63,489 bases of DNA. Source: Spirochaetales bacterium. Lineage in GTDB: Bacteria; Spirochaetota; Spirochaetia; Treponematales; UBA12059. Location of the stretch: the NCBI GenBank assembly GCA_016928955.1, contig JAFGJV010000058.1:1-63489 (forward strand), in the 5' to 3' direction. The notes beneath the pieces were generated by a model. That model was not told the DNA's origin. It was given only the letters and a program-made list of their open reading frames with translations, and ran no database searches. A program made the position numbers and the translations under genes. This document shows positions 1 through 63,489 of this stretch, in pieces (position 1 is the stretch's first letter; each line of letters opens with the position of its first letter).

Positions 1-190
1 GTAGCGGAGATGCCCCTGCTACGCCAAGCGGACGCGCCGCGCTTGCTTCTGCGCGATTTTCAACAAGGTTCGCGGCACTATGGAAGCTTTGTGGTGGCTG
101 GAGCCCCTGATGTACGGCCCCAATCGCGGCACAGCGCGATTTTGAGTGGTCAAAGACAAGCGCCGGGCGTCCATCGCGCGTAGTAGTCAT

Positions 191-1684
191 ATGGATACAA
201 ACGATCCCCTGTCCAAACTCGCCGCGGACGTCTTTAGCGTGTCGTATCTCTTTCCCTACCAGAGGCTGGCCATGGAACATGTGCTTGACGCCTGTTCCGA
301 AAGCCACGATCAAGAACGGGAGCTCCTCGCGGGACAGATTGTCATCCTGCCTACCGGTTACGGGAAAAGCCTCTGCTTCCAGCTGCCCGCCCTGCTTCTG
401 GACGGCATAACGGTGGTCGTGTATCCGTTGGTCGGCCTCATGCAGGACCAAAAGCGCGGCCTTCAGGCCAGGGGCATAGCATCTGCACTCATCCAGGGCG
501 GGCAGGACGCAGCCGAGCGGGCCGATCAATTCAGGCTCCTGGAAAGCGGCGGTGCCAAAATAGCCATAACCAATCCGGAGGCTTTGTCCCTGGCCGGCGT
601 GCTGTCCAGGTTCAGGCGCTTAGGCGTTGCCCATCTGGTGGTGGACGAGGCCCACTGCGTGGCCGAATGGGGCGACACCTTCCGGCCGGCGTACCTTGGG
701 CTCGGAGCCAGCGCCGCCGCGCTGAATCCGGCCTACCTGAGCGCGTTCACGGCCACCGCCTCGCCCGCTATACTCGGCCGCGTGGCCGACGTCCTGTTCG
801 GAGAAAAGGCATACACGGTGGCCATGGGCCTGCCCGACCGCCCAAATATCAGGTACGCCGTCAGGCTGACCCTGTCGCCCCTGCATGAGATCAGGGCGGC
901 CGTGCAGACCCTGCCTCGGCCGTTGATCGTGTTCTCCGCCTCTAGGCCGGGCGTGGAGACCCTGGCCGAGGACCTGTCCATGTCCGAAGCCCCGGGCACG
1001 GTGCGCTTCTACCACGCCGGCCTGTCCAAACCCGAGCGACTGTCCGTGGAAGCATGGTTTTACTCGGCCAGGAACGCCGTGATGTGCGCGACCTGCGCAT
1101 ACGGGCTTGGCATGGATAAGCCGGACATACGAAGCGTGGTACACGCGGGGACCCCGGCGTCGGTTGAAGCATACCTGCAGGAATCAGGGCGGGCGGGACG
1201 GGACGGGCTGCCAGCATGGGCCCTTCTTGTCGACACGCCCATAAAAACGAGCCGCGCAACGGCCCCGCCCGGCTCAAGCTCACACGCCGAGGCCAGGAGC
1301 CTGGCCATGCGCCGTTACGCCCTGGCGCCCGGCTGCAGGCGCCGCTACCTCCTGTCCGCCCTGGACTCCCCCGGCGCGGCCGACTGCGCTTGTTCCGGTT
1401 GCGATCGCTGTGACCGCCTGGATTCGGATACGCCTTCGGGCTGGCCGGAACTGAACGGGGCCATTGCTCGGCATCCGCGCCGCCTGGACAAGGCTGCTGC
1501 GGTCGCCTTCCTTAAAGATACCGGCCAGCGCTCAGCCGGCGCCGGCACCCTGGCTGCTTGGGCTGACGACGAGGTCACCGAGGCACTGAGCGTCGCCTGT
1601 TCATGCGGCTGGATACGGGAACGGGTTGCCGGCCCCTGGAAGGGGCGGCTGTCGGCTGGCCGGGGGGTGCATGCACTGGCCTGA
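191..1684 (+). CDS. recQ: RecQ-family ATP-dependent DNA helicase (short, no obvious HRDC domain)
   Basis: LPTGYGKSLCFQLPAL, VVDEAHCVAEWGDTFRPAY, TATA, YLQESGRAGRDG, Zn-binding CRR..CSGCDRC; ATG at 191 preferred over the track's GTG at 146. Confidence 0.92.
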   Translation: MDTNDPLSKLAADVFSVSYLFPYQRLAMEHVLDACSESHDQERELLAGQIVILPTGYGKSLCFQLPALLLDGITVVVYPLVGLMQDQKRGLQARGIASALIQGGQDAAERADQFRLLESGGAKIAITNPEALSLAGVLSRFRRLGVAHLVVDEAHCVAEWGDTFRPAYLGLGASAAALNPAYLSAFTATASPAILGRVADVLFGEKAYTVAMGLPDRPNIRYAVRLTLSPLHEIRAAVQTLPRPLIVFSASRPGVETLAEDLSMSEAPGTVRFYHAGLSKPERLSVEAWFYSARNAVMCATCAYGLGMDKPDIRSVVHAGTPASVEAYLQESGRAGRDGLPAWALLVDTPIKTSRATAPPGSSSHAEARSLAMRRYALAPGCRRRYLLSALDSPGAADCACSGCDRCDRLDSDTPSGWPELNGAIARHPRRLDKAAAVAFLKDTGQRSAGAGTLAAWADDEVTEALSVACSCGWIRERVAGPWKGRLSAGRGVHALA

Positions 1685-1724
1685 GCGCAGGCGCCGGGAA
1701 AGTCTCGAACGTGGGCCGGGAATT

Positions 1725-1982
1725 TTACAGCGGGAAGTTGTCCTCTTCGTCGTCGGCTTCGTCCTGGTCGGCAGGAGCCTGCTCGGGCGGCGCGTGGGCG
1801 ACTCTCTTGCTCCGGAAAGACAGCGACCGGCGCTTCCTACCTTCCCTGGCCCAGGGATCGGCCAGGTTCCGGAACAGTATCCAAACGGCCACGAATATGG
1901 CCAGGGTAAGCAGTACTTCCCAGCGGCCCATGACCTCCCAGGCCAGACGCAACCTGTCCGCTATTCCCGATTCAGCCTGCAT
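1725..1982 (-). CDS. Small single-pass membrane protein with acidic C-terminal tail
   Basis: 85 aa ORF with hydrophobic WEVLLTLAIFVAVWILF, a basic patch, then DEADDEED; 29 nt downstream of the PilZ gene on the same strand. Confidence 0.6.
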   Translation of the reverse strand: MQAESGIADRLRLAWEVMGRWEVLLTLAIFVAVWILFRNLADPWAREGRKRRSLSFRSKRVAHAPPEQAPADQDEADDEEDNFPL

Positions 1983-2011
1983 GACATACCCCCGCGCGAA
2001 CCGCGCCGCCG

Positions 2012-3244
2012 TTAACCCGAGTAGACGGTCTCGTCGCTTGGCATGCTCGACGAGCGGTCCGCGTACAGAAGCTCCCTGAGCGCGGCCATGCCGCCCTCAT
2101 CCAGGCCGAGGAAGGAAACGCCGTAGTACTCGTTTTCCCTGTCCTCAAAACGCCGCACCACCCTGCCCTTGCACAGCAAATCCAGGCTCGGCGCCCGTAT
2201 GCCAAGGTCAAGCACGGCAGCCTGTTTGAGCTTGACCGGATAGCTGGACTTGGGCAGGACGAACAGGCAGCCAGACGCCGAGAAGTCCAGCACGTGGGGG
2301 CGGTGCGGCTCGGGTTTCCCCTTGCCGTCGCCCTTGAAGTATCCTTGTTCCTTGAGCTTCCAGGCCAGGGCCCTGGCGAATTCCCAGGCAAAATCAACGG
2401 CCCGGAAATCCAGGCACACTTTCTTGCTCTCGTCGTTCATGATGTACACATACCCTATGACGTACTGGTAATAGAGCATGGGACAATACACTTCCGACAC
2501 CACGCCGGCCTGGGCCTTCTCAGCCCGGTTCTTCTCCAGGGTTGACCCTTCCAGGAAGATGGACGGGCCTTCGTACGCGTCGGCCATGGCCTGGGTGACG
2601 ATCCTGCCCTCCGGGTAGGGATCGGTGGGCGGCAGGTTGCTTTTGGTGCTGGCCACCAGGAGGACTCTCCCGAGCCGCGTGATGATTTTCTCCTCCAGCG
2701 TCGAGGGCGCTCGTTTGGGCCCGAACATGATGACGCCCGCCTGGCTGTATTTTGCCGTGGCCTTGGCCTGGAAGCTGGCCAGGAGACCGTTCAGGCTGGA
2801 CAGGTCAAAGCCTTCCTTGGGTTCGGGCAGCTCGAGCTCGAGGTACTCGGTCGACTCGGGCACGGTCATGTGGACATGGTCGTTCTGCAGGTAAAATTCC
2901 AGGGCAAGACCCTTGGGCGGGGCGACCCTAACGGCCTTGCGCTGGGGCGCTTTCAGCAGGCGCTCGGGCAGGGCAAGGTGCAGACGGCGGCCGTCCACCC
3001 GGATCACCTTGGACGAAAAGGCCAGGCGCTGCCCCTGGTAGCCAAGCGATGCCGTGACCTCCTCCCAGGAGGCAAAAGGGTTTGGGCCTACGTCGGTCGT
3101 TTCCAGGACCACCACATCCTTGTCAAAGGACGTGATGACGCACCTGGCTGACTTGCCGGGCCCGAAAAGCGACACCGCTCCCTTGGACCTCATCAGCTGG
3201 TTCAGGAGGAATTCTTTCTCTATGAACGTTATGGAATTGGTCAT
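2012..3244 (-). CDS. PilZ-domain protein (YcgR-like N-terminus, GAF-like insert; DUF1577-like), putative c-di-GMP receptor
   Basis: RxxxR (QRKAVR) and distal DxSxxG (LDFSASG); ATG at 3244 follows AGGGAC; paralog of 61367-62614. Confidence 0.75.
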   Translation of the reverse strand: MTNSITFIEKEFLLNQLMRSKGAVSLFGPGKSARCVITSFDKDVVVLETTDVGPNPFASWEEVTASLGYQGQRLAFSSKVIRVDGRRLHLALPERLLKAPQRKAVRVAPPKGLALEFYLQNDHVHMTVPESTEYLELELPEPKEGFDLSSLNGLLASFQAKATAKYSQAGVIMFGPKRAPSTLEEKIITRLGRVLLVASTKSNLPPTDPYPEGRIVTQAMADAYEGPSIFLEGSTLEKNRAEKAQAGVVSEVYCPMLYYQYVIGYVYIMNDESKKVCLDFRAVDFAWEFARALAWKLKEQGYFKGDGKGKPEPHRPHVLDFSASGCLFVLPKSSYPVKLKQAAVLDLGIRAPSLDLLCKGRVVRRFEDRENEYYGVSFLGLDEGGMAALRELLYADRSSSMPSDETVYSG

Positions 3245-3263
3245 GTCCCTGTCCCGCCCGGTA

Positions 3264-3272
3264 ATTATAGCA
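3264..3272 (-). promoter_or_regulatory. Extended -10 sigma70 promoter element for the PilZ gene
   Basis: Minus strand TGCTATAAT, a perfect TGnTATAAT, about 20 nt upstream of ATG 3244. Confidence 0.7.
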
Positions 3273-3343
3273 TGCCCACGCGCCGCGCGGCACCAAAACC
3301 GCCCGCTTGGGCCAAACGGAGCCACAAAAAACACCAGTTTTAA

Positions 3344-3379
3344 GGAACCTCTAAAAACCCCATGGTTATTAGATGTTCC
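3344..3379. repeat. AT-rich imperfect inverted repeat (REP/MITE-like element or operator)
   Basis: GGAACCTCTAAAAACC-ccat-GGTTATTAGATGTTCC, 14/16 arm match, flanked by GTTTT/AAAAC. Confidence 0.55.
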
Positions 3380-3420
3380 CAAAACAACCAGTCGCGGGGG
3401 GAATCGAGGGCGTTCCGGCC

Positions 3421-3450
3421 TTGCCAAGCAGGCCGCCCATCCCCTAGTAT
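3421..3450 (+). promoter_or_regulatory. Putative sigma70 promoter of pgi-murG-cvpA-holB-hk-rr
   Basis: TTGCCA-N18-TAGTAT. Confidence 0.4.
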
Positions 3451-3515
3451 TCCCGTATCGAAACGACACAGTATGGGCGCTGGCTGACGAGCGGAGCCCT
3501 CAAGGCAGGTACGCT

Positions 3516-5096
3516 ATGAACGCATATAGCCGCATAGACAGATGCCGGGCATGGCCGGCACTAAAGGCAAAGCAGGCGGAAAACCTCAGATTGGCCCTTG
3601 GGCCCGAGCGCGTGTCCAGGCGCCTGGTGCCGGCCGGCGCCGGCCTGCGTTATTCCTGGGGGGCCATGGACGTGGACGACGAAACCGTGACCCTCCTGGC
3701 CGACGCGGCCAACGAGCTTGGCCTAGTCGCGCAGTACAGGGAACTGGCGTCCGGGGCCGTAATGAACTCAGGAGAGCGTCGCATGGTCCTCCACCACGCG
3801 CTCAGGGGCCAGCCGGCAGGCGCCGCGGTCAAGGACGGCAGGGATTTCCGCGCCTTCTATGAAGCCCAGCGTGCCCGGTTCTCCGCCTTTGCCGACGCCG
3901 TCCGCTCGGGCGCCATCCGGGGCTCCACGGGCAAACGCTTCACCAGGGTCGTCCAGATAGGCATAGGCGGCTCGGATCTTGGCCCCCGAGCCCTGTATCT
4001 GGCGCTTGAGCAGTGGGCCAGGCAGCGGGGCGAGCTGGCCGTCCGCGCGTCGTTCATCAGCAATGTGGACCCTGACGACGCCAACGCCGTGCTGGCCGAC
4101 ACGGATCCGGAGACTACCCTCTTTATCCTGGTGTCCAAAAGCGGGACCACGCAGGAAACCTTAGCCAACGAGGCCCTGGTAAAATCCCGCCTTGGATCCG
4201 TTCCCGGCATGGACGCGTCCAAGCACCTGGTGGCCGTGACCAGCGAGACCAGCCCCCTGGCGGGCAATCCCGGGTACCTGGACTCGTTCTTCATAGACGA
4301 CTACATAGGCGGCCGGTACAGCGCCACCAGCGCGGTGGGCGGCGTGATTCTGTCCGTGGCCCTTGGTCCAAAAACCTTCTCTGCCATACTTGAAGGAGCG
4401 GCCGACGCCGACGCACTGGCCATGGAGCCGGACATCCTGAAAAACGCCGCCATGCTGGACGCCCTTCTGGGCGTGTTCCAGCGTGACGTCCTTGGCCGGC
4501 CAGCAACGGCCGTTTTGCCCTATTCCCAGGCCCTGAGCCGGTTCCCCGCCCATCTCCAGCAACTGGACATGGAATCCAACGGCAAGTCCGTGGACCGCTC
4601 GGCCGGGCGCGTTGATATTCCCACGGGGCCCATTGTGTTCGGCGAGCCGGGCACCAACGGACAGCATTCCTTCTACCAGCTCCTGCACCAGGGTACCGAC
4701 GTGGTTCCCCTCCAGTTTATAGGCTTTGAGGAAAATCAGACCGCCCCCGATCCCCAGTTCGAGGGCTCCACGGCCAGGCGCAAGCTGAACGCCAACCTGG
4801 TCGCCCAGATCGTCGCCTTTGCCAAAGGCCAGGACGACCAGGATCCCAACAGAAACTTCCCAGGCGGCCGCCCCTCGACCCTCCTTGTGGGCAAGATGCT
4901 CGATCCGGCGGCTCTTGGGGCGCTCCTGGCCCATTACGAGAACAAGGTCATGTTCCAGGGCTTCTGCTGGAACCTCAATTCTTTTGACCAGGAGGGCGTC
5001 CAGCTGGGCAAGGTCCTGACCAAAAAGGTGCTCGCTGACGGCGGCCCCGCCGACCCGACCCTTGCCGCCTATGCCCGGCTTCTGGGCCTGTCATGA
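3516..5096 (+). CDS. pgi: Glucose-6-phosphate isomerase
   Basis: IGIGGSDLGP, VSKSGTTQET, GGRYS, LQQLDMESNGK, GTNGQHSFYQLLHQG, FDQEGVQLGK; start set at ATG 3516. Confidence 0.97.
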   Translation: MNAYSRIDRCRAWPALKAKQAENLRLALGPERVSRRLVPAGAGLRYSWGAMDVDDETVTLLADAANELGLVAQYRELASGAVMNSGERRMVLHHALRGQPAGAAVKDGRDFRAFYEAQRARFSAFADAVRSGAIRGSTGKRFTRVVQIGIGGSDLGPRALYLALEQWARQRGELAVRASFISNVDPDDANAVLADTDPETTLFILVSKSGTTQETLANEALVKSRLGSVPGMDASKHLVAVTSETSPLAGNPGYLDSFFIDDYIGGRYSATSAVGGVILSVALGPKTFSAILEGAADADALAMEPDILKNAAMLDALLGVFQRDVLGRPATAVLPYSQALSRFPAHLQQLDMESNGKSVDRSAGRVDIPTGPIVFGEPGTNGQHSFYQLLHQGTDVVPLQFIGFEENQTAPDPQFEGSTARRKLNANLVAQIVAFAKGQDDQDPNRNFPGGRPSTLLVGKMLDPAALGALLAHYENKVMFQGFCWNLNSFDQEGVQLGKVLTKKVLADGGPADPTLAAYARLLGLS

Positions 5097-6217
5097 GCAT
5101 GGACAAACCCTGCATAGCCTTTACCGGGGGCGGCACCGGCGGGCACGTATACCCGGGCCTGGCCATCATAGAGCGCTTGCGTGAGCGTTGGGACGGCCGG
5201 ATCGTGTGGATAGGCTCAGGCAAGGCCGTTGAGCGCGACGCTGTCAGGGCGGCCGGCATAGAGTTCTACTCGGTACCCTCGGGCAAGCTCAGGCGCTCAC
5301 TGTCCCCCCGCAACCTGGTTGACGTGTTCAAGGTGGCCGCCGGCTACGTGGCAGCCCGGAGCACGCTCAGGGCGCTCGGGCCGCTCATCCTGTTCTCCAA
5401 GGGCGGCTACGTGAGCGTACCTCCCTGCCTGGCTGCCCACCGCTTGGGCATACCCGTGTTCACCCACGAATCCGACGTATCCCCCGGGCTGGCCACCCGC
5501 CTGAACTCCCGTTGGGCGGAACGTATCGTGCTCAGCTGGGAGGCAAGCCTTGCGTTTTTGGACGACGCCAGAAAAAAGCGAGCCGTGGTCATGGGCAATC
5601 CCGTGCGCTCGGCCGTTGGCTCGGGCAACGCCGGACGCGGAAAGGCCTGGCTGGGCGTCAAGCCCGACCTGCCCCTGGTACTGGTCATGGGCGGCAGCCA
5701 GGGCGCGCGCGAGGTGAACGACCTGGTGGCGGGTGCCCTGCCCTTGCTCGGCGGCTCGGTCGCCTTTGCCCACCAGCTTGGGGCGGGCAACCCGCCGGCG
5801 GCGCCAAACGGCCCCACCTACCGCTCCTTCGAGTTCGTCCACGGAGAATTGCCGGACCTGTACGCGGCCGCGGATATAGTCGTTGGTAGGGCCGGGGCCG
5901 GCATCGTGTGGGAGAGCTCGGCGGCCGGAAAGCCCATGATACTGGTTCCTCTCGTTAAGGGCAGCCGCGGCGACCAGGTAGAAAACGCGCGGCTTTTGTC
6001 CGATGCCGGCGGGGCCATCACCCTGACGGGCGCCGACGCCACGGCGGAGCGCCTGGCCGGGGAAATCAGGCAACTGGCGACCGACCCCGACAAGCGGGCT
6101 CACATGGCGCGGGCGGCTGCCGCGGTGGCCCCTCCCGACGCCGCTTCGGCCATAGCCAACCTGATCCTGGAACGGGCCGCGGCTCGGCTGGCCCAGACGG
6201 GGGAGGACGCCCGATGA
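5093..6217 (+). CDS. murG: Lipid II GlcNAc transferase MurG
   Basis: GGGTGGHVYPG, KGGYVSVP, HESD, GNPVR, GGSQGA, Q..NA motifs. Confidence 0.96.
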   Translation: MSMDKPCIAFTGGGTGGHVYPGLAIIERLRERWDGRIVWIGSGKAVERDAVRAAGIEFYSVPSGKLRRSLSPRNLVDVFKVAAGYVAARSTLRALGPLILFSKGGYVSVPPCLAAHRLGIPVFTHESDVSPGLATRLNSRWAERIVLSWEASLAFLDDARKKRAVVMGNPVRSAVGSGNAGRGKAWLGVKPDLPLVLVMGGSQGAREVNDLVAGALPLLGGSVAFAHQLGAGNPPAAPNGPTYRSFEFVHGELPDLYAAADIVVGRAGAGIVWESSAAGKPMILVPLVKGSRGDQVENARLLSDAGGAITLTGADATAERLAGEIRQLATDPDKRAHMARAAAAVAPPDAASAIANLILERAAARLAQTGEDAR

Positions 6218-6687
6218 ATACCCTGGACTTTGTGTTCGCGGCCATCGTGCTGGTGGCGGCGCTCCGCTGTTTTTTCCGCGGCATCATAGAGGAAGTCATG
6301 TCGGCGGCCGCCCTGGTTGGAGGCCTCCTGGCCGGCGTGCTCCTGTACCGCCCCGTCAGCGCGTGGGTGGGCGGGCTTTTGGGCCTGGACGGCTTTTGGG
6401 CGGCCTTGCTGGGTTTTGCCATCAGCTTCATAGCCGTATTCGTGGCCGTCAAGCTGCTGGAAAGCTCCCTGAGGACCATCCTGGACAAGCTGGAGCTTGA
6501 GTCTCTGGACAGGGGCCTGGGGCTGCTCTTTGGCGCGCTGGAGGGCGTGGTTGTCGTGGCCATCATCCTGATAGCCCTCCGCTACCAGCCCCTCTTTGAC
6601 GTAAAGGAGCTCCTTGACGGCAGTGCCGTGGCAGGTATCCTCATGCCCATTATCGTGGAGCGGCTGCCCGGCCCGGGAGCCGGCTGA
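6214..6687 (+). CDS. cvpA: CvpA-family (colicin V production) membrane protein
   Basis: Four hydrophobic helices, RGIIEE and LDRGLGLLFGALEG; position in the murG-cvpA-holB-hk2-rrp2 order. Confidence 0.88.
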   Translation: MNTLDFVFAAIVLVAALRCFFRGIIEEVMSAAALVGGLLAGVLLYRPVSAWVGGLLGLDGFWAALLGFAISFIAVFVAVKLLESSLRTILDKLELESLDRGLGLLFGALEGVVVVAIILIALRYQPLFDVKELLDGSAVAGILMPIIVERLPGPGAG

Positions 6688-6689
6688 CC

Positions 6690-7952
6690 ATGTTCGAAAA
6701 CGTCATAGGCCAGGACGACGCCGTAGGCATGCTCAAAGCCGATCTTGGCGCTTCCGGCCTGCCGCCGTCCATGCTCTTTGAGGGACCGCGCCTCTCCGCC
6801 AAGGCAAGCGCCGCCCTGGAACTGGGCCGGGTCCTGTCCTGCGCCAATGGCGCCGCCTGGAACTGTTCGTGCCCCGACTGCGCTCGCCACCGCTCTCTGT
6901 CCCACCCGGACATGTTGCTGTTCGGTCCCAAAAACCTCTGGCAGGAAGCCGCGACCGGGGCCGAACTCTTGTCCAGGTCGCCCGGAACGGCGTCCAGGTA
7001 CTTTTTTGTACGCGCGGTCCGCAAGCTGACCCGGCGTTTCGACGCTGCCCTGTACGCGGACGAGGAAGGCCGCCTGTCCAAGGCCCTGCCGCTGGTCCGC
7101 TCCCTGCTGGAAGGCTCGGATGCCTGTCTTCCGGGCTCCTCAACCGACGACGAGGCGGCCAAAGAGGCGCACAAGCTCCTTTCCACCTACGGGAAACTCC
7201 ACGAGCTCCTTCCTGACTCAACCCCCGTGTTTCAGATCCGTGCCATGGAGGCGTGGGCCCGCCAGACGCCCATGGGCAGGGCCAAGATCGTCATCCTGGA
7301 GCACGCCGACCGCATGCTGGACGCGTCGCGGAACGCCCTCCTGAAAATCCTTGAGGAAGCGCCGCCGCGCACCACTTTTGTGCTGACCTCGTCCCGACGC
7401 CAGGCGCTCATACCGACCATCCTGTCCAGGGTGCGGCCATACCGTTTCCGGGCCCGCTCGCAGGGTGCGGCCACGGCCGTGCTCGAGCGCGTGTTCAGGT
7501 GGTCGGACCCGGGTGCGCGTTCCGTGGAGAATTTCCTGGACCGCTACCGGCCGGAATCTGCCGGCCACCTATCCGCGGCCGCCGTGGAGTTCGCGTCTGC
7601 CCTGCTTGGCGAATGGTCTTCCAGGTTCGGCGGCGACCCGGCCATGGACCGGGCGGCATCCGACGCGGAGGGGGGCGTGCGGACGGCGCTGGCCAAGGCG
7701 GCTGCCGCCTCGTCCAACTTCGGCGCCGGCGACGACGCCCAGGCATGGTCGTTCCCGGCTTTCCTGGACGAGGCTGGCTCGGTTTTTGCCCGCCTCCTGC
7801 GGGAGGCCGACTCGGCCGAACCGAGCATGAGGGCCGCCGAGCGCTGGGCGGAATTGTCTCGCGACGCGATACAGCGGCACACGTTTTTCAACCTCAACCC
7901 GGTGGCCGTGGCCGAGCGCCTGGCGGCCGCCATGATAGCGGATCGTCCATGA
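6690..7952 (+). CDS. holB: DNA polymerase III delta-prime-like clamp loader subunit
   Basis: MFENVIGQ start, Zn motif C..CSCPDC, HPD, NALLKILEEAP, TILSR; degenerate Walker A. Confidence 0.75.
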   Translation: MFENVIGQDDAVGMLKADLGASGLPPSMLFEGPRLSAKASAALELGRVLSCANGAAWNCSCPDCARHRSLSHPDMLLFGPKNLWQEAATGAELLSRSPGTASRYFFVRAVRKLTRRFDAALYADEEGRLSKALPLVRSLLEGSDACLPGSSTDDEAAKEAHKLLSTYGKLHELLPDSTPVFQIRAMEAWARQTPMGRAKIVILEHADRMLDASRNALLKILEEAPPRTTFVLTSSRRQALIPTILSRVRPYRFRARSQGAATAVLERVFRWSDPGARSVENFLDRYRPESAGHLSAAAVEFASALLGEWSSRFGGDPAMDRAASDAEGGVRTALAKAAAASSNFGAGDDAQAWSFPAFLDEAGSVFARLLREADSAEPSMRAAERWAELSRDAIQRHTFFNLNPVAVAERLAAAMIADRP

Positions 7953-9133
7953 GGAAATTCCTGGAGCGGGCCATGGACCGCGTGTCCCGGATGAACGAGG
8001 AAGCCATCCGGGGCCTTCTGCGCGTGCTTGTGGACGAGAACGACCGGCTGGAATCCGTCCTGGACTCCATGCTAGACGGCATCGTGGTGTGCGGTGACGA
8101 CCACGTGCCCATCCTGGTCAACAAGGCGGCCGAGCGTTTCCTTCCGCTGGCGCAAGCCGAGCTGTTCGACGAGCCGCTGTGGATGGGCGTGCGCGACGAC
8201 GAGCTGTCGGCCTTTTTCCAGACCGTGCTCCTCGGCGAGGAGAGCGTGCTGGACAGGGAATTCGTCCTTGATTCGCCAGGAGGCGCCCGCATCCTGTCTA
8301 TATGCGTGACGCCGCTCGTGAAGGACAAGCGCATACGCGGGACCCTGGTGCACGTGGAGGAGACCACCGACAAGCGCAAGCGCGAGGCGCGGCTCAGGCG
8401 CGCTGAAAGCCTGGCGTCGCTTACCACCCTGGCCGCTGGCGTTGCCCACGAGATAAAAAACCCCCTGGGGTCCATAAGCATCCACGTCCAGCTGATACGC
8501 AAGGCTTTGGGACAGGCGGCGGGGGAACCGGTCCTCAAATACCTGGGCATAGTCAACGAGGAAATAGACAGACTCAACCGCATCGTGGTGGACTTCCTGT
8601 TCGCCGTGCGACCCATGGACATAGCGCCCATCAACGACGACCCGAACGCCGTGGTGCGGGAGGTGGCCGAATTCATGAGGGCGGAGGCAGCCCAGCAGGG
8701 CGTAACCCTGTCCGAGAAATACGAGCGCTCGCCGCCCCTCCTGTCAATAGACAAACGCTACATCAAGCAGGCCCTCCTCAACCTGGTTAAGAACGCCCTT
8801 GCGGCCATGCCGGACGGGGGAAAGCTCGCACTGAACACAGAGCGCGAAGGCGACGAATTCCGCATCGTGGTGGCGGACACGGGCACGGGCATACCGGAGG
8901 ACAAGCTCGGCAAGATTTTCGAGCCCTATTACACCACCAAGGAAAACGGTACCGGTCTGGGCCTGACCCTGGCGTACAAGATAGTCAAGGAACACGCGGG
9001 CGACATGACCGTCCGCTCCAAGCAGGGCCAGGGCGCCGTGTTCACCATCGGCCTGCCCGTGCCCCAGCGCGAGCGCCGCATGATCACGGACGGAGAATGC
9101 CAGGGCGCGGCCTGCGTTGAGGAGGACTCATGA
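7949..9133 (+). CDS. Cytoplasmic PAS sensor histidine kinase (Hk2-like)
   Basis: PAS-like SMLDGIVV..VNKAAE, H-box VAHEIKNPL, N-box NLVKNA, DTGTGI, FEPYYTTK..GTGLGL; ATG 7949 overlaps the holB stop. Confidence 0.92.
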   Translation: MRKFLERAMDRVSRMNEEAIRGLLRVLVDENDRLESVLDSMLDGIVVCGDDHVPILVNKAAERFLPLAQAELFDEPLWMGVRDDELSAFFQTVLLGEESVLDREFVLDSPGGARILSICVTPLVKDKRIRGTLVHVEETTDKRKREARLRRAESLASLTTLAAGVAHEIKNPLGSISIHVQLIRKALGQAAGEPVLKYLGIVNEEIDRLNRIVVDFLFAVRPMDIAPINDDPNAVVREVAEFMRAEAAQQGVTLSEKYERSPPLLSIDKRYIKQALLNLVKNALAAMPDGGKLALNTEREGDEFRIVVADTGTGIPEDKLGKIFEPYYTTKENGTGLGLTLAYKIVKEHAGDMTVRSKQGQGAVFTIGLPVPQRERRMITDGECQGAACVEEDS

Positions 9134-10500
9134 AGTTCAGCGTCCTGGTGGTGGACGACGAGAAAAACATACGCGAGGGCCTGGCGGAATACCTGCGGCT
9201 TGAAGGCTACGACGTGGCGGTGGCCGCGGACGGCAAGGAAGGCCTTGCATCCGTCGAGCGCGGCCTGGCGGACCTGGTCATTACCGACCTGCGCATGCCC
9301 GCGCTTTCCGGCTCGGAACTGCTCAAGGAAATCGTGTCGCGCTACCCGTCGGTACCGGTCATCGTGCTCACCGGGCACGGCACGGTTGAAGACGCGGTAG
9401 AGGCCATGCGCTCGGGCGCCTACGACTTCATCACCAAGCCGGTCAACCTTGACCACCTGTCCCTCCTGGTGCGCAGGGCTCTTGAACGCACGGAACTGGC
9501 CAGGCGCAACGAGGAGCTGTTGAGGGAGGTTGAGAGCCAGAAGCGCTTTTCAAGCATCATCGGCAAGACGCAGTCCATACAGCGCATCTTCGAGCTGGTG
9601 CGGCGCGTGGCCCCGACCAAGGCCAGCGTCCTCATAACCGGCGAGTCCGGCGTGGGCAAGGAACTGGTTGCCGACGCCCTCCATAACCTGTCGCCCCGGG
9701 CGGACAAGCCCTTCATAAAGGTGCACTGCGCCGCGCTGGCCGAATCCCTTCTGGAGAGCGAGCTCTTTGGCCACGAGAAGGGCTCGTTTACCGGCGCCGC
9801 GGGCCGCAAGAAAGGCCGCTTTGAGCTAGCCAATGAAGGCACGCTGTTCCTGGACGAGATAGGGGAAATCAACCAGAACGTCCAGATCAAGATCCTGCGC
9901 GTCCTTCAGGAAAAGCGTTTTGAGCGCGTGGGCGGCGAGGACACCGTTGAGGTGGACGTGCGCGTGGTTGCGGCCACCAACCGCGACCTCAAGGCGGAAA
10001 TCGCCAAGGGCACGTTCAGGGAAGACCTGTACTACCGCCTGAACGTGGTGAACATACACGTGCCGCCCCTGCGCGAGCGCAAGGACGACATACCCCTACT
10101 GGCGCAGGCCTTCCTCCGCGAGTTCGCCGACGAGAACGGCAAGGCGGTCAGCGGCTTTGACCCCAAGGCCAGGGCTGCCATCTACGACTATCCCTGGCCG
10201 GGCAACGTTCGCGAGCTGCGGAACTGCGTGGAGAGCGCCGTGGTCATGGCATCAGGCGACGTGATAGGCCTGGACGACCTGTCGCCGGGCATACGCGGCC
10301 AGGAGGACGAGGGCGTGGTGCGCCTGCCCCTGGGCTCGAGCCTGGCGGAGGCAGAACGCGTCCTCATCAGGGACACGCTGGCCGCCCAGGGCGGCAACAA
10401 GAGCCGCACCGCCGAGATACTCGGGATAGGGAGAAAAACCCTCTACCAGAAAATCCAGGAATACGGGCTGGATAACGCTCCGGAGGAAACGGCCACCTGA
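9130..10500 (+). CDS. Sigma54-dependent response regulator (REC-AAA+-Fis HTH; Rrp2/AtoC-like)
   Basis: VVDDE, DLRMP, GESGVGKE, ESELFGHEKGSFTGA, FREDLYYRLNV, WPGNVREL, C-terminal HTH. Confidence 0.95.
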   Translation: MKFSVLVVDDEKNIREGLAEYLRLEGYDVAVAADGKEGLASVERGLADLVITDLRMPALSGSELLKEIVSRYPSVPVIVLTGHGTVEDAVEAMRSGAYDFITKPVNLDHLSLLVRRALERTELARRNEELLREVESQKRFSSIIGKTQSIQRIFELVRRVAPTKASVLITGESGVGKELVADALHNLSPRADKPFIKVHCAALAESLLESELFGHEKGSFTGAAGRKKGRFELANEGTLFLDEIGEINQNVQIKILRVLQEKRFERVGGEDTVEVDVRVVAATNRDLKAEIAKGTFREDLYYRLNVVNIHVPPLRERKDDIPLLAQAFLREFADENGKAVSGFDPKARAAIYDYPWPGNVRELRNCVESAVVMASGDVIGLDDLSPGIRGQEDEGVVRLPLGSSLAEAERVLIRDTLAAQGGNKSRTAEILGIGRKTLYQKIQEYGLDNAPEETAT

Positions 10501-10506
10501 CGGGGC

Positions 10507-11142
10507 CTACAGATCGGCCCGCTGGTCATCCGCCCGCCGTGACGCGTCGAGCTTGATGCGCATGGCCAAGAGCCTTCGGTCGAGGTTTTCGTCCGAGCAG
10601 GCAGCTTCCACGGCCAGGGCCAGGATGCCGTCGCCCGTTGCCCGGGCCGTTTCCAGAATGGCGTCCCGCACCTCTGCTCCTGAGCGGGCGTAGACGCTGG
10701 CCAGCTCACCCGCTCCCTGGGACAGGCCAAGCGCGGCTGCCGAGCGCACGCAGGCGGCCACAACACGGGGATCGGGGTCCGACAAGCCCTTGCGCAGGAA
10801 CAGCCACGCGCTCCTTTTTCCGGACAAGCCCAGATGCCGGGCCGCTTCGGCGCGTTCTGAGGGATCGCCAGAGCCCGCAAGGCGCGTGCCCAGCTCAAAA
10901 AGGTCCATGGATCTGGCCAGCGGAGCGAGGGCGGCTGCCAGGCGCGGGCGGATGTCCTTGCTCGAGGCCGCGTTCAGGCTTTTGTACGCGCGGCTCACGC
11001 GCTGGAAGCGCCTTGCCGTGGCCGGATTGCGCGATGCGTCAGGATGGAAGCGAAGCGTCAGGTTCCTGTACGCGCGCTTTATCTCGGCGGACGGGACACC
11101 CGGTTCCAACCCAAGCGCGGCGAAAAGGACTTCATCCCTCAT
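10507..11142 (-). CDS. J-domain protein with C-terminal HEAT-like repeats
   Basis: LGLEPGVPSAEIKRAYRNLTLRFHPD with intact HPD, then HEAT-type units DPSERAEAARHLG, LSDPDPRVVAACVRSAAALG, AEVRDAILE. Confidence 0.82.
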   Translation of the reverse strand: MRDEVLFAALGLEPGVPSAEIKRAYRNLTLRFHPDASRNPATARRFQRVSRAYKSLNAASSKDIRPRLAAALAPLARSMDLFELGTRLAGSGDPSERAEAARHLGLSGKRSAWLFLRKGLSDPDPRVVAACVRSAAALGLSQGAGELASVYARSGAEVRDAILETARATGDGILALAVEAACSDENLDRRLLAMRIKLDASRRADDQRADL

Positions 11143-11179
11143 ACACGTTCCTCAATGGTTCATCTGCTGCGGCGGTCAG

Positions 11180-12865
11180 TCACCGCTCGGCAAGGGCCCG
11201 GCTGTCCAGTTCCGCGCACAGCGCCTCCAGTAGCTCCGCGCACTGCCCCGCCTTATCTGTATCGGCACGGGCGGCGGCGTCCCGAGCGCTTTCCACAAGC
11301 TCATTGAGCTCGGCCGTCATGGCGGGGTCCAGGGACATGCCGTCCGAAAGCCTCCGGGCGCGGTCTGAGAGCGCAAGGGCGCGCTCCACGGGCGACAGCT
11401 CGGGATCTCTGCCACCAAGAAAATTTACCGTCTGGTCAGCGCCGCTGTCCAGGTCCCTTGCCCTGACCGTGAGCATGTCGCTTTCATCAAGCTCGAATTC
11501 TATCTGTATGCGCGGTACGCCGCGCTTGGCCGGCCGTATGCCCGACAGGAGAAAACGGCCCACGGACAGCCTGCCGACGCCAGCGCCGGCCTGGTCGGGA
11601 TCGTCGGCCTGGAGCACGTGTATCTCCACCGAGCTTTGGTAGTCTTCCACCGTGGTGAACATGCGCTGGCCGATTGCCGGCAGGGCCTGGTTCTTGTGGA
11701 TCAGCTCGAGCATGCCGCCGCCGTCTATTTCCAAGCCCAGGATCCGGGACGACACGTCCGTAAATTCAAAGCCGGGGGCCGTAAGCGCCAGGTCTCCGGA
11801 CAGGCGCGCAGCTTCTATGGCCGCGCCCAGCGCCACTATTTCCTCCGGGTTGACCCTAGGGTCCGCGGCGCGGCCGCACAGATCCCCAAGGAGGCGGGAA
11901 ACCAGGGGCATTCTAGACGAGCCGCCTGATAGCACCAGGGCATCCACCGCGCCTGGTTCGACCCCGGCCGCCTTCAGTACGGACCTGGTGATGGCCATGG
12001 TGCGGCCAACGACCGGCGCCGCAAGGTCCTCCAAAACATCCCTCGCGATGCCGACGGCGGGATGCGTCACGCCCTCGGGGCCGCGGAGGAAAGGAACGGC
12101 CACGGTCGCGCTGTGCAGTTCCGACAGCTCTATTTTGGCCGCCTCGCAGCGGTCCAGGAGCACGCGCCTGAGGTAGGGATCGGCGTCCGGATCTATACCG
12201 TAGTCGCGTTTGAAACATTCGGCAACGTGGGCGTACAGGGCCTGGTCCAGGTCCATGCCGCCCAACTGGTCGTCGCCCTCAGAGGCCAGGACCCTGCTCA
12301 CCGGCCCCCTGCTCTTGAGTACGGTGGCGTCAAAGGTCCCGCCGCCAAAATCGTACACCAGGACCAGGCGATCCTTTGAGTCCTTGGGCAGGGTCCACGC
12401 GCGGGCCAGGGCCGCGGCCGTCGGCTCGTTCATGACGCGCAGCACCTTGAAGCCCGCCATGGCGGCGGCGTCGCGGACGCTGCGGCGCTGAGGCTCGGAA
12501 AAGCGCGCCGGCACGGTGACCACCGCGTCCCTCGGCTCAAAGCCCAGGTAGGCTGCCGCGTCCTTCCTGACCTTGGACAGCAGCGCGGCGGCAAGCTCCT
12601 CGGGCCGGTGGCTTTTCCCCTTGAGCGACAGGCTATCCGCCCTGCCCAGCTTGCGCTTCAGGCCCAGCACCACGGACTCTGGGTCGGCCAAGGCCTGGTT
12701 GCGGGCCGACGACCCGTACACCAGCTCCCCGGAATCCAGGACAGCCAGGGCCGACGGGGTCAGGCGCTCGCCCCTGGCGTTGGGTATGAGCACGGGCTCA
12801 GCGCCGTCCAGCCATGCGCACAAAGTGTTGGTGGTGCCAAAATCCAGGCCTACGGCGCCCGGCAT
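11180..12865 (-). CDS. Divergent Hsp70 (DnaK-family) chaperone, ~561 aa, short C-terminal lid
   Basis: GLDFGTTNT, VVTVPARF, NEPTAAALA, VYDFGGGTFD, LGGMDLD, EAAKIELS, LSGGSSRMP, FTTVEDYQ, GVPRIQIEF. Confidence 0.92.
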   Translation of the reverse strand: MPGAVGLDFGTTNTLCAWLDGAEPVLIPNARGERLTPSALAVLDSGELVYGSSARNQALADPESVVLGLKRKLGRADSLSLKGKSHRPEELAAALLSKVRKDAAAYLGFEPRDAVVTVPARFSEPQRRSVRDAAAMAGFKVLRVMNEPTAAALARAWTLPKDSKDRLVLVYDFGGGTFDATVLKSRGPVSRVLASEGDDQLGGMDLDQALYAHVAECFKRDYGIDPDADPYLRRVLLDRCEAAKIELSELHSATVAVPFLRGPEGVTHPAVGIARDVLEDLAAPVVGRTMAITRSVLKAAGVEPGAVDALVLSGGSSRMPLVSRLLGDLCGRAADPRVNPEEIVALGAAIEAARLSGDLALTAPGFEFTDVSSRILGLEIDGGGMLELIHKNQALPAIGQRMFTTVEDYQSSVEIHVLQADDPDQAGAGVGRLSVGRFLLSGIRPAKRGVPRIQIEFELDESDMLTVRARDLDSGADQTVNFLGGRDPELSPVERALALSDRARRLSDGMSLDPAMTAELNELVESARDAAARADTDKAGQCAELLEALCAELDSRALAER

Positions 12866-12866
12866 G

Positions 12867-13502
12867 TCAATTCTCCGGCAGACGCCTGGCGTCTTCCATG
12901 GCAATGGCGATTTCCACCTCGGCCAACGGCGCGCCGAGTTCCGAGGCTATCAGCTCCGCGGAAAAGCCCTTGCGCCTGAGCGATGCTACCTTCTCCGGAA
13001 AGGGCACGTCCACGGGCAAGGCCTTTGACGCGAACCTTATAAAAGGCACGTCCGGCGCTACCCCGGCCTGTGGACCTTCCCTGCTGGCCTTGCGGTATGC
13101 CTCTACCTGACGGCTTTCCGGCACCTGGGCCGCATCGTCAGCTTTGCGTTCCGGGGCACGCTGCTCCGGCCTGGAGGTCTGGACGATCCGCGGCGCCGTT
13201 CCCTGGCTTCTGGACGGCTCGCGTGCGGGGGAACTGGGTGCTTCCCTGGCCAGGAGGGAGATGCGTTTGTCGGCTTCCTTCAAAGCATCCTTCAGCTGTC
13301 CAAGCCGGTCCTCTACCAGCGTCACGTTCCTGTCCGTTGTACCGTCAAGCTCTGTGATCAGCGCCGAGATTTCTTTGCGAGCGGACGCCAGCGCCTCGTC
13401 CGCGTTGAGGTAGCGGCGTACGGTTGCCCTGGTCCAGGCCACCATGACCAGGCACAGAGCCACGAATACGGCCAATTCGATCAGCGTGGAACCCATGCTC
13501 AC
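12867..13502 (-). CDS. SwrB-like flagellar-associated protein (TM, coiled coil, C-terminal HTH)
   Basis: N-terminal TM helix, heptad region, low-complexity linker, KGFSAELIASELGAPLAEVEIAI HTH; located at the distal end of the fla operon. Confidence 0.55.
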   Translation of the reverse strand: MSMGSTLIELAVFVALCLVMVAWTRATVRRYLNADEALASARKEISALITELDGTTDRNVTLVEDRLGQLKDALKEADKRISLLAREAPSSPAREPSRSQGTAPRIVQTSRPEQRAPERKADDAAQVPESRQVEAYRKASREGPQAGVAPDVPFIRFASKALPVDVPFPEKVASLRRKGFSAELIASELGAPLAEVEIAIAMEDARRLPEN

Positions 13503-13825
13503 CCCGATATGTCTATGTGGCCGCCAAGCGCGGGATCCTGCACGGTTTCCTGTTCCGCCTGGTCCCGCTCCTGTTCTTTTTTCTGCTTGTTTTCGGACTG
13601 CGCGCCGGCGGCGGTTTCGTCCTGCTTGTCCTTGACGGCTCCTGGGCCGCTTTTGTCCTCTTCCAGCTTTTTGACGCTGGACGCCTCTTCCACCGCCTTT
13701 TTCTGCATGGTGGCGCCAAGGAGGGCTTTCTGGGCCACGGCCGCGTCGCGCTCCGCCGCGTTCTGCCGCGCTACCTTGTCCATCTGCGTGAACAAGGTCT
13801 GGAGGTCAATCGGCTTTATGGGCAT
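13499..13825 (-). CDS. Hypothetical charged protein downstream of fapA
   Basis: MPIKPIDLQ start and DPALGGHIDISG end; overlaps both neighbours. Confidence 0.7.
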   Translation of the reverse strand: MPIKPIDLQTLFTQMDKVARQNAAERDAAVAQKALLGATMQKKAVEEASSVKKLEEDKSGPGAVKDKQDETAAGAQSENKQKKEQERDQAEQETVQDPALGGHIDISG

Positions 13826-15794
13826 CTGGCGGCCCCCGTTTCAGAAGCTCGTCGTCCAGCTCCTCGTATTTGGTCGTTTTTATCATCATGTTCTCTAGGA
13901 AGAAGGTCAGGCCCTTGTACTCGTTCTTGATGTCCTCGCGGATGTCCCGGATGATGATCTTTGCGCCCGGGTATATGCGGCTGGACACGCTGACCTTGCC
14001 CCGCACCTTCAGGTTGTTGAGATAGAGGTGGATGGATTCGTACTCTGACTTGAGGGCGCGGGCCTCGGAACCCGCTTCCTCTCGCCGCTGGGTCAGGTCC
14101 TCCAGGATGGCTTCCTTGTCCTCCGGCAGGGTCTTGCGCTGGCGCTTCATCTCGGCGAGCGTGGATATGTTCTTGTCCAGCTCGTCTATCTGCTTCTCAA
14201 GCAGCTTGAGCTTGACGTCCAGCTCGTCCAGGCGCGCCTTGCTCTTGGGATCGCTTCCGACCTCCAGGATGGTTTCGGCGCCGCCGGACGCGCTGCCTAT
14301 GATCTTGGCGTTGATCTCCTCGCATGCGCGGTAGCGTCCGCCTATGATGGTTCCGTGCTTGCCGCCCGAGCATACGATGCGCTTGTCGGCCGTCACGTCC
14401 GAATTGATGATGCTCTGGCTGACCACCACGTTGTCGCCCGCCACCACGATGGCGTTCTCTATGAATTTTGCCCACACGTTCTTGCCCGCGGTGATGGCGC
14501 CCGCGCCCTTGCCGGCAACGCCCTGGTGGATGATGATATCGCCCTCGGCCGACAGCTCCGATTTCCCAACGTTGCCGCGCACCTCGATGTTGCCTGTGGC
14601 CTTGACCGAGAAACCGTCCTCAACGTTGCCGTTGACGATGATAGTGCCCAGGAAGAACTGGTTGCCCGTCTTGAGGTCTATGTTGCCGTTGATGGTGTAC
14701 ACGGTCTCGACGTTGATCTTGCCGCCTATGTAGGTGGCCTCCCCGTTGACGTCCGCTATGATGCTGAGTCCGTCGTCGCCCGCGTGCACGTTCTTGCCCA
14801 GGGGCAAAGGCTGGTCTCGGCCGTTCCTGGCCGGGAGAAGCTTGCCGGTAACCGTCCGGCCAGGCACGCCCTGCTTGGCAGGTATCTTCTTGGCCAGCAC
14901 CTGGCCTTCCACCACGTTCTGTACCAGGTGGAGTTCCTTGTAGTCCACGCGCCCGTTTTTTTCCTCTATGTGCACCTTGGAGCGGTCCGTCTCGAACAGG
15001 TACTGTATCTTGGCGTCCTCGCCGTTCTGCGGCTTCTGCCCCTGCGCCACCATGACGGGCACCTTGTAGCTTGGCTGGTCCTCAAGTCCCTGGAGAGCGT
15101 CGTCCAGCACGCCGTGCACGATCTTGTTGTTGCGGAGGTAGGCCAGGATGATTTCGCGCGACAGGTCGCAGCCGCCCGGCTGGGGCGGCGTCAGGATGAC
15201 GTACGCTTCCATATCCTGCGCGGCTATATCCACGGTCAAGAGCGCGTCGGCCGCCGGATTGGCCACAAAACTGCCCACCGGCACCCACTCTCCGCGGGCT
15301 TCCTTGACAACGCGACTGACCAGTTCCTGGCTGAAATCGTGGACGGCCCGCGAGTGGAGCTTGTCCACCGCCTGTTTGTCCGTGGCGCGCTTGCCCCGGC
15401 CCGTGGGCTTGGTCACCTTGAGCAGGGCGCCATCCGGTGCTAGGCGGACGTAGGCCTGACCGTCTAGGTCCTTCTGGGCTTCCACCACGGGCATGGCCGT
15501 TTCAAGGCCTGGCTCAAACACCGGGGCCGCCTGGGTTTCCACCTTCTTCTTGGCCGCCGACTGATAAACGCTCAGCTTCCAGGGCTTGCGGCCCATCCCG
15601 AGCATACCCGGCGCGCCTTTTTCCAGCACCTCGTATTCAAGGCGGGCCACGGCGCAGTCCAACTGGACCGCCGCGCTCTGCAGCGCGTCCTCAAGCGTGA
15701 CGCCTTCCACAACGATGCTGCGCTTGTCGCCATCCTCGTCCAGGTAGCGGCGCATGAGCTCGCGGATGGCGTCCATGCCGATGCGCTCGGCCAT
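13806..15794 (-). CDS. fapA: FapA (DUF342) flagellar assembly protein with N-terminal Jag_N-like domain
   Basis: GRVDYKEL..VQNVVEGQVLA, beta-helix repeats (GNVEDGFSVKATGNIEVRG), coiled coil, IYPG; ATG at 15794. Confidence 0.85.
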   Translation of the reverse strand: MAERIGMDAIRELMRRYLDEDGDKRSIVVEGVTLEDALQSAAVQLDCAVARLEYEVLEKGAPGMLGMGRKPWKLSVYQSAAKKKVETQAAPVFEPGLETAMPVVEAQKDLDGQAYVRLAPDGALLKVTKPTGRGKRATDKQAVDKLHSRAVHDFSQELVSRVVKEARGEWVPVGSFVANPAADALLTVDIAAQDMEAYVILTPPQPGGCDLSREIILAYLRNNKIVHGVLDDALQGLEDQPSYKVPVMVAQGQKPQNGEDAKIQYLFETDRSKVHIEEKNGRVDYKELHLVQNVVEGQVLAKKIPAKQGVPGRTVTGKLLPARNGRDQPLPLGKNVHAGDDGLSIIADVNGEATYIGGKINVETVYTINGNIDLKTGNQFFLGTIIVNGNVEDGFSVKATGNIEVRGNVGKSELSAEGDIIIHQGVAGKGAGAITAGKNVWAKFIENAIVVAGDNVVVSQSIINSDVTADKRIVCSGGKHGTIIGGRYRACEEINAKIIGSASGGAETILEVGSDPKSKARLDELDVKLKLLEKQIDELDKNISTLAEMKRQRKTLPEDKEAILEDLTQRREEAGSEARALKSEYESIHLYLNNLKVRGKVSVSSRIYPGAKIIIRDIREDIKNEYKGLTFFLENMMIKTTKYEELDDELLKRGPPDAHKAD

Positions 15795-15795
15795 C

Positions 15796-16584
15796 TTACA
15801 CGATACCCTTCCGCAGGTTGGTGAGGCGGGCACGCAGGCGCAGTATGGCCTTGGTATGCAGCTGGCTGACGCGAGATTCCGTCACCTCAAGCACCTTGCC
15901 GATTTCTTTCAGGGTGAGTTCCTCGTAATAGTAGAGCACCAGCACCTTCTTTTCCTTGTCGGGCAGGTCCTGTATGGCTGACACTATGACGCGGCGGATT
16001 TCCTCCCGTTCCATGATGGAGTCGGGATTCATGCTTGAGGGGCTCTCTATGCTGTCGCCCAGGGTGATCTTCTCGTTCTCGTCGGCCGCGTACCATATGT
16101 CGCTCAGGGACATGATGGCCGTGCCCGATATCTTGAGCATGGTCCGGGAAAACTCGTCGTTGCTCATGCCAATGGATTTGGCGATTTCCGAATCACTGGC
16201 CGGGCGGCCGAGCTTGGATTCCACCTCCATGATGGCTTCTTCTATCTCGCGCGATTTCTGCCGGACCGAACGCGGCACCCAGTCCATGCTGCGCAGTTCG
16301 TCGAAAATGGCCCCGCGGATCCGGGTAACGGCGTAGGTCTTGAATTTGACGTTCTTCTCCGGGTCGTACTTGTCTATGGCGTCTATCAGGCCGAACACGC
16401 CAAAGCCAACCAGGTCGTCAAAATCCACCGACTGGGGCATGTTGGCCGCCACCTTCCCGGCCACATATTTGACCAGGGGGGCATACTGCTTGATGAAGGC
16501 CTCGCGTATCACCGGATCGCGGCCTTTTTTGTAAGCAGCCCAGAGCTCTTCCTCAGTGTGATGCTCAAGCAGGGGGTTGTTCAT
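15796..16584 (-). CDS. fliA: Flagellar sigma factor sigma28 (FliA/WhiG)
   Basis: FKTYAVTRIRGAIFDELRSMDWVPRSVR, LTLKEIGKVLEVTESRVSQLH. Confidence 0.96.
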   Translation of the reverse strand: MNNPLLEHHTEEELWAAYKKGRDPVIREAFIKQYAPLVKYVAGKVAANMPQSVDFDDLVGFGVFGLIDAIDKYDPEKNVKFKTYAVTRIRGAIFDELRSMDWVPRSVRQKSREIEEAIMEVESKLGRPASDSEIAKSIGMSNDEFSRTMLKISGTAIMSLSDIWYAADENEKITLGDSIESPSSMNPDSIMEREEIRRVIVSAIQDLPDKEKKVLVLYYYEELTLKEIGKVLEVTESRVSQLHTKAILRLRARLTNLRKGIV

Positions 16585-16590
16585 CGGAGC

Positions 16591-17331
16591 TTACCCTTTC
16601 TGGTCCCTGCGCAGTAAGGTCTGCACCGCTTTGGCCAGGGCCGCTGGATCACCGGCGGCCGAATCAGAACCGCCCGATACGGGGGCGTATATTGGCGACT
16701 CTTCCTCGCCCTGGTCGCCATCCGACACCACCTCTGAGAAGGAATCGGACAGGGTATCCAGGTCCGGAAGGACATCCAGCTCGTCCAGGGCCACCGACGG
16801 CCGCGGGGGCCTGGACACCGGCTCGGGCTGGTCGTTTTTGGGGATGAGACTTTCGGCCTGTATGGCTTCCACGTCGCTTTCTATGTCGGCCAGGTCGTCG
16901 TCCGCCCGGCGCTCCGGCCTCTCGGCTGCCATGACCCTGTCCAGGACGGGTATGTGCTCCGGAGCCTCTCCGGACGAACCCGCCAGCTCACCTTCCGCCA
17001 TGGCCACGCTTTCGGCGCTATCCGCGCTTTCCGCGCCAGGCCCGGACACTGCCGGCGCCTCGTCGCCAGGAAGGACTATGTTGACGCGCTGTCCGGGCGC
17101 TTCCCGCTCCAACGCGTCCGCGGGCGCCTGGCCGTCCTCAAAAAGCTCCGGCATGAAGCGCCTGAGCACGGCTATGGCCCCGTACGCCATGAGGGCAAAG
17201 AGGGCCCCCAAGAGCACGGCCCTGAGGACAAGTGCCCCCAGGGGAACGCGTGAGAATGCGGCAACGGTGGCTGAAAGGACGGCAGCGCCGAGCCCCGCCC
17301 CGGTGGACAGGCGCAGGTCAGCACCCGTCAC
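16591..17331 (-). CDS. flgV: FlgV-like protein (two TM helices, acidic disordered linker, C-terminal helix)
   Basis: Position between flhG and fliA; two N-terminal hydrophobic helices; GTG 17331 follows GGAGG (alternative ATG at 17346). Confidence 0.65.
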   Translation of the reverse strand: MTGADLRLSTGAGLGAAVLSATVAAFSRVPLGALVLRAVLLGALFALMAYGAIAVLRRFMPELFEDGQAPADALEREAPGQRVNIVLPGDEAPAVSGPGAESADSAESVAMAEGELAGSSGEAPEHIPVLDRVMAAERPERRADDDLADIESDVEAIQAESLIPKNDQPEPVSRPPRPSVALDELDVLPDLDTLSDSFSEVVSDGDQGEEESPIYAPVSGGSDSAAGDPAALAKAVQTLLRRDQKG

Positions 17332-17354
17332 GTTGATCCCTCCCATATCCTGGT

Positions 17355-17383
17355 AGAGTAAGGCAAAGCGACTGCCTCGTCAA
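17355..17383 (-). promoter_or_regulatory. Internal sigma70 promoter upstream of flgV-fliA
   Basis: Minus strand TTGACG-N17-TACTCT. Confidence 0.6.
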
Positions 17384-17489
17384 GCTTGGGCGCTGAGCCA
17401 AGATCGACGAAAACGCCACGCGAGTCGGCAAAAAATCAGATGATGGGCCAATGAGGGCGGCCGCGCCGGGCCGGGTGGCGGATTCCCGC

Positions 17490-18359
17490 TCAGGCGTCCT
17501 TGCCGAACAGCTTGCGTATCATGCGGCTGAGTCCGTGGTCGCTGGAAAACTCCGTCTTCTCTATCCGGCTCACCAGATGCTGCACGGATATGGCCGCCTT
17601 GGATTTCGGCTCCTGGACCAGGAAGGGACGCTGCCTGAGCACTGACATGGGGACCACCGGGTCGTCGTATATGCAGCCGAGATATTCCACCTTGAGGTTG
17701 AGGAACTGCCCGGATATGTTGATGATGCGCTCGGCCACCTTGCGGCCCTCGGTCACGTTCTTGACGCGATTGACCACCAGCTTGAGTCCTATGTTCAGGT
17801 TCTCCACCTCGGTGGCTATTATTTTGATGATACCGTACGCGTCGGTGATGGCCGTGGGCTCAGGCGTGGTGATGATCACCGCGTCGTCCGCCGCCGCCAC
17901 AAAGGACAGCACGTTGCTGGACACGCCGGCGCTTGTGTCTATGATGATGATATCGGCGTTGGACAGGGTGTACAGCTCGGTAATGAAATTCTGGCGCTCT
18001 TCCTCCGACAGGTTGGCTATCTTGGAAAAGCCGGACGCCCCCGCCAGGATCTGTATGCCGTACTCCGTGTCCAGGAGGATTTCCCGCATTGATTTCTGCT
18101 TGCGGATCACATGGTACAGGTTGTACTTGGGAATCATGTTGACCATGATGTTGACGTTAGCCAGCCCAAGGTCAGCGTCCATGACCACCACGCGCTTGCC
18201 GAGCCTGGCATAGGCTATGGCCATGTTCACGGCCAGGTTGGTCTTGCCCACCCCGCCCTTGCCGCTGGCCACGGTGATGACGCGCGTCTTCTTGGCGCTA
18301 TCGCGGGCCTGGGGTTTGGCTTTCATAAGCTCACGCAGTTTCTGTGCCTGGTCTTCCAT
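17490..18359 (-). CDS. flhG: MinD-like ATPase FlhG
   Basis: MEDQAQKLR, SGKGGVGKT, DADLGLAN, TTPEPTAITDAY. Confidence 0.95.
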   Translation of the reverse strand: MEDQAQKLRELMKAKPQARDSAKKTRVITVASGKGGVGKTNLAVNMAIAYARLGKRVVVMDADLGLANVNIMVNMIPKYNLYHVIRKQKSMREILLDTEYGIQILAGASGFSKIANLSEEERQNFITELYTLSNADIIIIDTSAGVSSNVLSFVAAADDAVIITTPEPTAITDAYGIIKIIATEVENLNIGLKLVVNRVKNVTEGRKVAERIINISGQFLNLKVEYLGCIYDDPVVPMSVLRQRPFLVQEPKSKAAISVQHLVSRIEKTEFSSDHGLSRMIRKLFGKDA

Positions 18360-18409
18360 CTGGTCATCTCCACGGCGCGGTCGGTCCCGCGCTCACGGCG
18401 TCCACGGTT

Positions 18410-19597
18410 TCAGGAACGCGAGCGTTCCGGCAGGACTCCGTACCTTTCTTCTAGTTTCGGCCGATCCGGGGCAAAACCTTCGAGATTTAAGAGAAATCGG
18501 AGGGGATGGGCCCGTTCTATGTCCATGGGCACCTTCTGCCCGTCAGTGATCCACGCGGCCGGTTTGTTGGCCACCGCCAAGGCTGAAAGCACGTTGCCCA
18601 CCCTGCCCGTCTCGTCCATCTTGGTCACCACCACGCCGCGATACCTAAAGGGCTCGAACTGGCGGAAAATGTCCAACATATCCTGCGTCTTGGTGGTGGC
18701 GGACACGGCCAGGTACACCTCGGCTCCCGGCCCACACGCGTCCAGAAGCTCCTGCATCTCAGCCAGGCGCACGGCGTCCCTCGGGCTCTTGCCTATGGTA
18801 TCCACCAGTATGAGATCCGTGTCTCGATACATGGCCAGGGTGTCCTTCATGTCCTTAACGGTTTCCACCACGGACACGGGCATGCTCATGATGGACGCGT
18901 ATTTCTCGATCTGCTGGAGGGCTCCTATGCGGAACGAGTCTATGGTCAGAAGCCGTATCTCCTTGGCCGGCTGGGCGGACAAGCCCAGCTTGTGTATGGC
19001 CGCCAGCTTGGCTATGGTCGTGGTTTTGCCCACGCCCGTAGGACCCACCAGCACGATCACGCGTGGCCGGGCTGGCTTGGGATCGGCTGTCACGGACACC
19101 GTATCGCCTATCCATTCCAGCACGGCCCTGCGGACGCGCAGATCGTCGTCCAGGTCCTCAAGGGAAAATTCGGCGCGCGCCTTGGCCACCAGCTCGGAGC
19201 GGTACAGGGGGGAAAAATCGTTGGTCTCCAGGAGCTCTTCCAGGGCCATCAGCGTGGGATGCTCGCCCTCGGCCTGAGCCGCCGCCCCGCCCTCGGCCAT
19301 GATCTCCTTGAGCTCGCGCACTTCGGACAGGACTTCCTGCAGGGTGCGCTCGTGGTTCATTTTTTCCAGGAGCTTCCGCTTCTCGTCTTCCATGTCGACG
19401 CGCTTGCGCTCGGTCTCCCGTATCGAGTCGTCGCGAAGGTAGAACGTTATCTCGACGCCTTCCCGGGCGAACAGGCCCATAAAGCCGCCTTGCCTCACGG
19501 TCCGGTGGCTCAGCACCTGGGCCGCGTCCCCGTAGCGGGCCCGTATCCTCTCCAGCGCTTCTCTGTGGGTGGATCCTTGCTCGACCAGATACTGCAT
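18410..19597 (-). CDS. flhF: SRP-family GTPase FlhF
   Basis: [41 protein letters not shown]. Confidence 0.95.
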   Translation of the reverse strand: MQYLVEQGSTHREALERIRARYGDAAQVLSHRTVRQGGFMGLFAREGVEITFYLRDDSIRETERKRVDMEDEKRKLLEKMNHERTLQEVLSEVRELKEIMAEGGAAAQAEGEHPTLMALEELLETNDFSPLYRSELVAKARAEFSLEDLDDDLRVRRAVLEWIGDTVSVTADPKPARPRVIVLVGPTGVGKTTTIAKLAAIHKLGLSAQPAKEIRLLTIDSFRIGALQQIEKYASIMSMPVSVVETVKDMKDTLAMYRDTDLILVDTIGKSPRDAVRLAEMQELLDACGPGAEVYLAVSATTKTQDMLDIFRQFEPFRYRGVVVTKMDETGRVGNVLSALAVANKPAAWITDGQKVPMDIERAHPLRFLLNLEGFAPDRPKLEERYGVLPERSRS

Positions 19598-19600
19598 GCT

Positions 19601-21691
19601 TTACCCTTCCACCTTGATCTCGCCGACGGCCTCCACCTGGACATCGGGAGCTATTTCCGGCACGGACAGGACCACCAGGTCCGGGATCTCGCGTTCTGTG
19701 CTGGATTTGACCAGGGCCCTGGCCGCCTCTGAGCACAGCACCAGCGGGAAGAGCCCCTGCTTCTGCACAGCGGTCACAGCCAGGGTCAGGGCCTTGATCC
19801 ACTGGCGCTGCGCCGCCGGTTCGAGCGCGGCCAGGGGACCCGTGGGCGTGTCCACCCTGCTGTCTATGATCTTTTGCTCGAGCGACGGCTCGACGGTAAG
19901 GACGCGCAGGGTCTTGTCAGCGTCCGCGTACTGCAGGCATATCTGCCGCCCCAGGGCCTGCCTGGCCTTCTCTACCAGGAAACCTATGTCCTTGGTCACG
20001 CCGGCGTAGTCGGCCAGGGTTTCCAGGATGGCCACCAGGTTGCGTATGGACACTTGCTCGCGCAAGAGCCCCTGCAGGACCTTCTGGGCGTCGCCCAGGG
20101 ACAGGTGCTTCTGCGCCTCGTCCACCACGGCAGGATAGTCCTTGCGGAGGGCGTCCAGCATGGACTGGACCTCCTGCCTGCCCAGGATGTCGGCGGCGTA
20201 GCGCTTGATGATCTCGGTCAGGTGGGTGGCCACGATGCTCGGGGCGTCCACCACCGTGTAGCCGGCGCGCTCGGCCTTGTCCCTGGACGGTTCGCCTATC
20301 CACACGGCCGGCAGGCCGAAGGCCGGATCCTTGGTTTTCTCGCCTGATATTTCCTCGGACACGCCGCCCGGGTTGATGGCCAGGTAGTGCCCCAGGCGGA
20401 TGACGCCGCGGCCCACCTCAACGCCCCTGATCTTGAAACAGTATTCAGACGGTTCCAGATGCATGTTGTCGATGATGCGTATGCGGGGCACCACCAGGCC
20501 CATGTCCAGGGCGCTTTCCTTGCGTATCCTGGTTACCCGCTCCAGGAGCTCCGCGCCCTTGTCCTTGTCCACCAGGGGGATGAGGCCGTAGCCCAGTTCC
20601 AGGCTGATGGGATCCAGCGGCACCACCGGGGACAGCTCCTGGGGCTCTGACTTGCGCTGGCCGCTCTCCGCAGCCTTGAGTTTGGCCTTGTCCGCTTCAA
20701 GGGTCTGCTTTTTGGTCAGCCTGTAGGCCAAAAAGGCCATGGCGCCGGCCAGCGGCAGGAGCACGTACCACGGAAAGCCGGGGAGCAGTGCCATGGCCGC
20801 CAGCACTCCCGAGCCCACCCAGTAGATGCGCGCGTTCTGGGAGAACTGCTTGGTCACGTCCATGCCGAAGGTGCCCTGGCTGTTGGCGCGCGTGACGATG
20901 ATGCCCGTGGCGGTGGACATGAGAAGGGCCGGAAGCTGGGACACCAAGCCATCGCCTATGGTCAGGCCTATGTAGGTATTCAAGGCGCCCTGGAAATTTT
21001 CGCCGTGGATCACCATGCCCACCACAAAGCCGCCAATCAGGTTGATCAGGCTCACAAAAATGCCCACGGTCACGTTGCCGGACACGAATTTGCTGGCGCC
21101 GTCCATCTGTCCAAAGAAGTCCACCTCGCGCTGGACTTCCTCCTTGCGCTGACGAGCCTCTTCCTCAGTAATGGCGCCCGAGTTGTACTCGGTCTCTATG
21201 GACATCTGCTTGACCTGGAGGCCGTCCAGTGTAAAGCGTGCCGCCACCTCCGCTATGCGCGTGGCGCCCTTGGTGATGACGATGACCTGCACGGCCACGA
21301 TGACGATGAATATGATGAAGCCGACGACCAGGCCTTCCGTGCCGGTCGCGCCGACCACGAAGCTGGAAAAGGCCCGCACGATCCTGCCGTCAAAGCGCTC
21401 GCCCAGGGTCAGGATGAGGCGCGTCGAGCTGATGTTGAGCGCCAGGCCGAAAATCGTCGTCACCAGGATCATGGTGGGAAAGATGGAAAATTCTATGGCC
21501 TTGCGCGTATAGAGCGTTATGAGGAGGATCAGCAGGGCCAGGGCCAGGTTGAGCGACATCAGGGCGTCCAGGAGGACCGTGGGCACCGGTATGATGATCA
21601 TGAGGACCACGGCCACCGCGCCTATGGCCACCCCGTATTCCGATATGTTGCCCAGAAGGGCCGCGCGGGTTCCCCGCGTTTGGTCAGACAT
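19601..21691 (-). CDS. flhA: Flagellar export gate protein FlhA
   Basis: ITKGATRIAEVAARFTLD, FFGQMDGASKFV, TIGDGLVSQLPAL, EQVSIRNL. Confidence 0.97.
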   Translation of the reverse strand: MSDQTRGTRAALLGNISEYGVAIGAVAVVLMIIIPVPTVLLDALMSLNLALALLILLITLYTRKAIEFSIFPTMILVTTIFGLALNISSTRLILTLGERFDGRIVRAFSSFVVGATGTEGLVVGFIIFIVIVAVQVIVITKGATRIAEVAARFTLDGLQVKQMSIETEYNSGAITEEEARQRKEEVQREVDFFGQMDGASKFVSGNVTVGIFVSLINLIGGFVVGMVIHGENFQGALNTYIGLTIGDGLVSQLPALLMSTATGIIVTRANSQGTFGMDVTKQFSQNARIYWVGSGVLAAMALLPGFPWYVLLPLAGAMAFLAYRLTKKQTLEADKAKLKAAESGQRKSEPQELSPVVPLDPISLELGYGLIPLVDKDKGAELLERVTRIRKESALDMGLVVPRIRIIDNMHLEPSEYCFKIRGVEVGRGVIRLGHYLAINPGGVSEEISGEKTKDPAFGLPAVWIGEPSRDKAERAGYTVVDAPSIVATHLTEIIKRYAADILGRQEVQSMLDALRKDYPAVVDEAQKHLSLGDAQKVLQGLLREQVSIRNLVAILETLADYAGVTKDIGFLVEKARQALGRQICLQYADADKTLRVLTVEPSLEQKIIDSRVDTPTGPLAALEPAAQRQWIKALTLAVTAVQKQGLFPLVLCSEAARALVKSSTEREIPDLVVLSVPEIAPDVQVEAVGEIKVEG

Positions 21692-21712
21692 TCACTCTCC
21701 TTGGGCTCCGCA

Positions 21713-22918
21713 TTATGCGCTCAAGGCGGCCAGCTTGTCCGCCAGTTTCTTGTCGATCTTGGCCACGTGGGCCAGCACTCCCGCTATGGCCTGGTAATAC
21801 TCTTCGGGCACGGGGTCTCCCACCTCTGCCGACGCGTACAGAGCGCGCGCCAGGGGCTTGTTTTCCACCACCGGCACCCCGTGCTCGCGCGCTATGGCCC
21901 GTATGCGCAGGGCCACCTCGTCCTGGCCTTTGGCGCTGACCACGGGTACGGCGGCCACCTGGGGATTATACTCTATGGCCACCGCGTAATGCGTCGGGTT
22001 GGTGACCACCACGTCGGCTTTGGGCACGTTGGCCGCCATGTTCCTGGACAAAAGCTCGCGCATGCGTTCTCGGAGGCGTCCTTTTATTTTTGGATCACCC
22101 TCGAACATCTTGTACTCTTCCTTCACTTCCTGCTTGGTCATCTTGAGGTTTTTCTTGAAGAGCCGCTTCTGGTACAGATAATCGGGCACGGCCAGGGCCA
22201 GGAGGAGGAGCGCCGCCTCCAGGATGATGCGCAGGGCCACAGAGGACACGTGGATGGTGGACGTCCATACCGTGGCGCTGAACAGGCGCGTCATGGCCGG
22301 GATCTCAGCCACTATGTTGAGCACGGCAATGACCAGGATGGCCGCTATCTTGATCAGGTTCTTGGCCAGGCCATACAAGCCCTCCCCTGAGAACACGGTG
22401 CGCTTCAAGTACTGCCCGAAGTGCGGAACCACGCGCTTGAAATCCGGCTTGAGGGGTTTGGTGGTAAACAAAAAGCCCACCTGGAGGAGGTTCCCGAACA
22501 AGGCTGCCAGCACGGCCACCACGGCCACGGGCAGGACCAGCCGCGCGAAATGGGACAGAAAGGCCGCGCCGAGTATGGCCCCTTCGGTCACGGGATCCAG
22601 CTCAACGGCCACCTCAAGGAACCAGCGGAGCATGTTCTGGATGTTCATGAAGATCCAGGGAGCGAAGACGGCCAAGGCGACCACGGGCAGCATGAGGCCC
22701 ACCGCGCCGACCAGGTCCTGGCTTTTGGCCACGCGGCCTTCCTCGCGTGCCTTGCGCAGGCGGTACTCGGTGGGGTCTTCGGTTTTTCCCTCGTCCTCGG
22801 GCGCGAACCACTGCAGGTGCACCCAGGCCAAGCCGGCGGGCAATGCGGCCGCGGCTCCGAGCCCGTCCGCCGGGTCCGCCTCTCGGACGGCGTCTCCAGA
22901 CATACGCAGAGCCCTCAT
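21713..22918 (-). CDS. flhB: Flagellar export switch protein FlhB
   Basis: KTEDPT..RLRKAREEG, KMTKQEVKEE..EGDP, NPTH autocleavage motif; ATG 22918 overlaps the fliR stop. Confidence 0.96.
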   Translation of the reverse strand: MRALRMSGDAVREADPADGLGAAAALPAGLAWVHLQWFAPEDEGKTEDPTEYRLRKAREEGRVAKSQDLVGAVGLMLPVVALAVFAPWIFMNIQNMLRWFLEVAVELDPVTEGAILGAAFLSHFARLVLPVAVVAVLAALFGNLLQVGFLFTTKPLKPDFKRVVPHFGQYLKRTVFSGEGLYGLAKNLIKIAAILVIAVLNIVAEIPAMTRLFSATVWTSTIHVSSVALRIILEAALLLLALAVPDYLYQKRLFKKNLKMTKQEVKEEYKMFEGDPKIKGRLRERMRELLSRNMAANVPKADVVVTNPTHYAVAIEYNPQVAAVPVVSAKGQDEVALRIRAIAREHGVPVVENKPLARALYASAEVGDPVPEEYYQAIAGVLAHVAKIDKKLADKLAALSA

Positions 22919-23697
22919 GAGGCGCCGCCCTTCAGGATGAGCGACATGCTCTGGAACCCGGCGTCCACCAGCTGGGCAAAGGCCTCGATCATGTACGGCA
23001 GGGCCGCCGCCATGATGAAAAAGGCCGTCAGAATGGCCAGGGGAAAACTTTCCGTGAGGAGGTTCATCTGCGGCGCGGCCTTGGCCAGAAGGCCCATGGT
23101 GATGGACACCAGGAGCAGGGATCCGAAAATCGGGAAGGCCAGCACCAGGGCGTCCGCGAACATGGATCCCAGGGAGCCGATCACGAACGCGAACCAATCC
23201 TCCCGGTTCAGGAGCAGGTCCTGGGCCCTGAGCGACACAAAGCTGCGCTGGACGCCTATCAGGAATAGCTTCTGGAAACCGGAAGCGGTGAGAAACACGA
23301 ACATGGCGATCAGGTTCATGAACTGGCCCACGATAGGTATCTCGGTCTGGGCCAGAGGGTCGTAGGTTTCAGACGCGCCAAAGCCCATCTGCAGGGAAAA
23401 AAATTGCCCGGCAGTGGTGAAGGCCGCGTATACCACGTTGAGGAAAAATCCTAATATGATGCCGATCAGGGCCTCGCCCACCACGGCCGCCACGTAGGTG
23501 CCCGCGGAATCAGGCGGTATAAAACCGGCGTCCTTCATCCACGGCAGCACGGCGGCCGCCGCAAATCCGGCCAGCGCGATCTTGGCCGCCTGCGGTATGC
23601 CCTGGTCGGACAGAAGCGGCGCCGTCTCCACCATGGCCAGAATGCGCACGGCCAGCAGGAAAAAGAGGTCGGCGTCAACGACTATCTGGTTCAGCAC
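22915..23697 (-). CDS. fliR: Flagellar export protein FliR
   Basis: GEALIG, AGQFFSLQMGFG, KAAPQMNL. Confidence 0.93.
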   Translation of the reverse strand: MLNQIVVDADLFFLLAVRILAMVETAPLLSDQGIPQAAKIALAGFAAAAVLPWMKDAGFIPPDSAGTYVAAVVGEALIGIILGFFLNVVYAAFTTAGQFFSLQMGFGASETYDPLAQTEIPIVGQFMNLIAMFVFLTASGFQKLFLIGVQRSFVSLRAQDLLLNREDWFAFVIGSLGSMFADALVLAFPIFGSLLLVSITMGLLAKAAPQMNLLTESFPLAILTAFFIMAAALPYMIEAFAQLVDAGFQSMSLILKGGAS

Positions 23698-23719
23698 GGC
23701 CGACTCCCGGCGCCGCCCG

Positions 23720-23989
23720 TCATCCGGTTATCCCCGATATGCGGCTGAACAGGTTGACCGTGTACTCGCCGAGGGTGGAAAACATCCAGCCGGCCAGCAG
23801 GGCGAGCACCAGCATGATGGCCGCTATCTTGGGCACAAAGCTGAGTGTCTGTTCCTGTATGCTCGTGGTTGCCTGTATCACGGCTATAACCAGGCCAACC
23901 ACCAGGGCCGTCAGCAGGATGGGCGCGGAAAGGATGAGTATCTGCCACACGGCGCCGCCCACCAGGGCCGTCACGTCGCCTATGTTCAT
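23720..23989 (-). CDS. fliQ: Flagellar export protein FliQ
   Basis: QATTSIQEQTLSFVPK. Confidence 0.96.
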   Translation of the reverse strand: MNIGDVTALVGGAVWQILILSAPILLTALVVGLVIAVIQATTSIQEQTLSFVPKIAAIMLVLALLAGWMFSTLGEYTVNLFSRISGITG

Positions 23990-24876
23990 TGCAGGTACCT
24001 CAGGAAGGACTCAACCAGCTGCCGCGTCATCAGGCCCCAGCCGTCAACCAGCACGAACAGGATCAGCTTGAAGGGCGTGGATATCATCACGGGCGGCAAC
24101 ATGATCATGCCCATGGACATCAGGGTCGACGCAACGACCATGTCTATGATGATGAAGGGTATGTACAGGAGGATGCCTATTTTGAAAGCCACGGTCAGCT
24201 CGTTCAGGATGAAGGCCGGCACCAGCACGTAGGTGGGCACGTCGGCCAGGGTAGCCGGTTTCCCCAGTCCCCTCATGTCCATGAACAGGCGTATGTTTGC
24301 CGGGTCGTTTTTCATCTGGGCGTACATGAACAGGCGGAAGGGTTTCTCGGCTTCCTGGTACGCCTCGGTAACGGACAGCTGGCCGTCCATCATGGGCTTG
24401 ATGCCCTTGTCGTACGCCTCTTCAAAGGTTGGCCACATGATGAAAAGGGTCAGGAAAAAGGCTATGCCCATGAGGACCTGGCCCGGCGGCACCTGCTGGA
24501 GAGACAGGGCGCGCTTCACAAAATCCAGGACGATGGATATGCGGAGGAAGCTCGTTACCAGAATAATGATGCTCGGCGCCAGCGACAGCACCGTCAGGAG
24601 TAAGAGAAGCTGGAGGCTGAAGGCCACTTCCTTGCCGTCCTGCGGCGAACGCACGGACAGGTCCACAAGGGGTATGGCGGAAGGCAGCTCTGGCAGGGAT
24701 GTGGTGGCGCCGGCCGCGCCTTCAGGGAAATCCCCCTGGGTGGCGGTCGCTGACGGTATGGGCACATCCCTGGCGGTATCCGCCGGCGTGGACGGGAAGG
24801 TCCGGGCGGGTTCCTCCTGCGCCGCGGCCATGCCAGCCGCAAGGACCATGATGCTCAAAATCAGGACATTCCGCAC
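23986..24876 (-). CDS. fliP: Flagellar export protein FliP
   Basis: LSLAPSI..TSFLRI, PAFILNELTVAFKIG, MGMIMLPP..PFKLILFVLVDGW; N-terminal signal peptide. Confidence 0.96.
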   Translation of the reverse strand: MRNVLILSIMVLAAGMAAAQEEPARTFPSTPADTARDVPIPSATATQGDFPEGAAGATTSLPELPSAIPLVDLSVRSPQDGKEVAFSLQLLLLLTVLSLAPSIIILVTSFLRISIVLDFVKRALSLQQVPPGQVLMGIAFFLTLFIMWPTFEEAYDKGIKPMMDGQLSVTEAYQEAEKPFRLFMYAQMKNDPANIRLFMDMRGLGKPATLADVPTYVLVPAFILNELTVAFKIGILLYIPFIIIDMVVASTLMSMGMIMLPPVMISTPFKLILFVLVDGWGLMTRQLVESFLRYLQ

Positions 24877-24904
24877 ATACCCTCCCGAAAGGCCCCGCGT
24901 TTTC

Positions 24905-25477
24905 CTAAAATTTCTTAAGACGATCCCGCTGCTTGGAGAAGAAATCCTTGGACACAGCGGTGGTTTTCTGCCCGGCTGTCGGCTTCAAAAGCCTGGCAAG
25001 CATGCCCTGAAAGTCTGTCCGCGCCGTCCCGCCGAGCGCCGCGTTTTTCTCAGCGGCAAGGGTGAGTTCGTCTATCAGTTCTTTGTCGTTAAGTTCGGCC
25101 ACTAAATTGACCGCCGAGTCCGTCACGCCGACCAGCCATGCTTTTTCGCCGAGCGCCAACACGTGGACGCCCTTGCCCGGGCCAAGCTGGAGCGACGCGA
25201 GGTTTTTGAGCGGAGCGTCCGGTTGTATCTTGACCACCTGGGAACGTTTAAGCAGGGCGTACAGTCCGTAAATGGCGCCGACCACCAGGCCGAGCACCAG
25301 GACCATGCGGAGCATGTAGGGGAACACGGACGTGGACGCGCCATTCTCCGCGGCCGTTTCGTCAACGATCGTGAGGCTGGTCTCATCTACGGGCTGCTGC
25401 GTTTCCTGCGCTCCCGCCGCGGCCGCTAGGCACAGGCAGAAGGCCGCCACGCTGAGAATGCGGATGGCCTGGTTCAC
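24905..25477 (-). CDS. fliO: FliO (spirochete FliZ) export chaperone
   Basis: Signal peptide, TM helix, LGPGKGVHVLALGEKAWLVGVT; GTG 25477 after GGAGGGG; upstream of fliP. Confidence 0.85.
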   Translation of the reverse strand: MNQAIRILSVAAFCLCLAAAAGAQETQQPVDETSLTIVDETAAENGASTSVFPYMLRMVLVLGLVVGAIYGLYALLKRSQVVKIQPDAPLKNLASLQLGPGKGVHVLALGEKAWLVGVTDSAVNLVAELNDKELIDELTLAAEKNAALGGTARTDFQGMLARLLKPTAGQKTTAVSKDFFSKQRDRLKKF

Positions 25478-25493
25478 GTTCCCCTCCGGGAGC

Positions 25494-25522
25494 ATTGTAA
25501 ACCGGAATCCGGCGTATTGCAA
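25494..25522 (-). promoter_or_regulatory. Sigma70 promoter for fliOPQR-flhBAFG
   Basis: Minus strand TTGCAA-N17-TACAAT with AT-rich upstream sequence. Confidence 0.7.
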
Positions 25523-25549
25523 TAAGTATTGAGGAGCAAAGGAATTGGG

Positions 25550-25589
25550 AACGACGAAAAGGCCCTGATTTCCGGGCCTTTTCGTCGTT
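25550..25589. terminator. Intrinsic terminator after fliY (bidirectional form)
   Basis: Perfect 16-bp IR AACGACGAAAAGGCCC / GGGCCTTTTCGTCGTT with an 8-nt loop. Confidence 0.8.
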
Positions 25590-26716
25590 TAGCTCATGTC
25601 GGCCATGCGCTCCATGGGCGACACAATCTCCGTGACGCGGACGCCAAAGTTTTCGTCTATGACCACGACCTCGCCCTTGGCTATCAGCTTGTGGTTGACC
25701 AGGATGTCCACCGGCTCGCCAGCCAGCTTGTCCAGCTCGAGTATGGTGCCCTCGCCAAGGCCCAGGATGTCCTTGATCAGTTTCTTGGTCCGGCCGAGCT
25801 CAACAGTGAGCTCCATGTACACGTCCATGATGAGCCCGATATTGCCGCTTTCCTGGCCGGGGCGCCCCATGGACAGGCTGGCGAACTGCACGGGCTGGAC
25901 ATTCGGCGCAGCCATGCCCATCATCGGCGACTGGTATTGCTGTTGTGGAGCCATGCCCATCATTCCTTGCTGGAAGGCCGGTTGCTGCTGGTATGCCTGC
26001 TGGTACGCCTGCTGGGGCTGGCCGCCCATGGGAGCCATGGGTGCCTGCCCGGCGGCTTCGGCGGGTCTCACACCGGACGCCGCCGCTATGTCCTTGACGA
26101 AGGACAGGGCGTACACTTCCCAGAACTTGAACGCTTCCCCGCCTATGGTAATGTCGTACTGAACCTTGCAGAAATCGCCGGAAGGGAGCCGGGCTATGGC
26201 CTTGGGGCCAAAGGATCCCTCCGCCGCCTCCGACTGTATCTGCCGGTTGCCGGTTTTTTCCGTGAACAGGGTAATCTGGGTGCCGGTCATGGACGACACG
26301 CACTCGGACACAGCCGATATGGCCATGTCATCCATATCGGTAAGGCTTTCGTCCTTGTTGGCCAGGCTGGCCACGCGCACGGCCACGTCCTTGGGCAGGA
26401 GGTAGCAGTGGTCCCCGGGAATTCCGCCGACCATGTCCACGCTCACGGCCAGCACCTCGTCGGGCAGGGACGGCAGAAGGCCATCCCTCGTCGTCGCGTC
26501 CACCGAGCAGTCGCCAAAGCTGACGTCCTGGCCGGTGATCATGGACAGGTTCTGGGCCTGGGTCGAGCCTATGGAATCCAGCATGGCCTTGAAGGCGTTC
26601 AGCTCGGCCGTGGGCTTGGCAGGGGCCCCGCCGGCTTTTTTTCCGCCGCCCGCCCCTGGATCCAGTCCGGCAAGGAGGGAGTCTATCTCGTCCTGCGAGA
26701 GCGCGCCGTCACTCAT
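25589..26716 (-). CDS. fliY: Flagellar switch protein FliY (CheC-like domain + FliN)
   Basis: LSQDEIDSLL, CheC-like middle domain, Q-rich linker, FliN SpoA domain (VELGRT..GEVVVIDENFGVRVTEI). Confidence 0.9.
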   Translation of the reverse strand: MSDGALSQDEIDSLLAGLDPGAGGGKKAGGAPAKPTAELNAFKAMLDSIGSTQAQNLSMITGQDVSFGDCSVDATTRDGLLPSLPDEVLAVSVDMVGGIPGDHCYLLPKDVAVRVASLANKDESLTDMDDMAISAVSECVSSMTGTQITLFTEKTGNRQIQSEAAEGSFGPKAIARLPSGDFCKVQYDITIGGEAFKFWEVYALSFVKDIAAASGVRPAEAAGQAPMAPMGGQPQQAYQQAYQQQPAFQQGMMGMAPQQQYQSPMMGMAAPNVQPVQFASLSMGRPGQESGNIGLIMDVYMELTVELGRTKKLIKDILGLGEGTILELDKLAGEPVDILVNHKLIAKGEVVVIDENFGVRVTEIVSPMERMADMS

Positions 26717-27743
26717 ACGTGTCCTCACCTTCCGCGGCCAGCTCTTCGTACTCTTCCTGACCGAATTCTTCCAGTTTCTTGGTTATCTGCACGGCCATCT
26801 TCTTGCCTATCACGCCCGGCCGGCAGAGGAATTTCTTCTTATTGCCCACGTTCAAGGGCATGGGATCGTCCACTTTGACGTTATACAGCCGTATGATGTC
26901 GCCAAGGTTGAGATTGAGCACATCCCTCACAGTCACCTGTATCTTGCCCAGCTCGGCTATGATGGGGATGTCTATGGTGGACAGCTTTTCCTTGAGTATG
27001 TTCAGGTTTTCCGTGGTGGCTCCGCGGCGCACCGTGGAATACCAGTACTGCGTAGACAGCTTGGATATGATGGGCTCGATGGTGAGGTAAGGTATGCAGA
27101 GGTTCATCATGCCCTCAACCTCGCCGATCTTGGTCTCCAGGGTCACCAGAACCACCATCTCGTTCGGCGGGACGATCTGCGCGAACTGCGGGTTGTTCTC
27201 TATGGTGGACAGCCTCGGCCGAAGGTCGATCACCTGGGTCCACGCCTCGCGGAGGTTGCCCAGGATCTTGACGATGATGCCCTCCATCACGGAGTACTCG
27301 ATGTCGCTGAGTTCGCGGGTGATCTTGGAGCCCTCGCCGGCCCCCCCGAACAGCCGGTCGATGATGGTGAAGGTGACCGACGGGTCCACCTCAAGGATGA
27401 TCTGCCCTTTCAGGGGATCCATGCTGACCACGGCCAGGGTGGTGGTGGTGGGAATGGACCTGATGAATTCCTCGTAGGTGAGCTGGTCAACGCTGGCCAC
27501 GTGCACGTTCACGAGGATGCGTATGGCCGCCGACAGGGCCGTGGTGGTGAGCCTCGCGAAGGTTTCATGCATGTTCTGCACGGTGCGCATCTGCTCTTTG
27601 GAGAATTTGTCAGGGCGCCGGAAGTCGTAGATCTTGATCTTGCGGGAGTCCGTGGTGGACTGCACCGTCTCCAGGGACGTGTCCCCCGCGTTGATGGCGG
27701 TGAGGAGCTGGTCTATCTCGTCCTGCGATAGGACTTCGGTCAT
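26709..27743 (-). CDS. fliM: Flagellar switch protein FliM
   Basis: MTEVLSQDEIDQLL, YDFRRPDKFSKEQ, DRLFGGAG. Confidence 0.97.
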   Translation of the reverse strand: MTEVLSQDEIDQLLTAINAGDTSLETVQSTTDSRKIKIYDFRRPDKFSKEQMRTVQNMHETFARLTTTALSAAIRILVNVHVASVDQLTYEEFIRSIPTTTTLAVVSMDPLKGQIILEVDPSVTFTIIDRLFGGAGEGSKITRELSDIEYSVMEGIIVKILGNLREAWTQVIDLRPRLSTIENNPQFAQIVPPNEMVVLVTLETKIGEVEGMMNLCIPYLTIEPIISKLSTQYWYSTVRRGATTENLNILKEKLSTIDIPIIAELGKIQVTVRDVLNLNLGDIIRLYNVKVDDPMPLNVGNKKKFLCRPGVIGKKMAVQITKKLEEFGQEEYEELAAEGEDTYE

Positions 27744-27761
27744 TCGTTCTCTCCGCCTACC

Positions 27762-27790
27762 ATAATGGCACAGAACCCGTCTTTCCGCAA
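27762..27790 (-). promoter_or_regulatory. Putative internal sigma70 promoter for fliM-fliY
   Basis: Minus strand TTGCGG-N17-CATTAT with a TG extension. Confidence 0.45.
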
Positions 27791-27815
27791 CGCCGAAGGC
27801 CCGGCGCCGCGGTTC

Positions 27816-28367
27816 CTACATCTGGGTGCGCTTGAAGTCCTGGAAGTACACGGCCTTGATGGCCGGTTTGGTAAGGATGCGATTCAGGCGCGCCCGTATC
27901 TCTTCCTTCAGGAGATCCTCGTTGTTGGGAGCCAGCTGGGAGATCGTACGCACGCTGAAGAAATTCCGCAGGTCGTCCTGGATCTGGTAGCGGCGCTGGT
28001 TGAGCTCGTCGGCCACCTGCTTGTCGTCTTCCTCGTAGCCAAGGTTGATCTTGACCACGATGGCCCAAGGCTCCTTGTCCGTGGTCTGGGTGCTGATCTG
28101 GTCCAGCGTGGTAAAGGTCGCGTATATGGGCAGGACCGCCTGGTACGACTCGCTAGCGGGCACCGAGCTCAGGGGCTTGGCCTGCTGGTTGATCACGCCG
28201 TTGGTGATGACGACGATCACGACGATGAATATCACCGCGCCGAGTCCTATGCCCACCCATTTGAGCATGCCCAGGATGGCCGTGGACCCGCCCTTCCGCT
28301 TGGGTTTCTCTACTATGTCCTGGCCGTCGGTGAAGTCCGGGCCGCCCTTGTCAAAATCGTCGCTCAT
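27816..28367 (-). CDS. fliL: Flagellar basal-body protein FliL
   Basis: Single TM helix, C-terminal LKEEIRARLNRIL..IKAVYF; between motB and fliM. Confidence 0.9.
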   Translation of the reverse strand: MSDDFDKGGPDFTDGQDIVEKPKRKGGSTAILGMLKWVGIGLGAVIFIVVIVVITNGVINQQAKPLSSVPASESYQAVLPIYATFTTLDQISTQTTDKEPWAIVVKINLGYEEDDKQVADELNQRRYQIQDDLRNFFSVRTISQLAPNNEDLLKEEIRARLNRILTKPAIKAVYFQDFKRTQM

Positions 28368-28389
28368 GGAAACGCCCTCCCGGGAGCCT

Positions 28390-29121
28390 TTATAGATGGC
28401 CCTCGTCCAGTATTATGATGTCCACGCGCCGGTTGTAGGCGCGGCCTTCCTCTGTATCGTCGCTCTCTATGGGCACCGTGTCCGAGAACCCGGCCACCTG
28501 GAAGCGCCGCTCTGGCGCCCCAAAGTCGCTCAGGTAATGGAGCACGGTCAGGGAGCGTGCCGTGGACAGCTCCCAGTTGGACGCCCACGGGCCGTTGGGG
28601 TCGGTGGGCGTGCCGTCGGTGTGTCCTTCTATCCTGAAGCGCCGATCCGCCAAGTCGTCGGACTTCAGGAGCTCGGCCAGGCGTATCAGCATGGACCGGG
28701 TATCGTCGATATTTATGTCCGCGCTCGCCTTGCGGAAAAACGCGTCCGCGGCCAGGGATATGACCACGCCCCGCTCGTCCGAGCTTATGCGCACCCGGTT
28801 CGATTTGATTTCAGGCTGGAACAGCGACACGGCCTTTTTGAGCGCGGTGCCGAGCACCCGCCCCTTCTCCATGGACGGCAAAGTGCCCACCGTGTTCCCG
28901 AGCTCTGCCAATTTGCCTGCGGACAGGGTCTGCCCCCCGGACGACGCGCCCATGCCTATGTTGTTCAGGCTGGATATCATCTCGTTGACCTGTACCACGT
29001 CTGCGTCGGTAGTATCGAACAGGGCCACAAAGAAGCAGAGGAGCAGGGTCACCATGTCGCCGTAGGTCACGATCCACTCGCCGAGGCCTCCGAGCTGCTG
29101 TTCCTTCTTCTTCCTGGCCAT
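28390..29121 (-). CDS. motB: Stator protein MotB
   Basis: WIVTYGDMVTLLLCFFV, OmpA-like IEGHTD..SNWELSTARS..NRRVDI. Confidence 0.96.
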   Translation of the reverse strand: MARKKKEQQLGGLGEWIVTYGDMVTLLLCFFVALFDTTDADVVQVNEMISSLNNIGMGASSGGQTLSAGKLAELGNTVGTLPSMEKGRVLGTALKKAVSLFQPEIKSNRVRISSDERGVVISLAADAFFRKASADINIDDTRSMLIRLAELLKSDDLADRRFRIEGHTDGTPTDPNGPWASNWELSTARSLTVLHYLSDFGAPERRFQVAGFSDTVPIESDDTEEGRAYNRRVDIIILDEGHL

Positions 29122-29130
29122 GGCCGCTCC

Positions 29131-29913
29131 TTAGGTGGACGGGTGCAGCTCTTCGAGCTTGCGCTGATTGTCCGGCGACAGGTAGGCGGACAGCTTCATC
29201 TGGAGGACATGGGGATTGTCGCCCTGCTGGATGGACAGGACGCCCTCCAGGATCATCTCCCGCACCTTGGTTTCCGCCGCGTCCTGGCCTCCCAGCTTGC
29301 CCATCATCGGGATGAGGATGAAGTTGGCCAGCATGGCTCCGTAGTACGTTGTGATGAGCGCCAATGCCATATTCGGTCCAATGCGGCTCTTATCCTCCAG
29401 GTTCTTCATCATGGCTATGAGGCCCTGGACCGTGCCGAGCATGCCGAAACCGGGCGCCAGCTTGGCCCACTGGTCCAGCATCTTGAGCCACTTGCCGTGG
29501 CGCTCGTTCATTTCCGTCAGCTCGGTTTCCAGGATGGAGCGGATCATCTCCGGGTCCACCGAGTCCACCACCATGCGGAGGCCGCGCTTCATGAAATCGC
29601 TGTCCACGGACTCGATTTCCTCCTCCAGGGACAAAATGCCCTCGCGCCGGGCCTTTTCCGAGAAGGACAGGAGCGACTCGGCCATCTTGATCTCGCCAAA
29701 GTCCGGCACCCTGAAGGATTTCCCCATGATGCCCCAGACCTTGGTCATGTCCTTGATGTTGTAGTTGAGCATCAGGGCAAAGAAGGAGCCACCTATGGTC
29801 ATCAAGGCTGATGCCGGATCGAGATAGGTACTGACAACACCGCCCGACGCGTACATGGACATGACAATGCAGACCAAGCCGCCTACCAGGCCGAGTATGG
29901 ACGCTAAATCCAT
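29131..29913 (-). CDS. motA: Stator protein MotA
   Basis: ARREGILSLE, APGFGMLGTVQGLI, ALITTYYG. Confidence 0.96.
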   Translation of the reverse strand: MDLASILGLVGGLVCIVMSMYASGGVVSTYLDPASALMTIGGSFFALMLNYNIKDMTKVWGIMGKSFRVPDFGEIKMAESLLSFSEKARREGILSLEEEIESVDSDFMKRGLRMVVDSVDPEMIRSILETELTEMNERHGKWLKMLDQWAKLAPGFGMLGTVQGLIAMMKNLEDKSRIGPNMALALITTYYGAMLANFILIPMMGKLGGQDAAETKVREMILEGVLSIQQGDNPHVLQMKLSAYLSPDNQRKLEELHPST

Positions 29914-29916
29914 CCC

Positions 29917-30114
29917 CTACTCCTCGTTCTTGAACGCGCCGATGAGACGCCGATACGCCACGATGCGTTCGATGATGACGGGAACCTTCTCCCGCACCAC
30001 GATATGCTTGCCCGACAGCATCATCAGCATGCTGTCGGGCGTCGACTCAATATACTCTATCTGGTGGGGATTGAGCCAGAACGTGTCGCCGTTCAGCTTG
30101 GTCACCTCTATCAC
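29917..30114 (-). CDS. flbD: Flagellar protein FlbD (SwrD family)
   Basis: MIEVTKLNG..LNPHQIEYIESTPD. Confidence 0.9.
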   Translation of the reverse strand: MIEVTKLNGDTFWLNPHQIEYIESTPDSMLMMLSGKHIVVREKVPVIIERIVAYRRLIGAFKNEE

Positions 30115-30160
30115 GATCAGGCCCCCTCTATTCTACCCCGCCATGCCGCGGGCGCTTGCG

Positions 30161-31552
30161 TTAGCGTTTCAGCGTCAGAAGCTCCTGGAGCATCTGGTCG
30201 CTGGTCTGTATGGTCTTGGAATTGGCCTGGAAGCCGCGCTGGGTAACGATCATGTCGGTGAACTGCTCGGCCAGGTCCACGTTGGACATTTCCAGGGTGC
30301 CCGCTATGATCTTGCCTTTGCCCGCTATGCCCGAGGGACCGATGTTGGCCATGCCGGAGTTGTTTGACTCCAGGAAGTTGGTCTCGCCGGCCTTCTCAAG
30401 GCCGTTGGGGTTGGTGAACGACGCGAGCGCCACCTGGCCTATGGTGCGGGTCGACCCGTTGGAATACACGGCGGTGATCACGCCCGACTGGTCGATCTTG
30501 AAGTTCTCCAGGTAACCCATGCCGTAGCCATCCTGCTCGAACACCTTGGTGCTGGACGCCTCCGCGAACTGGGTGACGGTGTTGCGCACGGAGCCGACCA
30601 CGCCCATGTTCAGGGTGAAGTTCTGGCGCACGAGCTGGCCTTCAGCCTCCGGCGTGGTCCCGGCCACGTCAAAGCCCACGCTGATGCCCAGGATGCCTTC
30701 CTCTGCGGAGGGATTCCCCTGCCCATCCACGACCCGGCGCAGGGTGCCCAGGTTGTCGAACTCGACAATGAACGTGTTGCCCTGCTGGCCTTCCGCGTTG
30801 AGGCCCACGGCCGCGTTGGTCGCCACAGCGGCTTCCGGGTCCATGGTGACCACGGCCTGCCACTGGTTGTTCTGGCCTGGCACCCGGGTAAAGTCCACGC
30901 GCATGATGTGGGTCTGGCCAAAGGAGTCGTATACCTTCTCCTCCACGCGCCAGGTATTCTGGCGTATGGTTGCTTCGCTGGCGCCCTCGGGTATCTCCTC
31001 GAGGCGCTTGTCTAGGTTGCAGGCCAGGTACACCTGCTCGGTGGCGCGGGCCGGGTCCTTGGAGCCCACGGGTATGATCAGGTCATCAAGGGCGCCAGAT
31101 GTGTTAAGCACCTCCACGCCGTTGATCAGCTGGGCGTTCCAGCCTTGGACGCGGTAGCCGTTGCCCGGGTTCACCAGGCGCCCGTCGGCGTCCAGGCCAA
31201 AGGCGCCGGCGCGGGTGAACATGGTCATGTCGCCCTTGTTCAGCACGAAGAAGCCGTTGCCCTGGATGGCCAGGTCGGTCATCACGCCCGTGGTTTGGAG
31301 CGAGCCCTGGGTGTGGATGGTGTCCACGCTGGCTATGCTCATGCCAAGGCCGATTTCCTTGGGGTTGATGCCGCCCACTTCCTCGGTGGGGCGGGCAGCG
31401 CCTGACAGCTGCTGGTACAGAAGGTCCTGGAAATTGGCCCGGCCCTTCTTGAAGCCGGTGGTGTTGACGTTGGCTATGTTGTTGCCGAGCACGTCCATGC
31501 GAACCTGGTGGTTCTGAAGGCCGGCGACGCCGGAATACAGCGAGCGCATCAT
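30161..31552 (-). CDS. flgE: Flagellar hook protein FlgE
   Basis: [50 protein letters not shown]. Confidence 0.98.
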
Positions 31553-31564
31553 GATGGCGCCTCC

Positions 31565-31999
31565 TTACTCGGCCACGACGGAGACTTGCTCCAGGTCGTA
31601 GAATTTTCCGTTTACCAGCACGAGGGGGAATTCCCCGCGTACCACCTGCTCCACCCTGCCGAAGAGGGCGTTGCCCTGATCTACAACCTCAACGTTCTTG
31701 CCGAGCAGGGACTGGGCCTCGCTGGACGCCAGCACGGACGACAGCTTGCCGAAGCCGGATGCCATGTTGGTCATCTGCTCGAGCGACGAGAACTGGGCCA
31801 TCTGCGATATGAACTCGCGGTCCTCCATGGGGCTGGTGGGATCCTGGTGCTGGAGCTGGGTGATGAGGATCTTGAGGAAATCGTCCTTGTCCAGCTCCTT
31901 GTTCACCGAGCGCCCCTGCGACAGGGTCTTGTTGAACGCGTCCACCTGCATCTGGGTGGAAAGGAGATCCTGGGCGCTCAAGTTCGTGTTTACGGTCAT
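31565..31999 (-). CDS. flgD: Hook capping protein FlgD
   Basis: LDKDDFLKILITQLQHQDPTSPM..QMAQFSSLEQM. Confidence 0.96.
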   Translation of the reverse strand: MTVNTNLSAQDLLSTQMQVDAFNKTLSQGRSVNKELDKDDFLKILITQLQHQDPTSPMEDREFISQMAQFSSLEQMTNMASGFGKLSSVLASSEAQSLLGKNVEVVDQGNALFGRVEQVVRGEFPLVLVNGKFYDLEQVSVVAE

Positions 32000-32014
32000 G
32001 TGTACGTTCCTCTC

Positions 32015-33109
32015 TCACACCACGAGATCGACCGCCGAGTCGGGCGCGTACGCGTCCGCCGGCGGCACGGCCGCTTCCAGCTCCCGGAAACGGGAACTCC
32101 AGTACGGCCCGCCCTGTTCCAGCCGGCCGTCTGTCTGTTCCCCGCCGCCCTGGTTGCCGCCACGGACTTCCACTTCCAGGGAGGTCGTCTCAAAACCGCT
32201 GGCGGCAAAAGCGTCCTTGAGCGAATCGAGCGACGAGCGGAAAGCCTCGCCGGCAAGGTCCGACTCGACCACGATACGCCCGCTGATTTGTTTTTCGGCC
32301 ATTTTGAGCTCTATCTTGACGCCGCCCAGGGATTCCGGCTCCAGGCGTAGGCGTATCACACCTAGGTCCCCGTCCCTGAGCACGACCTGGGCGGCGCGCA
32401 CGATGTCCGCCGAACCGCCGGACTTGAGCCTGGCCGCCAGCAGTTCTGAGAAGGACGGCCCGCTTCCGGCCTTGGACGGCTCGCTCTGCCCGGGCTCCCA
32501 GGCGGCCTTGGCCCGGTCAGGCTCTGCCCGGACGGCTTCGGCGCCCTGGTCGTCAGATCCCGCCGTCTTGCCCGCCTGGGGCTTTGCCTGCTCCTTGGTC
32601 GCCTGGTCCGCCTTCATCCTGAGATCGATAACGGACAGTTTTTTGTCGTCCTTTTTTCTGGCCTGGGTCTTGGCCGCGTCTTTTGGACCTTCGGCCTCTG
32701 CGCCATCACGCGCTTCCTGGCGTTCGGGCTGTTTCTGAGTGCGCGCTTGGGCCAGAGCTGCAGAAACGGCGGCTGTGTCCGGGACGGCTTCGTCCTGCCT
32801 GACAAGCACGTGTTTTTTTGCCTGGGGAGCCTGTTCGGTCGCGGCCGCCTTGAGAGACGCCTTGCCATTGGCGTCCAGGGCCCGTGGGACCTGAGCGCCA
32901 GCGGCTAGCGGCTTGGGCGTCAATTCGGGCTTGGACGTTGCTTCGGCCTTCTTGCTGACCCCGCCCCGGAGGGCGTTCAGGATGGAAAGAAAGGGCGAAC
33001 GCTGGGCGCCCCGGGCGCGCGACCACACGCCAGGGCCATGTGAACCGGAAACCGGGACGCCCTGCTTTGACTTTGTCGACGCTGTTTTTTGTACGGATAT
33101 CGCCACCAT
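32015..33109 (-). CDS. fliK: Hook-length control protein FliK (FlbC)
   Basis: Low-complexity N-terminus, C-terminal IRLRLEPESLGGVKIEL; start uncertain. Confidence 0.85.
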   Translation of the reverse strand: MVAISVQKTASTKSKQGVPVSGSHGPGVWSRARGAQRSPFLSILNALRGGVSKKAEATSKPELTPKPLAAGAQVPRALDANGKASLKAAATEQAPQAKKHVLVRQDEAVPDTAAVSAALAQARTQKQPERQEARDGAEAEGPKDAAKTQARKKDDKKLSVIDLRMKADQATKEQAKPQAGKTAGSDDQGAEAVRAEPDRAKAAWEPGQSEPSKAGSGPSFSELLAARLKSGGSADIVRAAQVVLRDGDLGVIRLRLEPESLGGVKIELKMAEKQISGRIVVESDLAGEAFRSSLDSLKDAFAASGFETTSLEVEVRGGNQGGGEQTDGRLEQGGPYWSSRFRELEAAVPPADAYAPDSAVDLVV

Positions 33110-33157
33110 GGACGACGGGCTCCTTTCATGCCGAGCCGCCGTCCGGGCCGGAACCGG

Positions 33158-33790
33158 TCAGTCCAGGGTAGCCGGCTTGGCGTTCATCTTGCGCTGCAGG
33201 TCAGCCGCGCGTTCCGCGGGCATGAGCGACAGCCAGTACGCCACCACCGAACTCTCCCCAGACTTGGCCGCAAGCTCCTCAACCGCCCGCAGGACATCTA
33301 TGGCCGTTTGGTCGTCCAAGGATGCCAGTATCTCGACGGCGTCGGCCGGCGGCATGCCGGTCAGGTACCGAGCGTTTTGCTCGACGTTCGCCTTTCTATT
33401 GTCGTACTGTTGGGCCGCGCTATTGAATGCTTTTTCCCGTTCGTCCAAAGCCTTCTGCCTCTCGTCTATTTCCAGGGCCATGGCCTCTATGGACGCCTCG
33501 CGCTCGTCCGCGGCCATGAAGCGGGCGTCAAGCTCCTGCCTGAGGGCTTCCACGGCCGCCAGCTGCTTGGCGTAGCGTTCGTCGTCCAGCAGGGTCGGAA
33601 GGTCGGCTGGCAGGGCCGCCCCGGTCCGGGTGGGCAAACCCACCAGCCTGAGCGCGGGCGCGAACAGGGTCTTGGCGTCTATCAGCCCAAGAAAATCGAA
33701 CCAGAACACGCCGCCTATGGCCAGGGCCAGTATGAGAATCAGCATGACCACTACCCTGCCCAGTATCCTCTGCTTGCCGAATCCCGCCAT
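33158..33790 (-). CDS. flbB: Periplasmic flagellar collar protein FlbB
   Basis: N-terminal TM ending WFDFLGLID, coiled coil, NARYLTGMPPADAV; between fliJ and fliK as in spirochetes. Confidence 0.85.
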   Translation of the reverse strand: MAGFGKQRILGRVVVMLILILALAIGGVFWFDFLGLIDAKTLFAPALRLVGLPTRTGAALPADLPTLLDDERYAKQLAAVEALRQELDARFMAADEREASIEAMALEIDERQKALDEREKAFNSAAQQYDNRKANVEQNARYLTGMPPADAVEILASLDDQTAIDVLRAVEELAAKSGESSVVAYWLSLMPAERAADLQRKMNAKPATLD

Positions 33791-33793
33791 GAC

Positions 33794-34246
33794 TTACCGT
33801 TCCCCCCCGGCCGTGGCCAGCCGCTGCCTGGCCATGGCGGCCAGATCGTCCAGGACCTTGGTTTCCTCGCGGCCGGCGGCCTTATAGTAGTCCGCCTCTG
33901 CCCGTTCCCTCAGTTTGGTTATCAGTTCCCGCGCCCTGCTTGCCTCCACGTACGCCTCGCGCGCGCGGTCCCGCTGCGCCTCCGCCATGGCCAGCCCCTT
34001 CATGAGGCCGTCACGCCGCTGGGCAAGGCGCACGGCGTAGCGCTCGCCGGCCAGGAAATCCTGGGCATTCCCGCCCTTGCGGAAGCGGGATCGCGCCGCG
34101 TCAAATGAGGCTTTGGCGTTCTCCTCAAGCTCAAGCTCGAGCAGGGCCACGGCGCCAGACTTCTTGGCGAGCTCGGCCTCGGCGGCCTTTTCCGCGAATT
34201 CCCGCACCTCGAGCACGCGGTCCAGGCGGAAGTGAAAGCGCCTCAT
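33794..34246 (-). CDS. fliJ: Export chaperone FliJ (FlbA)
   Basis: MRRFHFRLDRVLEVRE, coiled coil, E.K.LDDL; follows fliI. Confidence 0.85.
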   Translation of the reverse strand: MRRFHFRLDRVLEVREFAEKAAEAELAKKSGAVALLELELEENAKASFDAARSRFRKGGNAQDFLAGERYAVRLAQRRDGLMKGLAMAEAQRDRAREAYVEASRARELITKLRERAEADYYKAAGREETKVLDDLAAMARQRLATAGGER

Positions 34247-35691
34247 GCGTCCGCCCCGGCGCTTGCGCCTCCGCCCGACGTCGGCGCAGGGGCAGCCATT
34301 TCCGTGCCCGCCGGCGCCATACCGGCCGCGGAGCCAGCCTGGCGCGCCTCGGCAAACGCCATAATTTCCGTGGCCGGTATGGCCAGTCCCGCTATGTCGC
34401 CAAGCCGTTTGATGGTGTCCGTTATGGGCGCTTTCTCGTCCACTGACTGGATGAGGAAGTCCTCAATGGCCTGGCGCTTGGCCATGGCCTCGTCTATGGC
34501 AGGATTTGAGCCTTTGACGTAGGCGCCTATGTTGATCATGTCCTCCGCCTCGTCGTACACGGCCATCAGTTTGCGTATGGCTCCTATGGCCTTCTGCGTG
34601 GTCGGTCCGCTGACGGCCTGGGCCAGGCGGGATATGGACTTGAGCACGTCCACGGCCGGGTAGTGGTAGCGCTCGGCCAGCCTGCGGGACAGCACCACGT
34701 GGCCGTCCAGGATACCGCGCACCGTGTCGGCTATGGGCTCGTCCATGTCGTCGGCGTCCACCAGGATGGTGTATATGCCCGTGATGGACCCCTTGTCGGA
34801 GGTGCCCGAGCGCTCCAGCAGCTTGGGCATGGAGTCGAACACGCTGGGCGTGTAGCCCCGGGTGGCCGGCGGCTCGCCTATGGCCAGGCCTATCTCGCGC
34901 TGGGCCCTGGCGAAGCGCGTCACCGAGTCGAAAAGGAGCATGACGTCCAGGCCCTGGTCGCGGAAATACTCGGCCACGGCCGTGGCCACATAGGCGCCGC
35001 GCAGGCGGGCCAAGGGCGGGGTGTCCGACGTGGACACCACCAGCACCGAACGGGCCAGGCCTTCCTCGCCAAGGTCGTTCTCTATGAATTCGCGCACCTC
35101 GCGGCCGCGTTCTCCTATCAGTGCTATCACGTTGACGTCGGCGTTGGTGTTGCGGGCGACCATGCCGAGCAGGGTGGACTTGCCCACGCCCGAGCCCGCG
35201 AATATGCCCAAGCGCTGGCCCCGGCCCACGGGCAAAAGGCCGTCTATGGACCGGATGCCCGTTACCATGCGCGTCTTGATGCGCCTGCGCGTGAGCGCGT
35301 CCGGCGCCTGACCGGCGGCCGGGTAATACGTGCTTGAATAGATGTCGCCCTTGCCGTCCGCGGGCCGGCCCATGGAGTCGAGCGTGCGGCCAAGGAGCTT
35401 GTCCGACACGGGCACGCGCAAGAGCTCGCCGGACGCTATGACGGCGCAGCCCACCTCTATGCCCTCAAGGCTTGAGTAGGACATCAGCTGGACGGTGTCC
35501 CCGTGCACGCCGGCCACCTCCGCCCAGGCCACCGTGCCCAGGCGCGGTATGAGTATCTGGCAGAGTTCGCCCACCACGGCCTGCGGCCCCCGGCTTTCCA
35601 CCAGGAGCCCCTGAACGCGGATCACGCGCCCTGTGTACTTGATGGGATCGGTTTCCTCCACGGCGTCCAGGTACTTGGCTATGAGGTCCAT
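34243..35691 (-). CDS. fliI: Flagellar export ATPase FliI
   Basis: GIFAGSGVGKSTLLGM, IGERGREVREF, DSVTRFARAQREIGL, LDGHVVLSR. Confidence 0.97.
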   Translation of the reverse strand: MDLIAKYLDAVEETDPIKYTGRVIRVQGLLVESRGPQAVVGELCQILIPRLGTVAWAEVAGVHGDTVQLMSYSSLEGIEVGCAVIASGELLRVPVSDKLLGRTLDSMGRPADGKGDIYSSTYYPAAGQAPDALTRRRIKTRMVTGIRSIDGLLPVGRGQRLGIFAGSGVGKSTLLGMVARNTNADVNVIALIGERGREVREFIENDLGEEGLARSVLVVSTSDTPPLARLRGAYVATAVAEYFRDQGLDVMLLFDSVTRFARAQREIGLAIGEPPATRGYTPSVFDSMPKLLERSGTSDKGSITGIYTILVDADDMDEPIADTVRGILDGHVVLSRRLAERYHYPAVDVLKSISRLAQAVSGPTTQKAIGAIRKLMAVYDEAEDMINIGAYVKGSNPAIDEAMAKRQAIEDFLIQSVDEKAPITDTIKRLGDIAGLAIPATEIMAFAEARQAGSAAGMAPAGTEMAAPAPTSGGGASAGADA

Positions 35692-35694
35692 GGC

Positions 35695-36612
35695 TTACTG
35701 GACCTTTCCCCGCGCCTTGATGGGCGATATGTCCAGGATCTTCTCCTCCAGCTCGTGGAGCTGGCTCTGGATGCGGGCGTCTATCTCGCCAAAGTCCGTC
35801 TCTATCACGCAGCCGCCCCGGTCGATGGACGAATCCTCCACCACGGTCAGGCGCTTGGCGTTCTCCGCCATCTCCACAAAGTCCTTGGAATGGTCGCTGG
35901 CAAGTTGGAGATCGGCCAGGTTCACCTTGATGATCACGTCCGAACGCGTCTTCAGCTTGCGCAGGGCCTGGGCTATGTTCGATATGACCACGTTTTTCTG
36001 GTTCTCGGATATGGTCTTGACCACCTTGCGCGCTATGAGGAGGACCAGTTCGACGATCTGCCCCTCGGTTTGCTCAAGGATCTCCGCCCGTTTGTCCATG
36101 GCGCGCTCCAGGATCACGTGCAGGCGGCCTATGAGGCGCTCGACCTCGTTGCGGCCTTCCTTGTAGCCGTCTTCCCGGCCCTGGTCCCAGCCCTTCTTGT
36201 ACGCTTCCTTGGTGACCTCGTCCACGCGGGAGCGCGCCTCGGCCTCTAGGGCCTGAATCTTGCCTTCCGCGTCCTTCACGGCCTTCTCGGCCGCGTCCTC
36301 TGCCTCCTGGCGGATTTTCAGGGCCTGGTCGTTCTTGCGCTTGACTTCCTCAAAGGCCGTGGCCTCCGCCTGGGTGATGATACCCTGGGCCTCAGCGCGG
36401 GCGGAGGCTATCATGGCTTCCTTTTCCTGTTCCCAGTGCTCCTTGAAAAGCTCCGCTTCCCGCCGGAGGTCGTCGGCCGTGGGCCCCTGATACTCGGGAA
36501 CGGCTACGGCTTCCTCCACCTCCTGGGCGGCCTGGGACGAGCCCGGGGTGCTGAGCACGAACGCGCTCGATAGCGGGACGATTTCCTGGGGCCGGAACAC
36601 GGTCTTTGCCAT
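35695..36612 (-). CDS. fliH: Flagellar assembly protein FliH
   Basis: GxxxG repeats (AYKKGWDQGREDGYKEG), GGCVIETDFGEIDARI. Confidence 0.95.
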   Translation of the reverse strand: MAKTVFRPQEIVPLSSAFVLSTPGSSQAAQEVEEAVAVPEYQGPTADDLRREAELFKEHWEQEKEAMIASARAEAQGIITQAEATAFEEVKRKNDQALKIRQEAEDAAEKAVKDAEGKIQALEAEARSRVDEVTKEAYKKGWDQGREDGYKEGRNEVERLIGRLHVILERAMDKRAEILEQTEGQIVELVLLIARKVVKTISENQKNVVISNIAQALRKLKTRSDVIIKVNLADLQLASDHSKDFVEMAENAKRLTVVEDSSIDRGGCVIETDFGEIDARIQSQLHELEEKILDISPIKARGKVQ

Positions 36613-36624
36613 GGCTTGGCTTCC

Positions 36625-37704
36625 TTACTGGATGAGCTGGTCGTCCTCGCCACGGGCGATGATGATCTCTCCCGTGTCCTCGAGGTGGCGGATGACCGCG
36701 ACGATTTTCTGCTGGGCTTCCTCCACATCCTTGATGCGGACGGGACCCATGTACTCCATGTCCTCCTTGAGCGCCTGGGCGGCGCGCTTGGACACGTTCT
36801 GGAATATCTTTTCCTGCACTTCCTGGTCCACGCCCTTGAGGGCCCGCGTGAGGTCCTGGGTGTCCACCTCGCGGATGACCTTCTGGATGGAGCGGTTGTC
36901 CAGCATGACGATGTCCTCGAAGACGAACATCTTTTTCTTGATTTCCTCGGCCAGCTCCGGGTTTTCCTCTTCCAGGGCCTCAAGGATGCCTTTTTCCGTG
37001 GTACGGTCCGCAAGGTTGAGGATCTCGACGATGGCGTCCACGCCGCCCGCCGCCGTGTAGTCCTCGCTGGACAGGGTGGACAGCTTCTTCTCCAGTACCC
37101 GTTCCACCTCGCGGAGCACTTCCGGCGACGTGCGGTCCATGGTCGCTATGCGTTTGGCCACGTCCGACTGGCTTTCCTTGGGCAGCTTGGTCAGGATGTA
37201 GCTTGCCTTGTTCGGCTCCAGGTAGGCCAGGATCAGGGCTATGGTCTGCGGGTGCTCGGTCTGTATGAAGTTGAGGAGGTTGGCCGGGTCGGTGCGCCGT
37301 ATGAAGTCGAAGGGCCGGACCTGCAGGCTGGACGTCAGCCTGTTGATGATGTCTATGGCCTTCTGCGAGCCAAGGGCCTTTTCCAGAAGCTCGCGGGCAT
37401 AGTCGATGCCGCCAGAGCTGATGAACTCGCTGGCCATCATCAGCTCCTGGAATTCCATGAGCACGGCGTCTTTGAGCTCCGGCTCCACGTTCTCCAGACG
37501 GGCTATCTCGAAGGTCAGGGTCTCTATCTCGTCCTCGCGCAGGTGCTTGAATATCTCCGCCGATATCTCCGAGCCCAGGGTGATGAGGAAGATGGCGGCT
37601 TTCTGCCTTCCGTTGAGGTCTTTGGCGTTTTTAGCCTTCTTGCCCGTTGCGGCCGGCGACGCGGCCGCGGCGGGCTTCCCTTTGGCGGGCGCGGCTTGGG
37701 GCAT
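36625..37704 (-). CDS. fliG: Rotor protein FliG
   Basis: QKAAIFL, GGIDYARELL, EHPQTIALIL, MFVFEDI, GPVRIKDVEEAQ. Confidence 0.97.
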   Translation of the reverse strand: MPQAAPAKGKPAAAASPAATGKKAKNAKDLNGRQKAAIFLITLGSEISAEIFKHLREDEIETLTFEIARLENVEPELKDAVLMEFQELMMASEFISSGGIDYARELLEKALGSQKAIDIINRLTSSLQVRPFDFIRRTDPANLLNFIQTEHPQTIALILAYLEPNKASYILTKLPKESQSDVAKRIATMDRTSPEVLREVERVLEKKLSTLSSEDYTAAGGVDAIVEILNLADRTTEKGILEALEEENPELAEEIKKKMFVFEDIVMLDNRSIQKVIREVDTQDLTRALKGVDQEVQEKIFQNVSKRAAQALKEDMEYMGPVRIKDVEEAQQKIVAVIRHLEDTGEIIIARGEDDQLIQ

Positions 37705-37707
37705 GTC

Positions 37708-39414
37708 CTACTCCTCCCTGAGCCAGGTGCGTATCAGCTGGGCGACGTCCTCGGGGTGCTCCTTGGCCATGTTGATGGCGTGCTCCTGGAGATCCAAGCG
37801 CTTGCGCTCCTCCACGGACATGGATACCTCGATGTTCTGTTCCTCCGCCTGCCGTATGGCGTTCTCCCGGAGCATCTGCTGCTCCAGGGCGCGCTTCTCC
37901 TCGGCTATCCTGCGGCGGCGCTCCAGTTCCCTGGACACCAGCCTGAACACTATGAACGACACCAGGAGGAAGGCCAGGCCGATCAGGGAGTACAGGACCA
38001 CGCGCCTGATCTGGAGGCCGCGCAGGTACTCCTCGTCCTCTTCCCTGAACTGGGCCGTGCGGTCGAACTGGATGTTGCGCACGGTGACCGAGTCGCCGCG
38101 CATCCTGTCGTACCCCACCGCGTCGCGTACCAGGGCGGCGGCCGAGTCCAGCTCCTCCTGGGTTATGGGCACGTAGTCGCGCGCTATGGCTCCGTCCGGG
38201 CCGAGCTCCGGCTCCCCTTTGTCAGTATACTTCCATTTCCACACCCCGTCGATATTGACCGACACGGTCACGCGTTCTATGGCCGGGGACGTGTCTTCCT
38301 GGATGTTCCGCTCGTTGATGGCCTCGTTTTCAAGGACGTAGGTTTCCGTGGCCGAGCCGACCATGTTCTGCAGGTCCTTGTATGCGGGCGCCGTCTGGCC
38401 TTCCACCCCTGCCGGGCCCTCAGGATTGAATGCCGTGCCCTCGTATTCGTAGGTCTTGCGCTCGGTGGACTCGCGGACGCTCGGCCTGATGTCCGAGTCA
38501 TCGTAGGGGGTCACCGGGTTGTCCGGCTTGAGCGTGAAGGGGAAGTACTCCTTGGTGGACACAACCTTCTTGCTCATGTCCATGTCTATCTTGATGTTGA
38601 GGTCGCGCACCCGGTCGGACGTGTATATCTGCTGGAGGGCCTTGAGCACGGCCGCCCTGTAGTACGCCTCCTGGCGCTGTATCAGCTGCTGCTCTCGCTT
38701 GGTCAGCTCCAGGCGGTCCAGGTCCTCTAGGCCGGCAAAGTCGTTGAGCACGATGCCGTTCTGGTCGGTGATGACGATATTCTCGTCCAGGAGGCCTGAC
38801 ACCGCGAACTTGATGATCTTCTGGACGCCTTCAAGCTTTGATCGGTTGGTGGTGATGTCGGAACCCGGCCGGGGATACAGGATGACGCTCGCAGTCACCG
38901 GCTTCTGGTCCTCGCTGAAAAGCTCGTCCTCCGGAAGCTCGATCACCACGTTGGCCTTGTCCACGTCCGCCACGCTCTCTATGTGGCGGGTCACTTCCTG
39001 GATGATGGCGCGGCGCAGGTTGACGTTGCGCTCAAAGTCGGTGACCGTGAAGCGGTCCACGGAGAACACGTCCCACAGGCTCGTGCCCTTGGGTATGAGG
39101 TCCTCGCGGAGGAGCAGGGACACCGCCTGCGAGCGCGTGGCCTGGTCGTCAACGTAGACTATGTTGTCCTCGCTGACGGAGAAGCCTATGCCCTCCTCGT
39201 CCAGGCGGTTGGTGATAAGCCTGAGTTCGTCGTCGCTCCGTATGGGCGTGTTGATGAGGCGCACCTGCGTGGGCGAGCCTGACACGGTGAAGAGGAGCAC
39301 GATGCCCACCACGGCCGCCAGCACAACGCCGCCAAGGATGAGCTTCTGAGGCAGGCCCCAGTTTCCCCACAGGGTCTTGAGGCGTTCCATGGTCTTCTTG
39401 AACCACTCGTTCAT
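37708..39414 (-). CDS. fliF: MS-ring protein FliF
   Basis: Two TM segments, TASVIL, ENIVITDQNG, GYDRMRGDSVTV, C-terminal PEDVAQLIRTWL. Confidence 0.96.
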   Translation of the reverse strand: MNEWFKKTMERLKTLWGNWGLPQKLILGGVVLAAVVGIVLLFTVSGSPTQVRLINTPIRSDDELRLITNRLDEEGIGFSVSEDNIVYVDDQATRSQAVSLLLREDLIPKGTSLWDVFSVDRFTVTDFERNVNLRRAIIQEVTRHIESVADVDKANVVIELPEDELFSEDQKPVTASVILYPRPGSDITTNRSKLEGVQKIIKFAVSGLLDENIVITDQNGIVLNDFAGLEDLDRLELTKREQQLIQRQEAYYRAAVLKALQQIYTSDRVRDLNIKIDMDMSKKVVSTKEYFPFTLKPDNPVTPYDDSDIRPSVRESTERKTYEYEGTAFNPEGPAGVEGQTAPAYKDLQNMVGSATETYVLENEAINERNIQEDTSPAIERVTVSVNIDGVWKWKYTDKGEPELGPDGAIARDYVPITQEELDSAAALVRDAVGYDRMRGDSVTVRNIQFDRTAQFREEDEEYLRGLQIRRVVLYSLIGLAFLLVSFIVFRLVSRELERRRRIAEEKRALEQQMLRENAIRQAEEQNIEVSMSVEERKRLDLQEHAINMAKEHPEDVAQLIRTWLREE

Positions 39415-39506
39415 GTTCCCCCTCCCAGAAGAACGAACGACAGGGGCGCCGCGGGGCGCCTTCCATCATTCCGCGTTTGGGTACGCAGGGCCGTCAGGGC
39501 GCCCCG

Positions 39507-39881
39507 TCACCTCGTGTTTATGAGATCGCGCCACGCGCTGACGACCCGGCTGAGCACCGTCCGCGCTATGTTGAGCGACATGTTGGCCTTGGCCATGGCT
39601 ATGGTCACGTCATGGGCCTCTATGGAATCAGGGTCGACGATAAAGCTCTCTATGGCCTGGCTGGCGTCCAGCTGGTCCTGGTTGACGCCGTTCAGGGCCT
39701 GGAGCATGGCGTCCTCAAAGCCCGATACATGGAGCGCGTCGGACTGGGCGGAGCCGTCCTCAGCGTCGAGGATGCCGGACACGCCGGACAGCTGGGCAAG
39801 GCTCCTCGCCGTGGTCGGCTTGGTCACCATCTGTATGTCGCGGACGCTGCTCGCGCCGGAAAGCCCGAATATGGTCGCCAT
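39507..39881 (-). CDS. fliE: Hook-basal body protein FliE
   Basis: HDVTIAMAKANMSL..VVSAWRDL; between flgC and fliF. Confidence 0.9.
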   Translation of the reverse strand: MATIFGLSGASSVRDIQMVTKPTTARSLAQLSGVSGILDAEDGSAQSDALHVSGFEDAMLQALNGVNQDQLDASQAIESFIVDPDSIEAHDVTIAMAKANMSLNIARTVLSRVVSAWRDLINTR

Positions 39882-39883
39882 GT

Positions 39884-40342
39884 CTACCTGCCTATCTCGA
39901 GGGCCTTGAGAAACATGGACTTGGCCCCGTTCACAATCTGAGCATTGGCCTCATACGCACGCGACGCGGCTATGAGGTCGACCATCTCCGTCACTATGTT
40001 GACGTTGGGATACTCCACGTAGCCCTCGTAGGGCCCGGACAGGATGGCGTCCGGATGAGTGGGGTCGTACACGTAGCGCGACGCCGTGGCCGTGTCCTTC
40101 TGTATCTCCGACACGCGCACGCCGTTGCCCGCCCCACCGTCCCACTCGTCCGGCAGGAACGGCAGGCGGAAATACGGCGTGTCCGTGATCGGCTCGAGTA
40201 CCACCCGCGAACGCTTATACGCCCCGCCCTCGGGAGTGCGCGTGGTGTCCACGTTGGCTATGTTGTCCGCGATCACGTCCTGCCTGAGTCGCTCGGCCGT
40301 CATGCCGGTGGCCGCTATGTTGATGGCGGTAAACATTCCCAT
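39884..40342 (-). CDS. flgC: Rod protein FlgC
   Basis: DNIANVDTTRT, YDPTHPDA, PNVNIVTEMVDLIAASRAYEAN. Confidence 0.97.
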   Translation of the reverse strand: MGMFTAINIAATGMTAERLRQDVIADNIANVDTTRTPEGGAYKRSRVVLEPITDTPYFRLPFLPDEWDGGAGNGVRVSEIQKDTATASRYVYDPTHPDAILSGPYEGYVEYPNVNIVTEMVDLIAASRAYEANAQIVNGAKSMFLKALEIGR

Positions 40343-40367
40343 GTCCGTGCTCCTTGCTCAAGCCGCG

Positions 40368-40790
40368 CTACTGGCGCAGCACCTGGCTGACCTGGTTGAA
40401 TTCGTAGGCCGCGGCCTGGGTCATCAGCGTGTAGCGCAGTTGGTTCTGCAGTGACGCCATGAATTCCTCTTCCGCGTTGACGTTGTTTCCGTTGTTCTTC
40501 TCCGTGGACAGGTAGTCAAGGACGCGGCGCGGCTCCACGGTTTTCCAGTCCACCGGCTGGTAGTTGGACAAGTGGCGCTCTCTCGAGCGCTTGAGCTCCA
40601 GCACCGGCCTCGAATCCTCGCTGTCTATGGCCCGCTTGAGGAACGACTCAAAGTTGATGTCCGAGCGCTTGAAGTTGGGCACGTCCGCGTTGGCGATGTT
40701 GTTGGCTATCACGCTATGGCGCAGGCTGCTTACGTCCATGCTCCGCTGGAGCAACTCGATGGACCTTCCGAATCCGCTGTTCTCGAACAT
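40368..40790 (-). CDS. flgB: Rod protein FlgB
   Basis: VIANNIANADVPNFK, NGNNVN; ATG 40790 after GGAGG. Confidence 0.95.
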   Translation of the reverse strand: MFENSGFGRSIELLQRSMDVSSLRHSVIANNIANADVPNFKRSDINFESFLKRAIDSEDSRPVLELKRSRERHLSNYQPVDWKTVEPRRVLDYLSTEKNNGNNVNAEEEFMASLQNQLRYTLMTQAAAYEFNQVSQVLRQ

Positions 40791-40830
40791 CCCTACCTCC
40801 GCGGCTTCCGCCGCCCAGTTCCACGTTCTA

Positions 40831-40858
40831 GTATCGGCCGCCACGGCCTCCGGGCTTA
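40831..40858 (-). promoter_or_regulatory. Sigma28 promoter upstream of flgB
   Basis: Minus strand TAAG-N16-GCCGATAC versus consensus TAAA-N15/16-GCCGATAA. Confidence 0.65.
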
Positions 40859-40870
40859 GCCCGGAAGCCC

Positions 40871-42244
40871 TCACAGGATGAAGCGTCCCAGATCCTCGCG
40901 CTCGAATACCCCGGCAAAACGTTCGTCCACAAAGGCCTGGTCTATCTCGATGCGCTGTCCGGAGCGCTCTGGCGCGTCGAAAGACAGCTCCTCAAGGAGG
41001 TGCTCCATCACCGTGTGGAGCCTGCGCGCGCCTATGTTCTCCGTCCTGGAATTGGCCGTCTCGGCTATGCCGGCCAGCCTGTCCAGTGCTTCCTCAGTAA
41101 AGGCCAGGTCCACGCCCTCCGTGGACAGAAGCTGCGCGTACTGCTTGACCAGGGCGTTCTCTGGCTCGGTCAGGATACGCCGGAAATCGGCGGCCAACAG
41201 CGCGTCCAGTTCCACCCGTATGGGAAAGCGCCCCTGCAGTTCGGGTATGAGGTCCGTTGGCTTGGACACGTTGAAGGCGCCGGACGCTATGAACAGGATG
41301 TGGGTGGTGTCCACCACGCCGTACTTGGTGCTCACCTTGCTGCCTTCCACGATGGGCAGGATATCGCGCTGGACGCCTTCCCGCGACACGTCCATGCCGC
41401 CAGACTTGCCTTCCCGGTTGGCTATCTTGTCTATTTCGTCTATGAAGATGATGCCGGCCTGCTCCACCCGCTCCCGGGCATCGGCGCTTGCGCGGTCTCG
41501 GTCCACCAGGCGCTCTGCTTCCTCCTCCTGGAGTATGCGGCGGGCATCCGCCACGGTAACGGACTTTTTCTTCTTCTTGCCGCCAAAGAGCCCGCTCAGG
41601 CCTGACAAGGCAGACTCGAGCTCCTCCATCTGCTGTCCGGAAAAAATCTCTATAGACGGCGTGTTCTGCGACGCCACCTGCACTTCCACCATGCGCTGGT
41701 CCAGGGAACCGGAGCGCAGCATGGCCCTGAACTTCTCCCGCGTGTCCGACTGGGCGCCGGGCAACGGCTGGGGGACGACAAGTCCGGCCCCGGCGGCTTC
41801 CTGCGGCTTCTGGCCGACGCCCGGCAGGAGAAGGTCCAGAAGCCGTTCCTCCGCCCTGCTGTCCGCGTCGGCCTTGACGGCTGCCTGCATCTCTTCCATG
41901 ACCATGCGGAAACCAGCGGCCATCAGGTCGCGGACCATGGACTCAACGTCCCGTCCCACGTAGCCGACCTCGGTGTACTTGGTCGCCTCTACCTTGACAA
42001 AGGGAGCCCCGCACAGCCTGGCCAGGCGCCTGGCTATCTCCGTCTTGCCCACGCCGGTGGGGCCCATCATCAGGATGTTCTTGGGCGCTATCTCCTCGCG
42101 CTGGGCCTCCGGAAGGAGCTTGCGCCTGAGCCGGTTGCGCAGGGCTATGGCCACCGCGCGCTTGGCCCTGTTCTGGCCTATGATGTGGCGGTCCAGCTCC
42201 TCGACGATGCGGCGCGGCGTGAAGACGGTAAAATCCTCGGTCAC
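40871..42244 (-). CDS. hslU: ATP-dependent protease ATPase subunit HslU
   Basis: [49 protein letters not shown]. Confidence 0.97.
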
Positions 42245-42783
42245 GACAGCTCCTCCACGATTACCTGGTCATTGGTGTATATGCATATGTTCCCGGCTAT
42301 ACCGAGGCTCCGCTTGGCCACCTCTGCGGCGCTCAGGGCTCCGGCCTGGTCGGCATCCATATAGGCCAGGGCGGCCGAGTACGCGTAGTTGCCGCCCGAG
42401 CCTATGGCTATTGCGTTTTCCGCTGGCTCTATCACGTCCCCGGTCCCGGACAGAAGCAGGGTCTTGTCCCGGTCGGCGACCAAAAGGAGGGCTTCCAGGC
42501 GCCTGAGCATGCGGTCGGTGCGCCAGTCCTTGGCCAGCTCCACGGCCGCGCGCGTGAGGTCGCCAGAATGCTCCTTGAGCTTGCCCTCGAAGTGCTCGAG
42601 CAGGGTAAAAGCGTCGGCCGTGGCCCCGGCAAAGCCGGCCAGAACCGTGCCGTTGTGGATGCGCCTGACCTTGCGAGCGTTGCCTTTGACCACGGCCTCT
42701 CCCATGGTCACCTGGCCGTCTCCGGCCATGGCCACCGCGCCGCCGCGCCGCACAGCTATCACCGTGGTAGATCTGATCGTCAT
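42241..42783 (-). CDS. hslV: ATP-dependent protease peptidase subunit HslV
   Basis: [33 protein letters not shown] at 42783. Confidence 0.96.
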
Positions 42784-43739
42784 GCTTGTTCCTTCCTGGG
42801 CCGCCCGCCCCGCGTCGGCGCTCCCTTGCGCGGCGGAACCGCGGCGGCAGGGGACTCGGCATGCGGATGGGCGCGCTGGTACACGGAGCGCAGGCGCTCT
42901 ATGTCCACGTGGGTGTACACCTGCGTGGTCGATATGCTCTCGTGGCCGAGCATGGCCTGGACGGTGCGGATGTCCGCTCCCCTGCCCACCATGTGCGTGG
43001 CGAACGAGTGGCGGAACCCGTGGGGCGACACCCTGGAGCGCAGGCCCACGGCGAGCGACCGGCGCTCCACGATCCACGCTATGCCGCGCTCGGTCAGCTT
43101 GCCGCCCCTGGCGTTGAGAAAAAGCCAGGGCTGGAGACGCTCCGCCTTCATCCTGGCCTGCCGGTACGGGAGCCAGGCGCGGATGGCGGCCACCGCGGGG
43201 GCGGACAGGAACACCACGCGCTCCTTGGCTCCCTTGCCCCGCACGCGGGCCCTTCCGGAATCCAGATCCACGGCCGCCATCGTCAGGTTGGACAGCTCCG
43301 ACACGCGGCAGCCCGTGCTGTACATGGTCTCGAACAGGGCGGAGTCCCGGGCCGGGGCAAAGCCGTCGCCCGCGGTAGAGTCCAGTAGCTCGTTCATCTC
43401 GCCCTCGAAGAGGAAACCCGGCAGGCGCCTGGCCAGTGGCAGGGCTTCCACGTCCCGAGCGGGGTTGGTCAGCGCCTTGCCGTAGCGGGTGAGGTAGCGG
43501 TACAGGCCTTTGACCGCGGACAGGGCCCGGTTCACGGACGCTGTGGCATAGCCGTCGCGAACCATGCCGGCCACAAAGGCCCGCACGTCCGCAGGGCCCG
43601 CGTCGTCGGGCGTCACGCCCGAGCGAGCGCAGGCCGCCTCATAGAGGGCTAGGTCCTCACGGTACGACGCAACCGTACGCGGCGACAGCGAACGCACCGC
43701 GGCCAGGTAGGCCAGATACTCGTCAGTCTTCGCCGACAT
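42780..43739 (-). CDS. xerC: Tyrosine recombinase XerC-like
   Basis: [40 protein letters not shown]; topA-xerC-hslVU context. Confidence 0.85.
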
Positions 43740-45876
43740 GCTCGTCGTCCTGACTGTGGAGATAGTCGCACGCGGGGTTGATGCACGCCTTGTACGACCC
43801 GCGCTTTTTGTCAAAGCGTTCCACCAGGAACCAGCCGCACTTGGGACAGTGGCTGTTGGTAGGCTTGTAGTAGGTGATGAAGTCGCACTCGGGGTAGCGA
43901 GAGCAACCGTAGAACTCACGGCCGCGGCTCTTGGCCTTTCGGCGCGCCACGATATCGCCTCCGCAGCCGGGGCGCGGGCATTTGGCCAGGGGGATGCTCT
44001 TGGTGTTCCTGCATTCGGGGAACCCGGTGCATGCCAGGAAGAAACCAAAGCGGCCGAGCTTCTTGACCATGGGCTTGCCGCACTTGTCGCATACCTGGTC
44101 GCTCGGCTCGTCCAAGGTGCCGCGGTAGCTCTGGAGGGTTTCCATCACCTCGTCCACGCGGGCCTTGAAGGGCCCGTAGAAGTCGCCCATGGACGCCACC
44201 CAGTCGCGCTTGGACTCCTCCACCTGGTCCAGCATGGATTCCATGCCTGCCGTGAACCCAGCGTCCACCACGTCCGGGAAGGACTCAACCAGAATGTCGT
44301 TGATCATGCGGCCCAGGGTGGTGGGTACGAGCTGGCGGTTCTCGCGCGTCACGTAGTAGCGCTCCAAAAGGACCGATATGATGGGCGCGTAGGTGGACGG
44401 CCGCCCTATGCCCTTCTCTTCCAGCATCTTGATGATGGACGCGTCGGTGAAGCGGGACGGACCCTGGGTAAAATGCTGTTCCGGCCTGTAGCCTTCGAGC
44501 TTGAGCTGTTCGCCCACTTTCATGTCCGGCAGGGCGGATTCCTTGTCGTCCTTGGTGGCCAAAAGCTTGATGACCTTGTAGAAGCCCTTCTCCGCCAGCC
44601 TTGACGCGTTGACGCGGAACAGGGCGTCGCCTGCGGCCACGTCCAGGGTAGCGGTGCGCATCCTGGCCGGAATCATCTGGCTGGCCACAAAGCGCTCCCA
44701 GATGATGGTATACAGCCTGAGCTGGTCGCGGTTCAGGTACTCCTTTATGGAATCCGGGGTATACGACACCATGGTTGGCCGGATGGCCTCATGCGCGTCC
44801 TGGGCTTTCTTGTCCGTGGCGTAGGCCACCGGCTCGGGCGGGAGCTCGGCCGGATAGTGCTGGCCAAGATAGTCGCGCAGCTCGGTCAGGGCCACGTCGG
44901 ACACGCGCACCGAGTCCGTGCGCATGTAGGTGATGATACCTATGCGCGTGGAGCCTATGTTGACGCCCTCATAGAGCTGCTGGGCCACCTGCATGGTCTT
45001 CTTGCTGGTAAAGCCCAGGCGGTTGGCAGCTGTCTGCTGGAGCTTGCTGGTGGTGAACGGCGGCTTGGGCTTGATGGAGCGCTCGGTCTCCCGGATGTCG
45101 GCGGCCACGCAGGGAGCGCCGGACACGGCGTCCATGACGGCTCGAACGTCGGCCTCGCTCCTGAGGTTGACCTTGTCGCCCTTGAAGGATACCAGCTCGC
45201 CCGAGAACGAAAAGCGGCCTTTCTTGAAATCGGCCTCCAAGCTCCAGTATTCCTCCGGGATGAAGGACTCCACGTCGCGCTCGCGCTCGCAAATCAGGCG
45301 CAGGGCCACCGACTGGACGCGGCCGGCCGACAGGCCGTTCTTTACCTTTTTCCACAAGAGGGGGGATATGCTGTAGCCGACGATGCGGTCCAGCACGCGC
45401 CGCGCCTTCTGCGCGTTCACCTTGTCCTCATCCAGCTCGTGCGGATGCTTGACGGCGTCGCGTATAGCCTGGGGCGTGATCTCGTTGAACACGATGCGCT
45501 TGATGTCCAGGCCTTCCAGCTTGGCCAAAAGGGCGTTGCGTATGTGGTAGGATATGGCCTCGCCCTCGCGGTCGTTATCGGAAGCCAGGAGCACGGCCGA
45601 GGATTTCTTGGCCTGCTTCTGGAGTTCCTTCAGTAGCTTTGCCTTGCCGCGTATGGTCAGGTACTCGGGCGTAAAGCCGTGCTCCACGTCAACGCCCATG
45701 CGCGACTTGGGCAAGTCTATGAGATGCCCCATGGACGCCAGCACCACGTACTTGTCGCCCAGGTATTTCTCTATGGTCTTGGCCTTGGCCGGCGACTCGA
45801 CGATGACCAGGGTGGGTTTCTTCTGAGCCGCTGGTTTGCGGGTCTTCTTCTTGGTTTCAGGTGCTTCACTGGCCAT
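43723..45876 (-). CDS. topA: DNA topoisomerase I
   Basis: VIVESPAKAKTI, SDNDREGEAI, SAGRVQS, ITYMRTDS, HEAIRPT, C-terminal Zn ribbons. Confidence 0.98.
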   Translation of the reverse strand: MASEAPETKKKTRKPAAQKKPTLVIVESPAKAKTIEKYLGDKYVVLASMGHLIDLPKSRMGVDVEHGFTPEYLTIRGKAKLLKELQKQAKKSSAVLLASDNDREGEAISYHIRNALLAKLEGLDIKRIVFNEITPQAIRDAVKHPHELDEDKVNAQKARRVLDRIVGYSISPLLWKKVKNGLSAGRVQSVALRLICERERDVESFIPEEYWSLEADFKKGRFSFSGELVSFKGDKVNLRSEADVRAVMDAVSGAPCVAADIRETERSIKPKPPFTTSKLQQTAANRLGFTSKKTMQVAQQLYEGVNIGSTRIGIITYMRTDSVRVSDVALTELRDYLGQHYPAELPPEPVAYATDKKAQDAHEAIRPTMVSYTPDSIKEYLNRDQLRLYTIIWERFVASQMIPARMRTATLDVAAGDALFRVNASRLAEKGFYKVIKLLATKDDKESALPDMKVGEQLKLEGYRPEQHFTQGPSRFTDASIIKMLEEKGIGRPSTYAPIISVLLERYYVTRENRQLVPTTLGRMINDILVESFPDVVDAGFTAGMESMLDQVEESKRDWVASMGDFYGPFKARVDEVMETLQSYRGTLDEPSDQVCDKCGKPMVKKLGRFGFFLACTGFPECRNTKSIPLAKCPRPGCGGDIVARRKAKSRGREFYGCSRYPECDFITYYKPTNSHCPKCGWFLVERFDKKRGSYKACINPACDYLHSQDDEHVGED

Positions 45877-45916
45877 CGTTCAAACTCCTCATTCTGGTAT
45901 GGGCGACTATGGCGCC

Positions 45917-46825
45917 TTAGCGATCCGCGGCGAGCGCGGCCCTTCCTGCACCGGCCCAGTCGGCCGCCACGTCCTTGAAACAGCTCACGGGCAGGGCTCC
46001 GTCGGCCTCCAGGGCGTCCGAGCCCTCCGAGCGCTGACCGCCTGCCGCGTCGGCGGCTATGTATACGTCCCGCCCTTCCTCCAGCGCGTAGTCGGCCGTA
46101 ATCAGGGCGCCCGAGCCTTTTGGCGCCTCGACCACCAGGGTGGACCGGCACAGGCCCGCGATAATGCGGTTCCTCTCCGGAAAAGTCCAGCGGGCGGGGG
46201 CCGTGCCCGGAGGATACTCGGACAATAGCCCGCCGCCTGACGCCAGCATCTTGGCGGCCAGATCCTTGTTGGACAGGGGATATACCCTGTCCAGGCCCCG
46301 CCCGAGCACCGCAAAGGTGGGCGCGCCGCCCTCCATGCAGCCCCGGTGCGCCGCCGCGTCTATGCCGCGAGCCAGCCCGGATACCACGGTCACGCCCGCC
46401 TCGGCGGCCTCCCGGGCCAGACGGCGCGCCGCCTCCAGGCCCCTGCCCGTGGGATAGCGCGTGCCCACCATGGCCACGGCTGGCCGGTTCGGATCCGGCA
46501 GGCGCCCCCTCACGAACAGCAGGAAGGGCGGGCGGGCCGTCTCGCGCAGGGCTGGCGGATAGTCCGAATCGCCATACGCGCTGGCCCTGACACCAGCCGC
46601 CTTCATCCAATCCAGGTCCCGCCTGGCTTCATACACCATCAGCTCTGGCCGCCACGCGTCCGTTCTCAGAGTCCGTCCGCACAGTCGCTCCAGGTCGGAA
46701 CGGCCCAGGCCTTGTAGCCCGCGGGCGTCCCCTGCCACGTCCGCCACCAGGGAACGTTCGCGCGCGTTCATGCACGGCGAACGCGCCAGGGCAAGCAGGC
46801 ACAGAAGGCTCTCATCACTGGTCAT
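45917..46825 (-). CDS. dprA: DNA-processing protein DprA (Smf)
   Basis: VAMVGTR, VVSGLARGIDAAAH, FPERNRIIAGL, VVEAPKGSGALITA; ATG at 46825. Confidence 0.95.
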   Translation of the reverse strand: MTSDESLLCLLALARSPCMNARERSLVADVAGDARGLQGLGRSDLERLCGRTLRTDAWRPELMVYEARRDLDWMKAAGVRASAYGDSDYPPALRETARPPFLLFVRGRLPDPNRPAVAMVGTRYPTGRGLEAARRLAREAAEAGVTVVSGLARGIDAAAHRGCMEGGAPTFAVLGRGLDRVYPLSNKDLAAKMLASGGGLLSEYPPGTAPARWTFPERNRIIAGLCRSTLVVEAPKGSGALITADYALEEGRDVYIAADAAGGQRSEGSDALEADGALPVSCFKDVAADWAGAGRAALAADR

Positions 46826-47576
46826 ACAGCTCGTCCAGGATGAGCTTCTTGTTCTCAGCGGCCAGGGCCTTCTTGTCTTCCACCGTGGAAAATTCCAGAA
46901 CCTTGTCAAAGGCATCGACGGCGTCCTCAAGGCGGCCGGCCCCGTACAGGGCCCGACCGTACACCAGGAAGCCGTCGGCGTCCCGCGTGTTGATCTCAAG
47001 GTACCGTTCCATGAAAGAGGCTGCCTCCGCGTGCCTGTCCATCTCGTAGGTGTACAGCACGGCCAGCCCATACAGGCCCCTGCCGTATCTTGGATCAAGC
47101 TCCAGGGCCTCAAGATAAGCCTGCTCGGCAGTCATGAGCCAGGACAGGCGGTCTGCCTGGGCTCCCTGGACCTGGACTGACGCCGCTTTGGCCAGGTTCC
47201 CAGCGGACACGCCAACCACGTAATACAGGCCAGTGTTTGTCGGATACGAGCGCAAGGCCGTGATAGCGGCGTCATACGCCTCGCCGTACAGGCCCCTGTC
47301 CATCAGCTTGAAGGCCAGCAGCCGCCAATAGCCCGCGTGGTCGGCCATGGCCTGGGCGGTCTTTTCGGCCTCGTCGCCGTACTCGCGTATCGCCTCCCTG
47401 AGCTCCTCGACGCTGGACGGCGGGGCATTCTTCATAGCCCGCTCCTCCAGGTCGAACATGCGCTCAAGGAAATTCGCGTCTTTGTCCCCTGAACAGGACG
47501 ACAAGGCCAGAAGCGCGGGGGCCAGAAGCGCCATCGTGAGAGCGGCCGTCATGCGGCCGGGAATCGTACGTATCAT
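46815..47576 (-). CDS. TPR-repeat lipoprotein
   Basis: Lipobox LALSSC, TPR units (YLEALELDPRYGRGLYGLAVLY, GRALYGAGRLEDAVDAFDKVL). Confidence 0.8.
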   Translation of the reverse strand: MIRTIPGRMTAALTMALLAPALLALSSCSGDKDANFLERMFDLEERAMKNAPPSSVEELREAIREYGDEAEKTAQAMADHAGYWRLLAFKLMDRGLYGEAYDAAITALRSYPTNTGLYYVVGVSAGNLAKAASVQVQGAQADRLSWLMTAEQAYLEALELDPRYGRGLYGLAVLYTYEMDRHAEAASFMERYLEINTRDADGFLVYGRALYGAGRLEDAVDAFDKVLEFSTVEDKKALAAENKKLILDELYDQ

Positions 47577-48541
47577 GCTCGCTTCCCTCCTTCCGCCCCT
47601 ACGCCGGCCGGAACGCGGGCGCTTGCGTTTGGGCGTGTTGTATCCGCCTGGCCCCTGTCCCGCCTCGGGAAGAAGCCGTCGTGCGCCCGGGCCAGGTCGT
47701 CTGCGTCCACGTGGGTGTATATCTGCGTGGTGGCTATGTCCGCGTGCCCCAGGAGCTCCTGCACGGTGCGCAAGTCCGCTCCGCCGGCCAGAAGGTGCGT
47801 GGCAAAGGAGTGCCTGAGCGTGTGCGGCTTGCCGCTGACCCCGCTGGCCGCCCGCAGTTCGTCAAAACGCTTCCATACGCCCTTGCGCGATATTCCCGCT
47901 CCCGAGCGGTTGAGAAACACCAGGTCCGAGCGCTTGTTTTTTGCCAGAAGGGGCCTGGCCTCGTCCAGGTAGCGCGACAGCCACGCGGCGGCCTCGTCGC
48001 CAAAGGGCACGATGCGCTCCTTGCGCCGCTTGCCCGTTACCCGGATGATCCTTTCTTTAAGATACACCATGTCAAAGCTGAGGGTGGCCGCTTCGGATAT
48101 GCGGAGGCCGCAGGAGTAGATCAGCTCGAACAGGGCCCGGTCACGGAGACCCCCGGGCGAGGCCACGTCTATGGCTCCCAGAAACCGGTCAACCTCGTCG
48201 CGGCGGTACACGCCGGGCAGGCTCCGCTCCTGCCTGGGCAGTTCCAGGAGCTCCGTGGGGTCGTCGGCCCGCACGTTCTCGAGCCGGAGGAATTTGTACA
48301 GTCCCCGCAGGCCTGACACGATACGCGCCAGCGTCCTGGCCGACAAGCCCCCTGAGCGCCTGGACACCAGATATTCCAGGATGTTCTCCGTGGCCGCCGA
48401 CTCTACGGACAGGCCCCGCCCGCCCAGCCAGGCTTCCAGGCTTCGAGCTTCGCGGATATAGGCGTCCAGGGTCAGGGGCGAACGGCGGCGGGCCGCAAGC
48501 AGCCAGGCGCCGTAGCGCTCTATCGCGTCGCGGGCGGGCAC
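47573..48541 (-). CDS. xerD: Tyrosine recombinase XerD-like
   Basis: RDRALFELIYSCGLRISE, PHTLRHSFATHLLAGGADLRTVQELLGHADIATTQIYTH. Confidence 0.87.
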   Translation of the reverse strand: MPARDAIERYGAWLLAARRRSPLTLDAYIREARSLEAWLGGRGLSVESAATENILEYLVSRRSGGLSARTLARIVSGLRGLYKFLRLENVRADDPTELLELPRQERSLPGVYRRDEVDRFLGAIDVASPGGLRDRALFELIYSCGLRISEAATLSFDMVYLKERIIRVTGKRRKERIVPFGDEAAAWLSRYLDEARPLLAKNKRSDLVFLNRSGAGISRKGVWKRFDELRAASGVSGKPHTLRHSFATHLLAGGADLRTVQELLGHADIATTQIYTHVDADDLARAHDGFFPRRDRGQADTTRPNASARVPAGVGAEGGKRA

Positions 48542-48547
48542 GGGTGT

Positions 48548-49765
48548 TTACGCCTCCCCTTTTACGGCCACGCCGCGCCGCTCGCGGAGGACCGTGGGTA
48601 TGTCCAGGTCGTCGCCGTCGTTGCGGCCCATAAGGTAGCTGCGGGAGCTGGGCGTAATCATCGAGCGCCACTCGTCGGCGTCCAGGAAATCGGACTCCGG
48701 TTCCTTGACGGCCTCTTTATGGACGGACAGGGCGGGCTCTTCGCGGCGCCTGCGGGAGAATCCCGTGGCTATCACGGTCACCTGGACGTCCTCGCCTATG
48801 TCGTCGCGCTCCACCAGGCCCGATATGATCATGGCGTCCTTGTCCGCCTTGGCCGACACGATGGACACGATCTCCTCGAACTCGGTCAGGGTAAAGTCGG
48901 CTCCCCCGGTCACGTTGACCAGGATGTGCTTTGCCCCGTCCATGCTTGCGTCTTCCAGCAGGGGATTGGACACCGCACGCTCGGCCGCTTCCACGGCACG
49001 GTTGTCGCCGGACGCCCGGCCCACGCCCATCAGAGCGTCGCCCCTGCCGCGCATGACCGTGCTCACGTCGGCAAAGTCTATGTTGATCTCCCCGGGCACC
49101 GTGATCAGGTCCGATATGCCCTGCACGCCCTGCCTGAGCACGTCGTCTGCCAGGATGAAGGCCTGGCGTATGGGCGTGCGCTTTTCCACGATGCGCATCA
49201 GGTGCTGGTTCGGTATGACAATGAGGGTGTCCACCTGCTGCCTGAGCTTCTCGATGCCGTCCTCGGCCAGGCGCATCTTGACCTTGCCCTCGAACTCGAA
49301 GGGCTTGGTCACCACGGCCACCGTCAGGGCGCCCAGTTCCCGGGCCACCTGCGCGATGACGGGAGCCGAACCGGTGCCCGTGCCGCCGCCCATGCCAGCG
49401 GTGATGAACACCATGTCGGCGCCGCGCAGGTGCTCGGCTATCAGCTCGCGGTCCTCGTTGGCGGCCTTTTCCCCGATCTCGGGATTGCCGCCGGCGCCCA
49501 GGCCGTGCGTGACCTTGGCGCCTAGCCCGAGCCGCACGGGCGCCCTGGACTTGTTCAGGGCCTGCAGGTCGGTGTTGGCGACGACGAAGTCGACGTTGCG
49601 GACGCCTTCGTCGATCATCCTGTTGACCGCGTTCGAACCGCCGCCGCCGGCCCCTATCACCTTGATGACCGTGGCGTTAGCGTCGTCCGGCAACGGACTG
49701 CCCTCGTCTCGGACCCATGTCTGTTTCCCGAATTCCTCGCTGTCGTCCACCAACCTCAGCGTCAT
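48548..49765 (-). CDS. ftsZ: Cell division GTPase FtsZ
   Basis: [25 protein letters not shown]-terminal [12 protein letters not shown] 49765 after GGGGAGGGG. Confidence 0.98.
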
Positions 49766-49869
49766 AATCCCCTCCCCCGTTGTTATCATTACCTTGCCAG
49801 GCGGAGTGCGGGTCCCCCGCGCCGCCTGTGTATCCCCGGATGCGCCGTGTCAGCGGCGACCTCGGGCCG

Positions 49870-51117
49870 TCAGAAAAATTCTTTGAACCACTCCTTGATG
49901 CGCTCGCCCAGGCCCTGCCCCTGTGAACGCGACTTGTCGGAGCCCCGGGCCTTCTGCTCGGCCGCCATGGGACCCAGGCGTTCCGCCCCAAGGAGCACAA
50001 GGCCCACCGCGGTCGAATACGCCGGGCTTCGGTATTCCTCAACCATGCCGCCCAGAGAGGACGGGGCGCCCGTGCGCACCGGGACGCCGAATACCTCTGA
50101 CGCCAGCTCCGCCGCCCCTGGCATGAGGGCCCCGCCGCCGGTCAGCACGGCGCCGCCCTTGATCAGGCGCCAGTGCCCCACCTGCTCGATGCGCTCGCGT
50201 ACCAGGCGGAAAATTTCCTCCATGCGCGGCTGCATGACGCTGGCCACTCGGGCCAAGGGGATTTCCTGCGGGGCGCGTCCGCCCACCCCGGGCACAACCA
50301 CGTACTCGCCCTCGTCCACGTCCGGCACCCAGCACGAGCCCGATTCCCTTTTGATGCGCTCTGCTGCGTCCATGGGTACGTTCAGGATGATGGACAGGTC
50401 GTTGGTCACCTGGGAACCGCCCACGCCCACACTGGCGCTGTAGTACGGCGCGCCGTCGGAGTACAGGAGCACGTCCGTGGTGCCACCGCCCAGGTCCACC
50501 AGGAGGCAGCCCAGGTCCTTCTCGTCGGAGGTGAGCACGGCCCTGGACGCCGCCAGGCTCTGGAGGATCAGCCCCGACGCCTTGAAGCCGGCGCGGTTCA
50601 CGCAGCGGACCAGGTTCTGGGCGCTGGTCACCGAGCCGGTGATGATATGCACCTCGGCCTCGAGCCGTACGCCTATCATGTCCAGCGGATTCCGGATGCC
50701 GCGCTGGTCGTCCACAATGAAGGTCTGCGGAATGACGTGGAGCACTTCCCGGTCCATGGGAATGACCACGGCGCGCGCCGCCTCTATGACGCGGTCCACG
50801 TCGTCCTGGCAGATTTCGCGCCCGCGGCCGGCCACGGCAACCACGCCGCGGGAGTTGATGCCCTCCACGTTGGCGCCGGCCACCCCGACAAAACATTCGC
50901 GCACCTCGCGGCCGGACATGAGCTCGGCGGCCTCCACCGCCTTGGCCACCGACTGGAGCGTGGCCTCTATGTTGACCACCACGCCCTTGCGAAGGCCCGT
51001 GCTCGGCGCCTGCCCCACGCCCGTGATTTCCAGGACGCCCGCGTCGTTGTACTCGCCTATCACGGCGCTGGTTTTGTGGGTCCCGATATCGAGACCGACG
51101 ATCAGATTGTCAGCCAG
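49870..51117 (-). CDS. ftsA: Cell division protein FtsA (probable CTG start)
   Basis: IVGLDIGTHK, GLRKGVVVNI, DLGGGTTD, VLTGGGALMPG, C-terminal IKEWFKEFF; AAGGAGG 6 nt before the CTG. Confidence 0.95.
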   Translation of the reverse strand: MADNLIVGLDIGTHKTSAVIGEYNDAGVLEITGVGQAPSTGLRKGVVVNIEATLQSVAKAVEAAELMSGREVRECFVGVAGANVEGINSRGVVAVAGRGREICQDDVDRVIEAARAVVIPMDREVLHVIPQTFIVDDQRGIRNPLDMIGVRLEAEVHIITGSVTSAQNLVRCVNRAGFKASGLILQSLAASRAVLTSDEKDLGCLLVDLGGGTTDVLLYSDGAPYYSASVGVGGSQVTNDLSIILNVPMDAAERIKRESGSCWVPDVDEGEYVVVPGVGGRAPQEIPLARVASVMQPRMEEIFRLVRERIEQVGHWRLIKGGAVLTGGGALMPGAAELASEVFGVPVRTGAPSSLGGMVEEYRSPAYSTAVGLVLLGAERLGPMAAEQKARGSDKSRSQGQGLGERIKEWFKEFF

Positions 51118-51949
51118 ATACGGCCTCCTTTGTCCTGAACACGTAGGTATCGGACCTGAGATCCAGCTCGCGGATGGACGGACCAAACCCGCCCGTTTCC
51201 ACGACATCCAGTATCAGCAGCATAGACTTGACCAGCTCGGCGTCCAGATCGGCCCGCGCGCGCACCGGCAGTCTGTAATTGGCTGGATAGATGATGACCT
51301 CGGGCGGCGCGTCCGGCCGGGCGACCAGGCGGAGCTCCGACAGGGCGCCGGCCAGGGCCGGCTCGCTGTCCGCAAGGTCGCCGAGCGACTCGAGCAGGGG
51401 AGTAAGCTCGTCGCCCAGGCTCATGCCGTAGCTCAAGCCCGTCACCTCTATGCCGGACAGCACGGGCAGGGCCGCGTTTACGGCAAGATGGTCGGCCTGG
51501 GCAAACACAACACCGTGCCTGTCCACGCAGTGGGCCCGTTGGCGCCCGTCCGACGAGCGCGCGTACAGGACGGCCACCGCTGTCCGCTCGCGCACGGAGA
51601 ACGACAGCGTGTCCGGGAAACGCGCCCGGACTTCAACGGACTCCAGCAGGGGATGGGCCGCGGCCAGGGCCGCCATGCGGCCAGGGTCTATGTCAAAGAT
51701 GTGGGTGCCCGGGGCGACGCCGGCCATGAGCGCAAGCTCGCCGGCGCTCACGCGGGTGCTTCCCGTGAGTTCGAAGCGCCTGAGCTCGGTGAGCGGATAG
51801 AGCACCAGGCCCAGGGCCGAAAGGAGAATGCCCACCAGGCCAGCAGCCAGTGCCGCCTTGGTTCCGCTCGACCCCTCGGCACGTCGCGCCGACTTGGTGC
51901 TTCGGCGGGGAGGGGCGTACTCCCGGCCGGACAGGGCGTACTCAGCCAC
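51110..51949 (-). CDS. ftsQ: Cell division protein FtsQ/DivIB
   Basis: Basic N-terminus, TM helix, POTRA domain (VRARFPDTL..VRER), ELDLR; between ftsW and ftsA. Confidence 0.85.
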   Translation of the reverse strand: MAEYALSGREYAPPRRSTKSARRAEGSSGTKAALAAGLVGILLSALGLVLYPLTELRRFELTGSTRVSAGELALMAGVAPGTHIFDIDPGRMAALAAAHPLLESVEVRARFPDTLSFSVRERTAVAVLYARSSDGRQRAHCVDRHGVVFAQADHLAVNAALPVLSGIEVTGLSYGMSLGDELTPLLESLGDLADSEPALAGALSELRLVARPDAPPEVIIYPANYRLPVRARADLDAELVKSMLLILDVVETGGFGPSIRELDLRSDTYVFRTKEAVSG

Positions 51950-53090
51950 GGAACGGCCTCCCCTCGCCCGCGCCGGGATCGCGGGAAACGTTGTACATGA
52001 AACCGGCCGCCGCGGACACGGACAGCAGGGCCGAGCCGCCGGACGAGAAAAACGGCAGCGGCATGCCCGTTGCCGGAAGGACGCCGGCCACCACGCTGAC
52101 GTTGATCAGGGTCTGGAGGCCCAGGTACAGGGCCATGCCAAAAGCCAGCCAGGAACGGTAGGGATCGGCCGCGCCAAACGACGCCCGCATGGCCCGCGCC
52201 ATGATGAACACCCAGAGCCCCACAAAGGCCACAACGCCGGCCAGTCCGGTTTCCTCAGCCCAGGACGCGAACACAAAATCGGACTGGATCTCGGGGACGC
52301 TCCTGAGCTTGAGCGTTCCCTGGCCAAAGCCCTTGCCCCACAGGCCCCCTGCCTTGATGGCCCGGGCCGACGCGCTCACCTGGTAGGAAAGGTCGGCCGG
52401 ATCAAAATCGGGGGCCAGAAAGCCTATTACGCGCCTCAGGCGGTAATCGCTGGTCAGCACGTTGAGGGCCAGGAGGGGTACGCCCACGGACGCGGCGGCC
52501 CCGAAAAACACCAGGGGAACTCCGGACACCCAGAACAGGCCCAGGGCCAGGGCAGCTATCAGGAGGGCGGTTGAAAAATCGTTCTGAAGGAGCACCAGAG
52601 CCACGCCCGCCACGACAACCAAGGCCGGGGGCAGGACGCCGTACACCACGTCCTTGAGGCGCTCGCGCTTCTTGGCCAGGATGTGGGCCAGGTACAGCAC
52701 CAGGACCGGTTTGTACAGCTCGGACGGCTGGAAAGTAAGCTGTCCGTAACCGAACCAGCGGGCGGCACCGTTTTTGACGATGCCCAGTCCGGGCACGAAA
52801 GGCAGCACGAGAAGGGCCAGCGACACCATGATGAGGGTGCCGGCCTTGTCGCGCCAGAAGTCCAGGGGTATGTAGGCGGAAGCCAGGAACACCACCAGGG
52901 CAGGGATGTACCACAGGGCCTGGCGGACGGCAAAGTACGAGGGCGGGCGGCCTAGCACCATGGCGTAGCCATAGGACGAGGAATACAGGTTTGCCAGCCC
53001 CACTCCGGCCAGGAGGGCAAGCCCCGCCAGCATGGCGGGGTCTCCCCGGCGGGCCCGGGGCGGGCGCTCCATCTCGAACATGGCTCCCAC
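51942..53090 (-). CDS. ftsW: SEDS peptidoglycan polymerase FtsW
   Basis: NGAARW, FQPSELYK, SDFVFASWAEETG, PATGMPLPFFSSGGS. Confidence 0.93.
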   Translation of the reverse strand: MGAMFEMERPPRARRGDPAMLAGLALLAGVGLANLYSSSYGYAMVLGRPPSYFAVRQALWYIPALVVFLASAYIPLDFWRDKAGTLIMVSLALLVLPFVPGLGIVKNGAARWFGYGQLTFQPSELYKPVLVLYLAHILAKKRERLKDVVYGVLPPALVVVAGVALVLLQNDFSTALLIAALALGLFWVSGVPLVFFGAAASVGVPLLALNVLTSDYRLRRVIGFLAPDFDPADLSYQVSASARAIKAGGLWGKGFGQGTLKLRSVPEIQSDFVFASWAEETGLAGVVAFVGLWVFIMARAMRASFGAADPYRSWLAFGMALYLGLQTLINVSVVAGVLPATGMPLPFFSSGGSALLSVSAAAGFMYNVSRDPGAGEGRPFRG

Positions 53091-53099
53091 AGCGGCCGC

Positions 53100-54182
53100 C
53101 TACTGTATCTTCAGCGTGGACAGGGCTATGAGGGCAAAGAGTCCGCCCAAAATCCAAAATCTAGTCACTACCTTGGTTTCCTTCCAGCCGGACAGCTCAA
53201 AATGATGGTGCAGGGGTGCCATGCGGAACACGCGCTTGCCCTTGGTCAGCTTGAAATACAGCACCTGGATGACCACGGACAGCTCTTCCATGATGAACAC
53301 GCCCCCGATAACGAAGAGGAGCACTTCCTTCTTTACCACCAGCGCCAGGATGGCCAGGACGCCGCCCAGGCTCAGGGAGCCTACGTCGCCCATGAACACT
53401 TCTGCCGGGTGCGCGTTGAACCACAAAAAGCCCACGCAGGCCCCGAGCAGGGCCAGCACGAACACGGTCAGCTCGCCCGCGCCCCGCACAAAGGATATAC
53501 CCAGGTACTCCGCCCAGTCTGCGCGGCCGGATATGTAGGTGATGATGCCCACGGCTATCACGGCCATGATCACCAGGCCCGTGGCCAGGCCATCCAGGCC
53601 GTCGGACAGGTTGACCGCGTTGGACCAGCCGACTATGTAGATGACGGCCAGGGGCACCCAGAACACGCCCAGGTCCAGGACGGCTGTCTTGAAAAACGGC
53701 AGGTAAAGCTTGGTGGTGTCCTCGGTGGGGTTCAGGTAGAGGGCCAGGGCCACGCCGAGGGCGACCACGGCCTGTCCCAGGAGCTTGCCGCGCGCCGGGA
53801 GGCCGTCCGAGTTCTTCCGCTTGATCTTGAGCCAGTCGTCCAGGAAACCGACAAACCCCAGGCCGAGCATGCCGGCCAGGCATATCCACACGTAGCGGTT
53901 GTGCAGGTCCACCCACAGGATGGTGGCCGTGGTGACTGCAGACAGCATGAGCACACCGCCCATGGTGGGGGTGCCCGTTTTCACCAGATGGGTCTGGGGA
54001 CCGTCCGTCCTGACCGCCTGGCCGAATTTCACCTTGCGCAGGAGTTCGATAATGGCCGGTCCCAGGAGAAAGGCTATCAGGAGGGCGGTCACCGCGGCAT
54101 AGGCGGATCGGAAGGTGAGATACTTGAAGACGTTGAGCGGCGTGAAGAATTTGACCAGGGGATACAGCCATTCAAGAAACAT
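53100..54182 (-). CDS. mraY: Phospho-MurNAc-pentapeptide transferase MraY
   Basis: KTGTPTMGG, GFLDD, NAVNLSDGLDGLA, PAEVFMGDVGS, MAPLHHHFEL; ATG at 54182. Confidence 0.97.
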   Translation of the reverse strand: MFLEWLYPLVKFFTPLNVFKYLTFRSAYAAVTALLIAFLLGPAIIELLRKVKFGQAVRTDGPQTHLVKTGTPTMGGVLMLSAVTTATILWVDLHNRYVWICLAGMLGLGFVGFLDDWLKIKRKNSDGLPARGKLLGQAVVALGVALALYLNPTEDTTKLYLPFFKTAVLDLGVFWVPLAVIYIVGWSNAVNLSDGLDGLATGLVIMAVIAVGIITYISGRADWAEYLGISFVRGAGELTVFVLALLGACVGFLWFNAHPAEVFMGDVGSLSLGGVLAILALVVKKEVLLFVIGGVFIMEELSVVIQVLYFKLTKGKRVFRMAPLHHHFELSGWKETKVVTRFWILGGLFALIALSTLKIQ

Positions 54183-55572
54183 GCGTGCCTCCGATCGACC
54201 TGAGCGCGTCAACCAGGCGTTCGAGCGCCATGGAGCGGCTGGCCTTGAGCAGGACCAGGTCGCCCTCGCGCGCCACAGCCTTGACGGCCTGGGCCAGGTC
54301 ATCGTAGTTGTCGAAATGGTATGAAGCCTTGCCGACCCTGAGGGCTTCCTCGTGGGCCGGCCGGGTCTCGTCGCCATAGAAATACAGGAGCTCTGCCTTG
54401 GAAACGGCGGCGGCGGCTCCCACGCGGCGGTGGGCGGCGTCGCTCTCCGCGCCGAGTTCCTTCATGGAGCCGAGCACGTATATCCGGCGGCCGGCCTCGG
54501 CATCGTCGCAGAACGCGATGGCCGCCAGGGCGCTTTCCGCGTTGGCGTTGTAGCTGTCGTTGACAATGGTCACCGGCCCACGGATGATCTCCGAGCGCCC
54601 GGCCAGGGGAAGCGCTGACGCAAGGCCGTCTCTCACGTCATCCGCGCCCGCGCCGTACAGCTCGGCCACGCGGATGGCTGCCAGGGCGTTGAGGAGGTTG
54701 TGGCCACCGGGCAGGGCCAGCCGCGCGTTCACGCCGCGGTAACGCAGGAGCCAGCCCTCAAGCCCGAGCGAACGGGCTCCCTCAAAGCCGTCCACGGAGC
54801 GCGGCCCGAATGTCAGGCAGCGGCCGCGAACGCCCGCGCACAGGCGGTCGCGGAACGGGTCGTCCTCCCAGACGATCAGCGTCTGCGAGCCGGTAAAGCG
54901 CGAGGCGATTTTCCGTTTTTCGTCAGCTATGCCCTCGCGCGTGCCGCCCAAAAGCCCTATATGGGCGCTGCCTATGTTGTTGATGACGGCGCAGTCTGGC
55001 TCCCACACGCCCGCAAGGATATCCATCTCTCCGGAGTGGTTGATGCCCAGCTCGAATACGGCCGCCGTGTGCTCGGGCCGTAAGAGGAACACCGATGCCG
55101 GAAGGCCTATCTCGGAATTCATGTTGCCCGGATTGCGGGCCACCGGGCGGGAACGCGCCAGTATGGCCGCCGTCAGTTCCTTGACCGTGGTCTTGCCCGA
55201 TGATCCAGTGACGCCTATGCGTTTAAGGGAAGGGAAAAGCTTTCTATATTCGGTGGCCGCCCTCTGGAGGGCGGCAAGGGGATCGTCTGCGCATATGACG
55301 GCCGAACTATAGGCGGCCAGGGCGGAGGCGCCGCGCTCGCGGTACCATTGGCCAGACACCAGGACGGCGGCCGCTCCGGACGCGCAGGCGGACGCTGCGT
55401 AGTCGTGCCCGTCCACCCGTTCGCCGCGCAGGGCAACGAACAGGACGCCGGGGCCCGCCGCGCGCGAGTCGGTTTCCACCCTCTCTATGGGGGCGGAACC
55501 GGGCCGCTCAAGGCGCGCGCCGGACGCGCGAGAGAACCACTGGCTGTCACAGGCCCGAGGCGTCTCCCCCAT
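54172..55572 (-). CDS. murF: UDP-MurNAc-tripeptide--D-Ala-D-Ala ligase MurF
   Basis: TDSR, GERVDGHDY, GVTGSSGKTTVKE, GNMNSEIGLP, NDSYNAN, LKASRSMALE. Confidence 0.95.
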   Translation of the reverse strand: MGETPRACDSQWFSRASGARLERPGSAPIERVETDSRAAGPGVLFVALRGERVDGHDYAASACASGAAAVLVSGQWYRERGASALAAYSSAVICADDPLAALQRAATEYRKLFPSLKRIGVTGSSGKTTVKELTAAILARSRPVARNPGNMNSEIGLPASVFLLRPEHTAAVFELGINHSGEMDILAGVWEPDCAVINNIGSAHIGLLGGTREGIADEKRKIASRFTGSQTLIVWEDDPFRDRLCAGVRGRCLTFGPRSVDGFEGARSLGLEGWLLRYRGVNARLALPGGHNLLNALAAIRVAELYGAGADDVRDGLASALPLAGRSEIIRGPVTIVNDSYNANAESALAAIAFCDDAEAGRRIYVLGSMKELGAESDAAHRRVGAAAAVSKAELLYFYGDETRPAHEEALRVGKASYHFDNYDDLAQAVKAVAREGDLVLLKASRSMALERLVDALRSIGGTHVS

Positions 55573-55855
55573 CGGCCCTCTCCCCTCCCGGCTGAACCAG
55601 GATTCTCAACGTCGTTTTGGGGCTGACCATGCGGTAGCCCTCGGCGTCGGCCATGGACTCGTCCACGCGGGAACGAGCTCCGGCCACCGCCACATTGGAG
55701 AGGAGTTTCCGGTTTTCCTCGACCCATTCCGACTGGACGTCTTCAAGCCTTTCCAGTTCCGCCTCCAGGGCGCGGTACCGGCCAGACTGGGCGGCCAGGG
55801 CGATCAGGGCAAGGCTCAGGGTCAGGAGCGCGATTGGGGTCAGGACTCGTCTCAT
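55547..55855 (-). CDS. ftsL: FtsL-like cell division protein
   Basis: TM helix plus coiled coil; directly downstream of rsmH. Confidence 0.7.
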   Translation of the reverse strand: MRRVLTPIALLTLSLALIALAAQSGRYRALEAELERLEDVQSEWVEENRKLLSNVAVAGARSRVDESMADAEGYRMVSPKTTLRILVQPGGERADGGDASGL

Positions 55856-55902
55856 CGTTCGCCTTCCGGGGACGGGCACGCGGCGACATCAGCCTTACGG
55901 CG

Positions 55903-56853
55903 TCAATCGGCCGCCCTGGCCGCGCGGAGCTTGGCGCTGCGCGACGCGGGGTTTGCCTCGACCTCGTCGTTCCCAGGCTCCACCGGTTTGGGTGTCAGGA
56001 TGACAAGGCTCCGCCGTCCCTCTGTCCGAGGTATCGGCTCGGCCTCGTCCTTCCTGTACCTGTTGCGGGCCCGTTTTTCGGCCCGCTCGCGGAAGGCGAG
56101 CTTGACGATACGATCCTCCAGGGAATGGAAACTGATGGCCCCTATCACCCCGCCGGGGGCCAGGCTCTCGATGGCGGCGTCCAGGGCCCGGGCTATGCGC
56201 CCGAGCTCGTCGTTCACCGCTATCCGCAGGGCCTGAAACGTCCTTGTGGCCGGATGCGTCCTGCCGTAGCGCGCTTTTGGCGGCACGGCGGCCCGAACCA
56301 GCTCGGCAAGGCGCCGGGCAGAGTCGATGGGAACCACTCTCCGTTCGCGTTCTATCGCCTGGGCGATACGCCACGCGAAGGGTTCCTCCCCGTAGTCCTC
56401 CAGGATCCTGGCAAGTCCACGCGCGTCCATTTCGTTCACAAGATCCGAAGCGGGCCTCCCAGTTGACGGGTCCAGCCTCATGTCCAGGGCCTCCTCGCCC
56501 TGCATGCTGAACCCCCGCTTCGCCTCACGGAAATGGTACATGGATACGCCAAAATCAAAGAGCACGACCCCCGGGCGCTCGTCATCCGCCCGGAAATCCC
56601 CAAAAAACTCGTCAAAAAAACAGCGCCGGAAACTCACCCTGTCCCCGTAGGGCGCAAGGCGCTCCCTGGCCATGGCCTGCATCTCCGGATCCGCGTCCAC
56701 GCCGAGCACGCGCAGGCCGGGATAGCGGTCCAAAAAGGCCGTACTGTGCCCGGCCAGGCCCTGCGTGGCGTCCACCATCAGGCAGTCGGGGCCAGGCGGC
56801 ACCAGGTACTCGAGCGTCTCCCGGAGCAGCACCGGCACGTGGAAAGCTTCCAT
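55903..56853 (-). CDS. rsmH: 16S rRNA m4C1402 methyltransferase RsmH (MraW)
   Basis: HVPVLL, LDMR, HPATRTFQALRIAVNDEL, SFHSLEDRIVK, NPASRSAKLR. Confidence 0.96.
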   Translation of the reverse strand: MEAFHVPVLLRETLEYLVPPGPDCLMVDATQGLAGHSTAFLDRYPGLRVLGVDADPEMQAMARERLAPYGDRVSFRRCFFDEFFGDFRADDERPGVVLFDFGVSMYHFREAKRGFSMQGEEALDMRLDPSTGRPASDLVNEMDARGLARILEDYGEEPFAWRIAQAIERERRVVPIDSARRLAELVRAAVPPKARYGRTHPATRTFQALRIAVNDELGRIARALDAAIESLAPGGVIGAISFHSLEDRIVKLAFRERAEKRARNRYRKDEAEPIPRTEGRRSLVILTPKPVEPGNDEVEANPASRSAKLRAARAAD

Positions 56854-56862
56854 GGGCCTTCC

Positions 56863-57306
56863 TTACAGGTTCTGGATGTCGAGGGCCTCGGAAGCCTTCT
56901 CGAACTCGGCTTCGGTTTCCTCGAGCCACGCCTTGTACGCTTCCGCGTCCCAGATTTCCAGGCGGCGGCTGATTCCCAGCACCACGCATTCCTTGTCCAG
57001 CGACGCGTACTCCCGGAGCGACTGGGGCACGGCTATCCGTCCGGCCTTGTCGATCTCGACCTCCTGGGCGGGAGCGATGATGCGCCGCTGGATGATGCGC
57101 GCCTGTTGGTGGAAGAGACTGGTGGACGAAAAGATCTGCTCGGAAAGGCTGGACCAGCGCTCGGGCGTAAACAGCCACAGGCACTTGTCCATGCCCTGGG
57201 TGACGATCAGGACGTTCGTCGGCAAACCGGCCCTCAATTTGGCCGGTAGGGAAAGCCTCCCTTTGTCGTCGAGCGTGTTCCTGAACTCGCCTGTCACCAA
57301 TTCCAT
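56863..57306 (-). CDS. mraZ: dcw cluster transcriptional repressor MraZ
   Basis: LDDKGRLSLPAKLR and IDKAGRIAVPQSLR repeats, LEIW. Confidence 0.96.
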   Translation of the reverse strand: MELVTGEFRNTLDDKGRLSLPAKLRAGLPTNVLIVTQGMDKCLWLFTPERWSSLSEQIFSSTSLFHQQARIIQRRIIAPAQEVEIDKAGRIAVPQSLREYASLDKECVVLGISRRLEIWDAEAYKAWLEETEAEFEKASEALDIQNL

Positions 57307-57341
57307 ACCACTCGTTCCCTTTTTCTCCCACTTTCTCCCAC
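57307..57341 (-). promoter_or_regulatory. MraZ-binding direct repeats
   Basis: Minus strand GTGGGagaaaGTGGGagaaaAAGGGaacgaGTGGT-ATG, 10-bp period. Confidence 0.8.
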
Positions 57342-57352
57342 AAACTGACTAT

Positions 57353-57380
57353 ATACTACCCCATCGCCCCACCTTGTCAA
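57353..57380 (-). promoter_or_regulatory. Sigma70 promoter of the mraZ/dcw operon
   Basis: TTGACA-N16-TAGTAT; the spacer holds extra GTGGGG/ATGGGG boxes. Confidence 0.7.
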
Positions 57381-57511
57381 CGAAGCCAGTTGTGAAGAAA
57401 TAACTCGACAGAATCATTTTTCGGGTTTTCGGCTACACACTTGTATAGTAGTTCGTCAGTTTTACGCCGCTTGGCTCATACGGGCCGGCATTTGGGCAAA
57501 AACATGGCGGC

Positions 57512-57540
57512 TTGTGTATGGAAGACAGAGCGCGTACACT
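57512..57540 (+). promoter_or_regulatory. Putative sigma70 promoter giving a leaderless mRNA
   Basis: TTGTGT-N17-TACACT ending 6 nt before ATG 57547; no SD. Confidence 0.45.
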
Positions 57541-57546
57541 GGGCCC

Positions 57547-57786
57547 ATGACCGTGGAGACGAGATGGCTGGTGTATCCCGACGGGGAAAAACAGGAGACC
57601 GAACGGCTTCTGTCCATGAACGAGCTGGTGGATATGAACGGCTTTCCGTTGTCCCTACCGCCCGCAACGGACAGGATGATAGCCTACCGCGTGTACAAGG
57701 TACGACGCCTGGAGGAACGGGGTTCCCTGGACGTGTTGTTCTATTTAGAGCTGGTGCCCGCCTGGGAACTCAGGTCGATGATGTGA
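57547..57786 (+). CDS. Small hypothetical protein (79 aa) divergent from mraZ
   Basis: Globular-looking ORF (WLVYPDGEKQE..YRVYKV..FYLELV) filling the intergenic space. Confidence 0.6.
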   Translation: MTVETRWLVYPDGEKQETERLLSMNELVDMNGFPLSLPPATDRMIAYRVYKVRRLEERGSLDVLFYLELVPAWELRSMM

Positions 57787-57789
57787 TAC

Positions 57790-58485
57790 TCAGGCGGGGA
57801 ACACGTACAGATCTGGCAACTTGTGCACTACCTGCATAGAAAAGGAAGCGTCCGCGCTTGCTTGGGCCGTAACGTCCAGCTCCAGGTAGTGGACCATGGG
57901 CTCGTATCCCTCCACGGCCGTCTCTATGGAAAACGCAAAGTTGCGGACCGCGCCCGTCGCATCCGCCGTGGCAGGCCGCGGCCAGAAAATGAAGGTGCCC
58001 GCCGTGTTCCTCACGATCGGATAGGGATTCTGCCAGTTGGCGTCCATCATGGTCACCAGGGCCCCGTCCTCCTTGAGGCTGACCGTGCCCTGGGCTATGG
58101 GCTCAAAATTGTTGCCGTTGAACAGGCGGCCCATGATGGGCGGTACGTTGAAGGCCGGCCCTGCCGGCAAGGCTTCCGGCTCCAAGCGGCGATCGTGGGG
58201 GTGGTTGGGACGCTTGGCCGAGTTGATCTGGGCCCAGCCCTCCCGTACCAAGGACACCACATCGGCGGTGCGCTGGAGCTTCTCCACGTAATCCATTTCC
58301 GAATACGCCACGCCGCGCCCGGACACCACGTACTCGGGTTTCAGGCGGTTAAGCACGTAACAGGCAACGTCCATCCTGCACTGGGAACAGGTGCACCAGG
58401 ATCCGGCCTGGCCGCGTTCCTCCGCGTCGAACAGCTCGTTGACGGTGGCCTTGACGAGCTCTTCCATCAGGTTGTGGATGTCCAT
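57790..58485 (-). CDS. ComFB-family protein with C-terminal beta-rich domain
   Basis: HNLMEELV, CTCSQCRMDVACYVLNRLKPEYVVS, RPNH. Confidence 0.88.
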   Translation of the reverse strand: MDIHNLMEELVKATVNELFDAEERGQAGSWCTCSQCRMDVACYVLNRLKPEYVVSGRGVAYSEMDYVEKLQRTADVVSLVREGWAQINSAKRPNHPHDRRLEPEALPAGPAFNVPPIMGRLFNGNNFEPIAQGTVSLKEDGALVTMMDANWQNPYPIVRNTAGTFIFWPRPATADATGAVRNFAFSIETAVEGYEPMVHYLELDVTAQASADASFSMQVVHKLPDLYVFPA

Positions 58486-59243
58486 GCGTCCTCCGGATGT
58501 CCGCCCCGCCCCGTCGGCGCCAGGGCTCGGAACAGGTTCTCCCGTACCAGTGTATCGATTTTAGCCAATTCCGCAAGCACGGGCTTGTACGCCTGCCTTC
58601 TGGACAGGCTGGATCGTGGGCAGGAGTCGGCCAGCACGGGCAGGCCAAGGCGCGACACGAGCGTGCGTATGCTGGACTCCCGCACCATGATCAGGGGACG
58701 CACCAGCGTGTACTGCCCAAAGAAGCCGGCCACCGGCCGCAGGGGCTCCGCCCTGCCCGCCCGCGCCAGGTTCATGATGGCCGTCAGGGCAAAGTCGTCC
58801 AGGTGGTGGCCAAGGGCAACAACGCCGCAGCCCAGGTCCCGCGCCGCCTCGAACAGCACGCGCCTTCTTTCGCGCGAGCACACATAGCAATCCAGGCCGC
58901 CGTCTTTCATGGCGCGAGGCAGGGGCCTCCGCTCCAGGCTGAAAGTCGCGCCCAGGGCCGCGGCCAGGTCATTCAGGGCATTGAGGTCGTCGGGACGGGC
59001 ATCCATGCCTTCCCACTCGACGCGTACCGCGTGTATTCCGTAGTCGTCCTTGACCCTGCGACGCCTGAGGGCCAGGGCCACGAGCAGGGCCAGGGAGTCC
59101 TTGCCGCCAGACAGTCCGACCAGGACCCTGTCGCCGTTGGCCACCATGCCGTAGCGGTGCACCGCCTTGCCCGCGAGCGACAGAAAACGCTGGACATAGC
59201 CCGGGTAGCGGCCGTCCAGGACGGCCCTCAGCTGGTCGTTCAC
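58467..59243 (-). CDS. ttcA: TtcA-family tRNA 2-thiocytidine synthase (PP-loop)
   Basis: SGGKDS, CYVCSRERR, LGHHLDD, VRPL. Confidence 0.85.
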   Translation of the reverse strand: MNDQLRAVLDGRYPGYVQRFLSLAGKAVHRYGMVANGDRVLVGLSGGKDSLALLVALALRRRRVKDDYGIHAVRVEWEGMDARPDDLNALNDLAAALGATFSLERRPLPRAMKDGGLDCYVCSRERRRVLFEAARDLGCGVVALGHHLDDFALTAIMNLARAGRAEPLRPVAGFFGQYTLVRPLIMVRESSIRTLVSRLGLPVLADSCPRSSLSRRQAYKPVLAELAKIDTLVRENLFRALAPTGRGGHPEDAWTSTT

Positions 59244-60484
59244 GCCTCCGGGCCCAGGATACTGCGGGCAGCCAGGGCCACGCGGTCCGGCTGCCCGTCG
59301 GTGTACACCCTGAGCACGCGCAGGGATCTGGTGAAGGACGACACCACCTCGGGGCGGAACACGGTGGCGGACTCGGAGAACGAGCCGCCCGATCCGAGCA
59401 CGGGCAGGTCTGACTCAAAGGATATGGGCTCAGGCAGGTCGACGATGACCGAGCGCCCTCGTTCGTCCGCCGGGAGGGCGTCCGTTATGGCCGTTTCCAC
59501 ATCCGCGCGGCTGTCCAGGCTTGCCGCGGCCGCGTGGGCGGGCAAGGCCTCCTCGTAGGGCAGTTCCAGGCAACAGCGCATGAGGGCACCAGACTTGACG
59601 GCGGCTATCATGCCCAGCCTATCGCGGCCTTCCATGAGGGCGTAAAAACCTGCGTCGTCCAGCCCGTACAGGGCATCTGGCTCGAGGGTGCCGGAGGCCA
59701 GGGCGCTTACCACGGCCTTCTTGATCATGGCCGTGGCTGCGCGGACGCCCCGGTGCCAGTACACGGCCTTGTACATCTGGTATTTGCTGAACAGCACGGC
59801 CTCGACCGCCATGACGCCGCGCCCGTCCACGCCGGGCCGTCCGTCGTCGCCCATCCCGATATGCTGCAGCACAAAATCAACGTCCTGCAGGCCGTAGGGC
59901 ACGCCGCAAGCCCAGGCGTCGCGGTTGAGGTAATCCAGCTTGTCCGGGTCCAGGACACCGGACAACAGGCGCCTAAAGAGGCCGAGCCAGGGCGCGTCCG
60001 CGCTGGGAGCGGGCAGGTCCTGGTCGACGATAGCCGCCACCAGCTCCGGATCGGCACCGGCCCCGCGGATGAACGGCGACAGGGAGCCTGTCACGATCCT
60101 GGCGGTCAGCGCCTCGTGCTCGGCCAGGGGCAGTTCCTTAAGGGAATGGGCGTAGGGGAAATGCCCAAGGTCGTGGCAGAGCGCGGCCAGCAGGAAAGCC
60201 CGTGCAGATGCCTGATCCATGCCGTCCAGGCAGCCTGTCGAGGCCAGGGCAGACAGCTGGCGCCTGGCCATCTCGTACACGCCTATGGAGTGGGCGCGGC
60301 GCGTGTGGGTGGCGCCGGGATACACCAGATGGGCCGGCCCGAGCTGGAGTATGCGCGACAACTGCACGAATTCGGGCGCTTCTATGACCGGCAGGAAGGA
60401 CGGCGGTAGCAGTATGTTGCGCCAGATGGGATCGCGCACGGGCTCCGTAAAAGCGGTGCCAAACAGCCTGGAATCGTCGAACAT
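59240..60484 (-). CDS. HD-domain phosphohydrolase (SAMHD1/dNTPase-like)
   Basis: RDPIW, RILQLG..VYPGATHTRRAHSIG, CHDLGHFPYAH, DPDKLDYLNRD, MYKAVYWH. Confidence 0.9.
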   Translation of the reverse strand: MFDDSRLFGTAFTEPVRDPIWRNILLPPSFLPVIEAPEFVQLSRILQLGPAHLVYPGATHTRRAHSIGVYEMARRQLSALASTGCLDGMDQASARAFLLAALCHDLGHFPYAHSLKELPLAEHEALTARIVTGSLSPFIRGAGADPELVAAIVDQDLPAPSADAPWLGLFRRLLSGVLDPDKLDYLNRDAWACGVPYGLQDVDFVLQHIGMGDDGRPGVDGRGVMAVEAVLFSKYQMYKAVYWHRGVRAATAMIKKAVVSALASGTLEPDALYGLDDAGFYALMEGRDRLGMIAAVKSGALMRCCLELPYEEALPAHAAAASLDSRADVETAITDALPADERGRSVIVDLPEPISFESDLPVLGSGGSFSESATVFRPEVVSSFTRSLRVLRVYTDGQPDRVALAARSILGPEA

Positions 60485-60500
60485 GAGTCCCCCTTCCGCC

Positions 60501-60533
60501 TTGCCTGACCGTACCAAGCACGATACTATAGCA
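60501..60533. promoter_or_regulatory. Overlapping divergent sigma70 promoters (HD operon and lipoprotein)
   Basis: Plus strand TTGCCT-N17-TACTAT; minus strand extended -10 TGCTATAGT over the same bases. Confidence 0.55.
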
Positions 60534-60538
60534 CGCGC

Positions 60539-61333
60539 ATGAAACAGCCGTCACCGAGCGGAGCGCTCGCCGCCACAGCCTTGTTGTGCCTCTTGCTGGC
60601 AGCCTGCCCCAGGACCGGGGATACCCAGGCCCCCGGGAACGGCTCCCTGCCCGAGACGGTGCGAATCGAACCCGGGAACGCAGGCTCGGACACGACGCCC
60701 GAACCGCCGGCGCCCCTCCCCGAGCCCCCGGCCGTTGAGACAGCCGATGAAAGCGGCGCACCCAGAGGCGCCGTGCCCCTGGAACCCGGCCTGCCGCGGC
60801 CGCCGCTCGGACAGAACTCGGCCCAGGCTGACCCAAAGCCCAAACAGCCGGGGCCGCCCGTAACCAGCGCCCTTGGCGGCCACGAGCGCTTCCTGACGCG
60901 CCGCCCCCTGGACCTGACACCCGCCCGCGATTTCCAGCTCGGGCTCCTGGCGTCGGGCACGGAACCGGGGTACGCGCCCGTATCCGCCCTGGCCGCAGGC
61001 CTTGCCAAACGCGTGCTGCCGGCGTCGGCCTTTACCGGGGACGCGTATGCGGTGGCCTTTGGCCTGTATGCCGACGCCCTCGGTTCGGCCGCTGAGCCCG
61101 CGGATGTGCGCGTGGCCGCCCCCCAGGCCGCCCCCGGCGGGGGCCAGTGGTACGAGCTGGCCATACTCGGCACGGGCTACCGCGTACTTGCCGGCGCCCT
61201 GGCCTATCCCCAGGAAAACAGCGCCTGGCTGATAGAGCATTTCGAGCTGGACACGGCCGCCTTTGGCCGCGAGCGCCCGAGCACGGAGTCCTGGGACCCC
61301 TACGCCACGCCCGCGCCCCGCCCCTGGAAATAG
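60539..61333 (+). CDS. Putative lipoprotein with Pro-rich linker
   Basis: Signal peptide ending LLLAAC, P/E-rich linker, globular C-terminus. Confidence 0.65.
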   Translation: MKQPSPSGALAATALLCLLLAACPRTGDTQAPGNGSLPETVRIEPGNAGSDTTPEPPAPLPEPPAVETADESGAPRGAVPLEPGLPRPPLGQNSAQADPKPKQPGPPVTSALGGHERFLTRRPLDLTPARDFQLGLLASGTEPGYAPVSALAAGLAKRVLPASAFTGDAYAVAFGLYADALGSAAEPADVRVAAPQAAPGGGQWYELAILGTGYRVLAGALAYPQENSAWLIEHFELDTAAFGRERPSTESWDPYATPAPRPWK

Positions 61334-61366
61334 GCGGCAAAGAGCGCCATACTTCATTTCCTAATC

Positions 61367-62614
61367 ATGGCAACCCTGGTCAAGAACATAGAACGCGAAT
61401 TCCTCCTCCAGGCGGCCAAGCGCGAGCGCGCCGTCCTGTCCATGTCGGCTGGCGGGGGAGAGTGGAATACCCATATCATGGATGTGGGACCGGGCTCGAT
61501 AACGCTCGAGCATGGCGCCCCCCTGTCGGCGCTCCGCAAGGGCGCCATCCTGGAGTTCCGCTGCGCCCTGCGTGGCCAGACCCTTGCCTTCAAGACCACG
61601 GTCCTGGAGCCAGGGGCGCGCACGCTCAAAGTCGCCCTGCCGGACAAGCTGTACAAAAACCTCCTCAGGCGCTTTGCCCGGATGGCGCCTCCGGGTGACC
61701 TCTCCGCGTCGTTCTCGTTTCTGGGCGAGCGTTATGACCTGGATTTCCCCTCGGGCGGGGCGTACGGCCCCAGCGACAGCTTCCAGCCATCCGAGGATTT
61801 CAATCCCGCCGACATCAGGGAACTGGTGGCAGAGTTCGACCGCAAGGCAGGAGGGGCCGCGTCCGAACACGGCATCGTCATGTACAAAAACCGCATTCCC
61901 CAGGGGCCCGTGGAACGCCTGGCCGCGGATACCGGCCGCGCTTTTTACCTGCCGTCCATACTGTCCGGCCTGCCCCTGAGCGATCCCTTTGCAGAGCGCA
62001 CCATACTCACGCGGGACGACTTTCTGTCCTGGTTCATGGACGAAGAGGGCCTGGACCGCGAATTCGCCGAGGACGAGGTGGTACGGCTCGAGAGGGCCAA
62101 GCGCAACGACGGGGTGCTGTCCGAGCTGCTGGTGCCCGTGCTCTTCCAGGAATACGTGCTCGGACACGTGTCGGTTACCAACAAGCGCCAGGGCCATCCG
62201 CCCCTGGACCTCAAGGCCGTGGAAACCTTCGGCGCCTTCGCGCGGGCCCTGGCCTGGTCGCTCAAGCTCCATGGCTACTTCAAGGGCTCTCCCCGCCTGG
62301 ACGACAGCTACGCCACGGAGGTGCTGGACGTGTCAGCCGGGGGGCTGTTGTTCGCGTGCCGCGACGCGCGGCTCATACAGGCCCTGAAAGACGGCTCCGA
62401 GGTCAATGTGCGCGTCAGCGCCAAGCGCCGGAACGTGGACGCGGTCGGCGTCATCCGCAGGCATTACGCCGCCACCAGGGAAGGCCTCTTTGGCATCGAG
62501 TTCACCGGAATGGCGCCTGAGGACTTCCGATTCCTCTTCGAGTACCTGTACGGCCGGGCCTTCACGGACGGCGACGCCGATTCTGTGGAAGGCGTCCGGG
62601 TGCTCAGGCCCTGA
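61367..62614 (+). CDS. PilZ-domain protein with GAF-like insert (DUF1577-like), paralog of 2012-3244
   Basis: RRFAR (RxxxR), LDVSAGG (DxSxxG), shared FARALAW.LK..GYFKG. Confidence 0.75.
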   Translation: MATLVKNIEREFLLQAAKRERAVLSMSAGGGEWNTHIMDVGPGSITLEHGAPLSALRKGAILEFRCALRGQTLAFKTTVLEPGARTLKVALPDKLYKNLLRRFARMAPPGDLSASFSFLGERYDLDFPSGGAYGPSDSFQPSEDFNPADIRELVAEFDRKAGGAASEHGIVMYKNRIPQGPVERLAADTGRAFYLPSILSGLPLSDPFAERTILTRDDFLSWFMDEEGLDREFAEDEVVRLERAKRNDGVLSELLVPVLFQEYVLGHVSVTNKRQGHPPLDLKAVETFGAFARALAWSLKLHGYFKGSPRLDDSYATEVLDVSAGGLLFACRDARLIQALKDGSEVNVRVSAKRRNVDAVGVIRRHYAATREGLFGIEFTGMAPEDFRFLFEYLYGRAFTDGDADSVEGVRVLRP

Positions 62615-62627
62615 AGGCCATGGCCGC

Positions 62628-62665
62628 AAAAAAAACCGCGCCCTTGTGTGGCGCGGTTTTTTTTT
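62628..62665. terminator. Bidirectional intrinsic terminator
   Basis: A8-CCGCGCC-loop-GGCGCGG-T9 between convergent genes. Confidence 0.88.
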
Positions 62666-62677
62666 CGAGTGCCGGCG

Positions 62678-63235
62678 TCAGCCTATGGCGTGCTTCTTCT
62701 GCGGGAATTTCTTCAGCATGGCCACGGCGTTGCGCTTGTTGTTGAACACAAAGCCGCCGTTCCAGTATTCCAGCGCGGCGAACAGGGCGTTGCCGCCGTC
62801 GTTGTCGTCGCTCTTTTGCGTGCGGAAGGACACAAAGTCTGACAGCTTCTCAAAATCCTGCTCGGACAGGATTTCCAGGCGCTTGCGGTTGAACGCGTTC
62901 CATTTCTCCAGGTCCTTGAAACCGTCGCCCTCGTCCTGGACGATCAGGTGGGCGTGGGTGGAGTCGAATGAGTACCACACGCGCACCTTCTTGGCCGTGT
63001 CGCTGTGGTTGCCGTGCTTGACGGCGTTCTTGATCACCTCGGATATCTGCTGCTCCAGGAGGTTGATCTCCTTGATTTCCAGCGGGGCCGACTGGACGAT
63101 CAGCAGGGTGAAATAGCGTATCTGCCGGTAGTCCGACGGGAACTCCTTGAACAGCATGCCGGTCTTGTCGAACAGGGGGCTGTTCTCGTCAACGCGGATT
63201 TCGTGGATCTCGCTCAGATAGGTTTTGTCTGACAT
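62678..63235 (-). CDS. RsbW/SpoIIAB-like anti-sigma factor kinase (HATPase fold)
   Basis: SEVIKNAVKHGN, VQDEGDGF; ATG 63235 after AGGAG. Confidence 0.82.
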   Translation of the reverse strand: MSDKTYLSEIHEIRVDENSPLFDKTGMLFKEFPSDYRQIRYFTLLIVQSAPLEIKEINLLEQQISEVIKNAVKHGNHSDTAKKVRVWYSFDSTHAHLIVQDEGDGFKDLEKWNAFNRKRLEILSEQDFEKLSDFVSFRTQKSDDNDGGNALFAALEYWNGGFVFNNKRNAVAMLKKFPQKKHAIG

Positions 63236-63243
63236 AGGTTCTC

Positions 63244-63489
63244 CTAGTCTTCCATCTGCTGGATGGCTTCCTCGATGCTGTTGGTGATCGGGAAGTAGCC
63301 CATGAGCTTGGTCAGCTCGATGACCTTTTTGACCGAACCGTGGATGTTCGTGATGATGAGCTTGAGGTTCATCTTCTTGATGGTCGAGCAAATGTAGATG
63401 AGGGCGCCTATTCCGCTCGAGTCGATATAGTCGACGTTTTCCAGGTTGATGATGAAGCGCTCGACCTTCTTCTCGAGCATCTTCATGAC
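63244..63489 (-). CDS. STAS-domain anti-sigma factor antagonist (5' end beyond the window)
   Basis: INLENVDYIDSSGIGAL, VKKVIELTKL. Confidence 0.9.
   Translation of the reverse strand, partial: VMKMLEKKVERFIINLENVDYIDSSGIGALIYICSTIKKMNLKLIITNIHGSVKKVIELTKLMGYFPITNSIEEAIQQMED

Follow-up and report, generated by a model that had tools for sequence, protein, structure and literature searches.

An Hsp70 and J-domain/HEAT protein pair at the end of the spirochaete flagellar superoperon: a candidate accessory chaperone system

The flgB-to-fapA flagellar superoperon of a Spirochaetales bacterium (contig JAFGJV010000058.1; the window is the whole stretch of 63,489 nucleotides analysed) ended with two genes encoding an Hsp70 paralogue and a J-domain/HEAT-repeat protein (J-HEAT). 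Both genes were intact, were inherited and lost together, and were retained only where flagella were retained; among the genomes tested the pair was not found outside flagellated spirochaetes. The two proteins very likely form a cognate pair, and we think that they probably represent a dedicated accessory Hsp70/J system of the flagellum that acts on a cytoplasmic flagellar client. The core idea of the initial annotation holds: the Hsp70 and its J protein are partners distinct from the housekeeping chaperones and linked to the flagellum.

Gene layout at the end of the superoperon

5' of the Hsp70, on the same strand, came the TM+HTH membrane protein gene, YjfB-position gene, fapA, fliA, flgV-position gene, flhG, flhF and flhA, and on to flgB (Table 1). 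The Hsp70 gene started 1 nt past the stop of the TM+HTH gene and the J-HEAT gene started 37 nt past the Hsp70 stop. This layout is that of the Borrelia burgdorferi flgB operon, bb0294 to bb0264, as given in bioRxiv 10.1101/2024.01.09.574855 and PMC11607428, and the names TM+HTH and YjfB were assigned by position following the former (the FlgV paper). The gene directly upstream had initially been called 'swrB-like', a label abandoned here since a profile search returned no family match for it. No grpE or hrcA was found among the neighbouring genes scanned, as the initial annotation had stated, no HrcA match was obtained in the whole genome (99.5% complete), and no match to the CIRCE consensus was obtained. 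The housekeeping grpE-dnaK-dnaJ cluster (grpE named from sequence and position) was located on a separate contig (C25), so the window Hsp70, with 34.2% identity to the genome's own DnaK, is not the only dnaK present; five J-domain proteins were encoded in the genome.

A promoter scan returned three promoter-like sites compared to 1.6 expected, and a scan for terminator-like sites on the minus strand found none between fliA and the J gene. A near-identical strain was present in four sludge metatranscriptome runs from one study, with a flat depth of approximately 5 on both strands; of the contigs assembled from these runs (up to 140 kb), one spanned 11274-13752 and one 10929-11948. These contigs were considered as a single transcript over the Hsp70 region and rejected, because the flat depth on both strands together with contigs of up to 140 kb indicates that the reads are likely DNA.

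Table 1. Genes at the distal end of the flagellar superoperon and the convergent neighbour (window coordinates)
Feature	Position	Strand	Remarks
NtrC-type regulator	9130..10500	plus	convergent; ends 6 nt from the J gene stop; marks the end of the operon
Class C J-domain/HEAT protein (J-HEAT), 211 aa	10507..11142	minus	Pfam domains, HPD
Hsp70 paralogue, 561 aa	11180..12865	minus	ATG at 12865, stop at 11180
TM+HTH membrane protein gene	12867..13496	minus	directly 5' of Hsp70; retained where the pair is lost
YjfB-position gene, 108 aa	13499..13825	minus	named by position (bioRxiv 10.1101/2024.01.09.574855)
FapA with N-terminal Jag_N domain	13806..15794	minus	domain match
FliA/sigma-28	15796..16584	minus	sole operon survivor in aflagellate relatives without the pair
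Remaining flagellar superoperon, flgB to flhA-flhF-flhG-flgV position	16591..40874	minus	preceded by hslU

Sequence features of the two proteins and comparison with known chaperones

The Hsp70 (Pfam HSP70; E 4.9e-117) carried intact phosphate-1, phosphate-2 and adenosine motifs, which place it in the superfamily, and retained all catalytic residues (D8, K70, E147, D172, T177 and P119, the last four corresponding to E171, D194, T199 and P143 of E. coli DnaK). In the alignment P143, R151, R167, D393, K/R414 and Q442 (E. coli numbers) were also kept; the functional roles given to E. coli numbers throughout are those assumed from work on DnaK. The length, intact ATPase motifs, 1-nt spacing, non-canonical linker and short lid described in the initial annotation were all confirmed, with a linker of FEFTDVS compared to the canonical VLLLDV and 74 aa after E. 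coli L507, where E. coli DnaK has 132 and the housekeeping DnaK of this genome 141. A subdomain IB insert of approximately 25 aa, present in the latter, was missing, a feature that the initial annotation had not mentioned. A subdomain IIB loop (columns N282/Y285) was present, which we take to be the site used by GrpE. The substrate pocket was still hydrophobic (401, 426, 436, 438, 472 and 474), and the substrate arch was changed in nearly the whole family, with 404 mostly D/E/T and 429 mostly V/I; in the two Borrelia-type rows the arch residues differed yet again.

Further changes were restricted to 12 close clade members, which had a polar linker (positions 390 and 392), C/S at 216, R/N/H at 145 in place of tyrosine and E/D at 480; in most of these rows the acidic 206/217 were lost. 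The 12 members also had S/G in place of D481, and a short lid. The J-docking residues E206, E217, F216, L390 and L392 were thus altered in these members, and the clade-specific linker goes with a remodelled J-docking surface. Basal family members displayed a hydrophobic, near-canonical V/I-L-V-D linker, so the odd linker is a marker of the window clade only.

The J-HEAT protein was composed of a DnaJ domain (Pfam; 7-62, E 1.8e-12) with HPD at 33-35 and a HEAT_2 match (85-164; E 1.5e-8), with repeats of the alphaRep/PBS-lyase type over approximately 80-195. Neither Pfam nor the sequence revealed a G/F region, zinc finger or Hsp40 C-terminal domain, in agreement with the initial annotation, and this combination of an HPD J domain without G/F and Hsp40 C-terminal domains makes it a class C J-domain protein (class C as defined in PMC10410713). 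The helix IV motif of the J domain was found in 0 of 17 clade J proteins compared to 17 of 18 basal ones, and S37 was invariant in the clade J domains. The HEAT part best matched alphaRep binders, a protein-binding scaffold, and the C-terminal HEAT region was homologous across the J proteins of all loci compared. A Leptospira filament HEAT protein (10LK; E 8.5e-6) was tried as a relative and rejected as a generic repeat likeness.

Scores for the window Hsp70 fell below the cut-offs for DnaK (TIGR02350, 401.5 bits compared to 822.55; NF001413, 404.9 compared to 648) and for HscA (TIGR01991, 326.8 compared to 708.55). Fold, ATPase site and hydrophobic pocket are common to the housekeeping DnaK/DnaJ/GrpE system, which is, however, present separately in the genome, and a fully supported branch splits the family from all canonical DnaKs tested; the grpE-dnaK-dnaJ context, class A DnaJ, hydrophobic linker and full lid and tail of canonical DnaK are all lacking. 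E. coli HscA/HscB is similar in being a pathway-encoded Hsp70 with a changed arch and a class C J protein whose C-terminal domain is helical, but HscA has 32.0% identity to the window Hsp70 and groups with DnaK and not with the family, J-HEAT resembles HscB in the HPD only and lacks the HscB C-terminal domain, and no isc genes were found in the context of the window pair. E. coli HscC with DjlB/DjlC shares the size of approximately 560 aa, absence of the IB insert, short lid and co-encoded J protein; however, HscC has 29.6% identity to the window Hsp70 and is without the IIB loop, and J-HEAT has no similarity to DjlC beyond the HPD and is not a partner of the DjlB/DjlC type. Judged on sequence, the pair resembles HscA/HscB in design yet falls outside DnaK and HscA, and it differs from HscC in its partner. 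To our knowledge HscA/HscB and HscC/DjlC are the only two pathway-dedicated bacterial Hsp70/J pairs that have been well studied, and no such pair for motility was found described in the literature searched. Two surveys, covering DnaK paralogues and J proteins, mention neither spirochaetes nor flagella in their main text (PMC11019930, PMC10410713).

Conservation, range and loss of the pair

Full-length orthologues were found in 16 genomes from two families among 30 relatives, with the order fapA-yjfB-TM+HTH-Hsp70-J wherever the contig reached. Across 17 loci, window included, the TM+HTH to Hsp70 spacing was -4 to +4 nt, and the Hsp70 and J genes overlapped in 12 and were at most 5 nt apart in 15. 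A scan of named genome contigs identified 45 J-HEAT loci, from spirochaetes by name with three labelled only 'bacterium'. The Hsp70 was 5' of J in 44 of these, the remaining locus ending 352 nt from the contig edge, and TM+HTH, YjfB and FapA were 5' of the pair in 38/38 loci with at least 2.6 kb of upstream DNA. dN/dS was 0.05-0.29 for Hsp70 (six pairs) and 0.07-0.23 for J-HEAT (five of six pairs; one saturated), and both genes are under purifying selection; split genes of the module were observed in G110 and G019. Adjacent, often overlapping and lost together, the two genes behave as the single module that had been suggested.

Both Hsp70 trees were quick IQ-TREE searches with SH-aLRT support only. 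The 17 operon-linked Hsp70s of the window's class, Borrelia-type included, formed a clade (SH-aLRT 99), and a branch with support of 100 divided the family from HscA and from the DnaKs of spirochaetes, E. coli and Firmicutes. The phylogenetic check proposed in the initial annotation thus set the family apart from DnaK and HscA; HscC, represented by one sequence only, was drawn beside the family on a long branch (2.9-3.9), with a p-AU of 0.154 for its exclusion. Basal family members were 55-59% identical to Firmicute DnaK. A Synergistota-labelled protein (MCD6363487.1) fell on the family's side of the tree, and a locus with 90% identity to it (L217) had a non-flagellar upstream gene. A metagenome scan with P0218 found the family arch signature in none of 80 loci (one partial gene, 90% identical, was unscorable) and fapA beside none of the 80.

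The range sample consisted of 401 genomes of the phylum, with 150 matches listed (215 more), and a five-genome search. Among the matches listed, 38 second Hsp70s were picked, mainly by short reading frame. Eighteen followed flagellar-tail genes (14 with J next, two at contig ends, two Borrelia-type without J), 13 had J next with the locus elsewhere, five had no adjacent J, one lay with its J at the edge of a contig, and one (G315) was unrelated, being rejected as a family member as it grouped with Firmicute DnaK. The pair is old, and the same gene order was found in other classes of the phylum. The pair lay outside flagellar genes in f45, f52, f56 and f57, and the two genes were unlinked in f49. 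In lineages with relocated copies flhG was no longer followed by fliA-fapA, indicating that the operon as a whole was broken up there. A 184-aa J-HEAT in G095 had remained beside yjfB-TM+HTH and the Hsp70 had moved. Approximately 40 of the 401 sampled genomes carried J-HEAT; this count comprises 36 genomes with matches no weaker than E 5.2e-22, many of them sources of the profile itself, and G221, G216, G095 and G182. A HEAT-only profile at E 1e-8 matched 281 of the 401 genomes, mostly generic HEAT proteins, and long HEAT-repeat proteins dominated the matches when a J-HEAT alignment profile was run against 1.84 billion representatives. The clusters in Atlas nearest J-HEAT were J/HEAT proteins, most often from Spirochaetota, and the top cluster of a basal member had one phylum record only.

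FlhA was detected in 44/44 carriers tested, including those with copies outside the operon. The window's own family had J-HEAT in 32 of 35 genomes and FlhA in all 35. In the sister family (f4) J-HEAT was present in 23 of 26 FlhA-positive and 0 of 28 FlhA-negative genomes, and four of the latter that were tested had DnaK only, with no Hsp70 paralogue. The largely aflagellate family f14 had J-HEAT in 0 of 41 genomes, using a profile that detects distant members at 1e-39 and 1e-44, and FlhA, as a fragment, in one of 41. The absence from aflagellate spirochaetes, a check set by the initial annotation, was thus observed in both families. The f4 genomes are kin and not independent, therefore a Fisher test was not used on them. 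Three aflagellate f4 genomes read hslU-fliA-ntrC, with the blocks on either side of fliA, the pair included, gone. The survival of fliA between lost blocks argues against a single blind deletion, and the shared arrangement points to one event and not 28. The aflagellate genomes probably go back to just two or a handful of separate losses, and a gene at the end of an operon may be lost by position. The pair occurs only with flagella, as would be expected of a flagellar accessory factor, with few independent losses.

Three flagellated genomes (G007, G018, G460) kept the operon, fapA included, to TM+HTH and were missing exactly the Hsp70 and J-HEAT, and this clean joint loss indicates that the pair is dispensable for flagella; five genomes of the same genus as G460 carry the pair. 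Searches of three large families, f3 (55 genomes), f25 (89) and f30 (34), gave no pair either; judging from size, these are presumably flagellated. The motility-specific system that had been proposed stands in its confinement to FlhA-positive genomes, but it is neither tied to fapA (five families have copies that lie away from the operon) nor required for flagella.

The initial annotation had placed an extra Borrelia dnaK (bb0264) at the same position. The Hsp70s of the Borrelia-type family (f8) were located after fapA-yjfB-TM+HTH, were 36.8% identical to the window Hsp70 and fell in the same clade (SH-aLRT 99), bearing out this position, but J-HEAT was absent from both Borrelia-type genomes examined. 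These Hsp70s are 485-498 aa and nearly lidless, with only 14-18 aa after L507, and the two genomes gave the sole rows with alanine at R167. By position and tree the window Hsp70 can be assigned as the orthologue of Borrelia BB0264/dnaK-1 (identity from the PMC3485029 supplement), the match of the f8 proteins resting on gene order and length. bb0264 is non-essential in culture (8 insertion clones), and one clone was positive at 7/15 sites in mice at weeks 2 and 4, the gene being marked as intermediate (PMC3485029); motility of the mutant is not reported in the parts of that source consulted. Co-transcription of bb0268 with bb0272-bb0264 has been described in B. burgdorferi (bioRxiv 10.1101/2024.01.09.574855; PMC11607428), and Borrelia lacks sigma-28 (bioRxiv 10.1101/2024.01.09.574855). 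The main text of these FlgV papers does not mention dnaK or Hsp70, although figures or the bioRxiv supplements may draw the gene. No functional study of bb0264/dnaK-1, or of a flagellar Hsp70 with J and HEAT domains in spirochaetes, was found in the literature searched, which included few subscription papers.

Proposed role and alternative explanations

In the mechanism we propose, the HEAT repeats would recognise a flagellar protein or assembly that is already folded and located in the cytoplasm; the likeliest candidates are an intermediate of the C-ring or of the export apparatus, or the neighbouring TM+HTH membrane protein. The HPD J domain would then set off ATP hydrolysis in the partner Hsp70. 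The Hsp70 would hold a short exposed segment in its hydrophobic pocket, the arch of which is altered at M404 (to D/E) and A429 (to V/I), and release would be fast because of the short lid, with a few clients remodelled or handed on and no bulk refolding. Nucleotide exchange would probably be carried out by the housekeeping GrpE, or be spontaneous. It is quite likely that the client is motility-related, and we lean slightly towards the HEAT repeats being its recruiter. The changes on both docking faces in the clade would insulate the pair from DnaK/DnaJ, and the housekeeping DnaK is evidently able to substitute, which would explain the repeated loss of the pair. Sigma-28 is unlikely as the sole client because it is missing from Borrelia, and fliA persists in aflagellate relatives. 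FliN and CheA of E. coli are handled by the DnaK/DnaJ pathway before HtpG acts on them, and this pathway aids flagellar and chemoreceptor assembly (PMC3708813). A more far-reaching proposal, put forward tentatively and at less than even chances, is that the family may be an undescribed Hsp70 subfamily, additional to DnaK, HscA and HscC, that was already present in the ancestor of Spirochaetota and has an insulated J-HEAT. It would serve as an ATP-driven assembly or disassembly factor that remodels a specific intermediate of the export gate or of the periplasmic flagellar motor, much as auxilin/Hsc70 acts on clathrin, and Borrelia dnaK-1 would be its reduced remnant.

A second general or stress chaperone pair that simply occupies the last place in the motility operon, and is lost through that position, would account for the dispensability in flagellated kin, the J-adjacent copies outside the operon (13/38 loci among the matches listed, and two more), the likeness of basal members to Firmicute DnaK (55-59% identity) and the non-flagellar gene upstream at L217. 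We consider this unlikely, as every out-of-operon copy was still in an FlhA-positive genome, aflagellate genomes retained hslU and fliA of the region and not Hsp70/J, J-HEAT is without the general client-binding domains of DnaJ, and the arch is changed family-wide. Borrelia, without sigma-28 yet keeping the Hsp70, the aflagellate relatives that keep fliA and lose Hsp70/J, and the retention of fapA where the pair is lost make it improbable that the pair regulates flagellar expression (through sigma-28, an anti-sigma factor or the Jag-domain FapA, in the manner of DnaK/DnaJ on sigma-32), a role that its location in the fliA-fapA sub-module and the Jag_N domain of FapA would fit.

The armadillo proteins HspBP1/Fes1 are Hsp70 exchange factors, and the HEAT domain could similarly have its own Hsp70 as binding partner, perhaps supplying nucleotide exchange from within the pair, and not select clients. 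The absence of grpE from the operon and the strict co-inheritance of Hsp70 and J-HEAT are compatible with this, but the Hsp70 keeps the IIB loop (N282/Y285) that GrpE is taken to use and that HscC lacks, the HEAT repeats belong to the small alphaRep type, and the G095 J-HEAT stayed with yjfB-TM+HTH when its Hsp70 moved, all of which makes it very improbable. We find it scarcely credible that the clade Hsp70 has lost its allosteric coupling, or is decaying, and serves as a scaffold only; the short lid and the changes at 145, 390, 392 and 481 in the 12 clade members could be read in this way, as could the gene splits seen in G110 and G019, but all catalytic residues and P143, R151, R167, D393, K/R414 and Q442 are kept, purifying selection is evident, and J-HEAT is found in 32/35 genomes of the window's own family.

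A dedicated accessory pair for the flagellar system is the reading we prefer. New here are the test of loss inside a family, the fliA left on its own in aflagellate relatives, the removal of exactly these two genes from flagellated relatives, and the change of the two docking faces that is confined to one clade. If the preferred reading is true, an ATP-dependent chaperone step would be added to spirochaete flagellar assembly, and the long-annotated Borrelia dnaK-1, with its intermediate phenotype in mice (PMC3485029), would gain a testable role. The near-canonical basal pairs, the clade with its remodelled pair, and the Borrelia form that has neither partner nor lid would then provide a natural series for the evolution of Hsp70-J specificity.

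Hsp70 genes in other genomes

The Hsp70 gene was fragmented in two of the compared genomes, G110 (locus L190:4649-6396) and G019 (locus L029), with the neighbouring genes whole, which reflects either decay or an assembly error. Genome G315 encoded a second Hsp70 of 576 aa (L175:6515-8245) that clustered with Firmicute DnaK and was preceded by an upstream J-domain frame; this gene was possibly acquired by transfer. Additional Hsp70 matches (37-39% identity) were detected in G016 (contig C10:8458-10065), G009 (contig C71) and G006 (contig C17), with a total of three Hsp70 genes in G016.

Surroundings of the chaperone loci

The J-HEAT gene and the NtrC-type regulator gene (ntrC) were convergent in the window with stop codons 6 nt apart (10500-10507), and no terminator-like site was seen between these stops. 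Several relatives carried an additional 1.6-3 kb between the two genes (loci L060, L061, L063-L065, L075 and L080). The FlgV-position protein had no match in Pfam or NCBIfam. At the housekeeping locus, an rpoN-like gene (L001:8866-10239) was located on the opposite strand immediately upstream of grpE-dnaK-dnaJ, and HrcA was not found in the genome carrying this locus and the window.

Positions of further window proteins and of the hslU-fliA-ntrC region in aflagellate relatives
Feature	Position	Remark
FapA	window 13806-15794	Jag_N domain (EloR/KhpB-type) at N-terminus
FlgV-position protein, 251 aa	window 16591-17346	long acidic tail
PilZ-domain protein, ~410-485 aa	window 2012-3469	close to two-component genes flanking flagellar operon
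hslU-fliA-ntrC region, G454	L184:3388-6949	
hslU-fliA-ntrC region, G457	L185:8611-12246	
hslU-fliA-ntrC region, G467	L186:8257-11878	

An FlhA-like protein and fliA in other genomes

Genome G431 encoded a divergent FlhA-like protein (C3:1181065-1182855; 52%, frame of 866 aa). No flagellar-tail genes adjoined ntrC in this genome (L187). In three aflagellate relatives (G454, G457, G467), fliA/sigma-28 of intact length was retained alone between hslU and ntrC, with the flagellar superoperon gone on both sides, and this lone gene is an orphan sigma-28.
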